Source of the DNA: Opitutales bacterium
GTDB lineage: Bacteria > Verrucomicrobiota > Verrucomicrobiia > Opitutales > PNEW01
Direction of reading: 5' to 3'
NCBI GenBank assembly: GCA_965219535.1
Contig: CBDCNV010000002.1
Span: 870,001 to 902,000 of the forward strand
Length of the DNA: 32,000 nucleotides
In this document: one piece after another, positions 1 through 32,000 of the stretch
Layout of the letters: every line of letters begins with the position of its first letter
Position numbering within the stretch: position 1 is the stretch's first letter
Translations under genes and position numbers: made by a program
The notes under the pieces: generated by a model
Told to the model about the DNA's origin: nothing
Database searches by the model: none
Seen by the model: only the letters and a program-made list of their open reading frames with translations

Positions 1-2
1 GC

Positions 3-980
3 ATGCCTAAAAAGAAAAGTAAAAAAAAATCAGGCAAGACAGAAAAACGTAAGTTCGCTAAGCCGAAAGTTATCGTTAACACAACGGTGAAAGACTTGGA
101 AGCGTTGGGTGAGGCAAGCAAAACAGAAAAAGAACGTATTGGTTGGGCCAAAAAAATATTGGATGTACCCAGAGTTTGGCGTCGTACAAAGGGAGAAAAC
201 ATAAAAGTGGCGGTCCTCGATACCGGGGTGGACCCCGACCATGCTGATTTAAAAGATGCAATCATCGCGAAAAGAGATTTCACTGGCGATGGTATTGAAG
301 ATGAAGACGGGCATGGGACTCATTGTGCAGGGATTATAGCCGCGCGAAAAAATAAAAAAGGATTCGTCGGTGTAGCGCCGAAAGCAGAACTTTTGATTGC
401 AAAAGTTCTTGATAATGAAGGATACGGTGAAGTGGAGTGGATCTGTAAGGGCATTAACTGGGCTAAAAATAAAAGGGCAGACATCATATCCATGTCATTG
501 GGTTTTGAAGAATCAGATAATGATCTCTATAGAGCTATACAAAAGGCGTTAGCGGCAGGTGTTTTTATCCTATGTGCAGCTGGAAATGAGGGTGGGTTTT
601 CTATGAATAATATTGGCTACCCTGCACGCTATGGGGGTGTAATCACCGTCGCGGCTCATGATGAGGATGGTAATCGTTCAGGATTCTCATCGTCGGGCGG
701 AGAATTAGATGTGATGGCACCTGGAACCGATATATGGTCGACTTATAAAAAAGGTGAATATGCGTCATTAAGTGGGACATCGATGGCGACTCCATTTGTA
801 GCCGGCCTCGCCGCTTTAATTACATCAAAGCACAAGAGTAAGGATAAAAATAAGACCCCCTTAGATAATAATGAGGATTTAAAAACTCACTTATTGCGCA
901 TGGCAGCGCATCCTGGCTTTCACAATAATCAAACAGGTTACGGTCCTTTGAGACCTTTTCAATATTTCGATTCTAAATGA
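3..980 (+). CDS. Subtilisin-like (peptidase S8) serine protease
   Basis: 325-aa ORF with the ordered catalytic motifs VAVLDTGV (Asp), HGTHCAG (His), AAGNEG (oxyanion Asn) and SGTSMATP (Ser). N-terminus is Lys-rich with no obvious signal peptide. The ATG is 2 nt from the window edge, so the true start could lie upstream. Confidence 0.9.
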   Translation: MPKKKSKKKSGKTEKRKFAKPKVIVNTTVKDLEALGEASKTEKERIGWAKKILDVPRVWRRTKGENIKVAVLDTGVDPDHADLKDAIIAKRDFTGDGIEDEDGHGTHCAGIIAARKNKKGFVGVAPKAELLIAKVLDNEGYGEVEWICKGINWAKNKRADIISMSLGFEESDNDLYRAIQKALAAGVFILCAAGNEGGFSMNNIGYPARYGGVITVAAHDEDGNRSGFSSSGGELDVMAPGTDIWSTYKKGEYASLSGTSMATPFVAGLAALITSKHKSKDKNKTPLDNNEDLKTHLLRMAAHPGFHNNQTGYGPLRPFQYFDSK

Positions 981-997
981 ACGATAGGGACACTCTC

Positions 998-1085
998 AAA
1001 CGCGGTAGGGAACAACCGTCGCCAAGGCTATGGCCAACAGGCACCAGTGTTCCACCTAATTGCTTAACACTTAAAACTTAAAACT
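998..1085. repeat. Degenerate REP unit (family 1, with 30-bp loop module) followed by a heptad array
   Basis: aaacgcggtagggaacaaccgtcgccaaggctatggccaacaggcaccagtgttccacc aligns to the R-type REP units at 10441-10499, 15164-15222 and 16731-16792. It is followed by GCTTAAC ACTTAAA ACTTAAA heptads. Confidence 0.6.
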
Positions 1086-1102
1086 GATCGATAGATCACT
1101 TC

Positions 1103-3343
1103 TCACTCAATCGTAAGCTCTTCGACAGCCACCGTGATCTCATCGCCATCTTCATTGGCGAAGGTGGCGACAATACTCTGAGTCGGCTGAGGAGTGTTGT
1201 CAGACTTAAAGTTGTTCTGAGTGATCAAGGTATCAAATCCCGTTGTTGTTGATCCACTCTCCGCTACCACGACTGCGGCGCCGTTTGTCTGCAATAAATC
1301 ACCACCCGTGATTCGCAACCCTGGGTTGCCGGCTGCTACGGTGAAGGAACCTGATCCAAAGAGTAAGTGTGGGACCGCGTCGCCATTGGCATCGATGTCG
1401 CCGACGGTTAAGCGTACCGCGATCGATACCCCGCGTGCATCGACACCGACCTTGCCCGTGCTTCCACTAAAAGCGGCGTTCGACAGCTGCATGCCGCCCA
1501 TGCCAGTGGAATTTACAACTTCTACCAAAGTCACGTCTGCCTGCGCGTCATAGACCTGTCCCTCGGGGAAGAGCGCCTGGTTAACCGCGTTGATCGATCC
1601 CACGGTAAAGATACTGAAGAAGGTATTGGCGTCCGCTCCATCGATGACCACGCTCGGTTTACCCGTCACGTATTCCACCGCCTGGTTGTAGCGTGGGGGA
1701 ATGGCCGGGGGCAGGAAAGTGGCTGGATCGAGGGTTACCGTAAAGGAACCTGTGCCCGAGAACTCAACCTGCACAATGTCTTCAGTTTCATCCATGAAGG
1801 AGACACGGGTGATTTGTCCCGGTCTGGCTTGGAGCTGGATCGTTTCACCCGTAAGGAGAATCTGGTCAAAGATGTTTCCATTCGGATGCTGAATATTTTC
1901 TCCGGCGATATCACCTGTACCGTCAAGCACCAGAGGGACGGAGGGAGCCGCCACGGTGATGACTGCCGTTTCACTGTTTGCGCTGCCGCCGGCATTGGTA
2001 ATTTGCACCCAGAAATTCGTGCTCACAGTGAGCGCACCGGTAGTTAAGGTACCGCTCGTGGCGCCGGCCACGGGACTCGCGGTATCGCCGCTGTTGCCGC
2101 TATACCACTGGTAAGTCAGATCGTCACCGCTCGCAGCTACGGACAAGGCTATCGCGGTGCCGGACTGCACCTCCTGGCTCGCGGGCTGAGTGGTGATCGA
2201 TGGCGCGGTGGGACCTCCTCCATTGCCGCTGGTGGCTCCGATCGGAGTAAAACCAAAATCATCGAGCGCGATATGAGTAAAGCTGCCACTTATAGAAGAA
2301 ATGGCAGGACTGTTGGAATAAGTAATTTTCCCAATCCCTCCCGGGGCTCCCAATGCTTCCGCATTGAAATCAAAAAAGGTGAAGGGAACTTCAAATTCGA
2401 TGCTGATATTATCGGGTACATCTGTAGTTGAAGTGAGCAGGTTATCATTCGTGTCGAAGACTTCGATCAACGCGTCACCCTCTATTTCACGAACCGCATA
2501 AAATTGCACCTGTGCTGCGGGTGTTTCAAAAGTGATCGTTCCAACAAGTTCATTTTCAATTGCCCATATAGCTGAAGCATCCTGTCCGGCAGAAGTTCCA
2601 CCAGCGAAGAAAAGAGAGGGAAAGGTATGATTATAACGGGTCAATCCAGATGCACTTTGAACAAGTCCGCCCGTGAAAGTAGCAGATACGGGTGATACGC
2701 CGAGGGTAAAATTTGCCCGATTAGCAAAGACAGGACTGCTGAATTGTAAACCCTCAAAATCATCATAGACGGTGTTATTCGGCGGTCCCACCACATAGGT
2801 AAATCCAAGATCATCGATCGCGACTTGCCCGGAGGCATTTATGATTTTTAATTCTGTTATTCCATTCGTAAAATTGAGGTCACTGGGGTCGGCAGCATCT
2901 CCACTGAAGGCGACAAAACTTTGTAAGGGGGGATTAACACCGGGACTGATGTTAGTGGGTAAGCCTATCACCGTCCCTTGTTGAGTTATTACCGCAAAAT
3001 TCTTATCGCGTAATTCGATACGACCACCGCCCCCGGAGTCCGCCGCATAAAACTGGAGAGAATTAACACCCCGTTCAAAGAGGATTTTCCCTTCTGCAAC
3101 GCCGGTGGAAAGCATCAGGGCTTTACTCCCTGAGTGATAAAGAGCGGGGTTACCGACGGATACCAAATCAAAGCCAATCACTCGTATGCTATTGGGCGAT
3201 TCCCCGATGATGAATTCCGCTCCTTCTCCCGTTACATTTTCAAAATCGAAGAACGTGTTGAGGTCTTGGGGTGCGGCGGTAAGACAGAGGGAGTTGCCCA
3301 ATGACAATACAAGGAGCGTTAGACATTTTTTAATATTTATCAT
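1103..3343 (-). CDS. Secreted multidomain protein with an Ig-like domain; function unknown
   Basis: 746-aa ORF. N-terminal signal peptide (MINIKKCLTLLVLSLGNSLCLTAAP). Internal Ig-like segment (TTQPASQEVQSGTAIALSVAASGDDLTYQWYSG...FWVQITNAGGSANSETAVITV). The DDLGFT/DDFGFT motif is repeated. The C-terminal ~150 aa has a truncated paralog at 22141-22592. Confidence 0.8.
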   Translation of the reverse strand: MINIKKCLTLLVLSLGNSLCLTAAPQDLNTFFDFENVTGEGAEFIIGESPNSIRVIGFDLVSVGNPALYHSGSKALMLSTGVAEGKILFERGVNSLQFYAADSGGGGRIELRDKNFAVITQQGTVIGLPTNISPGVNPPLQSFVAFSGDAADPSDLNFTNGITELKIINASGQVAIDDLGFTYVVGPPNNTVYDDFEGLQFSSPVFANRANFTLGVSPVSATFTGGLVQSASGLTRYNHTFPSLFFAGGTSAGQDASAIWAIENELVGTITFETPAAQVQFYAVREIEGDALIEVFDTNDNLLTSTTDVPDNISIEFEVPFTFFDFNAEALGAPGGIGKITYSNSPAISSISGSFTHIALDDFGFTPIGATSGNGGGPTAPSITTQPASQEVQSGTAIALSVAASGDDLTYQWYSGNSGDTASPVAGATSGTLTTGALTVSTNFWVQITNAGGSANSETAVITVAAPSVPLVLDGTGDIAGENIQHPNGNIFDQILLTGETIQLQARPGQITRVSFMDETEDIVQVEFSGTGSFTVTLDPATFLPPAIPPRYNQAVEYVTGKPSVVIDGADANTFFSIFTVGSINAVNQALFPEGQVYDAQADVTLVEVVNSTGMGGMQLSNAAFSGSTGKVGVDARGVSIAVRLTVGDIDANGDAVPHLLFGSGSFTVAAGNPGLRITGGDLLQTNGAAVVVAESGSTTTGFDTLITQNNFKSDNTPQPTQSIVATFANEDGDEITVAVEELTIE

Positions 3344-3441
3344 TTGATTGCCTCATTGGATATTTTAGCGAACGGATAAAAAGCAGTTAACTTAGATTCC
3401 TCTCAATATCAAGATTCCTCCTTAATAATTATATTTTATTT

Positions 3442-6267
3442 TTAAAGAACAATCCGGACTTCCCTCAATTTAGGAGTCCCACACCCATAAGGCGAAATAA
3501 AGGTCGCTTTATATTGTAGCCATTGGGCATCACTTGGGATTCCTTCAATCGCTTCACCTGATGTTTCATAATAAGACTTGTCGCCATGTGGCCCCGACCA
3601 GGCGGCATCCTCTAATCCCTCTTCTGTTTCACTCCACCGGAGTTGGAATTTAATATTTAAAAGATCTGTCTCTTCACTTTCCCAATGGATGCGGCTCGCC
3701 TCTCTATTACCCAGCTCATAGGGGGGTGAAAAATAATGTTCTTCGGGCTTTCTCGTGTAGGCGTTACCGTGATCATAGGAATACATCCCATGGGGTCCCA
3801 ATCCGGGGAGTCGAGTCGGCTCGGTCGCAAAGAAACCATCGGGGCCATTCCAGTAAATCAATGAATCAACCTGGTGGCCGATGTCATCGCGGTGGCACGC
3901 CAGGACGATATCAATCCATCCATCTCGATTTAAATCAATTTGAATGACGTCCCCCGAGCCGTAGGCTTCAAAGTTTATAGGGTTCTCCAAGTCCAGCCCC
4001 TTCCCATTACCCCAGAATAACTGGGCGGGTGGGACTCTTGTCGTAGGTGTTGCATAGGCAGAGACCACGAGATCTAAATTGCCGTCATTGTTATAATCCG
4101 CGATGCCCGTATACCGGGCGCTGTATGCGCCAAAGTATTCCTGGATATTTTCGGGATCATAACCATCAGGGCTGCCGTAGAAGATACGGAGCGTGTCTTT
4201 ATGGCGGAGTCGGGTGCCAAGAATGCTCACAATCATGTCCAACCAGCCATCCTTATTCATGTCGGCAAAATTTAGTTTTACCACATCTCCCGTCGCGGCG
4301 CAGGGAAGGTATTGTCTGTTGTTTTTGGAAAAACCATCAACTTGACCAAAGTAAATCAGTAACCGGTCCCCAAAATCATGGAAGGCTATATCGATGTAGC
4401 CGTCATTATTGACATCACCGATCGCTGAGGTGAATCCGTGATTCTTTATGCGATCAATACGTGAATTGGAAAATCCGTCCGCCGATCCATAATAGATAAT
4501 CGACGATTTTTCAGGGTCATCCGTGATTTCTTTCACCAACGATACAGCGAGAAGATCGAGATACCCGTCACGATTAAAATCGGTGGTCTCCATATCGTAA
4601 TGGTCATGTCCCGTATGTAAATCGGTAAACTTTTCGGATCTTATCCCTTCGGGCACTCCCTCGTAGATGCGAAGTGCTTTGGGAATGCTGAATACTACTT
4701 CCGGGTAACCATCCAGGTTCAAATCGGCAATTAATGCGACATTGCTATGAAGGGTTTCCAGTTCAAGACGGTTTTTAACACTATACTCAGCTTCTGCGTT
4801 TCCCAGATAGACATAAGAGGGCACATGACTGACATGGCCATCATTGACATTGTTAAATATAACTTCAGGGATTCCGTCCCCGTCGAGATCCCCGGCGGTA
4901 TTTCCGATTACCCCAATCGTCGGAACCCAGCTTGTGTTGTCTTCGGAATAGCCGTCAGGCCCATTCCAATAGATAGGAGACTTCGTTCTGTATTCATTCC
5001 CCTCATAGTACTTGCTGATGATCAACTCGGGAAGTTCGTCACCGTCGAGATCGGCTGCTGTTATCCAGCGTGAATTCTTCACCCTAACCGTTGTTTTTAC
5101 TTTTTCCAGATCGTCACCGGAGCGAATCTGTACACCATCTGTGGTGGCAACTAGGAGGTCCGGGATGCCATCGGTATCGACATCCGCGATTTCAGTACGG
5201 ATTACGTCGCGGTTGAATTCCCCGGTGTGACCTGCCGCCTTAATGATCATCGGGTTCTCTGTATCTATGGCTCCGGTTTTATTCCAGAAAATGCTTAACT
5301 GACCACTGCCACTGAACGTAATGTCAATGTTCCCGTCACCGTTAAGATCTTCCAAGATGACCTGGCTCGCCCCATAAGTCGGTAAGATAAGTGGTTCCTC
5401 GGCATTTACGCCGTCCTTGGTTCCCCAGTATAATAACGATTCCGTATTGCGTTCAACACTTCCTACCCGGGAACTGGCCAAAACAATTTCTGCGTGGCCA
5501 TCATTATTCAGATCTCCTGTGGCGATTCCCACGGCTCCCGTTGCCATCATTCCATATTCCTTACCCTTATCTTCAAAGCTGCGGTTTTCGCCTTGTATAT
5601 AGACATGAGTTAAACGTGGCTTTGCCGGATTGTGGCTGTCTACCCACGCTGAAGGCAAGATCAGGTCAAGCCGCCCATCACGGTTAATGTCGACTGCAAT
5701 CACATCAAAGGACCCGATTGCATGTAGGTCGGTCCGGTCCGCTTCCAGACCCTCGGGTCCGCCCCAGTATATAAAAAAAGGCAATTCAGAGGTGATGCCA
5801 TCATGACCGATAACCGTTACCAGATCATTATGACCGTCACCGTCCACATCGATAACCTTGCTCATATACCCTCTATCCCTGGACATTTGGTGCAGCTTCC
5901 AATTTTCGCCCGAACTTTTTTTCTCGGGTGAGTAGACCCAGGTGGGACCGCGTTCGACTTTATCGTGCGAATTAGCGAGAACGATGTCGACATAGCCATC
6001 GCGGTTAACATCGAAATGATTGATGATCTCAATCTCTCCCTTGGCGTTCACATAAAGATTATTACCTGCGTTTTCAAATTGACCCTGGGAAAACCCATCA
6101 AAACCCTTATGCACCCAGACTTCCGGTGCCTTCATCTCCTCGACCTCCATCCGCGCTTTGCCCATGGAAAAAAGAGAGCTACTGAAAATTAGTGAGATGG
6201 CAATTGAAGCTATCGTTGAGCGTAACAGGTGGAGTGAATGGCTTGAGGTCGTGGTGTGTATTTTCAT
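3442..6267 (-). CDS. FG-GAP/VCBS repeat-containing secreted protein
   Basis: 941-aa ORF with an N-terminal hydrophobic signal/anchor and more than 10 copies of the Ca-binding-type D-x-N-x-D-G-x-x-D motif (DVNRDGYVDIV, DVDGDGHNDLV, DINRDGRLDLI, DLNGDGNIDI, DLDGDGIPEV and others). Confidence 0.85.
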   Translation of the reverse strand: MKIHTTTSSHSLHLLRSTIASIAISLIFSSSLFSMGKARMEVEEMKAPEVWVHKGFDGFSQGQFENAGNNLYVNAKGEIEIINHFDVNRDGYVDIVLANSHDKVERGPTWVYSPEKKSSGENWKLHQMSRDRGYMSKVIDVDGDGHNDLVTVIGHDGITSELPFFIYWGGPEGLEADRTDLHAIGSFDVIAVDINRDGRLDLILPSAWVDSHNPAKPRLTHVYIQGENRSFEDKGKEYGMMATGAVGIATGDLNNDGHAEIVLASSRVGSVERNTESLLYWGTKDGVNAEEPLILPTYGASQVILEDLNGDGNIDITFSGSGQLSIFWNKTGAIDTENPMIIKAAGHTGEFNRDVIRTEIADVDTDGIPDLLVATTDGVQIRSGDDLEKVKTTVRVKNSRWITAADLDGDELPELIISKYYEGNEYRTKSPIYWNGPDGYSEDNTSWVPTIGVIGNTAGDLDGDGIPEVIFNNVNDGHVSHVPSYVYLGNAEAEYSVKNRLELETLHSNVALIADLNLDGYPEVVFSIPKALRIYEGVPEGIRSEKFTDLHTGHDHYDMETTDFNRDGYLDLLAVSLVKEITDDPEKSSIIYYGSADGFSNSRIDRIKNHGFTSAIGDVNNDGYIDIAFHDFGDRLLIYFGQVDGFSKNNRQYLPCAATGDVVKLNFADMNKDGWLDMIVSILGTRLRHKDTLRIFYGSPDGYDPENIQEYFGAYSARYTGIADYNNDGNLDLVVSAYATPTTRVPPAQLFWGNGKGLDLENPINFEAYGSGDVIQIDLNRDGWIDIVLACHRDDIGHQVDSLIYWNGPDGFFATEPTRLPGLGPHGMYSYDHGNAYTRKPEEHYFSPPYELGNREASRIHWESEETDLLNIKFQLRWSETEEGLEDAAWSGPHGDKSYYETSGEAIEGIPSDAQWLQYKATFISPYGCGTPKLREVRIVL

Positions 6268-6321
6268 ATTATAATTATAAATGAGACGTAGTTGACCATT
6301 CCGATTCTTAAATATTTATAT

Positions 6322-7131
6322 CTACTTTTTTATTTCCTTTAACATTTTATTGGTGGCGTGCAGCGCGTTGCTGTAACCGTCTCTAAGCGCGTCGAGATCC
6401 TGAATGCAGTTAAGCCAACGAACTCCCTTCTTAATGACATTACGCATCGATTCGTTCGGTGCGACTGGGGTCCCCATAACTTTATCGTGATTGCGACAAG
6501 CGTCGCCGACTTTGTCATAGACTTCCAATATTTTTTCATGATTGATCGGGTGATCAGCTTCACCGACCACGCCGTAACTTTGTGAGAGATCGCCATGACC
6601 GACAAATAACAGATCTATGCCCTCGACCGCGGCAATAGCTTCGACATCATCGACACCTTCTTTATCTTCGATCATCACACCAAGTAGTGTATGTTCGTTG
6701 GCCTGTTCAACATACTCTTTCAACTCAAGCTTTCCATAGTGTGAATCTCGGCCTAATCCCATACCTCGCATGCCTACCGGTTGATATTTTGCCATGCTTA
6801 CAAAATGACGCGCGTCATCGGCACTTTTACAATGCGGCCAGATCAAACCACCGGCGCCCAGTTCCAGTGGCTTGATGACTTGGTTATAAGGTCCATGGGG
6901 AATGCGGACTATGGCATCGAGTTCAACCATGCGCGTGGCTATAATTAAATTCGATAGCCCTTCCAAGCTGAGGTGCGTGTGTTCAGTGTCAATCCACACG
7001 CTTTTGTAGCCCGCTTGAGCAACCATTTCGACTACGATTGGATCAAATACCCGATTAATATCCGCAAGAACGACCACTTCACCCCTGAGCATTGAGGCTT
7101 TGGTTTTATTAACCTTAAATTGAAGATTCAT
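6322..7131 (-). CDS. HpcH/HpaI-family aldolase (2-keto-3-deoxy-acid aldolase type)
   Basis: 269-aa ORF. WIDTEH motif, IVRIP, GAGGLIWPHCKSADDARHFV and YQPVGMRGMG match the layout of the HpcH/HpaI aldolase fold. Confidence 0.75.
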   Translation of the reverse strand: MNLQFKVNKTKASMLRGEVVVLADINRVFDPIVVEMVAQAGYKSVWIDTEHTHLSLEGLSNLIIATRMVELDAIVRIPHGPYNQVIKPLELGAGGLIWPHCKSADDARHFVSMAKYQPVGMRGMGLGRDSHYGKLELKEYVEQANEHTLLGVMIEDKEGVDDVEAIAAVEGIDLLFVGHGDLSQSYGVVGEADHPINHEKILEVYDKVGDACRNHDKVMGTPVAPNESMRNVIKKGVRWLNCIQDLDALRDGYSNALHATNKMLKEIKK

Positions 7132-7339
7132 ATTAATTAATCTTTTCCAAAATGCTTGCGATAATTAATCTACAGTGAGTCGGATCCATCAATCAAAGTC
7201 AAATCGGGTCTATTTTAGGTTGATTAGGTAATTACCGACTGACATCAATTATAAGTTAATAGAAAGGGTAAAAAAGTAATTCGATCGACTGATAATTCAG
7301 ACCAGTTAGCGATTCGACAATTAAGGAACACTAAATTAA

Positions 7340-7681
7340 TTGATGGAGGAGCATTTCTCGATGAACTCTAAGCAATATAAAGTAAATTTTAATGAACTAC
7401 CCTGGGAAGACCCGTCACCCGGTATGCGCGTTAAGACAGACGAAATCGAGGGCAAGCGGATTCGTTTCATTGAATTATCAAAAGCGTTCGTCGATAAAGA
7501 ATGGTGCACCAAAGCTCACCATGGATATATACTGGATGGAGAGCTTGAATTTAATTTCAATGGTAATTTGGTGAAGTATAGTGCGGGCGATGGATTGATG
7601 ATTCCTGGTGGCGAAGAGAGTAAACACAAGGCTACGGCCATCACCGATAGGGTGAGTATTATTTTAATTGAAGAAGTCTAG
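7340..7681 (+). CDS. Cupin-domain protein
   Basis: Small ORF with cupin-like strands (HHGYILDGELEFNFNG...YSAGDGLMIPGGEESKHKA). GGAGGA at 7345-7350 sits 10 nt before the ATG at 7361, so the real start is probably 7361 rather than the TTG at 7340. Confidence 0.65.
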   Translation: MMEEHFSMNSKQYKVNFNELPWEDPSPGMRVKTDEIEGKRIRFIELSKAFVDKEWCTKAHHGYILDGELEFNFNGNLVKYSAGDGLMIPGGEESKHKATAITDRVSIILIEEV

Positions 7682-7704
7682 GATCTTCTAACATTATCCT
7701 AAGC

Positions 7705-8547
7705 ATGCTATCGAGTACGGAGAGTGAAGAGAGAATTAGGCGAGGGCTGGATTTTATAAATGAAAACGGTTCGGGCCATACGAAGGCAATTGGCAATGCC
7801 ATCGTAAAACCGGAAATGGTGGATGAAGCGCTGAATACGCTGCGGCCGTTTCAGAATGCTGATGGAGGATGGCGGGGAATGGACAGTGATATGAAAGGGC
7901 CCCTCTCCACTATTTCCTGTACATGGGTAGCAATGCAATGGCTGACTTGGCTTGATTGCAAAGAATCGAAATATTTAATTAGAACCGTCAATTTTATTAA
8001 AGAGGTTCAAAATGAAAGCGGATACTGGGATGAACCGGAAGCGATATTAAAACACGATCCACCGCCCTGGATGGTTCCCGGAGATTACGCTAATCAGCTG
8101 TGGTTGACCTCTGCCATCTGCTGCCAGCTGATGGAGATAAATAAAACCTCTGAGGTTAATTTTAAAGCGGCCACTGATTTTCTCCGGGCGGGATGGGACG
8201 GTAAGCGGTTTCCCGTATACTCCCATACCCATTGGATGACAATCGTTATATTTTACCGTCTTCGCGAGGATTCAAAAATAAACGCAAATATTGCCGAGGG
8301 CAGTAAACAGATTTTAACCTCTGAAATTTTAGAAGGCAATGAAGAACCATTTGATTTAGTTGACATTGCCTACGCTTCGCTTCGGGTCGGAAACTGGGCG
8401 GAAGATTTATTGAAGTTATCTTTGGATAAACTGTTGGAAAATCAGGCAGAAGATGGCGGATGGACAACAAACTACGGAGATCAACATCGACCGATGGGAA
8501 CAGCAAAAGCAATCTACCTGCTTAAAATTTTACCCAAGTTAAACTAA
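7705..8547 (+). CDS. Prenyltransferase/squalene-oxidase-repeat-like (alpha/alpha toroid) protein
   Basis: 280-aa ORF with repeated QxxDGGW-type motifs (FQNADGGWRG, QNESGYWDE, QAEDGGWTTNYG). Confidence 0.5.
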   Translation: MLSSTESEERIRRGLDFINENGSGHTKAIGNAIVKPEMVDEALNTLRPFQNADGGWRGMDSDMKGPLSTISCTWVAMQWLTWLDCKESKYLIRTVNFIKEVQNESGYWDEPEAILKHDPPPWMVPGDYANQLWLTSAICCQLMEINKTSEVNFKAATDFLRAGWDGKRFPVYSHTHWMTIVIFYRLREDSKINANIAEGSKQILTSEILEGNEEPFDLVDIAYASLRVGNWAEDLLKLSLDKLLENQAEDGGWTTNYGDQHRPMGTAKAIYLLKILPKLN

Positions 8548-8576
8548 TATGACAGGAATTTTAGGGAATCACCGTT

Positions 8577-9047
8577 ATGGATAATGTTTTCTGGGTCATT
8601 CCTGAAAAACTGGCTGGGCGGCCCGGCCCTGATACGGAACCGTGGGACCTCACCTCCTTGCGAGAGGGTGGCATTGGTGCAATCCTCTCGGTAAACGATG
8701 GTCGATTGTGCGATATCAATGAGATTCAGACCCAGGGCATCAATTACCTGTGCACCCCTTTTTCAGACTATGCCCCGCCCATTCCCGGGAATGAAAAGAT
8801 TTGTCTGGCTGCTCTCCCCAAAGCTTATGCCTTTGCGAAGGATGAAATAGGAAAGGGGCACGCCGTTGTCGTACACTGTTCAGCGGGTAAAGATAGAACC
8901 GGACTGTTTCTCTCTTATTTCCTCATGCAGCAAGACGGGCTATCGCCAAAAGATGCGATGAAGGCTGTGCGAAAGGTTCGCCCCATAGCATTTACTGCCT
9001 GGGGATGGGGGCCGTTCGCCGAACTCGTGCTCGAAAGCTGTGTGTGA
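8577..9047 (+). CDS. Dual-specificity/tyrosine protein phosphatase (CX5R)
   Basis: 156-aa ORF with the active-site P-loop VVVHCSAGKDRTG (HCxxGxxR[S/T]). Confidence 0.85.
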   Translation: MDNVFWVIPEKLAGRPGPDTEPWDLTSLREGGIGAILSVNDGRLCDINEIQTQGINYLCTPFSDYAPPIPGNEKICLAALPKAYAFAKDEIGKGHAVVVHCSAGKDRTGLFLSYFLMQQDGLSPKDAMKAVRKVRPIAFTAWGWGPFAELVLESCV

Positions 9048-9054
9048 TATAAAA

Positions 9055-9290
9055 AATCTTCGTCTTCGTCATCGTCCAGTATAATATTAACAAGCTGAGA
9101 AAAAAAGAAAAAGAGACAAAGATGAAGAGTTAGACGAAACCCATCAGTAAGATAGATGTACGATATTTGATATACGATATGCGATCTATGAAGTAAGTTT
9201 AATACATCACAATTCAAACGTCGGATATCAAACATCGAATATCTCTTTCCCTGTTTGAAGTTTTAAAATATAATGACGAAGACGAAGATT
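9055..9290. repeat. 236-bp AT-rich non-coding unit bounded by 18-bp terminal inverted repeats AATCTTCGTCTTCGTCAT
   Basis: 9055-9072 aatcttcgtcttcgtcat and 9273-9290 atgacgaagacgaagatt are perfect reverse complements. The unit fills the phosphatase/P-loop intergenic gap. The same motif recurs at 10353-10368 and 11400-11415. Confidence 0.7.
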
Positions 9291-9291
9291 A

Positions 9292-10335
9292 TTGTGGTTA
9301 ACCATCGTCAATGATACTATTCAACATGCTATCCCTGAGATGATTGATACAAAGCTAATCCTCATAGAAGGACAACCGGGATCCGGTAAGTCCACGACAG
9401 CGCAGTATATAACTAAGCAGTGTGAAAAGAACAACATCGCGGCAAGATGGTATCACGAACAGGATAAGCAAGCGCTCGAAATATTAGATGCTCGAAGTGA
9501 TTTCTCCGAGGTAAAAATAGCTCAGTGGAAAGCGTTTGTCTCTAAAGCGAAAGAGAGTAAAAAGGTGAACATTCTCGACAGTCGATATTTAATGAACTCA
9601 GTCGGGTTTTTCTTTGCGATGGATGAAATGGCTCAGCTGGCCGAATTTGAATCCATGTGGGAGGATAGTGTTAAACCATTAAATCCCGTTTTTATCTATT
9701 TCTATCAAAGTGATGTGGAAAAATCGTTAAGAAAAACTTTCGATATTCGACGTGAAGATTGGGAAGAATGGGCATTTAAAAAAATTAACGAGGGAACCGC
9801 GTTTGGAAAGAGAAATAAATTAAAAGGTCTTGATGGCTTTGTGACCTTTTTTAAGGAGTTTCAAAAAGTCACAGACAAAATATTTGATAAATTCCGCGGC
9901 AGAAAATTAGCGATCGAAAATTCAGAAGGGGAGTGGGAGAAGTATTACGAACAGATCTCACAGTTATTAGCGTTACCCCTGATAGATGAAGAAATTCGAC
10001 CTGAAGTGGACTTGGAAATTTATGTGGGTAGATATAGAAAAGTAAACGGTGAGCTTGAATGTGAAATCGCGTTAGACGATGATTATTTATATATCTTTAA
10101 ATCTGAAGCGGACAAAATCGTAGCAAAAAAAGAAAATATACTCACCTCAATAGGTGCGCATAAGTTTTATATTAGAGAAAGACCGGATGACATAGGTTTC
10201 CAATTAAATAATGATGGAGTCGTCGATAAGATGACACGGAAAGGGGCTTGGTATGAAATTGAACAGCTGGGTCACCCGATTTCCGTCTGGGATAGAGATG
10301 CTAAAGATACAATTTTTATAAGAACTTCGGATTGA
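9292..10335 (+). CDS. P-loop NTPase/kinase-like protein with an uncharacterised C-terminal domain
   Basis: Walker A motif EGQPGSGKST near the N-terminus. The ATG at 9340 (MIDTKLILIEG...) is a more likely start than the TTG at 9292. The C-terminal ~110 aa (YVGRYRK...ECEIALDDDYLYIF...FQLNNDGVVDKM) looks like an added beta-rich domain. Confidence 0.7.
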   Translation: MWLTIVNDTIQHAIPEMIDTKLILIEGQPGSGKSTTAQYITKQCEKNNIAARWYHEQDKQALEILDARSDFSEVKIAQWKAFVSKAKESKKVNILDSRYLMNSVGFFFAMDEMAQLAEFESMWEDSVKPLNPVFIYFYQSDVEKSLRKTFDIRREDWEEWAFKKINEGTAFGKRNKLKGLDGFVTFFKEFQKVTDKIFDKFRGRKLAIENSEGEWEKYYEQISQLLALPLIDEEIRPEVDLEIYVGRYRKVNGELECEIALDDDYLYIFKSEADKIVAKKENILTSIGAHKFYIRERPDDIGFQLNNDGVVDKMTRKGAWYEIEQLGHPISVWDRDAKDTIFIRTSD

Positions 10336-10394
10336 TCTACTTTTTCATAAAAAATTTTCGTCTTCGTCCTTCCATTTATATTCTACAATAAAAA

Positions 10395-10499
10395 GGTGGA
10401 ACGCGCTGTCCCTAGCGCGTTTAAAAATGTCATAAATAAAGAAACGTGCTAGGGACCAACCTTCGCCAAGGCTATGGCTGACAGGCAGCCCGCTCCACC
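10395..10499. repeat. REP doublet (REPIN-like), long form with 30-bp loop module
   Basis: GGTGGAACGCGCTGTCCCTAGCGCGTT ... AACGTGCTAGGGAC[caaccttcgccaaggctatggctgacaggc]AGCCCGCTCCACC. The two halves are inverted copies. Each half has its own 7-bp stem around the loop TGTCCCTA. Confidence 0.85.
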
Positions 10500-10575
10500 A
10501 CATTGCTAAAATTGTAACTCTTAACACTTGATTCCTTTGACATTAGACCTTTGACTTTCGCCCCGTTTACCTTCC

Positions 10576-11262
10576 ATGAAATACGATGCGGTCATTTTTG
10601 ATTTATTCGGGACACTTGTAGATAATTTTTCTCTCGTTGGGCACGAACGAGTTCTGAAGAACATGGCATCAATATTATCAGTATCTTCTGATGCTTTTGT
10701 CCAACTAACCGTCAGTACTTTCCATGAACGGGCTACCGGCGTCTATCCAGACACTGAAGCCTTTATCCGATACGCCTGCGCTGCACTTGGCGGTAATCCT
10801 AGTGTAGAGAATATAAAATTGGCTGTTCAGATTAGAGCTGATTTCGAACTTCAATCAATGGTTCCTCGAGATGGGGCGTTAGAAACACTAAAGGAATTGA
10901 AGAACATGGGCTTTAAGATCGGTCTGATAACTAATTGTACCGCCGAAGCTCCTGATTTATGGGACCAAACGCCCTTTGATTCACTTATCGATATAGCGAT
11001 ATTTTCTTCTTCGGTCGGGCATATGAAACCAGACCCGGAAATTTATAATTTAGCCTGTGAGAAATTACAAGTGGCTCCAGAGAAATGCCTTTTCATTGGC
11101 GATGGAAGCAATAAGGAACTCACCGGCGCCACCCAAGTAGGGATGGAAGCCATACATTTACGCATAGCCGATGAAGAGCTCGAAGATGCCTATTTGATAG
11201 AAAATGAAGATTGGAAAGGAACATCTATCTCGGCATTGAAGGAAGTTTTGGAATTGGTATGA
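10576..11262 (+). CDS. HAD-superfamily hydrolase
   Basis: 228-aa ORF with motif I at the N-terminus (AVIFDLFGTLVD), LITNC (motif II region), K in HMKPDPEIY and GDGSNKEL (motif IV). Confidence 0.8.
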   Translation: MKYDAVIFDLFGTLVDNFSLVGHERVLKNMASILSVSSDAFVQLTVSTFHERATGVYPDTEAFIRYACAALGGNPSVENIKLAVQIRADFELQSMVPRDGALETLKELKNMGFKIGLITNCTAEAPDLWDQTPFDSLIDIAIFSSSVGHMKPDPEIYNLACEKLQVAPEKCLFIGDGSNKELTGATQVGMEAIHLRIADEELEDAYLIENEDWKGTSISALKEVLELV

Positions 11263-11294
11263 TGGAATATAAGTTGTAAGTAGTTGAAATAATA

Positions 11295-11369
11295 GGTGGA
11301 ACGCGCTGTCCCTAGCGCGTTTAAAAATGTCATAAATAAAGAAGCGTGCTAGGGACAGCCCGCTCCACC
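11295..11369. repeat. REP doublet (REPIN-like), short form
   Basis: Near-identical to 10395-10499 over both arms and the spacer (one a/g difference in ...aaagaaRcgtgc...), but lacks the 30-bp module. Confidence 0.85.
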
Positions 11370-11419
11370 TTAATGCTTAAAACTTTTCGAATCAAACCAG
11401 ACGAAGACGAAGATTAGTT

Positions 11420-11899
11420 ATGAATAAATCAAACACCAGTATAGCTTCCCTTTCAGGAAGAGAGTTTACCTGTTTCCCGGTGGCGCTGGTGGGATATGTT
11501 GTAAACAAAAACAAAGAATTTCTCTTTCTCAGCCGCCGGGGAGAAGACTCCTGGGAAATTCCGAGCGGTGCCATGGAGGGGGGTGAGAACACAGTCGATG
11601 GCATAATGCGCGAATTGCATGAGGAATTGGGCGATGCTATCAGGGTCAAACCCTTGGGTGTTGTTCACGCTCACACTTTTCCCTTCGACGAAAAAGTAAA
11701 AGAGATGATCAGTATTGGGTTTCTTATACAGTATCTCGGTGGAGAGATAAATCCCAGTGACGATATGAAAGGTGCAGCCTATAAATGGATGAGTTTGGAA
11801 GAAATCAGTTTAGAAAAGAATATCTCCGTGCCACGAAATAAAGGCACGCTATTTGAACGGGCAACAGAATTGTATTCATTGTGGAAAGATGAAGAATAG
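11420..11899 (+). CDS. NUDIX hydrolase
   Basis: 159-aa ORF with a complete Nudix box GAMEGGENTVDGIMRELHEELG (Gx5Ex7REUxEExGU). Confidence 0.9.
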   Translation: MNKSNTSIASLSGREFTCFPVALVGYVVNKNKEFLFLSRRGEDSWEIPSGAMEGGENTVDGIMRELHEELGDAIRVKPLGVVHAHTFPFDEKVKEMISIGFLIQYLGGEINPSDDMKGAAYKWMSLEEISLEKNISVPRNKGTLFERATELYSLWKDEE

Positions 11900-11942
11900 G
11901 TGTTAAGTTTTAAGTGTTAGGTTTTAGGTTTATTTACTTAAC

Positions 11943-13319
11943 GGTACAACCAGGACATGGTTTACAGATTTAGATCAAGACATGGTTTACACTTTGTGAG
12001 GGATGCTGAACGGTAATCGGGTTATATAGTTAAGTTAATGTTATGCGGTTTTAGAGGTTTGGCTGGCATTGTTGGGGCCGCAAGCGGCCCCAATGAAAGC
12101 AGCCGTTGAAAGGTCAATCTGACCGATTCTGAGAGTGGCAAAGTAAACATCGAAGTGTACCGTGTCTAGTGGTTTTAGTCCAACGCTCCAACCGGCGAGG
12201 GCGGTGGAGATAGGAATCTGGAAGCCATCGAGTTTGATAGACCCGCTTTTTGAGACCCGGCGAGTCATCAAATCATAGCTGATATCGGCAGGAGTGCCAC
12301 CGTAAGGATGAGAGCTGTGCTGATAGATTTCAGAGGGCGTGCTCATGGCAAGAGCCGCATGGGGGCGTTCTTCATTGAAGGTCTTGCGCCACAGATCGAA
12401 GGCCACCTGTTGGGTGCGAAGATCGTCCTGGGCATGTTTTTGCAACTCCTCTTTGATATCGCGATGGAGACGCTCATGGGCACCGTTATCCTGGGGTTTA
12501 CCCGGACGTCCACGCTCGAGATTGATCCCTAAGGCCAGCCACCAGGCCGCCAGTTTGCTCAGGCCCAGGACCGCATTGGCACTGGCAAAGGGACTGCCGT
12601 TGTCGCTGCGGATGCAAGCGGGAAGTCCATAGCGTTCAAAGAGTTTTGTGAAGCATTCACGCACCGCTTCGCTACGGGCTGAACTGAGCACCCGCACCTC
12701 TAATACATAGCGGCTCCATTCATCCCGTACCGTCAAAGGTTCACAACGGTTGCCATCAACGGTGTGCCACCACCCTTTGAAGTCTACGCTCCACACTTCG
12801 TTACAGCCACTGGCCTTGACGCTGCGGTAAAGGCGTCCGCTTTTTTGAGCGCTTCTGCGCCGACGCTTTTGCACCAGTCCCGCACGTTCCAAGACCCGTT
12901 TCACGCTCGAGTCTGAGGGGGCCTTCCCGTAACGCCTCTGGTAAAGCTCGCGGATCTTGTAGGGGCCCCACGTCGGGTGATGATGCTTGAGTTTGATCAG
13001 CGTACATACTACTGATTCGGATAGTTCCTGAACACTTCCATGCGGTCGGCGTGAGCGCTCGTGCAACCCCTCCATCCCTTCGCTCAGGAAGCGCTTCTTC
13101 CATTTATACCCTGTCGGTCGGCTGATCCCGTAGTCTTCACACAGCTCGTTCATCTTTACTCCCGGTTGCATCGATTCCAGGGCGAATTGGTATCTTTGGT
13201 CCATTTTATTTGTTTCCTTCCATGACATCATACCCCTTACTTAGCATCCTTCTTTCTTTGGCAATCTGTAAAGGATGTCCTGAACCTTTTGTGTAAAGAA
13301 TGTCTTGAACCTATACCAA
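11943..13319 (-). mobile_element. IS481-like insertion sequence (single DDE/rve transposase)
   Basis: Imperfect terminal inverted repeats (left GGTACAACCAGGACATGGTTTACA; right end reverse-complemented TTGGTATAGGTTCAAGACATTCTTTACA), each end carrying two CA[A/G]GACATnnTTTACA sub-repeats. ACTTAAC is present on both flanks (11936-11942 and 13320-13326). G+C is visibly higher than in the flanks. Confidence 0.7.
12041..13231 (-). CDS. DDE (rve/integrase-core) transposase, IS481-family-like
   Basis: 396-aa ORF. N-terminal HTH (ELCEDYGISRPTGYKWKKRF). The catalytic region carries WSVDFKG (D), IRSDNGSPF (D) and KPQDNGAHERLHRDIK (E). Confidence 0.85.
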   Translation of the reverse strand: MMSWKETNKMDQRYQFALESMQPGVKMNELCEDYGISRPTGYKWKKRFLSEGMEGLHERSRRPHGSVQELSESVVCTLIKLKHHHPTWGPYKIRELYQRRYGKAPSDSSVKRVLERAGLVQKRRRRSAQKSGRLYRSVKASGCNEVWSVDFKGWWHTVDGNRCEPLTVRDEWSRYVLEVRVLSSARSEAVRECFTKLFERYGLPACIRSDNGSPFASANAVLGLSKLAAWWLALGINLERGRPGKPQDNGAHERLHRDIKEELQKHAQDDLRTQQVAFDLWRKTFNEERPHAALAMSTPSEIYQHSSHPYGGTPADISYDLMTRRVSKSGSIKLDGFQIPISTALAGWSVGLKPLDTVHFDVYFATLRIGQIDLSTAAFIGAACGPNNASQTSKTA

Positions 13320-13386
13320 ACTTAACACCTAAAACTTAACACGCACGTAAGTGCTATCCCTTTGACTTTCGACTGAGATACCTCCC

Positions 13387-13965
13387 ATGAGTATAGAAAT
13401 AATCGAAGAATCAACGGACTCCTTACCCGACTACGGCGAAGTATCAATTGCCTTTGAAGTGAAATCTCAATTGCGAGTTGAATCGAATGATAATGGACTG
13501 GGTGGCTTTCAATTTAAAGAAGAAGAAATCAGAGAGCCCTATATAAAGGATGCAGACCAGATTGAAGGTGAGGGCCCCCTTCAATGGTCGAAGACCATGG
13601 ACACAACCCATTGGGGTGTATTATCAGCTTACGATGATTCACAAAGAGTGGGCGGTGCAGTAGTCGCTTGGAAAACACCAGGTATATATTATATGCTCGA
13701 AGATCATGATGATGTAGCCGCACTTTGGGACATTCGGATACATCCTGTTTATCGCAGCCAGGGGATAGGTTCTCAATTACTCAATCGTGTTGCTGATTGG
13801 GCGCGGGATAAGGGATGTCGATTACTGAAAATTGAAACACAAAATAATAATGTGTGGGCATGCCGATTTTATGAGCGACAAGGATGTACACTCGGAGCTG
13901 TTAATCGCGATGCTTACAAAGAATTTCCCGATGAAATTCAATTAATATGGCACCTGAAACTTTAA
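13387..13965 (+). CDS. GNAT-family N-acetyltransferase
   Basis: 192-aa ORF with acetyl-CoA motif A IHPVYRSQGIGSQLLNRVADWARDKG and a downstream FYERQGC. Confidence 0.85.
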   Translation: MSIEIIEESTDSLPDYGEVSIAFEVKSQLRVESNDNGLGGFQFKEEEIREPYIKDADQIEGEGPLQWSKTMDTTHWGVLSAYDDSQRVGGAVVAWKTPGIYYMLEDHDDVAALWDIRIHPVYRSQGIGSQLLNRVADWARDKGCRLLKIETQNNNVWACRFYERQGCTLGAVNRDAYKEFPDEIQLIWHLKL

Positions 13966-14263
13966 TTCAGGTTCGTAGCGATAATGCTGATGATTATGAA
14001 ACCATATTCACAATTGATTTCCTTTGTCATCGCGAAGTAGGCGAAACCGACTGCGGCTACCGAGTGTGAAACGCGACATCTTTCATTCCAGGGGACTGGC
14101 GTTACATTACAGAAATTTCCCTGGATTGCTGCGGCTGACATGCGGCCTCTCGATGACAAAAAAGTGCGGATACGATGGAGTAACGGGAACAGTGAAGTAT
14201 CACCCCGAATTTAATTCACTTTAAAAGAATAATCTGTATTTTTAAATGTGATTCATAATTAAA

Positions 14264-14425
14264 ATGAATTTAATACTGAACTTCCTTGGACACACTTTTG
14301 CTATTATACTAATCCTTGTCGGGATCATTTCAGCGTATATTATTTTTCTCCCCCTTGGTTTAATTCTCGAATTATACTTTTGGAGAAGGATTTTATTCCC
14401 TTATCCAAAAAGTGTCGTTAAATGA
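14264..14425 (+). CDS. Candidate 53-aa hydrophobic small protein, translationally coupled to lepB
   Basis: Hand translation gives MNLILNFLGHTFAIILILVGIISAYIIFLPLGLILELYFWRRILFPYPKSVVK*. The stop overlaps the lepB start in ATGA (14422-14425). It is too short for the ORF track. Confidence 0.4.
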   Translation: MNLILNFLGHTFAIILILVGIISAYIIFLPLGLILELYFWRRILFPYPKSVVK

Positions 14426-15123
14426 AAATAAATTACAAAAAATGGGCTCTATGGTTGTGGAAAGAATGGGGAGCCCCCCTGCTGATCGTAGCAGTTATTG
14501 TTGTCCCTGTTAAAACCAGTCTAGCCGACTGGTATTGGGTTCCGTCGGGATCGATGAACCCGACAATCCTCGAAGGAGATATGGTGTTTGTAGACAAACT
14601 TGCTTACGACTTAAAATTTCCGGTTACTTTGCACCGACTTTCAAAATGGGCGGATCCACAGCGAGGTGATATTGTTGTCTGTTTTTCACCCGATGATAAT
14701 ACCCGGCTTGTTAAGCGAATAATCGGAGTCCCAGGAGACACCGTGCAATTGATCAATAATATTCTAATAATTAATGGTGAACGGTTGGATTATTCGGAGA
14801 TGGATCCGCAATACCTTGAATATCTCTCGGACGATTTAAGACGATACGCCAATTTCGCAAATGAGAATTTGGATAGTGAGCTTCACCCTGTAATGAGTAT
14901 TCCCAGCGTCCCCGCGCGTCGATATTTTGGTCCGGTAAATGTGCCTGAAGGGCAATATTTTATTATGGGAGATAACAGGGATAATAGTAAAGATTCGAGA
15001 GTATTTGGGTTTGTCAATCGAAGGGTAATTATTGGAAAAGCGAAAGGCGTCATCGTGTCATTTGATATTAACGATAAGTATCAGCCGCGAACGAAAAGGT
15101 TCTTCAGCTCCCTTTACCAATAA
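14422..15123 (+). CDS. lepB: Signal peptidase I
   Basis: 233-aa ORF with an N-terminal TM segment, catalytic Ser box SGSMNPTILEGD, Lys box VKRIIGVPGD and the GDNRDNSKDSR box. Confidence 0.92.
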   Translation: MKINYKKWALWLWKEWGAPLLIVAVIVVPVKTSLADWYWVPSGSMNPTILEGDMVFVDKLAYDLKFPVTLHRLSKWADPQRGDIVVCFSPDDNTRLVKRIIGVPGDTVQLINNILIINGERLDYSEMDPQYLEYLSDDLRRYANFANENLDSELHPVMSIPSVPARRYFGPVNVPEGQYFIMGDNRDNSKDSRVFGFVNRRVIIGKAKGVIVSFDINDKYQPRTKRFFSSLYQ

Positions 15124-15163
15124 TAATATTCAAAGCTTTTTATTATATCCATAGTTTGAGTAA

Positions 15164-15274
15164 GAAGCGTGCTAGGGACCAACCTTCGCCAAGGCTACGG
15201 CTGGCAGGCAGCCCGCTCCACCTATCATCTTTGAATAATGCAATAAGGGTGGAACGCGGTGTCCCTACCGCGTT
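15164..15274. repeat. REP units flanking the 3' side of the RAYT gene (R-type with 30-bp module, then F-type)
   Basis: 15164-15222 is gaagcgtgctagggac[caaccttcgccaaggctacggctggcaggc]agcccgctccacc. 15248-15274 is GGTGGAACGCGGTGTCCCTACCGCGTT. Confidence 0.85.
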
Positions 15275-15318
15275 TTTTTAAGATTGAATTAATTAAAACT
15301 TCTGAATTACCCGTATAC

Positions 15319-15756
15319 TTAATACTCCAAAGTCCAAGGCCATAACTCTGGTTTCGTGCATAATCCTTTTACTACTGGATTATAACGAATATAGGTGCTT
15401 TTTAATTCAAGTTCTTTATCATTTCTAATGCGGTGATCAAAATAGTTTTCCTGCCATTTTATAAAATTATTACGATGATGGTATTTCTTCCAAATACCTA
15501 TCAAATCGCTCATGTTCTTCTCTGGATTGAAAGACAATATTACATGAAGGTGATCGGGCATCAACACGAAGAGTCGACAATACCAATTACCCTTTTCCTG
15601 ATAGTAGATAACTGAATTGAGTATTTGAATGCCGAGAGAATAATCAGTCAAGGGAGGCTTGTTTTCCTGATGACAGCGAATGCGAATATGAAAGACTGAA
15701 CCAGATCTAACCCAAGATGGTGTCTCATGATAAAGTCGTCTCGGATACCGCTTCAC
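15319..15756 (-). CDS. REP-associated tyrosine transposase (RAYT; IS200/IS605-like Y1 HUH enzyme)
   Basis: 145-aa ORF with the HUH motif MPDHLHVIL, then WQENYFDHRIRN, then the catalytic-Tyr motif YIRYNPVVKGL and WPW. REP units lie in inverted orientation on both flanks. Confidence 0.85.
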   Translation of the reverse strand: MKRYPRRLYHETPSWVRSGSVFHIRIRCHQENKPPLTDYSLGIQILNSVIYYQEKGNWYCRLFVLMPDHLHVILSFNPEKNMSDLIGIWKKYHHRNNFIKWQENYFDHRIRNDKELELKSTYIRYNPVVKGLCTKPELWPWTLEY

Positions 15757-15816
15757 TCTATTCAGTGAAAGCGGAATTGTAAGACAAATATTAAGTTAAT
15801 AATATTAATTGATGTA

Positions 15817-15846
15817 AGAAGCGCGCTAGGGACAGCCCGCTCCACC
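15817..15846. repeat. REP unit flanking the 5' side of the RAYT gene
   Basis: agaagcgcgctagggacagcccgctccacc, followed by the heptad array CCTAAC ACCTAAA ACATAAC. Confidence 0.85.
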
Positions 15847-15889
15847 TTCCCACCTAACACCTAAAACATAACACGCGCGAACGCGCCCC

Positions 15890-16582
15890 TCAATCTATAA
15901 AGTCCGTAGTAATTTCCATCAGGCTATTGCCAAGAAATTCAGCGGCTTCATCATTGGACATTGTTTCGGGTAAGCTGTCGTAATAGCGGCATTGAAATTC
16001 GACGACGGAGAAGGGTTTGGGAAGATGAAACCGGTCCCAGCTCTTCATGCGCCAGGCGTTGTGGAATTTACCGGTGATGAGAAGGACGGGTGATTTCGCC
16101 TGGCGCGCGACAAGAGCGGCGCCCGGTTTGAACTGGTAGCGCGGACCGCGAGGTCCGTCGGGGGTAATCGCGATATCGTTGCCGGCATTGATTTGATTGA
16201 CGAGCTCACGGGTTGCGGTGACCGCCCGGTAACTGCTGGAGCCGCGGATCGCCTTAAGTCCGGCAAAGGAGAGGAAGGCGGTGAGCCAGGCGCCGTCGCC
16301 GCTAGCGCTGATCAGTCCGTACATCAGCCGGTGATAGCGGTAGCGCCTAATAATTTCAGAAGCGACGAAAAGCCAGTTGTGCCAGATGATCACCACTGCC
16401 GGGATATCAGTCTTGCTGATTAATCGAATATTCTCAGGTGTGATTTTAAAGCGAAGGGTGGCACCCCATAAACGAAGAATAACACTTAAAGGCCAGAACG
16501 CCACATAGCGCCACCCAGCAATGTGTTGGATCTTCGATGTGCTTTCACTTTCCGTATCCGATGCTGCTGCTTCTTCCTGCAT
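15890..16582 (-). CDS. DUF374-family (lysophospholipid-acyltransferase-like) protein
   Basis: 230-aa ORF. SASGDGAWL, IRGSSSYR and ITPDGPRGPRYQFKPGAALVA match my recollection of the DUF374 signature. Confidence 0.65.
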   Translation of the reverse strand: MQEEAAASDTESESTSKIQHIAGWRYVAFWPLSVILRLWGATLRFKITPENIRLISKTDIPAVVIIWHNWLFVASEIIRRYRYHRLMYGLISASGDGAWLTAFLSFAGLKAIRGSSSYRAVTATRELVNQINAGNDIAITPDGPRGPRYQFKPGAALVARQAKSPVLLITGKFHNAWRMKSWDRFHLPKPFSVVEFQCRYYDSLPETMSNDEAAEFLGNSLMEITTDFID

Positions 16583-16684
16583 GGTCTAACATTTATAGCC
16601 ACAAGAGGCACAAAAACCACAAGAAAATATAACTGGAAAATCGGAAAGGGGAGGGGAAGAGAGATTAATATAGATAATCCAAAA

Positions 16685-16792
16685 GGTGGAACGCAGTGTC
16701 CCTACTGCGTTTATTACAAGTAGTAAAAAAGAAGCGCGCCAGGGACCAACCTTCGCCAAGGCTATGGCCGGCAGGCAGCCCGTCCCTCCACC
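16685..16792. repeat. REP doublet (REPIN-like), long form
   Basis: GGTGGAACGCAGTGTCCCTACTGCGTT ... aagcgcgccagggac[caaccttcgccaaggctatggccggcaggc]agcccgtccctccacc, followed by CTTTGAC/TTTTGAC/CTTCGAC heptads. Confidence 0.85.
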
Positions 16793-16828
16793 CTTTGACT
16801 TTTGACCTTCGACCTTTGACTCTTAACG

Positions 16829-17875
16829 TTAATCAATATCCCGATAAGTGCCGTCGTATTTATGGACGAGGCGTCTGAGTTCGGACTTATCTTTATCATC
16901 GACTTGGAAACCGACGAAGTGGAGCCGTACATCATGGGGCGCATCCTTTTGTAGCTGATCAATTGTCATTCTCAATTCCAGCCAGGGTACTTTTTGCCAG
17001 GATTTACCCAGGGCGTTTCGCTGAAAACTGCCGTCGGAGAGGACAATAACTACCTCGGGATCGAGAAGAAAAGCGGCTGTGATTACGGACTGAATACCGT
17101 TCGGAACATCGCGGGTCCACGAAGACGCGCTTCTCCCATCGGTTCTGAATTCAGTTTCAAGCCAATGGGATGCGGCTTTTTTATTTCCACTCGAAGCGGG
17201 GACGAGGTAATCCTGGAAGCGATCATAATTACGAGAAAACTGAATGAGGTTAAAAAGTGTATTGCCGTTAAAATCATCGATCAGGTCTCGGGCTTCTTTT
17301 TTAATCTGGGTAATGGGCACCCCGCTCGACTCCGCCTTGCGAAGAACCGAGCTGGAGATATCAAAAGCGATAACCACTTTATCGGATTTGTCCTCGATCC
17401 CGAAAAAGGAAAAACTCGATGCCTCGGATTTCAATCCGTTCAAGGCGGCCATGATCCCGGACTGACCGAAGAGAGCGTTCGCGTCGTGAAAATTGATATC
17501 CGTGCTGAGGGGATTAAACTCTTCCATCGGAAACGCGGGAAGTTGGGGCAGTGTATCGTTGAGAAGAGCAGCAGTAGACAGGCGTTCGATCCGCTGCGGT
17601 TTACTCATTACCTGTTGATGCTCGGCGAAATGGACCCGATGTTCCAATTCACGCTGGGGAAGATAAATCGTTTTCGCCGCGAAAAATTCAGGTTCCGCGT
17701 CGTCGCTCGGCACAAAGACAACAACAAATACCGTGAGCAGGAGAATCGCCGCCTGGACGGCAACCGCGAGGATTAAAGTTGCAATGCTGAATGACCGGTT
17801 ATTGTGATTGCATTCCATCAATACATTGAAAACGGCAATAACGGCTCTTGAATTAATCATTATTTGTGCATACAT
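16829..17875 (-). CDS. Membrane-anchored von Willebrand factor A (VWA)-like domain protein
   Basis: 348-aa ORF with an N-terminal TM segment (IATLILAVAVQAAILLLTVFVVVF), a MIDAS-like VVIAFDISSSV (DxSxS), FNLIQFS and VVIVLSDGS. The start codon is uncertain because there are several N-terminal Met codons. Confidence 0.6.
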   Translation of the reverse strand: MYAQIMINSRAVIAVFNVLMECNHNNRSFSIATLILAVAVQAAILLLTVFVVVFVPSDDAEPEFFAAKTIYLPQRELEHRVHFAEHQQVMSKPQRIERLSTAALLNDTLPQLPAFPMEEFNPLSTDINFHDANALFGQSGIMAALNGLKSEASSFSFFGIEDKSDKVVIAFDISSSVLRKAESSGVPITQIKKEARDLIDDFNGNTLFNLIQFSRNYDRFQDYLVPASSGNKKAASHWLETEFRTDGRSASSWTRDVPNGIQSVITAAFLLDPEVVIVLSDGSFQRNALGKSWQKVPWLELRMTIDQLQKDAPHDVRLHFVGFQVDDKDKSELRRLVHKYDGTYRDID

Positions 17876-17928
17876 TTAAACATCGCTTGACAGCCTGAAA
17901 TTTGGCTGTAGTTTCGCCATTTCTGTAT

Positions 17929-18006
17929 GGGGCAGTAGTTCAGTTGGTTTAGAACGCCGGCCTGTCACGCCGGAGGTCGCGGGTTCAAGTCCCGTCTGTC
18001 CCGCCA
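17929..18006 (+). tRNA. tRNA-Asp: tRNA-Asp (anticodon GTC), CCA encoded
   Basis: Hand-folded cloverleaf. Acceptor GGGGCAG/CTGTCCC (one G-T pair), D stem GTTC/GAAC, anticodon stem CCGGC/GCCGG with loop CTGTCAC, T stem GCGGG/CCCGT with loop TTCAAGT, discriminator G plus CCA. Confidence 0.93.
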
Positions 18007-18228
18007 AATTTTGCATTGCAAAATTTGCCCACCGTAGTCCCGCTATTGCGGGACGAAGGCTGGCCTTTCGTGATCACATACTAGCTCAGCACAACAGCTT
18101 ATTAATCACCATGCCAGTTAATGAAGAGCAAAAGGTTGTTGAATTTGGACCTTTAGATCGGTAACGCATGAATCTTAATAAGAATCGTTTAGTTTAGCGA
18201 TCATTCCTTTTGTTCGCATCATTTTTTC

Positions 18229-18316
18229 ACCCAACACCGAAAATCACCGGCGTTAAAAAGCAGAGCGAGAAACGAGCAGCGCTTTTTTGCGTCCGAGTGA
18301 ATTTGTCTTGTTAGGC
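18229..18316 (-). other. Integron attC-like recombination site (attC-2, 88 bp)
   Basis: Minus strand reads GCCTAAC-AAGAC-[AAATTCAC..CGG-A-CG..CAAAAAAGC ... GCTTTTTAA..CGCCG..GTGATTTT]-CGGT-GTTGGGT. That is an RYYYAAC inverse core, a 5-nt spacer, a long imperfect palindrome with bulges, and a GTTRRRY core. Confidence 0.65.
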
Positions 18317-18353
18317 GAGGTATTATCACTTGATAGCGAATCAGCGTCAGCGA

Positions 18354-19392
18354 TTATTTATACGCAACTGCAGCGCTGGTGGGACCGGCAAGACTTATAA
18401 CTTCGAAACGCTTGAATCCTGCATCAATACACCATTCGCGGAAATTTTCTCCTGTGTAATCGAAGGCATCGCCAAATTCGATGAGCATGTTGAGCGACAT
18501 TAAAAGGCCAAACGTATTTTCACGTCGGGCATCGTCGATCAAGTTTTCAATAGCAATAAAGGCGCCGCCCACCGGTAGTGCATCATAGGCATTCTTGATG
18601 AGAATTATCTTTTTCTCGAGGTTCCAGTCATGCAGAATATTACCCATTGTAACGACCTCGGCCTTTGGCAAATCGTCATTGAAGAAATCACCTGAAACCA
18701 CCTTGATACGTTCGGACATATCCGCCGCATCTATCTGTTTCTGGGCATGAGGCGCCACTGGTGAAAGGTCAAAGGTGCTAAACGTTAGATGTTCATGGCG
18801 CGCACCAACGATTCGTGACAACAGAGCTAGGGCGCCACCGATGTCGCTCACAGTCTTGTATTTGGAGAAGTCGAACTTCTCGGCCAATTGGGTGAAGTTT
18901 GCCGCTTGAAAACCGGTCATCGCATCAAGGAACTCTTCAAGTTTTAACCTCGTTTGCGTATAGTTCTTCGAAAATTGTTTTACCATTGATCTTAACTTCG
19001 TTCTGTGGCTGTCCAGTCTTAAGTGCAGTGCCAAGATGGTTCCAAAATCCAAATAGACGAGAGTTTAGCATCTCTGGCAAACCACCAATGTATGCTGGGC
19101 TGTTCTTGCCCAGGAACGCGGCTGTTTCGGGCGTGTTCTTATACTGACCTTCCGGACCATCCCCGTCACGGTCTAGAAATTTCAACGCCACCAGTGCGTC
19201 AAAGAAGTCATAGGTCCCACGCGGGTGAAGCCTGAGTTCCTTACCAAGTTGTTGTGCCGTCATTGACGCATCCCCAAGCGTGGTAAAGATATCCAGTTCG
19301 ACGGCCGTGAGCAGTACCTTGGAACCCCAAAAAGCCGTTGCCGTTTGCATTATGTGAGTCGCATCGAGTTGGTTCTTCATTTTTTCCTCCAT
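18354..19392 (-). pseudogene. Frameshifted class I O-methyltransferase (dimerisation domain plus Methyltransf_2-type domain), cassette-borne
   Basis: Two overlapping ORFs (18937-19392 and 18354-19052) together make one COMT-like protein. The N-terminal part ends ...FEELYANEVKT* and the C-terminal part resumes ...RLKLEEFLDAMTG...VSDIGGALA. Removing one G in the GAGG run (plus-strand cctc, 18948-18951) joins them as LYANELKLEEFL. RBS GGAGGA precedes the ATG at 19380. Confidence 0.8.
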
Positions 19393-19403
19393 AAGAAAGA
19401 GTT

Positions 19404-19467
19404 GCTTAACGTCTGAGCTCAGCCGCGAGGCCCGCAGAGCCTCGTCGGCCGGAGCGATTTGTTAGGC
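19404..19467 (-). other. Integron attC recombination site (attC-1, 64 bp)
   Basis: Minus strand reads GCCTAAC-AAATC-GCTCCGGCCGACGAGGC-TCTGCGG-GCCTCGCGGCTGAGC-TCAGAC-GTTAAGC. R''/R' pair in 6 of 7 positions. There are unpaired spacers, and a stem with a bulged A (GCCG-A-CG) and a second CG/T bulge. The ORF stop TAA lies inside GCCTAAC. Confidence 0.8.
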
Positions 19468-19938
19468 GCTCGCATTTTTTACATGACCTTTGGAGCGCAG
19501 CAACCCATAAATGGTGAGCAGCAAAGCCGCCAAGATGGTTACAGCGCATAGCAGGAGCAGGTTGGTGACGACTGGATTGTCGACACCATGTGGTGGCGGA
19601 AACTTTTCATTCAGCGTCGGCATGAGCTTCGACGAGGATCCCATGAAGGCCGCCGCAACTCCCGCTGCGCCGTTGGTCCAAGTGCCAATTTGCAGCGTGG
19701 CAAACCAAACTTTAAATGCGGTCGGATTTAGGCGGAGTTTATTGACCAGCAAGCCAAGTGCCACCATCAAAATACCGTTGGCAGTGAACTCAATGTGAGC
19801 CATCACGATTCCGCGAAACCACGCCACAGCTGAGGGCGGAATTAATCCGATCACGCAGCCGATCGTAATTTGGACAACCCCTAGAATCAAAGTCCAATGC
19901 ATGAGATTTTCTTTTAAGTTGTCGACATCAGTTTTCAT
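19462..19938 (-). CDS. Small integral membrane protein (~4 TM), cassette-borne; possibly hydroxylaminobenzene-mutase-like
   Basis: 158-aa ORF with four long hydrophobic segments. RBS AAGGGAG lies upstream of the ATG. The family suggestion rests only on my recollection of an AHxE..NG motif (AHIEFTANG). Confidence 0.7.
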   Translation of the reverse strand: MKTDVDNLKENLMHWTLILGVVQITIGCVIGLIPPSAVAWFRGIVMAHIEFTANGILMVALGLLVNKLRLNPTAFKVWFATLQIGTWTNGAAGVAAAFMGSSSKLMPTLNEKFPPPHGVDNPVVTNLLLLCAVTILAALLLTIYGLLRSKGHVKNASA

Positions 19939-20003
19939 ATTTTTGCTCCCTTGGTTGAGCGCCTAACAAGTGTTTCTAAAGTTCTGTATATTCGCGTATG
20001 GGG

Positions 20004-20032
20004 ATAATGCACCTCTACAAAATTCCTGTCAA
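20004..20032 (-). promoter_or_regulatory. Sigma70-like promoter facing the cassettes (Pc-like)
   Basis: Minus strand: TTGACA (20032-20027), a 17-nt spacer, then CATTAT (20009-20004). A second TTGACA lies at 20042-20037. About 65 nt upstream of the first cassette ATG. Confidence 0.4.
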
Positions 20033-20079
20033 TTCTTGTCAAAATTCCTCAATAATTACCTGATTCCTGCCCATTCCTG
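20022..20079. repeat. Array of six ATTCCTG-type direct repeats at 8-12 bp spacing
   Basis: ATTCCTG at 20022, ATTCTTG at 20032, ATTCCTC at 20044, ATTACCTG at 20055, ATTCCTG at 20063, ATTCCTG at 20073. The array overlaps the TTGACA hexamers. Confidence 0.7.
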
Positions 20080-20206
20080 CCAAACATTTTAAGGCAACGC
20101 GAGGAAACTAAAGGAAAATATAAATTATTTTTCAGTCGTTATTTATACGGAACTTTTTATTAATAAACAGCTTCCGTGGTATTAAAAAATCCCGTTTATA
20201 CACGAA

Positions 20207-20298
20207 TTCAAGTCCCGTCTGTCCCGTCAAACTTTGCATTGCAAAGTTTGCCAGCCGTAGCTCAAAGAGCGAAGGATGGCTTTTCGTAATCATCAGCT
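20207..20298 (+). repeat. Duplicate of the tRNA-Asp 3' end plus downstream sequence
   Basis: ttcaagtcccgtctgtcccg (20207-20226) is identical to tRNA positions 17984-18003. The similarity continues through aaaYtttgcattgcaaaRtttgcc...cgaaggNtggcYtttcgtRatca. Confidence 0.85.
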
Positions 20299-20567
20299 GG
20301 TTGCGTACAACAATTTGTCCCAATTCAACCCTAGCTTACCGAAGTCTTTGCATTGCAAAGTTTGCCATCCATCTTGTCGGCCATAGCCTTGGCGATGGCT
20401 GAAGCTCGAAGAGCGAAGGATGGCCTTTCGTGACCGTCACCCAATTATGAACAGCAGGTCACCCGCTTCAACCTCTAGCTTGTCGAAGTCTTTGCTATCG
20501 CAAATTTTAAGCACCCATGTCCCCGTATAACTTCATCACCCTACACTAAAGTCAGGCGATGCCGGCC

Positions 20568-21680
20568 CTAGCCCACGTCACCTGCACTGTTTTGATCGCC
20601 CTTTTTTTTTCGGTACATGACATTTGATTGGTTTTCAGCCAGCAATAGCTTTCTACAGTCTTTGCTCTTCAGGTAAATGTCGAAAAATTCGACAATCACC
20701 ACTCCCAATCTTTCCACGCGTTCCACCGGCTGAAATGAAAACAACGAATTGACGTCTTTAGCGCCACTGTTCATAGCGAGATAGCTGACAGTCGAAAAGT
20801 CGTTATGATCCCAACCTTCGAAAATCACGAAATTGAATTCCCCGTTAAAGTCTTTGGCATTGCCAGCGAACTGTTGAGTGATTCCGTCCAAATTGGGTCT
20901 GCCTTTAATTCTTAGCATCGGTGACAGGCTACTTCTGAGTTTTCTCTGTGTGCTTTCTGGCCATCTGTTAATCCCCGATGTTCCGTCATCAGTCATATAG
21001 GCATATAGAAATCCGTCGATATTACCCACTGCCTTAATTCTTTCATCCTCGGCGTCGAGTAATGTGGAGACATAGCCACCGCGAGAATGCCCAAACATGC
21101 CGATAGCATCGAGATTGACTGCGTTGATTAGCGCTTCGGGGAAGTTGCAACCGAAAATGAAATCGAGGACTTTCTGAGCATCCACAACGCGATCTTCAGT
21201 GAGCTTAATGAAATCGTCGTCATCTGCGATTTCTGTGCATAGATGTCCGCTGGGGTATGTGATCAGGTTTCCTTCATGTGGGTGGTCTATTGAAACAACC
21301 ACATAACCCGACAATACAATCTGCTTGAGAACCGGAAGGTTTGAAAAGCGATTTCCAACTCCGGTTGGCGAGTACAAAAGCAGTGGATAGGGATCTTGTC
21401 CTGAAAGCAGTTCGGCGCTCTCATAGCACCCGGTTGCGATCTTCATTGAGTCTTCAATGATTCGTCCTTTTTCCCCTTCGGTTAGAAGCGTGCCATTCAG
21501 GATACAGTCAAGTGCCGGTTTTATTGAAGGCTTGAAGAGGTCAGTGTACATCATCTCACGCGAGTCCGCATCGCGTTTAGCCGGATAAAAGATCGAAATC
21601 GGAATCGTTCTCAAAGGATACGAAGCAACAGAACTTCGTTTGCCATCTTCGATAAAACTGTGTTCAACGCCTACATCCAT
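20568..21680 (-). CDS. Alpha/beta hydrolase (PAF-acetylhydrolase/lipase-like)
   Basis: 370-aa ORF with nucleophile elbow GMFGHSRGG, an upstream PLLLYSPTGVGN and a C-terminal EGWDHNDF (candidate catalytic His). Confidence 0.7.
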   Translation of the reverse strand: MDVGVEHSFIEDGKRSSVASYPLRTIPISIFYPAKRDADSREMMYTDLFKPSIKPALDCILNGTLLTEGEKGRIIEDSMKIATGCYESAELLSGQDPYPLLLYSPTGVGNRFSNLPVLKQIVLSGYVVVSIDHPHEGNLITYPSGHLCTEIADDDDFIKLTEDRVVDAQKVLDFIFGCNFPEALINAVNLDAIGMFGHSRGGYVSTLLDAEDERIKAVGNIDGFLYAYMTDDGTSGINRWPESTQRKLRSSLSPMLRIKGRPNLDGITQQFAGNAKDFNGEFNFVIFEGWDHNDFSTVSYLAMNSGAKDVNSLFSFQPVERVERLGVVIVEFFDIYLKSKDCRKLLLAENQSNVMYRKKKGDQNSAGDVG

Positions 21681-21780
21681 CTGATCGTATGCTTGTCATG
21701 TCGTGGAAATCTCAGGCCTTCTGCAATTGGAAGGAAAAAAATAGCAATGCAATGCGCCATAGTTTCGGCAGTTACAAAAT

Positions 21781-22140
21781 GGAAATAGGGTCAGACTGCG
21801 AATTCTTTGATTGATAAGAAACTATGGGAGGACTGGAATTGCAAGAAATGGCTCGAAAACCAAGGTATGAAAGTAACAACGGGCTCTACCACATCATCAA
21901 AAGGGGAAACTATCACCGGGATCTGTTCTATGCGGCGAAAACAAAGAAAGCTTTCAAACGGACGCTGATTAAAGCGTGCAACAGCCCGAAACGGATGGAT
22001 AGCAGCCAGGTTAAATATGGGTGAGTATAATTCAGTTAGTCACAATGTTAGTATCTTTCAGTGTGAGCAGAAGAACAGAGGTAAAGCCTACAGAACTTTG
22101 AATAAAATCAAAGAATTCGCAGTCTGACCCTTTACGTTTT
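21781..22140 (+). mobile_element. MITE-like unit A: 25-bp perfect TIR around a Y1/HUH-transposase N-terminal remnant
   Basis: TIR GGGTCAGACTGCGAATTCTTTGATT at 21788-21812, with its reverse complement at 22106-22130. The internal ORF 21824-22024 encodes ARKPRYESNNGLYHIIKRGNYHRDLF..., which is the conserved N-terminus of COG1943-type transposases. The HUH and Tyr motifs are missing. Confidence 0.75.
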
Positions 22141-22592
22141 CTCATGATGCTGAGGCCGACGTATCGTTAGCAGAAGTGTTTAACTCTACGGGGATAGCGG
22201 GGATGCAGTTGTCGAACGCCGTCTTCAGTGGTAGCACTGGTAAAGTTGGAGTTGATGCCCGTGGGATACCCATATCGGTCCGCTTAACAGTTTGAGATAT
22301 CGATGCTAGTGGATTTGCATTTCCTTACTTATTGTTTGGGCAAGGTTCGTTCACGGTGCCAGCAGCCAATCCAGGATTGCGCATTACTGGAGGAGACTTA
22401 TTTCAATCAAATGGCTCTCCCGTTATAGTAGCAGAAAACGGTTCAACGATACCTGGATTTGACACTCTGATCGCACAGAATAATATCAAATCCCACAACA
22501 CCCCTCAAGCAACTCGAAGCATTGACGCCCCTTTTGCTAATGAAGATGGACAGGAAATTTCTGTTACTGTGGAAGAGGTGACAATTGAGTAA
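22141..22592 (+). pseudogene. 5'-truncated paralog of the C-terminus of the 746-aa secreted protein (1103-3343)
   Basis: Hand translation gives HDAEADVSLAEVFNSTGIAGMQLSNAVFSGSTGKVGVDARGIPISVRLTV*DIDASG...GDLFQSNG...EEVTIE. This aligns with YDAQADVTLVEVVNSTGMGGMQLSNAAFSGSTGKVGVDARGVSIAVRLTVGDIDANG.... An in-frame TGA at 22293-22295 replaces a Gly codon. Homology starts at the end of MITE-like unit A. Confidence 0.85.
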
Positions 22593-22773
22593 TCTCGATA
22601 AAATATCTAAAGCCTACGATCAGTTCCTAGCCTCATACTCCTCAAAGGTAGAACCAATCTCAGAAAGCAACGATTGGCATTTACGCTTAGTATGGATACC
22701 GGACGATAAGCCAGAAGTAATTTACTCCATTGAATACCATAACTGTAAGCCAACAATCGCTCAATTTAGGTGA
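22585..22773 (+). CDS. Hypothetical small protein (doubtful)
   Basis: 62-aa ORF with a TTG start overlapping the pseudogene stop. No recognisable motif. Confidence 0.25.
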   Translation: MSNLDKISKAYDQFLASYSSKVEPISESNDWHLRLVWIPDDKPEVIYSIEYHNCKPTIAQFR

Positions 22774-22790
22774 CTGGCTGATTAGATACA

Positions 22791-23960
22791 CTATCTATGA
22801 AACTTTACAGCCCGACCAAGTGACAATATTGGTTTTTCAAAAAAATGCCAAGACAGTAAACTAATGAATAAGGTCAAGATCAACGCCAAAAAAGTAACAT
22901 AATAATCAACAGGTTGATTAAGTGACGGCCTTTGATTCAAAAACCAAGCATGGCATACCCCATTGACCACTTTATGATACAAATAAACTGCATACGAAAT
23001 AACTCCTAATCCCATTAAGGGGCGAAAAGTCACCAATCGCTGTAAAGGACGCCAAGAACCACTCACAGCTATAAGCAAAAAACTTAGGTAAAAAGCACTT
23101 ATCCAAGTGTGTCCTAGTCCCAACATCCAAGGACTCCCCAATCCAAAGGAAGGCAAAGAAAAGAATATTAACCCTAGCCCTAAAACAACAAAGAGGCTAT
23201 GTAAAAACCAACTCCGGTCTCCCCTCAAAAAGCGTAATGCTCCTGGCTGCCGAATCAAGCACGCGCCACATGCTCCCATGAGAAGACTATCCATCCTTGA
23301 CGGCAACATGTAAAAAGCGCCATAGGCCATTCCAGAAAAGGAATAAAAAAACATCCGAAATAACGGCGCAAATAGAATTAATAAAATCAACATACATGGA
23401 ATGCGTTTAACAGGTATCATCCGAATAAAAAATGGGAAGAGGAGGTAAAATTGTTCCTCAATCGATAAGAACCAGGTTACATCCAAAGCATTCGGCCCGG
23501 GATCCCCTTTCATCATCTGAAAATTTTGCACTAACAAGGGATACTGCCATCCCCTATGCGTATTCATATTAAATAGCCATTCAAGGCCCGCATGCCCACG
23601 CCAGGAAAGAAAATAATAGCCGGTGATAAACAATCCCAAAAGTAAAAAGTAAATCGGAAAAATCCGGCACAAACGACGAACATAAAACGCTTTGTAGTAA
23701 TTATCACCATCGCGATTATCCATCAAAATACCGCCAATTAAAAAACCGGAAAGGACAAAAAACATATCCACTCCCGTCCACGTTAGGGAGAAGATTGGAT
23801 TAATAAAGTGCTGAATTTCATTTAAGTCCGTATCAGGTAAACCATTAAAATGCCCACGGTAATAATGCCATATCAGCACCACGAGAATTGCCATTCCCCG
23901 TATACCATCGAGCTGCGGTACACGGTGTGGTAAACGATCATTCAAAGTTTCATCACTCAT
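22791..23960 (-). CDS. Acyltransferase family 3 (membrane O-acyltransferase, OafA/NolL type)
   Basis: 389-aa polytopic ORF beginning with the family-typical LDGIRGMAILVVLIWHY. About 10 hydrophobic segments. Confidence 0.85.
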   Translation of the reverse strand: MSDETLNDRLPHRVPQLDGIRGMAILVVLIWHYYRGHFNGLPDTDLNEIQHFINPIFSLTWTGVDMFFVLSGFLIGGILMDNRDGDNYYKAFYVRRLCRIFPIYFLLLGLFITGYYFLSWRGHAGLEWLFNMNTHRGWQYPLLVQNFQMMKGDPGPNALDVTWFLSIEEQFYLLFPFFIRMIPVKRIPCMLILLILFAPLFRMFFYSFSGMAYGAFYMLPSRMDSLLMGACGACLIRQPGALRFLRGDRSWFLHSLFVVLGLGLIFFSLPSFGLGSPWMLGLGHTWISAFYLSFLLIAVSGSWRPLQRLVTFRPLMGLGVISYAVYLYHKVVNGVCHAWFLNQRPSLNQPVDYYVTFLALILTLFISLLSWHFFEKPILSLGRAVKFHR

Positions 23961-24091
23961 TTGTTATCACTAAAATATAAAATCGCTACTTGTTAAATCA
24001 AATACGCATGTCCTCATTTTTCCCCATCTCACAATCATTGCTTCGATAATCACCATAATAATATCAAAACAATCTTCTGATAAAATAAAAG

Positions 24092-24459
24092 GGAAATAGG
24101 GTCAGACTGCGAATTCTATGATTGATAAGAAACTATGGAAGGTTTGGAATAGCAAGAAATAGCTCGAAACCATAGGCTTGAAATTAACAATGGGTTCTAC
24201 CACATTATCAAACGGGGAAACTATCACCGGGATCTGTTCTTTGCGGCGAACGGCGAAAACAAAGAGAGCTTTCAAACGGACGCTGATTAAAGCGTGCAAC
24301 AGCCCGAAACGGATGGATCGCAGCCAGGTTAAATATGGGTGAGTATAATTCGGTTAGTCAAAATGCTAGTATCTTTCGGCGTGAGCAGAAAAACAGAAGT
24401 ATAGCCGACAGAACTTTGAATAAAATCAAAGAATTCGCAGTCTGACCCTTTATGTTTTA
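24092..24459 (+). mobile_element. MITE-like unit B (decayed copy of unit A, same orientation)
   Basis: Collinear with unit A at roughly nine identities in ten by eye. The transposase remnant is broken by TAG codons and a cggcgaa tandem duplication. The TIRs are present, with one mismatch. Confidence 0.75.
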
Positions 24460-24517
24460 CGCAGACAACATGACCCCATTTGGGTTTTCCATTAACAACT
24501 GTAGTGTAGTTTGAATT

Positions 24518-25279
24518 TCAGGGCTTCCGCAATTCGAAGATAATAAAGTTTGGGACCCGAAGTTCGTCATCGAGATCTGGATACAATGCCAATTGTTTTT
24601 CTGTTACAGTAGGTTCTATTATGCCTTCAATGCTAAAGCCAGCCTCTAAAAATCCATTGATGTAGGTAGACAAGGAGCGGTGGTAATTAGTAAGGGGGCA
24701 GCTCCTCCATTTCCAATGGCGTCCCCCTTCGTCAAAGTAGTCATCCAGAATTACATGCTTTTTCTCACCGTCCTCTGTCTTAAGCCATACGCCAGCAGCA
24801 GACCGCATGGGGTGTAAGTTAGCTATGATGAACCTTCCCCCGGATTTCAGTATTCGATAAACTTCGATCGTATTTTCATTATGGTTTGGCAGGTCACACT
24901 GATTTAAATAGGACACCGCAAGTTCAAACGAGTTGTCTTCAAGAAAGCTCAGGTCCTGGGCATCGGCAAGACGGTATTCATCACGCTCTGTTTGCAGTTC
25001 TTTCGCAGCTTCAATCATGGGTGCGCAAAGATCGATGCCCAGCACGTAGGATGCACCCCGTGTTGAAAGCATTCTTGAGAATCGGCCTTCACCACACCCG
25101 CAATCGATGACACTGAGGCCTTCTACATTCCCGCAAACACCCAGCATAGATTCATCGAGCAAACCTTTGCGATGGGTATTTTTGCCTTCTCTGGCTTCTT
25201 TGATCCAGCTTGGAGCCATGTCATGCCATTCATTATTAATATCATCCCTTTTCATCTCACTCATTTCGCTTTCTAGCAC
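24518..25279 (-). CDS. Class I SAM-dependent methyltransferase
   Basis: 253-aa ORF with motif I VIDCGCGEGRFS, and post-I GIDL. The start is probably one of the internal Met codons (25264 or 25255), given the overlap with the upstream gene. Confidence 0.85.
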   Translation of the reverse strand: MLESEMSEMKRDDINNEWHDMAPSWIKEAREGKNTHRKGLLDESMLGVCGNVEGLSVIDCGCGEGRFSRMLSTRGASYVLGIDLCAPMIEAAKELQTERDEYRLADAQDLSFLEDNSFELAVSYLNQCDLPNHNENTIEVYRILKSGGRFIIANLHPMRSAAGVWLKTEDGEKKHVILDDYFDEGGRHWKWRSCPLTNYHRSLSTYINGFLEAGFSIEGIIEPTVTEKQLALYPDLDDELRVPNFIIFELRKP

Positions 25280-26048
25280 GTATGTGAAGAAAGTACGCTA
25301 CTACTTGGGCATCCTGCATATCAGGACACGATTGGACAGATTTATCATTTGGACAGGGTTCTTCGACCCGTTCGATCACAAATCCAGTGTCGTTAATAAG
25401 ATTGAGCCATTGACTTATAGTTCGAGTGAAGCGCGGTGTCTTAAATTTATTTAGTTTCTCTCTAATTTCCATTGGGGCAGAGTTAAAAGTCCATTCATTG
25501 ATGTCACCTTGCAGGTTGCGGAAATAATCGCCAACTTCGATCGCATAAGTCAGGCCTTCCTCATTTCTTAGGTTACGTCGATGTGGAGTTGAAAAACAGG
25601 GATGTTCAATTGAAAACTGAATGAAACCACCAGGTCCGATTACTCGATGGGCTTGTCTAAGCGCAAGATCGATTTCAGGGATGCTCATGAAACTCATGAA
25701 TGCTACAGCAAAGTCAAATTCGGCATCGTTAAAAGGCAGGTCAACAGCGCTCGCAATTTTGTAGTCAATCCCAACTGGCTCTTTTTCTTCTGTCTGCTTT
25801 GCGAATCGGATGAAATCCTCGGAAATGTCAATGGCTGTTACACGTGCGCCGCGATCTGCAAGGATTCGTGTGTTGTGGCCTTCGCCGCAACCAATGTCCA
25901 ACCCTGATAGCCCGGCAACCTCGGGCAGCATGTCGAAGAAGGCTGGCGTATTGAGATAATCCCGATACAAATCGTATCCAGCTCTGGAAAGCTTAGTCCA
26001 AGCCTCAGCATTCCCGTTCCAATATTTTCCAACTTCTTCGTGATTCAT
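25257..26048 (-). CDS. Class I SAM-dependent methyltransferase (diverged tandem paralog)
   Basis: 263-aa ORF with motif I GLDIGCGEGHNTRILADRGARVTAIDIS. Confidence 0.85.
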   Translation of the reverse strand: MNHEEVGKYWNGNAEAWTKLSRAGYDLYRDYLNTPAFFDMLPEVAGLSGLDIGCGEGHNTRILADRGARVTAIDISEDFIRFAKQTEEKEPVGIDYKIASAVDLPFNDAEFDFAVAFMSFMSIPEIDLALRQAHRVIGPGGFIQFSIEHPCFSTPHRRNLRNEEGLTYAIEVGDYFRNLQGDINEWTFNSAPMEIREKLNKFKTPRFTRTISQWLNLINDTGFVIERVEEPCPNDKSVQSCPDMQDAQVVAYFLHIRARKRNE

Positions 26049-26137
26049 ATTTCGATCGTATTCAATTGCCTTACATTAGATTTGATAATCGGCAATTTAT
26101 CAAATCTCGGTTGTAGCGGGAAGAAAGTAATATAAGG

Positions 26138-26166
26138 GAATTCGCAGTCTGACCCTTTATGTTTTC
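26138..26166. repeat. Solo right-end unit of the GGGTCAGACTGCGAATTC family
   Basis: gaattcgcagtctgaccctttatgttttc matches the right ends of units A and B. No partner left end is nearby. Confidence 0.8.
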
Positions 26167-26295
26167 CTCTGAGGCGTTTAATTGTTCTCCTACCACATCG
26201 GTCACCCAGTAATCCAGCACTTCCTTTTCATGATCGTCAACGGTCCCTGATGCATGGCTTCTGTTTGATCCGACCTTTCGCCATCATTTGTGCCA

Positions 26296-27639
26296 TCACG
26301 TGGCTGGGTTCATGGGGCCGAGACGCTCGATGCGGCGGCGGGTGGCTAACAGAACTATGGTAGCAGCTCCCAGGGCCACTGCAAAGGCTCCGTATTCAAT
26401 GCTCGGTGCACGGGAACTGGCGGACGCGACGTACCCTCCGAGCAAGCCCCCCAGTCCGGTCGAAACGAACCACACGCCCGTGAGCCGCTCCACCCAGCCA
26501 TCTGGCGCCCAGCGAGTAACCATCGACAGGCCGACGGGACCGAGGATCGCAACCGCCGCGGCTTGCAGAACATAGAAAGACAGCAACATGCCAGCACTCG
26601 CACCCTGAGAGCCATCCGGCGCTAAGCCCCGTGCAGCAACGCTGAGCAACAAGAAGGACGCGGCAATGAATGCGATGCTGATCGCGATCTTCGTTGGTGC
26701 CGACTGCGGCGCGCCCCGATCTTCCAAGCGACGCCACACCGCAGCGACCGGCAGGGCCAAGGCGACCACGAACAGCGCGAACACCGACAGGAACACGGTA
26801 GGCGGTACCTCCCAGCCGAGCACTCGCCGATCGACAAAGTTCTGCGCGAAAAACACCACCGAACCGCCCATCTGACTGCAGCCCACATAGAACACCAAGC
26901 AGAACAGCGCAAGCAACAGAACCCCCAACACGCGGCGCTTTTCATGGGGCGACAACGCTTCCCTCTTATTGGCGCCTCCCCCCGCGATGGCCACGGCAGT
27001 AACGCGCCGCGTCGCTAACGCGAGCACCACGACCCCCAACACTGCCGCCAGTGCCAGCATAACATAGAAACCCGTCCAGTCGAGACGGACCACTACCGGA
27101 CCGGCTAGCGCCTGCGTCGCAAACGTCCCCATAGTCGACACCATGTAGAAGATGACAAAACCGTCGTCGCGTTTGCTTCTCGTGGAGGTCGAGGATTCGC
27201 CAACATTATATGCGTCGCTAACCATGGTGACGACGGTCGGCCAAAACAAACCGTAGCCCAAAGTTATAAGCACCGCGCCGACGAGCGTGAAGTTCGGCGA
27301 CCCGACGAGAAATAGAAGCGACCCACTGCAGAGACACAACAGCGCAGCTTGGGCGATGTGTACACACCGTTGCGGCGCGGCAGCGGACCGAAGCCGCGAC
27401 ACCGCGAACCCGCCGAGTGCGGGCATCATAAAAGCGAGCCCCAACATCAGCCCGTACGATGACATCGCTCGCTCCTGGCTAAATCCGAGGCGACTGGTGG
27501 CGTAGAGCGGGAACATGCTCGCCAAGCCCCAGAAACAGAAATTGTGCAAGAGCGCGACCCCACTAAGAATTTTTGTCGTCGCCGATAGTGAACGCCAGTT
27601 CATGAGTATCACTCTTATGAAACTGCCCGATTCGGGCAA
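26296..27639 (-). CDS. MFS-type transporter
   Basis: 447-aa ORF in the high-G+C block, made almost entirely of hydrophobic segments (about a dozen) with a central charged loop (ATRRVTAVAIAGGGANKREALSPHEKRR). Confidence 0.7.
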   Translation of the reverse strand: MPESGSFIRVILMNWRSLSATTKILSGVALLHNFCFWGLASMFPLYATSRLGFSQERAMSSYGLMLGLAFMMPALGGFAVSRLRSAAAPQRCVHIAQAALLCLCSGSLLFLVGSPNFTLVGAVLITLGYGLFWPTVVTMVSDAYNVGESSTSTRSKRDDGFVIFYMVSTMGTFATQALAGPVVVRLDWTGFYVMLALAAVLGVVVLALATRRVTAVAIAGGGANKREALSPHEKRRVLGVLLLALFCLVFYVGCSQMGGSVVFFAQNFVDRRVLGWEVPPTVFLSVFALFVVALALPVAAVWRRLEDRGAPQSAPTKIAISIAFIAASFLLLSVAARGLAPDGSQGASAGMLLSFYVLQAAAVAILGPVGLSMVTRWAPDGWVERLTGVWFVSTGLGGLLGGYVASASSRAPSIEYGAFAVALGAATIVLLATRRRIERLGPMNPAT

Positions 27640-27642
27640 TTT

Positions 27643-28938
27643 TCATCGATGTCCTTCCCTTGACGCGTCCGGGTTGGTGCTGCTAAGAGTTGTAACGCGG
27701 TGCTTGGCATGGCTTTGCATTTTCTGAGCGAACTTCTTCGCGCGCTCCATCGATTCGCCGACTCCACGCACGCAATCCTCGGTTTCCCACCGGTGAATCG
27801 CATCCGCGTCTTCGGACTCCAGTTTTCCGTTGTCGGCGAGAGCCCGAATTTCCTCGCCGCCGCACCACCGGAACTCCGGCCCGGGTGTGCGAGCGGCCGT
27901 TGCCCCTTCGCTGTCCTGGTAAGCATAAACCCGGCGGACGCCGTCCTCGTTACGATAATCGGCAATGTAAGTCATCCACGGGATCTCGAGACCGTATTTC
28001 TTCTGTAGCGACATATCCAGCTGCCCGATTACATCGGCCGTTACCGACTCCTGCACTAGCTTTTCCAGCGGAGCCGCGCCCGGCAGTTTCCAATCCCTGG
28101 CATCGCCTTCCACGAGCAGGAAATTCCCCCCATGATCGACAATCAACCGCGCCTCCGCAAAAAACTGATCCCCGTGATGCGGCACAAATCGCTTGCCCTC
28201 CTCGCTGAACGCCGAGAAAGCTCTCTCGCGAAACAACTGCGGGCCGCATCCCGGCGGTGCATTGACGGCCCGGTACTTGAGGTAGATCCCGTACCGGTCG
28301 TGATTTGAACGGTTACCCTTGCCCTCGTGCCAGGTGAACCCGTGTATGAAGCAAAGGTCGCCCCGCTTTAGTTCCGCATCGATCAGCGGCGCGATGTCGG
28401 ACGCCTGCGCGCGATGGACCTCGCTAACCTTGTCGGTGACCGGCACGATCTTCGACTCCCTGTGCGAGCCGGGGGAAACGAGTAGCGAACCGGTCTCTTC
28501 ATCTAGATCGGTGAGCGGAATAATCGCAAATAGCCAGTTGAGCGACGAACCCGCCTGCTGGTAGGTCTTGTAGTCGCAGTGCCCGGTGGGGTGACTCCCC
28601 TGGTAATCGCCTTGGGTGCCGACGGCCCCGGGCGTTTTCAAGTAAGAAACGAAGGCCGAAAGACAGACGTTACCGCCAAGAAGCGATTCGACCGGACCGG
28701 TAACGGCCGGATGCTCGCCAATTAACAATAGATCCGGATCGTCCTGATACTGTCCTTCAACCGTATACAAAGTCTTCGGCGCCGGATAGACTTTTCCGCA
28801 GCTGCTGCAATTGCCGGATGTGACCGCCCCGTACACTCCACGATCCAGGCGCTCCAACTCTTCATCCGTAAACGCCCCCTTTACGACGAGATAACCGTTT
28901 TCGTCGTAAAATTGTCTTTGCTCCAAAGTCAGGTTCAT
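27643..28938 (-). CDS. Phytanoyl-CoA dioxygenase (PhyH)-family Fe(II)/2-oxoglutarate oxygenase with a ~170-aa C-terminal extension
   Basis: The N-terminus LTLEQRQFYDENGYLVVKGAFTDEELERL is typical of PhyH proteins. Candidate facial triad: HCD (in HPTGHCDYK) and the His in GFTWHEGKGNRS. It lies 3 nt upstream of the MFS gene. Confidence 0.75.
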   Translation of the reverse strand: MNLTLEQRQFYDENGYLVVKGAFTDEELERLDRGVYGAVTSGNCSSCGKVYPAPKTLYTVEGQYQDDPDLLLIGEHPAVTGPVESLLGGNVCLSAFVSYLKTPGAVGTQGDYQGSHPTGHCDYKTYQQAGSSLNWLFAIIPLTDLDEETGSLLVSPGSHRESKIVPVTDKVSEVHRAQASDIAPLIDAELKRGDLCFIHGFTWHEGKGNRSNHDRYGIYLKYRAVNAPPGCGPQLFRERAFSAFSEEGKRFVPHHGDQFFAEARLIVDHGGNFLLVEGDARDWKLPGAAPLEKLVQESVTADVIGQLDMSLQKKYGLEIPWMTYIADYRNEDGVRRVYAYQDSEGATAARTPGPEFRWCGGEEIRALADNGKLESEDADAIHRWETEDCVRGVGESMERAKKFAQKMQSHAKHRVTTLSSTNPDASREGHR

Positions 28939-28947
28939 GGTGGTTAT

Positions 28948-29184
28948 TTACTCTCGGTGATCGGGGGCCCGGCAAGCGCAATCGATGACACTGAGGCCTT
29001 CTACATTTCCGCATTCACCCAGCATAGATTCATCGAGCAAGCCGTTGCGATGAGTATTTTTGCCTTCTCTGGACTCTTTGATCCAGTCTGGAGCCAAGTC
29101 AAGCCATTCATTATTAAAATCATCCCTGTTCATCCCACTCATCATTAGGCATTCAATCTCAAAAAGCAGATACAATTGTTCCAA
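28948..29184 (-). pseudogene. Truncated N-terminal fragment of a methyltransferase paralog
   Basis: 28985-29144 aligns at nucleotide level (about nine in ten by eye) with 25100-25264. The protein MSGMNRDDFNNEWLDLAPDWIKESREGKNTHRNGLLDESMLGECGNVEGLSVIDC|ACRAPDHRE breaks exactly at SAM motif I (VIDCGCGEG in the intact copy). Confidence 0.85.
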
Positions 29185-29191
29185 TGTCTAA

Positions 29192-29641
29192 TTAGCTAGC
29201 ATCAATTTTCCTATTCTCTAAATAATCATTCACCGCATCCCAAAGTGGGTGGTCCGGCTGCATATGCTTGTGATAGAAATCCACTGTTTTGCTCCATACA
29301 GGTCTACCCAACACCTCAGTAATGATTCGTTCCGACTCTTTCCCAATTCCTGTTGTGCTTTGATAGGTTGTTACATGCACGCTCATCTCTCCGACATTGA
29401 ACTTAAATGAATGTGGTTTCGCTGTGGTGATCTGCGTAGGTCCATATTCTTTGAATACCTCCCTCGCTTCTTCGATGCATCCCCACTTCACGGTAACATC
29501 GAGATCATCCATATCAAAAAGGATACCCTGTGCGAATAGTGCGGTGGAAGCGTCGAGTTGGTAGGTAATCGCGTTCAATTCCAATTCATGAACGATGGTG
29601 ACAATCAGATTTTCCCAATCTCTTCTCCGTAGAATCCTCAT
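29192..29641 (-). CDS. Pol-beta-superfamily nucleotidyltransferase-fold protein (Lnu/ANT(2'')-like)
   Basis: 149-aa ORF. ITYQLDASTALFAQGILFDMDDLDVTV parallels the VTYWLDGGWGVD...DIDIDF segment of small lincosamide/aminoglycoside nucleotidyltransferases as I recall them, with [G/A]S ... DxD spacing. Confidence 0.4.
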   Translation of the reverse strand: MRILRRRDWENLIVTIVHELELNAITYQLDASTALFAQGILFDMDDLDVTVKWGCIEEAREVFKEYGPTQITTAKPHSFKFNVGEMSVHVTTYQSTTGIGKESERIITEVLGRPVWSKTVDFYHKHMQPDHPLWDAVNDYLENRKIDAS

Positions 29642-29668
29642 GACAGTGTTTGCTTTTCCTTCTTCAAT

Positions 29669-30331
29669 TCAGATTCTCCGCAAGGCTTCACTCAAATCCA
29701 ATTGACGAAATGATTGACTCAACGTGCTGGCGGCCATTCGCTCCTGCCATTGTCCGCGTTGCTCCCGCGCTGCGTCGTCGGCTGGTACGGAGTCGAGAAC
29801 GGCCAGGGCAAAGTCGCGGAGTAGTTGACTCTGACACTCTATGACAAGATCGGATGACTCCGTAGTACCGGTTTCGGAGTATGCAAAGCAGTGCTTGATA
29901 TTGCGCCTGGCGCTTTCATGTTCAACAGGTGCGATCGCAGCTTCGTGTACATCGTTATCAGGAACCAGTAGGACGGTCACACCCCGCCCGGTAATGGCCT
30001 CTACTGTCTGCTGCGCATCGGGTGGAACGTGGACATTCTTATGGTAAGGCCAGATGTCAAACATGCCATAGTCGGCACACGGGTTTTCACGCTGAAAGGT
30101 GAAGAAATCCGGGTAGGCAAAGAACTCCGATTCTCGTTCTCGATAGCGATCATAGAATGCCGTCACATATGACATGATGAGAGTGATGGCGCCAATGCCT
30201 TCGAGCCGATGGGGGGTCACGATGCCGACACGATCCGTATCCTGAACGGACGAAAAAAACTCAGCATGCTGGACGGCCTTTCCACGCCACGTGATCTTGA
30301 AATCGGTGCCACGGATGCTGCTGCTGTGCAT
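29669..30331 (-). CDS. Hypothetical protein
   Basis: 220-aa ORF with coding-like composition. No motif I can assign. Confidence 0.5.
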   Translation of the reverse strand: MHSSSIRGTDFKITWRGKAVQHAEFFSSVQDTDRVGIVTPHRLEGIGAITLIMSYVTAFYDRYRERESEFFAYPDFFTFQRENPCADYGMFDIWPYHKNVHVPPDAQQTVEAITGRGVTVLLVPDNDVHEAAIAPVEHESARRNIKHCFAYSETGTTESSDLVIECQSQLLRDFALAVLDSVPADDAAREQRGQWQERMAASTLSQSFRQLDLSEALRRI

Positions 30332-30397
30332 GAAAGGTCGAACAAGTGAACCTGAAGTTCTACATACTCACGAATCTGATCTCCACTCTCGCTCTAT

Positions 30398-31522
30398 TCA
30401 GGTTCCTGACTTACGGGCGAAGCGGACGACACAGGGATTCGGATCGTGGAGTGCTATCTCGAAAAGGGACCGGTTGGCATTGCGATCAAGGCGCCCCATG
30501 AGGGCTGCCGTCTCAAGGCGGACGGCCGCGCTTGGATCCTTCAGCCCCTGCTCAAACCATCGCACTGCTCCCTGACTGTCGTGCCTGGCGAGTGCTGCCG
30601 TGGCCGCAGCACGGATTCGGTCGTCGTCTGACTCGACGAGCGGCATCAAGATACTGCAATCTATTTCATCGCAGTGAACCATCCCTTGGAGCGCGGCGAC
30701 GCGGACATCTCTCGACTCATCATCCATGAAGAGCAGACACCAGTCGAATAAATCAGGGACCTTCATCTCGGTCAGGCGCTTCAACCCGCGGACGCGACGT
30801 TTTGTATTGGTAGACTCCAAACAATCAATTGCTTCCTCCTGAGGTTTAACCTTTGGATGTTCCTGCACCGGCGGCTCTTTTTTTACCTTTAGCCGCGGGC
30901 GACTCAATTCCAGTTTCACGAGATCGACATTAGCATCGCGGAAGAATTCCGGAAGCCATTGCCGCGCCTTTTTCAAAAACTCGTTGGGGTCCGTTCCGCG
31001 TTCGGGTTGAAAGGTAATGCGATGATGATGCCAGCGCCACAGGCGTACGAGACCAGGATGACGTGGATTGACGCCTTCTGAAAGTCGGAGACCAAGCAAC
31101 TCGTTCACCCAGTCTGCCAGCTCATGGGGTGTGTTCAGTTCGACGATACGCTTCAGCTTCTTACAATGGGCCGCTGGAGTAAGACCATCAGGTGATTTCG
31201 CGTCATGTTGAATCTGTTGGCGCAATAATCTGCATGCCTCGGGATCGGAAAAAACGTCGTCGAGTTCAGCCGATAGCTCCTTAAGTATCGCGCGCCACCG
31301 CCGACTTTTTTTAGCGAGTCGAAGAAGTGTGGCAATAGCATGAATAGCTGGAACCTTGACACGTGTCCTTGGCTCATGGGCAGCCTGGAACACCTTTCGC
31401 CATAGAGGCATATCCAGGACATGACTCCGGCAAGGGCAGATATTCCGCATCACCTTTGACTGCTCTTCGCATGAACCCTCCTCGAGGGCTCGGTTAAGTT
31501 GCGCTATATTGTATGAGGGCAT
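30398..31522 (-). CDS. HEAT-repeat protein
   Basis: 374-aa ORF. The C-terminal third has HEAT/PBS-lyase-type repeats (DVRVAALQGM, DDRIRAAATAALARH, DPSAAVRLETAALMGRL, DPNPCVVRFA). Confidence 0.6.
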   Translation of the reverse strand: MPSYNIAQLNRALEEGSCEEQSKVMRNICPCRSHVLDMPLWRKVFQAAHEPRTRVKVPAIHAIATLLRLAKKSRRWRAILKELSAELDDVFSDPEACRLLRQQIQHDAKSPDGLTPAAHCKKLKRIVELNTPHELADWVNELLGLRLSEGVNPRHPGLVRLWRWHHHRITFQPERGTDPNEFLKKARQWLPEFFRDANVDLVKLELSRPRLKVKKEPPVQEHPKVKPQEEAIDCLESTNTKRRVRGLKRLTEMKVPDLFDWCLLFMDDESRDVRVAALQGMVHCDEIDCSILMPLVESDDDRIRAAATAALARHDSQGAVRWFEQGLKDPSAAVRLETAALMGRLDRNANRSLFEIALHDPNPCVVRFARKSGT

Positions 31523-31626
31523 CAGAGATAACCAACTAGAAAGGGGTAGGGTTGATTTATACGATAAATTTAGCTCTGAAGTCTCGACAGGTCAATATCT
31601 GATTAGCAGTGTCTCTGGCTGGTCAT

Positions 31627-32000
31627 TTATTCCGCTAATGGATCTAACTCGAACACATCAAGTATGGTACGAGTTGCACCGAGCAATCGAACTATCTTAC
31701 CATCGATGGTTATAAGTTCTGAACCCTTGGGTGACGGCGGAAGCATTTTTCTAAGCTCGTCGGGTAGTGGTTGAGCTGCATTATAAACATCAGCAGACAT
31801 TACCTCGCCACGAGCTATTTTCATTTGCCATCCTGGAGGTAAATCTCCGCCTCTGTTCACTTTTTTTGCTAAACCGGGAGGTAAAGTTTTCTTCTTATTT
31901 ATTTTATTCCCCTTTGATCCCTTAGGCCTGCTTTGCTCGATGTACTTTTCAATAATTTCCTTTTCTCCAATATTTATTTCAAATTTTATCCAGGGATCAG
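31627..32000 (-). CDS. LPPG-repeat small protein (RcnB/CigR-like), 5' end outside the window
   Basis: The frame stays open from 31860 to the window edge (hand translation ...DPWIKFEINIGEKEIIEKYIEQSRPKGSKGNKINKKKTLPPGLAKKVNRGGDLPPGWQMKIARGE...). LPPGLAKK / LPPGWQ followed by ...ITIDGKIVRLLGATRTILDVF resembles RcnB/CigR-type proteins. Confidence 0.45.
   Translation of the reverse strand, partial: DPWIKFEINIGEKEIIEKYIEQSRPKGSKGNKINKKKTLPPGLAKKVNRGGDLPPGWQMKIARGEVMSADVYNAAQPLPDELRKMLPPSPKGSELITIDGKIVRLLGATRTILDVFELDPLAE

Follow-up and report, generated by a model that had tools for sequence, protein, structure and literature searches.

The window analysed here, a 32,000-nt stretch of DNA from an uncultured Opitutales bacterium (Verrucomicrobiota), carries ten repetitive extragenic palindrome (REP) units, small hairpin-forming repeats made of a GGTGGA head, a 7-bp stem and the loop TGTCCCTA, nine of them within 10.4-16.8 kb, and a single copy of a gene for a REP-associated tyrosine (Y1/HUH) transposase (RAYT; Table 1). 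The gene is bracketed by two inverted units, at 15248 (+) and 15820 (-), both with their heads distal. No recorded gene matched the product exactly, and the public gene calls at the locus (found via the neighbouring HAD hydrolase) omit a RAYT that the DNA encodes intact, a point of annotation worth recording. The sequence-only reading that had described the repeats also overlooked this bracketed transposase gene.

The RAYT has an HUH motif (H69-L-H71), a catalytic tyrosine (Y122) and the motif WQENYFDHRIR, and in an alignment of 21 sequences H69, H71, Y122 and WQ..FDHRIR are invariant. The Pfam model Y1_Tnp scores 24.7 bits (cut-off 23) and the NCBIfam equivalog NF047646 REP_Tyr_transpos 78.1 bits (E = 6e-22), which is 1.9 bits short of its cut-off of 80 and which we would read as the mark of a divergent clade, not as exclusion; the NCBIfam IS200 model NF033573 gives 18 bits (cut-off 55). 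We found 264 homologs, many of them named RayT by JGI. The AlphaFold model (pLDDT 90.3) has as its closest PDB fold 4er8_A, E. coli TnpA-REP bound to a REP hairpin (TM 0.74, E = 1.7e-8), followed by the IS200, IS608 and ISDra2 transposases. Similarity to the E. coli protein is weak by sequence (E = 8.6e-5 against 4er8) and identity in the structural alignment is 21%; judged by its sequence, the RAYT here belongs to a clade separate from that of the E. coli RAYT.

Table 1. Positions of the RAYT gene, the REP units and the REP doublets in the window
Feature	Position	Strand	Length	Description
RAYT gene	15319-15756	-	145 aa	GTG start
L-type REP unit	10395-10421	+		GGTGGAACGCGCTGTCCCTAGCGCGTT; stem AACGCGC/GCGCGTT, loop TGTCCCTA; left doublet arm
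L-type REP unit	11295-11321	+		GGTGGAACGCGCTGTCCCTAGCGCGTT; exactly the same sequence as 10395-10421
L-type REP unit	15248-15274	+		GGTGGAACGCGGTGTCCCTACCGCGTT; stem AACGCGG/CCGCGTT; downstream of RAYT gene, head facing away from gene
L-type REP unit	16685-16711	+		GGTGGAACGCAGTGTCCCTACTGCGTT; stem AACGCAG/CTGCGTT; in doublet 16685-16792
Short R-type REP unit	11343-11369	-		GGTGGAGCGGGCTGTCCCTAGCACGCT; right arm of 75-nt doublet
Short R-type REP unit	15820-15846	-		GGTGGAGCGGGCTGTCCCTAGCGCGCT; upstream of RAYT gene, head facing away from gene
Long R-type REP unit	10443-10499	-		nested module of ~30 nt in loop; right arm of doublet
Long R-type REP unit	15166-15222	-		nested module; head-to-head with L unit 15248, 25-nt spacer
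Long R-type REP unit	16741-16792	-		nested module; degenerate head (GGTGGAGGGACGGGC)
Decayed long unit	995-1057	-		GGTGGAACACTGG..nested module..TCCCTACCGCGTT; 72% identity
Extra TGTCCCTA remnant	985-992			beside decayed long unit
REP doublet	10395-10499		105 nt	L unit and long R unit
Tail-to-tail REP doublet, REPIN/BIME-like	11295-11369		75 nt	L 11295-11321, 21-nt spacer, short R 11343-11369 (-)
REP doublet	16685-16792			L unit, spacer, long R unit

The L and R units were found where the sequence-only reading had placed them, and its decayed copy is the decayed long unit in Table 1. Its description of the unit held for both head and stem, except that the notation GGTGGA plus a separate 7-bp stem counts one base twice: the final A of the head is the first base of the stem, so the pattern GGTGGA plus seven free positions plus the loop, taken literally, matched nothing relevant. 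The 8-nt loop said to be invariant is in fact split in the long R units by an insert of about 30 nt, and the stretch at 15164-15274 does contain repeats but is a head-to-head pair and not one separate unit. The L stems are perfect, and the three stem variants reported to differ on both sides are indeed Watson-Crick on both. R stems are weaker, as had been said, with 6/7 pairs and a G.A or G.G mismatch at pair 5 (five pairs and one G.T in the long R unit at 10443).

The 27-mer, allowing up to three mismatches, has four matches in the window and none in 100 shuffles. As DNA, single units fold into hairpins of -6.7 to -9.5 kcal/mol (-9.5 kcal/mol with z = -3.8 for the L unit 10395-10421). All ten lie between ORFs, with no intragenic REP copy in the window, often just past a stop codon and at sites that include positions downstream of genes and between convergent genes, and these repeats account for the bulk of the repeated intergenic sequence in this part of the window. 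At Rfam gathering scores the only match is a tRNA, and one doublet gives a chance-level miRNA hit at E = 0.6.

Hairpins beside other RAYT genes

Eighty loci were chosen by RAYT protein homology alone, and sites within 350 nt of the gene (near) were compared with sites more than 1 kb from it (away). A hairpin with 6/7 pairs or more is formed by 171 of 240 GGTGGA sites near the RAYT, against 11 of 144 away, and from near to away the density of GGTGGA-headed hairpins drops 57-fold, from 3.34 to 0.059 per kb; such hairpins lie within 350 nt of the gene at 58 of the 80 loci. A hairpin scan blind to the head returned GGTGGA as the commonest 5' flank. By k-mer enrichment around the homologs the head and the start of the stem are conserved and the loops differ, the exact loop TGTCCCTA adjoining 3/80 of these relatives. 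The GGTGGA head is kept across the whole sample of RAYT relatives, which extends from Verrucomicrobiota to Kiritimatiellales and one Acidobacteriota MAG.

A REP-flanked RAYT occurs likewise in the loci L192, L193 and L194, and the REP-RAYT-REP cassette is seen in two different genomic contexts. The second cassette (L192), with a protein 92% identical, comes from the same metagenome sample, where its genomic surroundings are different, and could either be a paralog or derive from a related strain. Homology between the window and this cassette begins exactly at the head of unit 15820, and the head-to-head junction 15166/15248 recurs in it at 96% identity. The window locus itself has only two other copies, L001 and L002, which match it at 99.98-99.99% identity.

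Pairing of the stems

Public genomes were scanned with a pattern in which four stem pairs were free to vary. Among the matches listed there were at least 132 strict units in 109 stretches, and the species-level MAGs holding the motif numbered at least about 50, nearly all of them from Verrucomicrobiota. In the 35 distinct unit types from these matches (about 50 genomes) changes on both sides were found at all four free pairs, and each of the four Watson-Crick combinations occurs both at pair 2 and at pair 7. The stem covariation score is 0.452, compared with 0.131 +/- 0.022 in shuffled sets (reached by 0/500 shuffles) and with no more than 0.171 in every register-shifted control. At the unconstrained pairs 615 of 660 cells (93%) are Watson-Crick. 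Independent variation of the two stem sides, named beforehand in the sequence-only reading as the outcome that would speak against its selected hairpin, is clearly absent from these unit types, and the data support selection of the stem to pair.

An operator for a dimeric regulator, read as double-stranded DNA, would also be an intergenic inverted repeat with a fixed 8-bp centre. We rejected this reading, which we regard as the least credible of those considered, because it is contradicted by the covariation: a dimer that reads sequence would not accommodate two half-site positions that are occupied by all four base pairs. Centre and head are moreover asymmetric, and units lie between convergent genes and downstream of genes.

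Selection acting mainly on RNA, with the hairpins serving as intrinsic terminators, mRNA 3'-end stabilisers or RNase barriers and the RAYT incidental, is a partial rival that we think improbable, though it deserves more weight than an operator. REPs of E. coli also have RNA-level roles. Here every unit lies between genes, often directly after a stop codon, TTTTTTT directly follows the L unit at 15248, and a terminator scan flags the hairpin 10400-10421 on the - strand, but this one alone among the units; most units are without a T-run, and terminator-like sites in the region (14) are not clearly more numerous than in shuffled sequence (9.4 +/- 3.2). An RNA function was suggested for GTAG REPs by Di Nocera et al. 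(PMC3733652) from their frequent G-T pairing, whereas among the 660 cells G.T (8) and A.C (11) are equally rare, with no strand-specific tolerance of wobble; this symmetry agrees with selection acting on the hairpin as DNA, or on both strands, and not on one RNA strand. The conserved mismatch of the R units, moreover, is a non-wobble G.A or G.G, and a role in RNA only would leave the one-sided conserved head, the inverted doublets and the 57-fold clustering at RAYT genes unexplained.

Doublets and a module nested in the loop

The segments 10391-10456 and 11291-11356 are 97% identical, spacer included, and at 11293-11371 the DNA forms one long hairpin of -24.7 kcal/mol on the + strand (z = -7.8) and -26.4 kcal/mol on the - strand (z = -10.0). 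Across the loci there are about 100 doublets of 68-127 nt; in relatives 75-nt doublets are retained, with a 21-nt spacer of loose consensus, and single units are also common. From these sequence comparisons the doublet, spacer included, appears to behave as one unit.

Doublets with inverted termini could in principle be MITEs, with GGTGG/CCACC as their terminal inverted repeats and a DDE transposase to mobilize them, such as that of the IS481-family element at 11900-13342, whose gene lies 0.6 kb off; the 22-nt IS481 end sequence, too, directly adjoins REP heads at several sites. The ends of this IS (GTGTTAAGTTTTAAGTGTTAGG) are, however, unrelated to the REP sequence, no target-site duplications surround the window doublets, and covariation within an arm is not expected of double-stranded terminal repeats, while the association seen family-wide is with RAYT genes. 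On these grounds we rejected a MITE of the neighbouring IS481 element, a very improbable reading also in view of the many single units.

The sole large difference between the doublets 10395-10499 and 11295-11369 is a nested module, inserted into the loop of the long R unit (TG[CCTGTCAGCCATAGCCTTGGCGAAGGTTGG]TCCCTA). The module forms a hairpin of its own, in which the 14-nt loop (RTAGCCTTGGCGAM) is conserved and the stem varies, with changes on both sides; its covariation score is 0.387, against 0.198 +/- 0.034 in shuffled sets (reached by 0/500). It is present in L as well as R units, stands at differing loop positions in distant lineages, and also occurs free-standing, for example at 20375-20401. 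An alternative fold of the module as a mini GTAG-REP (GCCTT-GGCG-AAGGC) was rejected, its covariation score being 0.098 versus 0.102. One reading, offered only tentatively and in our view unlikely, is that the module is a second small element in its own right, independent of the REP, which enters single-stranded REP loops as a repeat inside a repeat.

Proposed recognition by the RAYT and comparison with known systems

We consider it very likely that the locus is a REP/REPIN-RAYT system ('REPtron') of this bacterium. REP-RAYT systems are known chiefly from Proteobacteria. The proposal that the hairpins are selected as substrates of a Y1 transposase, made from the window before the gene had been recognized, gains support from three independent lines, namely the RAYT gene among the repeats, the covariation of the stems and the enrichment at the 80 RAYT loci, which together point to this reading at the level of sequence. 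By analogy, we infer that the RAYT would bind, cleave and mobilize the units in trans. As a monomeric HUH/Y1 nuclease-transposase it would, like E. coli TnpA-REP, bind hairpins extruded as single-stranded DNA; it would read the head base-specifically and probably the loop too, and need of the stem only that it pairs. Cutting and rejoining of single-stranded DNA, for instance at replication forks, would follow, and copies of doublets would thereby reach new intergenic sites. Recognition of this kind would explain why the stem drifts by compensatory change while the head stays fixed among RAYT relatives and the loop among the motif-bearing genomes. The recognition problem is thereby cleanly split, with a head fixed everywhere sampled, a loop fixed in the motif-bearing Verrucomicrobiota and a stem that merely pairs, and the split can be tested with oligonucleotides and the RAYT of a cultured relative (Pelagicoccus). 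If the reading is right, the fixed head and the freely covarying stems would amount to a natural mutational scan of recognition by this RAYT clade.

Transposases of the IS200/IS605 family recognize subterminal hairpins in single-stranded DNA, each preceded on its 5' side by a short guide sequence. The RAYT resembles those of IS608 and ISDra2 in its predicted HUH/Y1 fold and in the lack of a target duplication; it differs from the family in its IS200 model score, far below the cut-off, in hairpins that are dispersed without the gene, and in that neither a left-end/right-end structure nor tnpB accompanies it.

A further comparison is with the E. coli REP/BIME-TnpA-REP 'REPtron' (Ton-Hoang 2012, PMC3333891; PMC3479197). 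Both systems have inverted REPs on either side of a small HUH/Y1 gene, two types of REP in alternating orientation (y and z there, L and R here) and a conserved single-stranded 5' head at the foot of the hairpin, and in both the stem of one type is imperfect. The head is GGTGGA here and GTAG there, and the units here are shorter, with a 7-bp stem that is perfect in the L type. A further difference is the conserved 8-nt loop: E. coli TnpA-REP reads the head base-specifically and makes no loop contact (Messing 2012, PMC3479197, PDB 4ER8), so that conservation of the loop is not explained by the solved complex.

The kind of system is already known, and REPs with GTGG heads have been described before in Opitutus terrae; the less ordinary points here are the head kept across RAYT relatives, the nested module and the cassette in two contexts. 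GTGG heads are documented (PMC3733652, PMC2817692), and in Opitutus terrae the GTAG head is mutated to GTGG and sub-families carry alternative complementary stem residues (PMC3733652). Compared by description, the families GTAG-17 to GTAG-20 of that species (Di Nocera 2013, PMC3733652) share with the present units a host in the Verrucomicrobia and both head-to-head and tail-to-tail dimers, but many copies there are intragenic, unlike those in this window. Our literature search for papers pairing REP with Opitutus gave no match. As in the Pseudomonas REPIN-RAYT system (Bertels and Rainey 2011, PMC3116915; Bertels 2017, PMC5581495), the repeated unit here appears to be an inverted-REP doublet with its spacer, REPINs flank the RAYT, and the RAYT resembles a resident single gene and not a multicopy IS; the host phylum is another one, and here the head is conserved in every RAYT relative sampled.

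RAYT gene and REP units in the window

An ORF of 145 aa that the sequence-only reading had overlooked lies between two mutually inverted units, L at 15248 and R at 15820, whose GGTGGA heads face away from the gene. Its product matches Pfam Y1_Tnp (24.7 bits, cut-off 23) and NCBIfam REP_Tyr_transpos (78.1 bits, E = 6e-22, which is 1.9 bits below the curated cut-off), scores just 18 bits against the IS200 model (cut-off 55) and matches E. coli TnpA-REP (PDB 4ER8) in sequence with E = 8.6e-5. H69 and H71 (HUH), the catalytic Y122 and the motif WQ..FDHRIR are all invariant in a 21-sequence alignment. The top match of the AlphaFold model (pLDDT 90.3) was 4er8_A, ‘REP associated tyrosine transposase bound to a REP hairpin’ (E = 1.7e-8, TM 0.74), followed by the IS200, IS608 and ISDra2 transposases. 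The 264 homologs are chiefly from Verrucomicrobia and many carry the JGI name ‘REP element-mobilizing transposase RayT’. Judged by sequence and predicted structure, the product is a REP-associated tyrosine transposase (RAYT). The window locus is present in two long ENA metagenome contigs at 99.98–99.99% identity. In public contigs L001 and L002 (~14747-15181, equivalent to the window's ORF) the RAYT ORF is intact, but the recorded gene calls have a 45-aa and a 64-aa ORF instead, and the protein is therefore absent from protein collections for this organism.

REP units were found where the sequence-only reading had placed them, although its notation counted twice the A shared by head and stem, and its invariant loop does not hold for the long R units, in which an insert of about 30 nt splits the loop. 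All 10 units are intergenic (outside ORFs). The 27-mer unit, with up to three mismatches, has four matches in the window and none in 100 shuffles. Folding as single-stranded DNA gave −8.0 to −9.5 kcal/mol for L units and −6.7 to −7.5 kcal/mol for R units; the 75-nt doublet forms a single long hairpin (−24.7 and −26.4 kcal/mol; z = −7.8 and −10.0).

REP units, RAYT gene and nested module (window coordinates unless other loci are named)
Feature	Position	Strand	Evidence
L-type REP unit GGTGGAACGCGCTGTCCCTAGCGCGTT	10395-10421	+	sequence match
L-type REP unit GGTGGAACGCGCTGTCCCTAGCGCGTT	11295-11321	+	sequence match
L-type REP unit, stem AACGCGG/CCGCGTT	15248-15274	+	
L-type REP unit, stem AACGCAG/CTGCGTT	16685-16711	+	
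R-type REP unit GGTGGAGCGGGCTGTCCCTAGCRCGCT	11343-11369	-	
R-type REP unit GGTGGAGCGGGCTGTCCCTAGCRCGCT	15820-15846	-	
Long R REP unit	10443-10499	-	
Long R REP unit	15166-15222	-	
Long R REP unit	16741-16792	-	
Decayed long R copy	995-1057	-	
RAYT ORF, 145 aa	15319-15756	-	Pfam, NCBIfam, PDB, alignment, AlphaFold model
Nested module inside REP loops	10457-10486, 15180-15209, 16747-16776, 1013-1042		
Free-standing module copy	20375-20401		
Module in other public loci	L008, L013, L018, L039, L045, L055, L091, L104, L110, L112, L152, L165, L180		

Stem covariation and linkage to RAYT genes

Units were sought in one genome per species with the pattern GGTGGANCGNNNTGTCCCTANNNCG, in which both bases of pairs 2, 5, 6 and 7, and the 3' base of pair 1, may vary. 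At least 109 stretches matched, from at least about 50 species-level MAGs; among the matches listed, nearly all of these were Verrucomicrobiota (Opitutales, Chthoniobacterales, Udaeobacter and others), and at least 132 units fell into 35 types. Stems in these matches differ by lineage, being chiefly TCGCGA/TCGCGA in Chthoniobacterales MAGs, ACGCGT/ACGCGT and GCGCGT/ACGCGC in high-GC Opitutaceae MAGs, and ACGCGC/GCGCGT, ACGCGG/CCGCGT and GCGGGC/GCACGC in the window's clade; the window shares unit types with the Opitutales MAGs OY829953.1 and CBDANS. With each of the 35 listed types counted once, two-sided changes occur at all four free pairs, all four Watson–Crick pairs occur at pairs 2 and 7, and the covariation score is 0.452 compared with 0.131 ± 0.022 for shuffles, none of 500 reaching it (register-shifted controls all ≤0.171). 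The hairpin thus appears to be under selection, as had been proposed from the two-sided changes in the window, and the stem positions do not vary independently, as they would if that proposal were wrong. This covariation also contradicts a double-stranded operator as the explanation of the palindrome. When copies were counted among the listed matches, 615 of 660 cells of unconstrained pairs were Watson–Crick; G.T (8) and A.C (11) mismatches were similarly rare; wobble pairs are thus not tolerated preferentially on one strand.

In 80 metagenome loci selected by RAYT protein homology alone, the exact loop motif lies close to the RAYT gene in just three. The flanks are rich in GGTGGAAC and GGTGGATC and, where read, hold GGTGGA-headed hairpins with diverse stems and loops (including TGTCCCTA, GACCTCCGGG, TTGTCCTCAA and TTCTCCGAA), the usual layout being two unit types, as inverted doublets, on either side of the gene. 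GGTGGA sites within 350 nt of RAYT form a hairpin with at least 6/7 pairs in 171 of 240 cases, compared with 11 of 144 beyond 1 kb (3.34 versus 0.059 hairpin units per kb), and 58 of the 80 loci are positive for nearby GGTGGA hairpins. A hairpin scan blind to the head again gave GGTGGA as the commonest 5' flank, with GGTGGG, GGTGGT and GGTAGG as minor variants. The layout recurs in a cultured Pelagicoccus isolate and, outside Verrucomicrobia, in L194 (2187-2950), a Thermoanaerobaculaceae (Acidobacteriota) MAG locus where GGTGGG-headed inverted pairs form a BIME-cluster-like tandem array of 209-bp period before a RAYT homolog. The head is kept in every RAYT relative sampled (Verrucomicrobiota, Kiritimatiellales and the Acidobacteriota MAG); the stems, by contrast, covary freely. 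The units may also serve in RNA, as terminators or stabilizers, but that role leaves the one-sided head, the doublets and the RAYT clustering unaccounted for, and terminator-like sites show no clear enrichment.

Covariation and RAYT linkage together support the earlier interpretation of the units as Y1-transposase substrates. E. coli TnpA-REP binds its GTAG head base-specifically, recognizes a stem bulge and does not read the loop, and head mutants lose cleavage (PMC3479197). By analogy, the window's RAYT would bind the hairpin once it is extruded as a single strand, read the head base-specifically, and cut and rejoin single-stranded DNA so that doublets are copied; binding, cleavage and mobility of the units are inferred on this basis. 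As head and loop are fixed and the stem is free yet paired, this clade may read the loop too. REP–RAYT systems, BIMEs and REPINs (doublets of two inverted REPs) are well documented (PMC2817692, PMC3116915, PMC3333891, PMC3479197, PMC5581495), GTGG and GGTGG heads are known in Pseudomonas and Stenotrophomonas (Nunvar et al., 2010; PMC2817692), and Di Nocera et al. (PMC3733652) describe REPs in Opitutus terrae whose GTAG head is changed to GTGG, and sub-families with alternative complementary stem residues in most REP families; the window's system is therefore of a known kind. Comparison of its GGTGGA family with the O. terrae REP families is by description rather than consensus. The observation is confirmed and its interpretation supported. 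The element is of an ordinary type, in a phylum that has received little study, and a few leads merit genome-wide follow-up.

Doublets, cassette and nested module

In the window's clade doublets are tail-to-tail, measure 75 nt and have a spacer of 21 nt that follows a loose consensus; elsewhere their length is fixed per lineage at about 92 or about 110 nt. Head-to-head pairs also recur, with a conserved 25-nt spacer. Doublets 10391-10456 and 11291-11356 match at 97% identity through the spacer as well, which fits the REPIN idea of the doublet as the copied unit. That doublets are MITEs of the adjoining IS481 element is excluded, since the IS481 ends are unrelated to the REP sequence and the doublets lack target duplications. 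A second REP–RAYT–REP cassette, in L192 (3088-3793; a different contig from the same metagenome sample), matches window 15161-15847 at 90.7% DNA identity over 707 nt, its RAYT protein being 92% identical. The similarity begins precisely at the REP head, and the cassette sits between unrelated genes (SGL and an MFS transporter). It could represent a paralog, or the whole cassette may have moved.

In long units the nested module reads TG[CCTGTCAGCCATAGCCTTGGCGAAGGTTGG]TCCCTA; two window doublets that are 97% identical elsewhere differ greatly only in this module. Relatives have its core in the loops of both unit types, distant lineages have it elsewhere in the loop, and free-standing copies exist as well (for example 20375-20401). 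The module behaves as a hairpin whose 14-nt loop, RTAGCCTTGGCGAM, is conserved and whose stem covaries (0.387 versus 0.198 ± 0.034; 0/500 shuffles reach this); in a chimeric form the left flank differs and reads TTCGGCTGAGCTCATCGAAGTCC. The module may be an independent small element that targets single-stranded REP loops. An alternative fold found no covariation support.

Other repeats in and near the window

An IS481-family IS (11900-13342) has a transposase ORF at 12041-13231 (−) and 25-nt inverted ends. A solo 22-nt IS481 end, CTTAACACYTAAAACTTAACAC, directly abuts REP heads (TCCACC) at 1063-1084, 11369-11385 and 15853-15874, and does so in L035, L056, L091, L094 and L110 from related genomes, which suggests insertion beside REPs or a composite repeat. 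The tRNA-Asp 3' end with adjacent downstream sequence (54 nt) has a second copy 2.2 kb on at 91% identity (17929-18006 and 17984-18037 versus 20207-20260); between them lie genes for a methyltransferase and a small SOI-domain protein, and the arrangement resembles that of a small element inserted at the tRNA. The second copy is followed by a 98-nt repeat in two tandem copies (20254-20495). The intergenic motif GACGAAGACGAAGAT and its complement occur at 9052-9072, 9273-9293, 10350-10368 and 11400-11421, partly just 5' of start codons (the last at ATG 11420). Long direct repeats of 164–208 nt at 89–94% identity (21776-22140 versus 24087-24458; 25099-25264 versus 28977-29142) and perfect 26-nt inverted repeats AGGGTCAGACTGCGAATTCTTTGATT (21787, 22106, 24098 and 24424) have no kinship with the REP family.

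Follow-up and report, generated by a model that had tools for sequence, protein, structure and literature searches.

A RAYT gene bracketed by inverted REPs on an Opitutales-like chromosome, probably a REPtron of a known kind

The stretch of DNA analysed here (32,000 nt in length, hereafter the window) carries a 145-aa ORF with the look of a REP-associated tyrosine transposase (RAYT) amid repeats with the look of REPs, and the question that this locus raises is whether gene and repeats form one REP/RAYT system, and whether that system is mobile, still working or in decay. We consider it highly probable that the locus is a REPtron, a RAYT gene within a small cluster of cognate REP hairpins on an Opitutales-like (Verrucomicrobiota) chromosome. 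The features on which this reading is based are the following.

995..1056, minus strand: solitary R-type REP, partly degenerate, with a module at 1013-1043
10395..10499, no strand assigned: REPIN-like doublet of an L-REP (+), a 20-nt spacer and an R-REP (-), with a module at 10457-10487
11295..11371, no strand assigned: REPIN-like doublet of an L-REP (+), the identical 20-nt spacer and an R-REP (-) without module
15162..15222, minus strand: R-type REP with a 31-nt module in its loop (15180-15210), final element of the conserved cassette
15223..15247, no strand assigned: 25-nt linker TATCATCTTTGAATAATGCAATAAG, conserved, separating two REP tags
15248..15274, plus strand: downstream REP, L type, AACGCGGTAGGGACACCGCGTTCCACC, with GGTGGA tag, perfect 8-bp hairpin ACGCGGT/ACCGCGT and loop GTCCCT
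15319..15756, minus strand: RAYT gene, 145 aa, GTG start, with H69/H71, Y122 and N126 (from the ORF list and profiles)
15757..15819, minus strand: 5' leader, from the upstream REP to the GTG, part of the conserved cassette
15820..15846, minus strand: upstream REP, R type, GGTGGAGCGGGCTGTCCCTAGCGCGC, with GGTGGA tag and imperfect hairpin GCGGGCT/AGCGCGC
16685..16792, no strand assigned: REPIN-like doublet of an L-REP (+), a 20-nt spacer and an R-REP (-), with a module at 16747-16777

The original prediction had attributed to the 145-aa ORF the HUH and catalytic-Tyr motifs of RAYTs, and both were found in invariant columns of the family: H69-L-H71 lies within MPDHLHVILSF and Y122 within TYIRYNPVVKG, and all 25 of the 25 invariant family residues (the HUH motif, the Tyr, the Asn and 21 others) are kept. 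The NCBIfam model NF047646 (REP_Tyr_transpos) matched residues 15-141 end to end with 78.1 bits (E = 6e-22), 1.9 bits under its curated cutoff of 80 bits, while Pfam Y1_Tnp gave 24.7 bits (cutoff 23) and the IS200 model NF033573 gave 18 bits (cutoff 55). Among PDB entries the top match was 4ER8, the E. coli TnpA-REP, both for the single sequence (8.6e-5) and for the family profile (5.6e-10). The same entry was the top Foldseek match of the AlphaFold2 model (pLDDT 89), with a TM of 0.72 and an rmsd of 2.5 Å, compared with a TM of about 0.5 for the IS200/IS608/ISDra2 structures; 30 of the best 30 matches (E up to 1.1e-3) were Y1 transposases. Profiles and predicted fold clearly point to a RAYT and not to an IS200 TnpA, with the curated threshold narrowly missed. 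An ordinary multi-copy IS200 TnpA, the case named beforehand as speaking against the prediction, is not what the IS200 score indicates, and exactly one copy of the gene is present in the 32-kb window. Many homologues carry the JGI name RayT. The gene is intact in sequence and in predicted fold; it may nonetheless be under relaxed constraint, because the codons that differ among the three closest copies show a high non-synonymous to synonymous ratio (9:5, 12:11 and 10:10).

The repeats form a family that is enriched in the window. The 27-mer REP consensus, with three mismatches or fewer, occurred 4 times compared with 0 in 100 shuffles, and the half-site GTCCCTAGCRCGY occurred 11 times compared with 1.0 ± 1.0 expected. 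A gapped search gave 10 genuine REP units from 995 to 16792, in agreement with the seven or more predicted within 16 kb, and 10 of the 10 lie between ORFs. The REP consists of an invariant GGTGG tag, an 8-bp stem and the invariant loop GTCCCT, and comes in two subtypes, L with a perfect stem and R with one mismatch, which pair head-to-head with fixed spacers to give REPIN-like doublets, three of them in the window. The single REP hairpin has a z of -4.2; the doublet 10395..10499 folds as single-stranded DNA into one long hairpin (z = -5.5), and the long hairpin of the doublet 11295..11371 reaches -26 kcal/mol (z = -8.3). Of 93 REP pairs that lie close together, 73 are tags-outward doublets, whose spacers fall into classes of 25-27 and 41-44 nt. 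Among 60 distinct variants, 91% of the stem cells were paired (75% in shuffles, at most 54% in slid controls), 75 double-sided stem changes were counted compared with 20 in shuffles, and the covariation score was 0.446 compared with 0.152, a value reached by 0 of 500 shuffles. Across these variants the REP stem covaries strongly, and compensatory stem changes are seen in the downstream REP of the RAYT relative to the other L copies.

It had further been proposed that the REP is a composite of hairpin, 30-bp module and heptads, of which only the hairpin stood as an integral part. The 31-nt module was rejected as a REP part, its stem covarying independently and the module being found also alone and in a different left-hand context; the heptads were rejected as well, since REP and heptad each occur without the other and one heptad was called as the T-rich end of a hairpin resembling a terminator. 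The composite is in fact three independent things, namely the REP, a hairpin module of 31 nt that sits inside the loop of some REPs, and heptad tails that resemble terminators. An Rfam search with the REP and the 31-nt module returned no family match. In a terminator scan no REP was called as an intrinsic terminator, and the region's only calls were two unrelated sites and, at 15870-15887, a separate GCGCG hairpin followed by a heptad tail. The REPs are without a T-tract of their own, and R-type tags repeatedly adjoin terminator-like hairpin-plus-heptad tails at gene ends.

Other mobile sequences in the window were considered on their own. The 396-aa ORF at 12041-13231, a candidate EF-Tu by its length and by a 94% match with OY829953.1, was assigned by Pfam to the IS481-family transposases. 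Two inverted arrays of heptads (11900-11924 and 13318-13342) were rejected as terminal repeats of this IS481-family element, as they are host sequence in the empty site of the related locus L107; the element lies inside the arrays and, by comparison with that empty site, has the target duplication ACTTA. Separately, a 345-bp TIR element contains a 66-aa ORF (21824-22024) that by eye resembles the N-terminus of a COG1943 transposase, and for which Pfam, NCBIfam, PDB and plasmid searches returned nothing.

As predicted, the dominant REP of the window stands on either side of the RAYT gene in inverted orientation, one copy at 15820-15846 on the minus strand, 64-90 nt before the GTG start, and the other at 15248-15274 on the plus strand, 45-71 nt after the stop. 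The two are mutually inverted with their GGTGG tags pointing outward from the gene, and the RAYT sits where an ordinary doublet has its 20-nt spacer. Both are part of a cassette of ~690 bp made up of R-REP, RAYT, L-REP, linker and R-REP. Its homology with the related locus L001 stops exactly at the GGTGGA tag of the upstream REP, and the leader is almost invariant in a three-genome alignment. The linker is found also after R-REP tags in L001, L104/L105 and L108, and the last REP (15162..15222) has a conserved counterpart 3' of the L001 RAYT, and a partial one in OY829953.1.

The association was corroborated in relatives, where inverted REPs flank the RAYT in eight related loci of 43-95% identity. 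These comprise L001 (92%), OY829953.1/L120 (94%) and L121 (95%) and, more distantly, L104/L105 (72%), L060 (49%) and L061 (43%); in the Pelagicoccus loci L119 and L109 (about 52%) the REPs flanking the RAYT have the same GGTGGAGC tag and a different hairpin. The predicted enrichment of the REPs extends to related genomes as well: dozens of Opitutales genomes contain the exact REP core, which matched at least 102 blocks of 8 kb, and among the 102 REP-bearing blocks listed 2 carry a RAYT. In OY829953.1, a 4.49-Mb chromosome, at least 31 REPs were present in 17 sampled blocks alongside one recorded member of the close RAYT cluster, a cluster with one member per large contig. REPs far outnumber RAYT genes in Opitutales genomes. 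A RAYT search of 72,556 plasmids gave no meaningful copies (two weak matches, 26-30% identity), and the relative P0071 kept one and the same context in all of 24 contigs, which came from many samples.

The position of the cassette is less constant than its sequence. It is 95-97% identical across the window, OY829953.1, L121 and L001, and lies between SGL and MFS genes in the latter three and between lepB and a DUF374 gene in the window; in the syntenic relatives L107 (91-96% nucleotide identity to the window) and L108 the lepB-DUF374 interval contains no RAYT. This distribution suggests a recent relocation of the cassette. The interval is variable, with an IS1-like gene and other cargo in L107 and a creatininase gene lost in the window, and RAYT relatives occupy two further contexts in L123 (74-78%) and L104/L105 (72%). 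The REPs differ between close relatives too. The intergenic region of the doublet 10395-10499 has a different, unalignable sequence in L107, the doublets 11295..11371 and 16685..16792 have orthologues there at 8279-8353 and, more decayed, at 16506-16609, and OY829953.1 and L121 have clusters of different size despite flanks that are 95-99% identical. Such differences in REP content at orthologous sites and in cluster size point to an ongoing turnover of the REPs.

These observations could be taken one step further, to the tentative idea that the REPtron may still move as a unit, the ~690-bp cassette having recently relocated from SGL-MFS to lepB-DUF374 by insertion beside a resident REP, or recombination with it, at the GGTGG/CCACC tag of that REP; we regard this as possible, though rather doubtful. 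If true, this would be a RAYT in the act of moving itself as well as its REPINs, and the element would represent an intermediate stage from autonomous IS200-like element to domesticated RAYT. The unconserved position fits less well the textbook immobile, vertically inherited RAYT.

A mobile cassette also invites the explanation that it is an autonomous insertion sequence of the IS200/IS605 type, in which case the REPs would be its ends, the doublets deletion derivatives (MITEs) and the gene still self-transposing. The presence of a 95-97% identical ~690-bp cassette at two sites (SGL-MFS and lepB-DUF374), the lack of the RAYT from the lepB-DUF374 interval in L107 and L108, the end of homology at a REP tag and the relatives in two further contexts (L123 and L104/L105) are what such an element would leave, but since the lepB-DUF374 interval is generally variable, REP-mediated recombination could explain the move. 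The protein itself argues otherwise, with 18 bits for the IS200 model (cutoff 55) compared with 78 for the RAYT model and a predicted fold nearer to TnpA-REP than to any IS200/IS608 structure. So does its distribution, with a single copy in the window, large contigs that carry one cluster member each, no adjacent tnpB (the neighbours are lepB and the DUF374 gene), a family essentially absent from the 72,556 plasmids and P0071 fixed in one context in 24 contigs. We consider an autonomous insertion sequence improbable here.

The opposite explanation, that the RAYT is a decaying relic and the REPs, no longer moved by the protein, are kept by the host as structural elements of RNA or DNA (at transcript ends, for mRNA stability or as protein-binding sites), seems to us very improbable. 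The high non-synonymous to synonymous ratio and an NCBIfam score just under cutoff would be in keeping with decay, but the ORF is full length, retains all invariant residues and gives a confident model (pLDDT 89). A host role would likewise suit the intergenic placement of all window REPs, the R-type tags that repeatedly adjoin terminator-like tails at gene ends and the orthologous doublets kept at two sites in L107; against this, L107 has unrelated sequence in place of the doublet 10395-10499, OY829953.1 and L121 differ in cluster size with flanks 95-99% identical, and the REPs are without a T-tract of their own.

For the REPtron that we favour, a mechanism can be proposed on the model of TnpA-REP from E. 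coli (Messing et al. 2012, PMC3479197). On single-stranded DNA, such as that of a replication fork, the RAYT would bind the foot of the hairpin together with the unpaired 5' tag; Tyr122 would cleave through a 5'-phosphotyrosine intermediate, with a metal held by His69, His71 and Asn126, and strand transfer would copy or move REP doublets round the chromosome, the gene staying at low copy. In E. coli, the C on the 5' side of the cut is set by G4 of the tag, and the T on its 3' side by A3 (PMC3479197). If this guide rule holds, a GTGG tag in place of GTAG would give a predicted cut at C^C rather than C^T. Furthermore, the 145-aa protein stops directly behind its WPW motif and so lacks the auto-inhibitory tail that the 165-aa E. 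coli enzyme has at its C-terminus. To our knowledge, experiments on REP/RAYT systems have been done almost only in E. coli and Pseudomonas. With its compact tail-less protein, its GTGG tag and a loop that is invariant across many species, this system is a natural variant for probing the guide rule, and the same variant suits a test of the role of the auto-inhibitory tail.

How far the locus resembles known systems is best seen against E. coli K-12, whose TnpA-REP acts with y and z REPs that are reportedly organised in BIMEs, as Ton-Hoang is said to have described in 2012. As in the K-12 REPtron, the window has a single-domain HUH/Tyr protein, with TnpA-REP (4ER8) as the best match in sequence and fold, encoded by a gene flanked by inverted REPs; the REPs have an unpaired 5' tetranucleotide tag and an imperfect hairpin, and two subtypes alternate in orientation with conserved linkers, as do the y and z REPs in BIMEs. 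In contrast to E. coli, the protein shares only about 21% identity with TnpA-REP and has 145 aa instead of 165 aa, the metal-site His123 (role from PMC3479197) aligns with Lys130, GTGG stands in place of GTAG as the tag, and the loop GTCCCT is invariant.

Closer to home, GTAG/GTGG-tagged REPs and REPtrons were described as abundant in the verrucomicrobium Opitutus terrae by Di Nocera et al. (2013, PMC3733652), according to whom most O. terrae GTAG-20 elements have the tag mutated to GTGG. The window REP, with its GGTGG tag and 8-bp covarying stem, has the features of the GTAG superfamily (6-9 bp stem, unpaired GTAG-like tag). It is like the families GTAG-17 to -20 of the same order in having an unpaired tag beside a 6-9 bp stem, in forming head-to-head and tail-to-tail dimers and in being associated with RAYT genes as "REPtrons" (PMC3733652). 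An O. terrae REP that we back-translated from the supplement, and that probably reads GTGG-CACGGGC-GTGCC-GCCCGTG, has a stem and loop unlike those of the window REP, and many O. terrae REPs are given there as intragenic, whereas none in the window is. The claim that such a system is novel for this kind of genome was therefore overstated, considering the O. terrae REPs and REPtrons published in 2013 (PMC3733652) and the JGI RayT names. For annotation nothing fundamental changes, except that the gene should be named RayT and the repeats REPs.

The REPIN-RAYT systems of Pseudomonas and Enterobacteria (Bertels & Rainey 2011, PMC3116915; Bertels et al. 2017, PMC5581495) share with the window inverted doublets with a short spacer that form one long hairpin, REPs far outnumbering the RAYT, a repeat-flanked RAYT and a family not found on plasmids. 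Group 2/3 RAYTs are described as vertically inherited and housekeeping-like, whereas here the chromosomal position differs between close relatives; unlike the REPINs of those bacteria, the same REP core is here common to many species of one order. With IS200/IS605 elements (IS608, ISDra2) the system has in common the HUH/Y1 superfamily, the hairpin-plus-guide recognition on single-stranded DNA, here by analogy, and a hairpin-bounded cassette. It differs from them in the lack of tnpB, the low copy number, an IS200 score far under cutoff and a less similar fold, and the hairpins flanking the window RAYT are members of a repeat family scattered in tens to hundreds of copies. This lineage could be used to ask how REPINs and RAYTs actually move, because relatives with 90-99% identical flanks differ in their REPs and, once, in the position of the cassette. 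The find is sound and fairly ordinary, being of a kind already known, also from Opitutales; it offers a well-delimited verrucomicrobial example of a REP/RAYT system, and its less ordinary detail is a gene-plus-repeat cassette that lies at another chromosomal site than in its closest relatives.

The window holds a real and intact REP/RAYT system, which is how the original prediction had read it. The predicted 145-aa ORF with HUH and catalytic-Tyr motifs is present (MPDHLHVILSF and TYIRYNPVVKG) and, also as proposed, inverted REPs bracket it: an L(+) unit (15248-15274) on one side and an R(-) unit (15820-15846) on the other.

REP/RAYT system and associated repeats in the window
15319..15756, minus strand: RAYT ORF, 145 aa, GTG start
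15846-15820, coding strand of RAYT: upstream REP GGTGGAGCGGGCTGTCCCTAGCGCGC, 64-90 nt 5′ of the RAYT start
15274-15248, coding strand of RAYT: downstream REP AACGCGGTAGGGACACCGCGTTCCACC, 45-71 nt 3′ of the RAYT stop
15223-15247: 25-nt linker, left of the L(+) REP 15248-15274
15162-15222: further R-type unit, left of the linker
15162-15848: cassette, ~690 bp (R-REP, leader, RAYT, L-REP, linker, R-REP with module)
10395-10499, 11295-11371 and 16685-16792: REPIN-like doublets, each L(+), 20-nt spacer, R(-), tags outward
1013-1043, 10457-10487, 15180-15210 and 16747-16777: 31-nt module nested in REP loops
20375-20401: 31-nt module without REP (also in the related loci L016, L030 and L108)
1063-1084, 11900-11935, 13320-13342 and 15853-15874, strand of the upstream gene: GTKTTAR heptad arrays

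By HMM comparison the protein sides with the RAYTs rather than with ordinary IS200 TnpA, as had been expected. NCBIfam's REP-associated tyrosine transposase model aligned end to end with residues 15-141 (78.1 bits, E = 6e-22), a score 1.9 bits below the curated cutoff, whereas the IS200 model reached 18 bits (cutoff 55); the Pfam Y1_Tnp cutoff of 23 was narrowly passed (24.7 bits). The closest PDB structure by sequence was 4ER8 (E. coli TnpA-REP), both with the window RAYT alone as query (E = 8.6e-5) and with a profile of 29 homologues (E = 5.6e-10). It was also the top fold match (TM 0.72, rmsd 2.5 Å) of an AlphaFold2 model built from the 29-homologue alignment (pLDDT 89), with the IS200, IS608 and ISDra2 structures ranking behind it (TM ~0.5). 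All 25 columns that are invariant among the 29 homologues (46-92% identity) are retained, including H69, H71, Y122 and N126, and in the HMMER alignment with 4ER8 Y122 lies opposite the catalytic Y115 and N126 opposite N119, a metal ligand. Lys takes the place of the E. coli metal ligand H123 (residue roles from PMC3479197). In E. coli a C-terminal tail reaching to E161 keeps the enzyme auto-inhibited (PMC3479197); the window protein stops right after the WPW motif and so lacks such a tail. The database holds 265 homologues, the majority from Verrucomicrobiota (Opitutus, Lacunisphaera, Didemnitutus, Pelagicoccus, Cephaloticoccus) and a few from Kiritimatiellales, many of them already named 'REP element-mobilizing transposase RayT' by JGI; the family was nearly missing among the 72,556 plasmids searched.

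The 27-nt REP consensus, with at most 3 mismatches, gave 4 matches in the window versus 0 in 100 shuffles, and the 13-nt half-site occurs 11 times (expected 1.0). A search tolerating loop insertions identified 10 genuine REP units, spanning 995 to 16792 and all between ORFs, in agreement with the seven or more within 16 kb counted originally. The layout is GGTGG-A, a stem of 7-8 bp, the loop GTCCCT and the return stem; in the L-type (GGTGGAACGCGCTGTCCCTAGCGCGTT) the stem is perfect (-9.5 kcal/mol as single-stranded DNA, z = -4.2), and in the R-type (GGTGGAGCGGGCTGTCCCTAGCRCGCTT) it has one G.G or G.A mismatch. Three non-identical L stems of the window differ in a compensatory manner (GCGCT/AGCGC, GCGGT/ACCGC, GCAGT/ACTGC), and among 133 exact REP matches from all loci collected the three pattern-free stem pairs are Watson-Crick in 112, 126 and 130, the innermost being T-A in 88, C-G in 30 and G-C in 12, and the closing pair A-T in 68 and G-C in 60. 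For 60 distinct variants, anchored on tag and loop alone, 91% of cells were paired versus 75% in shuffles (at most 54% in slid controls), with 75 double-sided changes versus 20 and a covariation score of 0.446 versus 0.152, reached by none of 500 shuffles; in this set GGTGG (tag) and GTCCC (loop) are constant, in part by construction.

The L-spacer-R doublets of the window have REPIN geometry: such a doublet is predicted to fold into a long single hairpin (z = -8.3 for 11295-11371), and the 20-nt spacer is identical in two of the three. Since the RAYT gene lies between an L(+) and an R(-) REP, it stands in place of the doublet spacer. The 25-nt linker also follows R-type tags in the related loci L001, L104/L105 and L108, and across all loci 73 of 93 close REP pairs have their tags outward; the spacers fall into classes of 25-27 and 41-44 nt.

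The expected association of REPs with the gene in relatives was borne out, REP flanks being found at every RAYT-relative locus examined: L121 (95%), the chromosome OY829953.1 (94%), L001 (92%), L104/L105 (72%), L060 (49%) and L061 (43%). In L119 (Pelagicoccus enzymogenes) and the soil relative L109 the RAYT is REP-flanked and the tag GGTGGAGC is retained, with a different hairpin. Scanning one genome per species, we found the pattern GGTGGARCGNNNTGTCCCTANNNCG in at least 102 8-kb blocks. By our estimate from its information content, chance alone would give ~9 matches in the entire collection. The sources listed are nearly all Opitutales/Opitutaceae MAGs, with a few Chthoniobacterales and Udaeobacter, and among the matches listed only 2 blocks encode a RAYT homologue. 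The complete chromosome OY829953.1 has at least 17 such blocks and at least 31 REP units, while the close RAYT cluster has a single member on record there.

The cassette occupies another site in its closest relatives. In OY829953.1, L121 and L001 it lies between SGL and MFS genes, and the window copy is 95.3-95.6% identical to the first two (577-618 aligned bases) and 90.7% to L001 (707 bases), the outer GGTGG tag being the exact end of the window/L001 homology; for the RAYT ORF alone the figures are 96.6% (OY829953.1) and 94.7% (L001). The nearest syntenic relatives of the window, L107 (a 3.3-Mb contig, 91-96% nt identity over most of 2975-18006) and L108 (80-87%), share the gene order lepB, cargo genes, creatininase, DUF374, and the lepB-DUF374 interval of both lacks a RAYT; an ordinary L-spacer-R doublet adjoins the DUF374 terminator in each. 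RAYT relatives at 72-78% identity occupy two further contexts; the context of one relative, P0071, is in contrast the same in all 24 contigs, which stem from many samples. REP clusters differ in size between OY829953.1 and L121 despite 95-99% identical flanks, and L107 has unrelated sequence in place of the doublet 10395-10499, which argues for REP turnover. From these alignments we read REP turnover plus one apparently recent relocation of the whole REPtron. The route may have been self-mobilisation, REP-to-REP recombination or horizontal transfer, three possibilities that are hard to tell apart in an interval as variable as lepB-DUF374.

The window has further features of note. An IS481-family element (11941-13316; transposase ORF 12041..13231, minus strand, with rve, HTH_32 and LZ_Tnp_IS481 domains) is flanked by the target duplication ACTTA, has its empty site in L107 (8900-8945) and a 93-94% identical copy in OY829953.1 (L081). 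The tRNA-Asp 3′ end and following hairpin (17929-18006, 17984-18037) are duplicated 2.2 kb downstream at 20207-20260 (91% identity), bracketing a segment with an O-methyltransferase broken into two ORFs that overlap (18354..19052, 18937..19392). In L107 a phage-type integrase lies downstream of its VWA gene, where the window alignment stops at tRNA-Asp. The region resembles a hotspot of integration that contains a decayed islet. Perfect 26-nt terminal inverted repeats (AGGGTCAGACTGCGAATTCTTTGATT) delimit an element of ~345 bp that is present at 21787-22131 and 24098-24449, and partially at 26128-26175; the 66-aa ORF in its first copy (MARKPRYESNNGLYHIIKRGN...) resembles by eye a COG1943 Y1 transposase N-terminus and had no matches in Pfam, NCBIfam, PDB or plasmid searches. 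A 447-nt inverted repeat (1105-1551 versus 22144-22590, 71% identity) corresponds to paralogous C-terminal regions of large Ig_7 (CHU_C-associated) surface proteins, a family with several copies in OY829953.1 and CBDANS. Past two close relatives, the next homologues of lepB (14422-15123) are ~65% identical and annotated as Sedimentisphaerales or Planctomycetota, whereas the REPs, RAYT and IS indicate Opitutales, so that the window's assignment to a lineage of the PVC group is provisional.

The repeat had also been described as a composite of hairpin, 30-bp module and heptads, a view that did not hold, as module and heptads are separate elements that each occur without REPs. In 4 of 6 R-type units the module, 31 nt long (TGCCTGYCRGCCRTAGCCTTGGCGAAGGTTG, REP strand), stands where otherwise a single T separates GGGC from GTCCC; it is a separate element because it is also found alone, within a different left-hand context in OY829953.1, and as related copies in Chthoniobacterales and other Opitutaceae. 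The loci L028 and L077 carry the small hairpin-module family too. Many copies fold into an outer stem, a 3x3 internal loop (RUA/GAM) and GC-CUUG-GC, with compensatory changes in the outer stem (CCGGCC/GGCTGG, CCTCC/GGAGG, CGCC/GGCG, CCGCC/GGTGG). At the same loop position L001, OY829953.1 and CBDANS have a 25-nt alternative insert and L108 an 80-nt insert of two GTAG-tagged palindromes (GTAG-TCCCGCAGTCGCGGGA); thus, REP loops of this lineage collect other small palindromes. Neither the REP nor the module matched Rfam. The heptads, (GTKTTAR)n, lie immediately behind short GC hairpins at the ends of genes, stand without REPs at 11900-11935 and 13320-13342, and often precede R-type tags by 6-8 nt; one tail was called terminator-like, and the arrays are periodic and conserved, with a regularity beyond a plain T-tract. 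A second heptad family (CTTTGAC/CTTCGAC/TTTTGAC; 10535-10560, 13360-13372, 16793-16825) lies ~15-40 nt 5′ of start codons in the first two of its three arrays and may be a 5′-UTR or promoter motif. Further palindromic repeat families occur in L108 (12110-12205) and L107 (15440-15555), one of them the GTAG-tagged palindrome, nested pairwise in a REP loop, and another a GGAGGG-tagged hairpin; several REP-like families exist side by side in the relatives' genomes.

Beyond the anatomy, family, fold, covariation and REP-RAYT association documented here, a mechanism can be proposed by analogy with the E. coli enzyme (PMC3479197). The RAYT would bind the hairpin foot and 5′ tag of the REP on single-stranded DNA, Tyr122 would cleave, and strand transfer would spread REP doublets. 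The predicted cut site is C^C, given a G in place of A at the third position of the tag, and basal activity would be higher than that of the E. coli enzyme, since the inhibitory tail is absent.

The arrangement resembles E. coli BIMEs, in having two REP types in alternating orientation with two conserved linker kinds. Highly abundant flanking 16-mers have been reported only for RAYT Groups 2 and 3 (Bertels et al., 2017, PMC5581495). Modest interest is added by the cassette's relocation and by the hairpin module nested in REPs; the novelty originally suggested for this kind of genome was overstated, however, as Di Nocera et al. (2013, PMC3733652), who divided REPs into GTAG- and CGTC-tagged super-families, had recorded GTAG/GTGG-tagged REPs together with REPtrons in Opitutus terrae, so that the window system is not the first for this genome type. 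The REP/RAYT combination is a further case of the described kind in the same order, those families being compared by description only.

Follow-up and report, generated by a model that had tools for sequence, protein, structure and literature searches.

The window analysed here, a 32,000-nucleotide stretch of the genome of an Opitutales bacterium (GenBank assembly GCA_965219535.1, contig CBDCNV010000002.1, positions 870,001 to 902,000), contains a tRNA-Asp gene followed by two genes on the minus strand, one for an O-methyltransferase and one for a membrane protein of the SOI family, both with an attC site at the 3' end in the same orientation as the ORF. They lie between two copies of the tRNA-Asp 3' end, the only two in the window, together with the remnant of a tyrosine integrase gene and a conserved leader (Table 1).

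Table 1. Features of the tRNA-Asp locus and its surroundings, in window coordinates
Feature	Coordinates	Strand	Length	Description and evidence
IS481-family transposase	12041-13231
REP-associated tyrosine transposase (RAYT)	15319-15756
tRNA-Asp (GTC)	17929-18006	plus		ARAGORN; Rfam 71 bits
attL-side core repeat	17984-18006	plus		last 23 nt of tRNA-Asp
REP-like palindromic element	18007-18075			TTTGCATTGCAAA core; repeat families D3-D5
P4/phage-type tyrosine integrase remnant	18111-18164	plus		last 17 codons (MPVNEEQKVVEFGPLDR) and stop
attC-2	18229-18316	minus	88 nt	model R2 28.9 bits, E 5.5e-5, full-length match; DNA fold
Cassette 2	18235-19409	minus	1175 nt	class I SAM O-methyltransferase, ORF 18354-19392; Pfam Dimerisation and Methyltransf_2
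attC-1	19404-19467	minus	64 nt	model R1 51.7 bits; model R2 59.3 bits, E 4e-12; DNA fold
Cassette 1	19410-19966	minus	557 nt	ORF 19462-19938, 158-aa membrane protein, PF26512 'SOI' family
GTTAGGC crossover box	19961-19967 (read 19967->19961)	minus		5' end of array; sequence; 13-bp inverted repeat with 19459-19471
42-nt leader	19968-20009	minus	42 nt	CATTATCCCCATACGCGAATATACAGAACTTTAGAAACACTT; conserved, unstructured, abuts crossover box
CAGGAAT-like direct repeats (n=5)	20022-20080	minus		putative arm-type sites of the island integrase
attR-side core repeat	20207-20229	plus		displaced tRNA-Asp 3' end, 22/23 identical, direct repeat D3; closes 2.2-kb island
Second tyrosine-integrase pseudogene fragment	21623-21799	plus		about aa 295-365, in-frame stop; tblastn 42%, E 5.5e-8

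Read from 19467 to 19404, attC-1 is GCCTAAC-AAATC-GCTCCGGCCGACGAGGC-TCTGCGG-GCCTCGCGGCTGAGC-TCAGAC-GTTAAGC, that is, an R'' box (GCCTAAC), a 5-nt spacer, the stem, a 6-nt spacer and an R' box (GTTAAGC). On the top strand a C and an A bulge from the stem, corresponding to G and T on the bottom strand, and the site has no T-run and is therefore not an intrinsic terminator. In attC-2, read from 18316 to 18229, an L''/L' stem joins R'' GCCTAAC to R' GTTGGGT, and the bulges (T, T and A on the top strand in the covariance-model alignment) are confined to the 5' arm. The spacers of the two sites measure 5-6 nt and 6 nt in that alignment, and in both sites R'' and R' are mutually complementary and are paired in the DNA folds as well as in the model alignment. 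Fold z-scores are modest, about -1.4 to -2.7, the lowest being that of attC-2 on the top strand. Bulges on one arm alone are a layout that both sites share with 24 reference sites. The array begins at the crossover box, whose TTAGGC (19966-19961) complements the R'' of cassette 1 without a mismatch.

Most of this anatomy had been given in a preliminary description made from the letters alone, and it has held up well: the sequence features of both sites are where they were placed, and so is the TAA stop codon of the membrane-protein ORF (19464-19462), embedded in the GCCTAAC of attC-1. The 13-bp inverted repeat TTGTTAGGCGCTC at 19459-19471 and 19957-19969 is exact, and the GTTAGGC upstream of the first ORF, with a TTAGGC complementing the GCCTAAC of cassette 1, is as described. 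The remark that the bulges sit where well-studied attC sites have extrahelical bases agrees with the layout of the 24 reference sites and of the arr-3 and aac(6') sites. For attC-2, which was said to repeat the plan of attC-1, the R boxes and the bulged palindrome stand, but the 5-nt spacer does not, as the model alignment gives a 6-nt 5' spacer and one additional bulged base.

The motifs RYYYAAC and GTTRRRY alone are no proof of an attC site, because each occurs 69 times in 64 kb. A strict regular expression joining them found no match, even in the true integron L081 of Perlucidibaca piscinae, since real R boxes depart from the consensus, and a looser rule-based scan gave 23 matches versus 7 in shuffles and is therefore too noisy on its own. 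Rfam matched the tRNA at this locus and no attC-like family. Covariance models were built from hand-anchored seeds with trimmed centres, because MAFFT misplaced the arms of full-length attC sites. The first model, R1 (11 seeds), detected attC-1 and missed attC-2 (about -1 bit); it was therefore too narrow and was iterated once, on other genomes only. The resulting model, R2, is trained on 24 attC sites, all from other genomes and none from the window, and the covariation in its training set is strong, with 92% of cells in the L helix paired and compensatory changes in 11 of 13 pairs. Both sites are significant with R2, at the coordinates and on the strand previously assigned, and after them the window has nothing above 8.5 bits (E 3.5); R2 is our own model, not the curated IntegronFinder one, and its E-values are rough. 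The score of attC-2, which has a third bulged base, is modest. As a positive control, R2 was run on two class 1 integrons of clinical origin, where it recovered each of the four attC sites (dfrA17, aadA5, arr-3 and aac(6')-Ib; 24-43 bits) with zero other matches. A further candidate at 20539-20600, behind a 370-aa gene, was rejected as not significant (9.6 bits with R1). By structure and model score, attC-1 and attC-2 are attC sites, and recombination by IntI is predicted for them.

Cassette 1 recurs in other genomes as a unit. In L006, an Opitutales metagenome-assembled genome (MAG), only positions 20009-19408 of the window are shared (602 bp, 96.8%); homology stops at the GTT of the attC-1 R' box, a different ORF comes next, and cassette 1 forms a single-attC insertion in an unrelated context. 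Since the 42 nt upstream of G|TT are also common to the window and L006, the shared unit does not begin cleanly at the 5' boundary of a cassette. An unrelated attC stands directly before an SOI-family gene in L007, where the 5' start GTTAGGCGCTCAACC is the same as in the window, and in L045, which starts with GTTAAGCGCTCCACC; the family starts at GTTAGGC or GTTAGGT behind an unrelated attC in a Blastocatellia MAG and in the complete Perlucidibaca integron. Altogether, G|TT junctions of cassette 1 recur in L006, L007/L002, L081, L022 and L015, and the unit has different neighbours, with the junction at the crossover point, in L006, L007, L022, L045 and L081. The protein has over 1300 homologs in different phyla, with identities of 75-86%, and an attC is detectable beside the gene at only about 10% of 80 species-level loci, so that the SOI family is not exclusively cassette-borne. 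One integrase adjoining a cassette-1 homolog (L043) scores 190 bits versus an IntI cut-off of 265. A PDB sequence search with the 158-aa protein gave no match, and no SOI-family gene was found on PLSDB plasmids.

Cassette 2 had been assigned to an O-methyltransferase, and the family stands (the nearest solved structure is RedM, E 1e-82), but the gene is not a single ORF here: one extra A in the A-run at 18941-18944 splits it in two by a 1-nt homopolymer frameshift. In an otherwise identical assembly (L094, 99.995% over 21 kb) the run is AAA and the 345-aa gene is intact, and the frameshift is probably a long-read error. Homologs with 78-90% identity occur in many phyla, and matches on PLSDB plasmids are all below 60% identity. 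In L097 and L098 the cassette begins at G|TTAGGC behind different upstream sequence, and L097 retains its post-stop spacer and GCCTAAC and, behind the O-methyltransferase homolog, the conserved 5' half of attC-2.

Each unit has what a gene cassette has, namely one ORF, which in cassettes usually lacks a promoter, a co-oriented attC and G|TT boundaries. The limits drawn for the two cassettes in the preliminary description are confirmed by the breaks at G|TT in other genomes, where both cassettes recur, and this comparison shows both to have moved as units cut exactly there. By the published definition (PMC4889954), a CALIN has two or more attC sites on the same strand, spaced by less than 4 kb, and lacks an integron integrase in its vicinity. 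Here the distance between the two sites, both on the minus strand, is 1,088 nt; tblastn of the window with IntI1 gave a best E of 6.5, and IntI1 and the Perlucidibaca IntI had zero matches in it at E <= 1. Since two same-strand sites at this distance without intI fit that definition, the pair is a CALIN, as the wording 'CALIN-like' had anticipated; the intI and attI that adjoin the array of a complete integron are absent from the window. The further claim that the 32 kb hold no recombinase ORF is right for IntI but too broad, because an IS481-family transposase, a REP-associated tyrosine transposase and integrase pseudogene fragments are present. We conclude that 18229-19967 very probably represents two genuine integron gene cassettes, forming a two-attC CALIN that is the sole cargo of a decayed island at tRNA-Asp.

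Homology between the window and L086, a genome of the same species, breaks exactly at 18006, the last base of tRNA-Asp. At this tRNA, L086 and L089 have another island, one that bears an integrase. Intact integrases of 414-417 aa occupy the tRNA-proximal position in L086, L089 and L090, where the window keeps the last 17 codons only and has a REP-like element in place of the gene; further copies of that element lie at 20230-20290 and 20346-20433. The remnant is 89% identical by blastn to the 3' end of the L090 integrase gene (tblastn 82% to aa 401-417, E 3e-4) and is 55 nt from attC-2, a spacing equal to that between the last attC of L090 and its intact P4-type integrase, which stands beside a longer attC array. 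These integrases are not of the IntI kind: TIGR02249 (IntI) is absent among the NCBIfam matches of the L090 protein at E <= 0.001, Pfam finds no domain in it other than Phage_integrase and, below cut-off, Phage_int_M, and the L086 and L089 integrases score about 19 bits against TIGR02249 (cut-off 265). The CAGGAAT motif GACAGGAATCAGACAGGAATTTTGTAAG of the putative arm-type repeats also occurs in L090 between the integrase start and tRNA-Asp; the same stretch of the window contains a TTGACA-17-CATTAT promoter-like match (10/12), the regional count of such sites being not above shuffles. From the 17-codon remnant and the short repeats, the islet is read as an integrative island of P4 type that has decayed at tRNA-Asp. 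The tRNA-flanked setting, earlier remarked upon as unusual for integron cassettes, would be explained by an array carried as the cargo of such an island. Beyond attR, the fragment at 21623-21799 marks a further decayed island; this fragment and the remnant, both from a P4-type enzyme, are all the tyrosine-integrase traces in the window.

The leader directly upstream of cassette 1 recurs in L006, in L091-L093 and three times in the L090 array, each time directly 5' of a different ORF; one metagenome scan for it found only three near-identical loci, with neither attC nor integrase there. A hairpin site is ruled out by its DNA fold z-scores (-0.2 to +1.9). Being recurrent at cassette 5' ends, the leader is a candidate recombination or promoter module. 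We speculate, tentatively, that in this Opitutales lineage cassette arrays are the sole cargo of a minimal tRNA-Asp element (P4-type integrase and attP) and enter it via the conserved 42-45-nt non-hairpin leader ending in GTTRRRY, which could be either an attI-like site left as an orphan or the 3' half of an attC family peculiar to the lineage, served by IntI in trans. If so, CALINs would have a vehicle and an entry site of their own and would not depend on a resident integron.

Under the favoured reading of two cassettes in a decayed island, the window's plus strand at each attC (the bottom strand relative to the genes) would fold into a hairpin recognised by IntI, with paired R boxes, an unpaired spacer, an L-box stem and extrahelical bases on one arm, and crossover would take place between G and TT of GTTRRRY. 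The cassettes would have been assembled by an IntI acting earlier or in trans, the island's P4-type integrase would have been almost wholly deleted, with the REP element now in its place, and transcription would enter from the leader and arm region upstream of cassette 1. Because that integrase is almost entirely deleted and no IntI is present, the cassettes and the island would be immobile with window-encoded functions. An integron that degenerated in situ, with intI and attI once upstream of cassette 1, intI since deleted and the leader as a remnant of attI, seems unlikely. The leader does end in a crossover box and stand in place of an attC, it contains an inverted AAC...GTT pair (ACAGAAC-13 nt-GTTAGGC, a weak attC-model match) and precedes several different cassettes, and loss of intI is thought to be a partial source of CALINs (PMC4889954). 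However, the arm repeats begin just 10 nt from the leader and attR is 240 nt away from it, which leaves neither a trace of intI nor room for it; three copies in the one L090 array are unexpected for attI, and in L091-L093 the leader precedes a lone gene with neither attC nor integrase near. Moreover, 95% of CALINs have no intI pseudogene nearby (PMC4889954).

Capture off-site, by an IntI that acted in trans from another locus of the genome or from a transient element and placed the cassettes at a secondary, attG-like site or a leader site of the island, is also doubtful. Insertion by IntI outside att sites has been documented experimentally, CALINs most often comprise two cassettes (1362 of 2961; 10.1101/2022.09.11.507474), and L006 has its single-attC insertion of cassette 1; yet independent insertions into unrelated targets would not be expected to share the 42 nt upstream of G|TT seen in the window and L006, and the long array at the orthologous position in L090 fits an inherited array better than piecemeal insertion. 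That the hairpins are merely intergenic palindromes, terminators or REP elements resembling attC by chance, is hardly credible and is contradicted by the data. REP-like palindromes abound in the window, which also encodes a RAYT, the 7-mer motifs are common and the fold z-scores are modest, but positions 17900-20400 contain no terminator-like site, the REP family differs in sequence, the structure-aware model picks out these two sites alone in the window and also finds those of clinical cassettes, and homology in other genomes breaks exactly at G|TT. Cassette exchange by the P4-type island integrase instead of IntI is highly unlikely as well. If the island were excised as a circle, its integrase gene and its array would diverge from the att region as intI and the cassettes do in an integron, the two species represented by the window and L090 differ in the cassettes found at this junction with an integrase of this type, and the leader is close to the arm repeats; against this, the integrase is not IntI by its domain matches, and the same cassettes, with canonical attC sites, occur in genomes with a true IntI (L081). 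We know of no precedent for a P4-type integrase acting on folded attC.

As a CALIN the array is ordinary, the class being known and common, with thousands of examples. It resembles the CALINs of PMC4889954 in its two same-strand, ORF-co-oriented attC sites within the 4-kb rule and in having neither intI nor an intI pseudogene nearby, but differs in sitting in a defined vehicle, the decayed tRNA-Asp island with its att repeats, and in being preceded by a conserved non-hairpin leader and not by another attC. SALIN and attG insertions (Loot et al., 10.1101/2022.09.11.507474) likewise place cassettes outside integrons, as L006 does with its single attC, but here the upstream junction is a 42-nt element common to several genomes and not a random GWT target. 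The attC sites share the R''-spacer-L''...L'-spacer-R' plan and one-arm bulges with those of class 1 integrons (aadA5, dfrA17, arr-3, aac(6')-Ib) and score comparably with the same model (29-59 bits versus 24-43), and the extra inserted base of attC-2 is found in arr-3 and aac(6')-Ib; unlike class 1 cassettes, the cargo is not antibiotic resistance. The complete chromosomal integron of P. piscinae DSM 21586 (L081) has a cassette 1 homolog (69% aa identity) starting at GTTAGGT and attC sites with a GCCGAC-type L box as in the window, but that cassette lies downstream of an IntI gene, whose product scores 464 bits with TIGR02249 and is 59% identical to IntI1, and there is also an attI region; the window has neither. 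The islet itself may be set beside SGI1. SGI1 with In104 is a P4-family integrase island beside a conserved gene, bounded by direct repeats and carrying an integron as cargo, and in SGI1-like islands a class 1 integron, complete with intI1, is accompanied by many other genes. The island here is, by comparison, minimal (integrase and array), with no IntI seen in the window, and the reading proposed would give one CALIN a concrete origin as the cargo of a tRNA-targeting island whose integrase was later lost. The result confirms that canonical integron cassettes are present in marine Opitutales (Verrucomicrobiota), from which few integrons have been described, and both cassette genes come from very widely shared families, 75-90% identical across unrelated phyla.

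The elements that the preliminary description had assembled into two gene cassettes were all found on the minus strand at the positions assigned to them, and the 13-bp inverted repeat (19459-19471 and 19957-19969) is an exact match. With 69 occurrences apiece in 64 kb, the 7-mer attC box motifs are uninformative by themselves, and a structure-aware test was therefore required. An Rfam scan of the window returned tRNA as its sole match; as Rfam has no attC family, we built our own covariance models, drawing on other genomes. Relatives of the 158-aa membrane protein of cassette 1 were sought, and the resulting 80 species-level loci served as the source of sites: R1 comprised 11 hand-anchored attC sites from 8 loci, and R2, after one iteration on the loci, 24 sites, with the window and its two homologous sites left out. 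Across these 24 sites, 92% of cells in the L helix are paired and compensatory changes occur in 11 of 13 pairs, with shuffled and slid controls far below the R2 alignment in covariation score.

R2 recovers both sites with exactly the coordinates proposed: attC-1 scores 59.3 bits (E 4e-12), attC-2 28.9 bits (E 5.5e-5) and the next best match in the window 8.5 bits, which bears out the reading of two classical attC sites. Two class 1 integrons served as the positive control: R2 recovered the attC sites of dfrA17, aadA5, arr-3 and aac(6')-Ib at 24-43 bits, and no match besides these four in 26 kb. In attC-1 the bulged bases are confined to a single arm, as C and A when read on the top strand and as G and T on the bottom strand, the one that folds. 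The bulges of attC-2, which begins 37 nt after the O-methyltransferase stop, are likewise confined to one arm, with an extra bulge that the sites of arr-3 and aac(6')-Ib also have. No terminator-like site was found in the region of the attC sites.

Features of the window
Feature	Position	Strand	Remarks
attC-1	19467->19404	minus	GCCTAAC-AAATC-stem-loop-stem-TCAGAC-GTTAAGC
attC-2	18316->18229	minus	GCCTAAC at start, GTTGGGT at end
Crossover-type box GTTAGGC	19967->19961	minus	
158-aa ORF	19462-19938	minus	TAA stop inside GCCTAAC of attC-1
Leader	20009-19968	minus	42 nt directly upstream of GTTAGGC
Five CAGGAAT-like direct repeats (GACAGGAAT...TTTTGTA motif)	20022-20080	minus	near displaced tRNA fragment
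P4/phage-type tyrosine integrase remnant	18111-18164	+	last 17 codons only (18111-18161), 82% aa to L090-type integrase
Second P4/phage-type integrase pseudogene fragment	21623-21799	+	beyond attR
370-aa gene	20568-21680	minus	just outside island repeat; 88% nt identical to L090 2389-3534
IS481-family transposase copy	11941-13319 (ORF 12041-13231)	minus	
REP-associated tyrosine transposase (RAYT) ORF	15319-15756	minus	78 bits, cut-off 80
REP-like palindromic repeats	18007-18075, 20230-20290, 20346-20433, 15162-15222, 16729-16789		
~365-bp element, two copies	21776-22140, 24087-24458		90% identical

The proposed boundaries of both cassettes are supported independently, because the same junctions recur in other genomes. 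An Opitutales MAG (L006) encodes a homolog of the 158-aa protein at 97% identity and has only one 602-bp block in common with the window (20009-19408, 96.8%), which stops at the GTT of the attC-1 R' box and gives way to a different ORF; the identical start, GTTAGGC followed by GCTCAACC, is joined directly to an unrelated canonical attC in L007, a Blastocatellia MAG. Members of the family (assigned to Pfam PF26512, 'SOI', by precomputed annotation) share 75-86% identity across Acidobacteriota, Planctomycetota, Verrucomicrobiota and Gammaproteobacteria, and attC sites also flank the gene in five further loci (L022, L045, L015, L020 and L081). In L006, an IS3-family element, which has long terminal inverted repeats, interrupts the ORF after the shared cassette (10940-12400); upstream there are two transposase copies of IS4 type (DDE_Tnp_1), identical to each other.

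For cassette 2, O-methyltransferase homologs at 78-90% identity occur in many phyla. In L097, whose homolog is 89% identical (aa), GTTAGGC is the end of a different short attC (29.9 bits) and stands directly before a homologous 5' leader, and the 40-nt post-stop spacer and GCCTAAC-AAGGC-AAATT are kept before an unrelated insertion; the homolog in L098 likewise starts at GTTAGGC. The L097 attC (~1385-1480) is broken just past AAATT by DNA holding a G/C hairpin (CCCCCCAGCAAGCTGGGGGG), which may be an element targeting attC sites. In this assembly the O-methyltransferase ORF of the window is split in two by one extra A in an A4 run (18941-18944); in a second assembly (L094), with 99.995% identity over 21 kb, the run is AAA and the 345-aa gene is intact. 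A homopolymer error of long reads is the probable cause of the frameshift.

The absence of intI from the window also held: tblastn of IntI1 gave a best E of 6.5, and IntI1 together with the Perlucidibaca IntI gave no match at E <= 1. The wider claim that the 32 kb contain no recombinase ORF went too far, as the window encodes an IS481-family transposase and a REP-associated tyrosine transposase. The published definition of a CALIN (PMC4889954) covers attC-1 and attC-2, which share a strand at a spacing of 1,088 nt in a window that lacks intI. With two-cassette CALINs the commonest class (1362 of 2961), the find is already known as a kind; the original observation is confirmed and its interpretation supported. 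The Perlucidibaca piscinae locus (L081), one of the 80 that carry a relative of the 158-aa protein, is a complete integron, with an integrase 59% identical to IntI1 (464 bits on the NCBIfam integron-integrase model, cut-off 265); behind it come an attI region and then cassettes whose attC sites are of textbook form. Of moderate interest is the vehicle of the window's cassettes, a minimal tRNA-Asp island, which also contains the leader element.

The 'tRNA-flanked islet' of the preliminary description is explained by such an island: the last 23 nt of tRNA-Asp (17984-18006) are repeated at 20207-20229 (22/23 identical). In three comparison loci (L086, L089 and L090), a phage/P4-type tyrosine integrase of 414-417 aa immediately follows tRNA-Asp. 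That these might be IntI was ruled out with TIGR02249, on which the L086 and L089 enzymes score about 19 bits (cut-off 265) and the L090 enzyme gives no match at E <= 0.001. After its integrase, L090 carries 11 small genes arrayed in one orientation (among them GNAT, AadA-like, HIT, glyoxalase, methyltransferase, APH and beta-lactamase); the array points toward the integrase 3' end and has attC matches of 44, 22 and 21 bits. The integrase remnant of the window lies 55 nt beyond attC-2, a spacing identical in L090, and a REP element takes the remaining place of the integrase. The motif of the CAGGAAT-like repeats recurs in L090 between integrase start and tRNA (9732-9814), which fits arm-type sites on both att arms; the repeats are probably such binding sites of the integrase. 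From the tRNA-end repeats, the remnant, the L090-like layout and the arm repeats, the island is 18007-20229: attL, REP and integrase remnant, attC-2, O-methyltransferase, attC-1, SOI gene, leader, arm repeats and attR.

The second integrase fragment and the 370-aa gene beyond attR mark the tRNA-Asp locus as an accretion hotspot; homology of the latter to the L090 array is limited to the gene and 34 nt upstream, and no attC was detected beside it. L086 is of the same species (flanks 96% nt), and its homology to the window ends exactly at the tRNA-Asp 3' end. That two species each have an array-type or different island here argues for turnover of islands at tRNA-Asp.

Copies of the leader, a conserved element of 42-45 nt (CCCCATACGCGAATATACAGAACTTTAGAA.CACTT) often preceded by TTGACA, occur in L006 (9930-9975), in L090 (~386-432, ~1560-1607 and ~4742-4782) and in three metagenome contigs (L091-L093); every copy ends in GTTRRRY, and each time a different ORF follows directly. 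A hairpin was rejected by a negative folding test. Possible roles of the element are those of an attI-like entry point, of the 3' half of an attC family specific to the lineage, or of a promoter module.

The IS481-family copy is missing from L086, where homology joins 11940 directly to 13320, and by this comparison is an IS insertion polymorphism. The REP-like palindromes, of at least two families, occur alongside the RAYT gene; one family lies directly after tRNA 3' ends, including tRNA-Ala of the comparison locus L087. The ~365-bp element, also present in L006 and L087, has a perfect 26-nt inverted repeat at its boundaries (21787-21812 / 22106-22131), with a short ORF inside that resembles a RAYT N terminus (21824-22024). 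The stretch 26000-28500, which includes genes for an MFS transporter and a PhyH-family protein, has a G+C of 0.57-0.62 against 0.40-0.50 elsewhere and may be another acquired segment.

Follow-up and report, generated by a model that had tools for sequence, protein, structure and literature searches.

Between positions 21,776 and 26,167 of the window (the whole 32,000-nucleotide stretch of an Opitutales genome that was analyzed), two repeat units with inverted ends, A and B, and one solitary end lie among an acyltransferase gene and two methyltransferase genes. The locus raises the question of what element these units derive from, whether they have spread as mobile DNA, and whether they have carried the genes between them. 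The features of the units are listed here, named after the TIRtron/TIRYT class to which we assign them below.

21776..22142 (core 21787-22131), + strand: unit A, 345-bp class, a probable non-autonomous, internally deleted TIRtron copy, from its arms and comparison with copy L013
21848..21979, + strand: 5' end of the TIRYT gene as kept in unit A, ~45-50 initial codons (MARKPRYESNNGLYHIIKRGN...), from translation
21975..22127, + strand: 3' end of the gene as kept in unit A, ~45 final codons (NGWIAARLNMGEYNSVSHNV...KIKEFAV, then the stop codon), from translation in frame +2
24087..24460 (core 24098-24449), + strand: unit B, 345-bp class, older and more decayed, from its arms and alignment to A
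24464..24490, + strand: short remnant (GACAACATGACCCCATTTGGGTTTTCC) similar to a unit end of another TIRYT-derived family, a ~14-nt match that is weak evidence
26138..26167, + strand: solo right end, remnant of an older copy, from the arm match and an 11-nt extension

The inverted ends that a sequence-only reading of this DNA had described in both units are real. The arms are 26 nt long and are 100% complementary in unit A (21787-21812 and 22106-22131; AGGGTCAGACTGCGAATTCTTTGATT) and 96% complementary in unit B (24098-24123 and 24424-24449). An 18-mer, GGGTCAGACTGCGAATTC, occurs five times in the window against 0.01 expected, a count reached in 0 of 100 shuffles. The two units align with 91% identity across ~370 nt, with a 7-nt insertion in B, and the further breakage reported for B was confirmed: stop codons occur in frame, and 7 bp (CGGCGAA) are tandemly duplicated at 24244-24257. 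Similarity between copies extends ~11 nt outside each arm, which places the limits of unit A at ~21776-22142. The solo right end was likewise present, as 19 nt of the right arm at 26138-26156 followed by an 11-nt terminal extension, TTTATGTTTTC. At this site L029 has the same remnant, the sister Opitutales genome OY829953.1 has a complete 345-bp unit (L013 7234-7578 = L031 7993-8337), and L028 has neither remnant nor unit; the solo end is what decay has left of an older copy. The short remnant next to unit B was compared with the ends (...GACATGACCCCATTTTATCCC) of units at L033, to which its ~14-nt match is weak.

Unit A encodes the peptide MARKPRYESNNGLYHIIKRGNYHRDLFYAAKTKKAF from 21848 on. 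The initial reading held that only the first ~50 codons of a Y1/HUH transposase gene had been kept, which proved too narrow, as the last ~45 codons are also present in a different frame and the TGA stop codon of the gene (22125-22127) lies inside the right arm. Its broader view, of an internally deleted Y1/HUH gene between defined inverted ends, was borne out: the HUH and Tyr motifs are deleted, and the arms and both gene ends are kept. The full-length parent for which it advised searching was found with the same arms in OY829953.1 (L002 6757-7806, 1,050 bp), where an intact ORF of 327 aa contains HYH and NYIHLNP motifs. The 5' and 3' remnants of unit A have 89% and 91% nucleotide identity to this parent (L002 6754-6950 and 7650-7820, respectively). 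A full-length copy in CBDANS01 is frameshifted, and a search of the contig that holds the window (2.31 Mb) yielded none. Family members at ~46-76% identity likewise measure ~1.05 kb, have inverted ends and carry GGGTCA as their outer motif, and many family members sit on ~1.05-kb contigs. Together, and at the level of sequence comparison, these data confirmed units A and B as internally deleted, non-coding copies of a ~1,050-bp Y1/HUH transposase element.

The class of this element can be recognized from published descriptions. TIRYTs and TIRtrons were named by Di Nocera et al. 2013 (PMC3733652); a TIRtron is mobile DNA with a single gene, whose product is a TIR-associated tyrosine transposase (TIRYT). 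The class is equated with subclass 2.1 of TnpA-Y1 in Quentin et al. 2018 (PMC6006769) and with Group 1 of the RAYTs in Bertels et al. 2017 (PMC5581495). A TIRYT has a RAYT-like Y1 gene, long TIRs, the motif GGGGWSAS and a right TIR overlapping the 3' end of the gene, and the repeats occur as singles, dimers or pairs, and groups (PMC3733652). The parent L002 encodes a Y1 protein with HUH and Tyr motifs, those that are deleted in the window units, and its long TIRs are unlike REP hairpins, an architecture also seen in L025, L026 and L027. The arms carry a GGGTCAG motif at their outer ends and the right arm overlaps the stop codon. The published motif is matched exactly by GGGGTCAG in L025 and L027, and at 7/8 positions by AGGGTCAG in the window and OY829953.1 copies. 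The TIR family is repeated in the window, OY829953.1 and CBDANS01. In addition, the subclass 2.1 signatures NH[YF]H, FQ, Y[IV]HLNP and SS (Table 1 of Quentin 2018, PMC6006769) are all found in the parent and in invariant columns of a 33-member alignment.

The parent protein scored 50.9 bits against Pfam Y1_Tnp (cutoff 23). The AF2 model of an 87% identical homologue (pLDDT 87.6) had as its best structural match the E. coli REP-associated tyrosine transposase 4er8 (E 1e-6, TM 0.72), followed by the TnpA proteins of ISDra2 and IS608. Subclass 2.1 proteins have a C-terminal HTH of the Bac_DnaA_C, HTH_23 or HTH_28 type (PMC6006769). The C-terminal domain of the model is helical and confidently predicted, and an HTH there had no Pfam match in the 33 members and no PDB profile match; hhalign with an approximate sequence of E. 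coli DnaA domain IV gave 0.2% probability. Like TIRYTs, the element has a RAYT-like Y1/HUH gene, long inverted repeats and a long protein with a C-terminal extension. Judged by these shared features, it is a TIRtron with a TIRYT gene, a new member of a known but little-studied class. Compared with TIRYTs as published, the present copies offer a traceable nested deletion series holding both gene ends, along with comparative evidence of spread and of a duplication-free insertion site. In the searchable literature the TIRYT name is confined to two comparative papers, which describe no such series, spread or insertion site and report no test of mobility, and we found no experimental transposition of any TIRYT.

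The element shares features with several better known systems. RAYT/REPIN systems, reportedly described by Nunvar in 2010 and by Bertels and Rainey in 2011, resemble it in having about one intact Y1 relative per genome together with short, non-coding inverted-repeat derivatives, in the folding of these derivatives as hairpins in single-stranded DNA, and in the nearest solved structure. In contrast to theirs, the arms here are not palindromic REPs and have no GTAG tag, and the units are gene-deletion derivatives present in tens of copies, rather than REP doublets present in hundreds. Neither end folds alone (z +2.3 to -0.85) and the arms have no internal palindrome except GAATTC; complete units do fold, into a panhandle (z -5.1 and -6.5). 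The ends had been called REP-like, and the units intermediates between a RAYT locus and a REPIN; since the arms do not self-fold, we regard the units instead as TIRtron/TIRYT deletion derivatives. Membership in RAYT/REPIN was rejected on the lack of a REP palindrome or fold in the arms and a score of 66.2 bits to NCBIfam RAYT NF047646, where 80 is required. For contrast, the same window has a canonical RAYT at 15319-15756 whose flanks are REP-like. The transposase remnants had been placed in a clade other than that of this 145-aa protein, and this was borne out.

With IS200/IS605 elements (IS608, ISDra2) the element shares the Y1/HUH fold, co-oriented copies, and asymmetric ends of which the right one runs beyond the structured part; insertion beside a specific short motif without target duplication may be a further likeness, which one filled/empty pair fits. 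It differs from them in having true inverted ends and no subterminal hairpins, and in a protein twice as long (327 aa) whose Tyr motif is YIHLNP and not Y-x3-Q. These differences, and a score of 28 bits against a cutoff of 55 for NCBIfam IS200 NF033573, led us to reject IS200/IS605 membership. Like MITEs and MICs, the units are short and non-coding, lie between inverted repeats and stem from an autonomous element that lost its interior; mobilization in trans is presumed for them, too. They retain the parent's ends and a single deletion junction in several copies, as MITEs do, and target-site duplications flank no copy. Classical MITEs originate from DDE transposases and make target duplications, whereas the present units come from a Y1 element and lack such duplications. 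Carrying passengers, as MICs do, is only a candidate property of these units.

Evidence for spread came from further short copies, which the first reading had proposed looking for and which were found in OY829953.1 and CBDANS01. The arm occurs five times in the window, 19 or more times in OY829953.1 and eight or more times in CBDANS01, and the loci counted were at least 11 and at least seven in the latter two genomes, respectively. A shorter class of derivative, of 189 bp, was found among them, giving a nested series of 1,050, 345 and 189 bp in which both gene ends are still held. The deletion junctions are identical in the four copies of the 345-bp class (A, B, L013 and L018) and in the nine copies of the 189-bp class, at 13 unlinked loci in two genomes. 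One shared junction per class across unlinked loci indicates that the derivatives spread after deletion; on this comparative evidence, each class is shown to have had a single origin, with later spread to unlinked loci. Unit A is 98% identical to the OY829953.1 copy at L013 7224-7589 and 98-99% identical to copies in that genome at non-orthologous sites, and unit B is 86-91% identical to other copies. The ends are conserved far better than the interiors. In 7 of 7 multi-copy loci the copies are co-oriented, for which chance would be ~1/2048 if insertions were independent, and copy orientation was only weakly concordant with local GC skew (14/19). All units are intergenic, often directly downstream of genes, and sit at synteny breakpoints; three truncations break off at the same place, the arm's GAATTC core.

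The absence of target duplications, noted from the sequence at the outset, held for all copies, none of which is flanked by direct repeats, and for the single readable junction of a filled/empty pair. This pair (n = 1; right junction readable, left junction masked by an IS4-family insertion) reads ...GTAAGAAATA followed directly by CCATTC in L035 and L036 versus ...CCCTTTACGTTTT followed directly by CCATTC in L007, and fits an insertion without target duplication beside a GAAGAAAT-like motif. The left flanks of copies share ...AAAT. The 345-class copies A and L013 have 11 nt of left flank in common (AAAATGGAAAT), which is a poor fit with a purely target-derived left flank.

The DNA around A and B was delimited by comparison with three relatives (L028, L029/L030 and L031/L032).

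21712..21741, + strand: diverged copy of the last ~30 bp of the methyltransferase gene MT2, a flanking repeat
21742..24517, no strand assigned: 2.78-kb block absent from the three relatives
22144-22595: 5'-truncated Ig_7 gene fragment in the block
22791..23960, - strand: Acyl_transf_3 acyltransferase (Pfam PF01757, E 7e-24), candidate passenger between A and B

The block consists, in order, of 45 bp, unit A, the Ig_7 fragment, a small ORF, the acyltransferase, unit B and 68 bp. It is missing even from the closest relative, and MT2 and a 370-aa gene are ~31 bp apart in all three. Positions 21712-21741 and 24518-24547 form a direct repeat around the block, double in the window and single-copy in L028 and L029. 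As the block extends 45 and 68 bp past the units and has the diverged MT2 repeat on either side, a simple composite transposon bounded by the left end of A and the right end of B is not established. The suggestion that the block is cargo thus agrees with its absence from relatives and disagrees with its edges. The methyltransferases, also suggested as cargo, are found at this very place in all the relatives examined, whether units are present or not; by this comparison MT1 and MT2 are ancestral where they now lie and not cargo.

We consider it likely that A and B descend from the ~1,050-bp TIRtron by internal deletion and spread by Y1 transposition as non-autonomous copies. One deletion joined codon ~50 to the last ~45 codons to give the 345-bp class, and a larger one gave the 189-bp class, with transposase presumably supplied in trans by a full-length copy. 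Insertion would occur without target duplication beside a (G)GAAGAAAT/GGAAAT-like motif, the inserted DNA would terminate 11 nt past the right arm, and neighboring copies would come to share one orientation, which fits single-strand Y1 chemistry. The arms would pair into a panhandle, taking the part that subterminal hairpins play in IS200/IS605 and REP hairpins in RAYTs. The units lie at synteny breakpoints of a gene-turnover hotspot. Counting against this reading are the full-length copy not found on the window's contig, the frameshift in the CBDANS01 copy, the single filled/empty pair, the left flank common to A and L013, the weak GC-skew concordance and the HTH that no sequence method detected. 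A rather unlikely alternative is that co-oriented units give the left and right ends by which a TIRYT in trans moves the genes between them, repeated events producing arrays of units interleaved with accessory genes. The missing 2.78-kb block speaks for such carriage, as does L033, where a 95% identical acyltransferase lies in an unrelated neighborhood between three ~430-bp units that share one orientation and belong to a different TIRYT-derived family; yet the part common to the window and L033 is the gene plus ~35 to 58 bp, and not the units. The 90% cluster of the acyltransferase has only three members, none in OY829953.1. A TIRYT remnant lies <150 bp upstream in two of the five closest metagenome homologues (the only matches in 295 kb), and other co-oriented pairs enclose one to four accessory-type genes. 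Altogether, acyltransferase genes were seen next to remnants from other TIRYT lineages in three contexts besides the window. However, PhoD, a core gene (29-member cluster), is also bracketed by units in CBDANS01, so bracketing is no proof of cargo, and the block edges, the MT2 repeat and the ancestral position of MT1 and MT2 likewise count against carriage. That TIRYT-derived units might be portable ends by which a Y1 transposase in trans captures and moves accessory genes, building co-oriented arrays of small cassettes (acyltransferases and other modifying enzymes) in Verrucomicrobiota, is similarly unlikely; such a system would be the single-strand-transposase counterpart of mobile insertion cassettes or of translocatable units of the IS26 type.

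Less probable still is that the units are decayed pseudogene fragments, duplicated by ordinary recombination or segmental duplication and now only substrates of homologous recombination and rearrangement. The broken state and greater divergence of B, the parent not having been seen in the window's genome, the coincidence of units with synteny breakpoints and the three truncations at the GAATTC core could be read in this way. The class-identical junctions at 13 unlinked loci, the near identity of A to copies at non-orthologous sites, the clean right junction of an insertion upstream of PhoD and the far better conservation of the ends all argue against it. Host roles as transcript-end stabilizers, terminators or protein-binding sites have been proposed for REP/BIME sequences, and retention of the panhandle units for such roles, suggested by their strong long-range stem and their intergenic positions, often just 3' of genes, seems very improbable given ~10 copies per genome, interiors that decay freely (as in B), varied neighbors and no conserved position seen relative to genes.

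If probable TIRtron copies are what these units represent, they bear on a mechanistically odd pairing, that of a Y1 single-strand enzyme with true inverted ends. The deletion series would delimit the ends that are needed to ~100 nt (left) and ~87 nt (right). With the right terminus defined, and with candidates for both the target motif and an intact enzyme, the locus and its sister genomes make TIRYT mobility directly testable. For annotation, units of ~190 to 350 bp would account for short 'transposase' ORF fragments and for synteny breaks in Opitutales.

The repeats proposed in the sequence-only reading were all present at the positions claimed for them, as two complete units and a solitary right end.

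Unit A arms, 21787-21812 and 22106-22131: 26 nt, AGGGTCAGACTGCGAATTCTTTGATT, 100% complementary
Unit B arms, 24098-24123 and 24424-24449: 96% complementary
Solo right end, 26138-26156: 19 nt, unpaired

The 18-mer core of the arm occurred five times in the window against 0.01 expected, and A and B aligned at 91% identity. All-frame translation identified the N-terminal ~50 codons of a Y1 gene in the unit (MARKPRYESNNGLYHIIKRGN...) and, in a different frame, the 3'-terminal ~45 codons of that gene (NGWIAARLNMGEYNSVSHNV...KIKEFAV*), the stop codon of which lies inside the right arm. The earlier statement that only the first ~50 codons had been kept was thus correct for the 5' remnant and overlooked the 3' one. 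Unit B had been described as further broken, and both its stop codons and its 7-bp tandem duplication (24244-24257) were seen. Rfam searches of the window matched a tRNA alone. The right end of unit A directly adjoins the remnant of an Ig_7-domain gene (22144-22595; 73% identical to L033 10843-11294) that is 5'-truncated with its 3' end left, and unit A therefore sits on a gene-truncating breakpoint.

A scan with the 18-mer, using one genome per species, identified many copies in two Opitutales metagenome-assembled genomes, the sister genome OY829953.1 (OY, a 4.49-Mb chromosome) and CBDANS01 (CB). The other matches were isolated singles in unrelated genomes, about as many as an 18-mer would be expected to give by chance in the collection scanned. 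The copies fell into size classes, including the further short copies that had been anticipated in the sequence-only reading.

Copies by size class
1,050 bp: L002 (OY) and L015 (CB)
345 bp: A, B, L013 and L018
309 bp: L006
189 bp: five OY copies and four CB copies

The L002 element (6757-7806) has the same arms as the units. Its ORF is intact, 327 aa long when counted from MARKPR, and includes both an HUH motif (HYH) and a tyrosine motif (NYIHLNP); the full-length CB copy is frameshifted. A full-length parent with the same ends, as had been predicted, therefore exists in OY, whereas the 2.31-Mb contig of the window had no member in the 90% cluster holding the OY protein, and no resident parent was seen there. 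A search with a composite of the N- and C-terminal peptides returned two short fragments and nothing else. In joint alignments one deletion junction was common to 4/4 copies of the 345-bp class and a second to 9/9 of the 189-bp class. Because the junction is identical within each class, each arose once and then reached unlinked loci. The proposal that the units are a Y1 gene with its interior deleted and with defined ends was borne out. Over shared positions, identity was 98-99% between A and the OY 345-bp copies and only 86-91% between B and other copies; based on this lower identity B is the older copy.

In many OY copies the arm tip and adjacent flank were tandemly duplicated with a short period (14-20 nt), sometimes at both ends (e.g., GGGAAATAGGGTCAG-AAAAT-GGAAATAGGGTCAGACTG...). 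Earlier copies at the same site may have left these duplications behind, or slippage at the stem base may have produced them.

Tip and flank duplications
L013: 7190-7233, 7579-7620
L018: 1395-1430
L014: 3304-3335
L009: 3440-3477, 7380-7406

The parent protein passed the Pfam Y1_Tnp model (50.9 bits, cutoff 23); the NCBIfam models for REP-associated tyrosine transposases and for IS200 gave 66 bits (cutoff 80) and 28 bits (cutoff 55), respectively. Relatives of ~311-327 aa numbered more than 6,800, and many of these were on contigs as long as the element (~1.05 kb); those with names were from Verrucomicrobiota (Opitutaceae, Pelagicoccus) and labelled "transposase" or "RayT". For an 87% identical member, the AlphaFold model (pLDDT 87.6) had as its top match the REP-associated tyrosine transposase of E. 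coli, 4er8 (E 1e-6, TM 0.72), followed by the ISDra2 and IS608 TnpA proteins. Three family members at ~46-76% identity (L025, L026 and L027) are likewise ~1.05-kb units with inverted ends of 26 to 40 nt; in each, GGGTCA forms the outer motif and the stop codon is overlapped by the right arm.

RAYT-like genes with long inverted repeats in place of REPs have been named TIRYTs, and the elements carrying them TIRtrons; these have the end motif GGGGWSAS, a repeat that overlaps the gene end, and moderately abundant repeat families whose members occur singly, as dimers or in groups (Di Nocera et al. 2013, PMC3733652). Most TIRYTs were placed in TnpA-Y1 subclass 2.1, the counterpart of Bertels' RAYT Group 1; its proteins are long, lack REPs, have an HTH-like extension at the C-terminus and carry the signatures NH[YF]H, FQ, Y[IV]HLNP and SS (Quentin et al. 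2018, PMC6006769). All four signatures are present in the OY parent protein. A C-terminal HTH was not detected by Pfam (33 members), by a C-terminal profile against PDB sequences or by hhalign against DnaA domain IV; the AlphaFold model is helical there. The units are members of this already described class, and their interpretation as an intermediate between a RAYT locus and a REPIN was not upheld.

A second Y1 locus in the same window, that of the 145-aa RAYT, is a canonical REPtron. Its protein matched Y1_Tnp and scored 78 bits on the NCBIfam RAYT model, just below the cutoff of 80. The flanking repeats each have a REP-like palindrome (AACGCGGT...ACCGCGTT), one strand of which carries GTAG.

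15319-15756: 145-aa RAYT
15248-15278 and 15816-15846: flanking 31-nt inverted repeats
15162-15179: third repeat copy, upstream

Another palindrome, CAAAYTTTGCATTGCAAARTTTG, was found at three sites against 0.03 expected (18005-18027, 20228-20250 and 20346-20364), one immediately 3' of a tRNA gene (17929-18003); a 98-nt direct repeat pair, 70% identical, is nearby (20254-20351 / 20398-20495).

Single ends of the TIRtron units did not fold alone (z +2.3 to -0.85), whereas in whole units the arms paired to form a panhandle (z -5.1 and -6.5), with pairing continuing imperfectly ~11 nt outward. One partial comparison of filled and empty sites was available, upstream of a conserved PhoD gene, where OY and L036 are empty (...AAAGTAAGAAATA/CCATTCTAAC, the slash marking the junction) and CB is filled (...CTGACCCTTTACGTTTT/CCATTCTAAC). 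The insert ends 11 nt past the right arm; no target duplication was visible at this pair, whose left junction is masked by another IS, nor at the units, as had been noted from the sequence. The empty site already has GTAAGAAAT, which agrees at 8/9 positions with GGAAGAAAT, the sequence found before all readable 189-class copies of that subtype, so the left "extension" is more likely a target motif than element sequence. The left flank ends in ...AAAT(A) across copies; the 11 nt of left flank common to A and L013 fit this reading poorly. This apparent asymmetry, with a putative left target motif, a right element-borne tail and no visible duplication, is the pattern of IS200/IS605 Y1 elements. 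Copies were co-oriented within every multi-copy locus (three each in the window, L007, L027 and L033; two each in L009, L017 and L006), for which the chance is ~1/2048 if insertions were independent. Orientation was weakly concordant with local GC skew (14/19), a comparison confounded by gene strand. We infer that TIRYT would act in trans on single-stranded DNA with the two arms paired, inserting after ...GAAAT(A) an element ending in ...CCCTTTACGTTTT, without duplication.

Three independent truncation or rearrangement breakpoints lie exactly at the GAATTC core of the arm, and this part of the arm could be a hot spot for cleavage or recombination.

Window solo end, 26136-26143: GG/GAATTCGCAG
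CB copy, L007 2159-2168: CAGC/GAATTCTTTG
L028 junction, ~5350: CAATTC/TCAAAT

A separate 1.58-kb IS4-family element in CBDANS01 encodes a 416-aa DDE_Tnp_1 and Nterm_IS4 protein and has 19-bp ends, CCCTTATCTTAACGCCATT. Its copies (L005 4790-6371; L011 3772-5351 and 6582-8000; L015 1177-2756; L023 4504-6085) are 99.5-100% identical, and every copy seen is inserted in the outer tip of a TIRYT-unit arm with ~11 bp duplicated (CAGTCTGACCC); the element appears to target these arms specifically. Collapsed ends in CB (e.g., CGGGTC/TGACCCT beside CCCTTATCTTAACGCCATT) were considered as excision footprints or empty sites and rejected, as they are the ~11-bp target duplications of this element.

The units had also been proposed to bracket cargo, an interpretation upheld only in part. 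In relatives of the locus found via flanking proteins (L028, L029/L030 and, in OY, L031/L032), the gap between the methyltransferase MT2 and a 370-aa gene is ~31 bp, and window 21742-24517 is therefore a 2.78-kb extra block. The block starts 45 bp to the left of A, stops 68 bp to the right of B and has on its two sides a diverged direct repeat (~30 bp) of the MT2 3' end, which is not how a transposon with unit ends as its boundaries would look. All relatives have MT1 and MT2 at the corresponding position, and so these genes are not cargo of B and the solo end, contrary to the original suggestion. Among the relatives, L029 also has the solo end and L028 lacks it, and in OY a complete 345-bp unit takes its place.

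Capture of the acyltransferase (Acyl_transf_3, 22791-23960) by the units is a minority reading that we consider improbable. In its favor, the one other independent context of close relatives, L033 (95% nucleotide identity), places the gene between units of another TIRYT-derived family, which are ~430 bp long, three in number and co-oriented (91 codons kept; end sequence ATGGGGTCATGTCTTGAC...), and a TIRYT remnant lies directly upstream in two of the five nearest metagenome homologues, with no further match in 295 kb. The position of the block edges, with the MT2 repeat at the flanks, counts against it, as does the core gene PhoD, which is also bracketed by units in CB. No motifs common to the cassette breakpoints of the window and L033 were found, and in L009 and L006 patchiness did not set the inner genes apart, since the genes flanking the units were singletons too. 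A candidate third context, L034, was rejected as the window's own genome (99.98% identity). The two remnant-bearing homologues are distant and from soil metagenomes; the L037 gene is bracketed by a 71-nt direct repeat.

L037, 2626-2696 / 4189-4259 and 2692-2883: the direct repeat, and a C-terminal HTH-region fragment immediately upstream
L039, 494-583: N-terminal fragment immediately upstream

Beyond the solo end, 26167-27723 (MFS/POT gene 26296-27639) and 27643-28938 (PhyH) have 57-58% G+C against 41-46% in the adjoining sequence. L029 lacks the MFS gene and has the solo end directly beside PhyH, and L028 lacks both genes, so that a second gene-content difference begins exactly at the solo end. 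A 166-bp piece (MT2 start and MT1 end) is duplicated at ~91% identity (25099-25264 and 28977-29142), the second copy lying between PhyH and a 149-aa gene. This piece and the ~30-bp MT2 repeat suggest that the blocks inserted in this region have copies of neighboring methyltransferase sequence at their borders.

In the searchable literature the TIRYT name occurs in Di Nocera 2013 and Quentin 2018 only, with mobility tested in neither. What this locus adds is comparative evidence on TIRYT mobility, end requirements and target choice.
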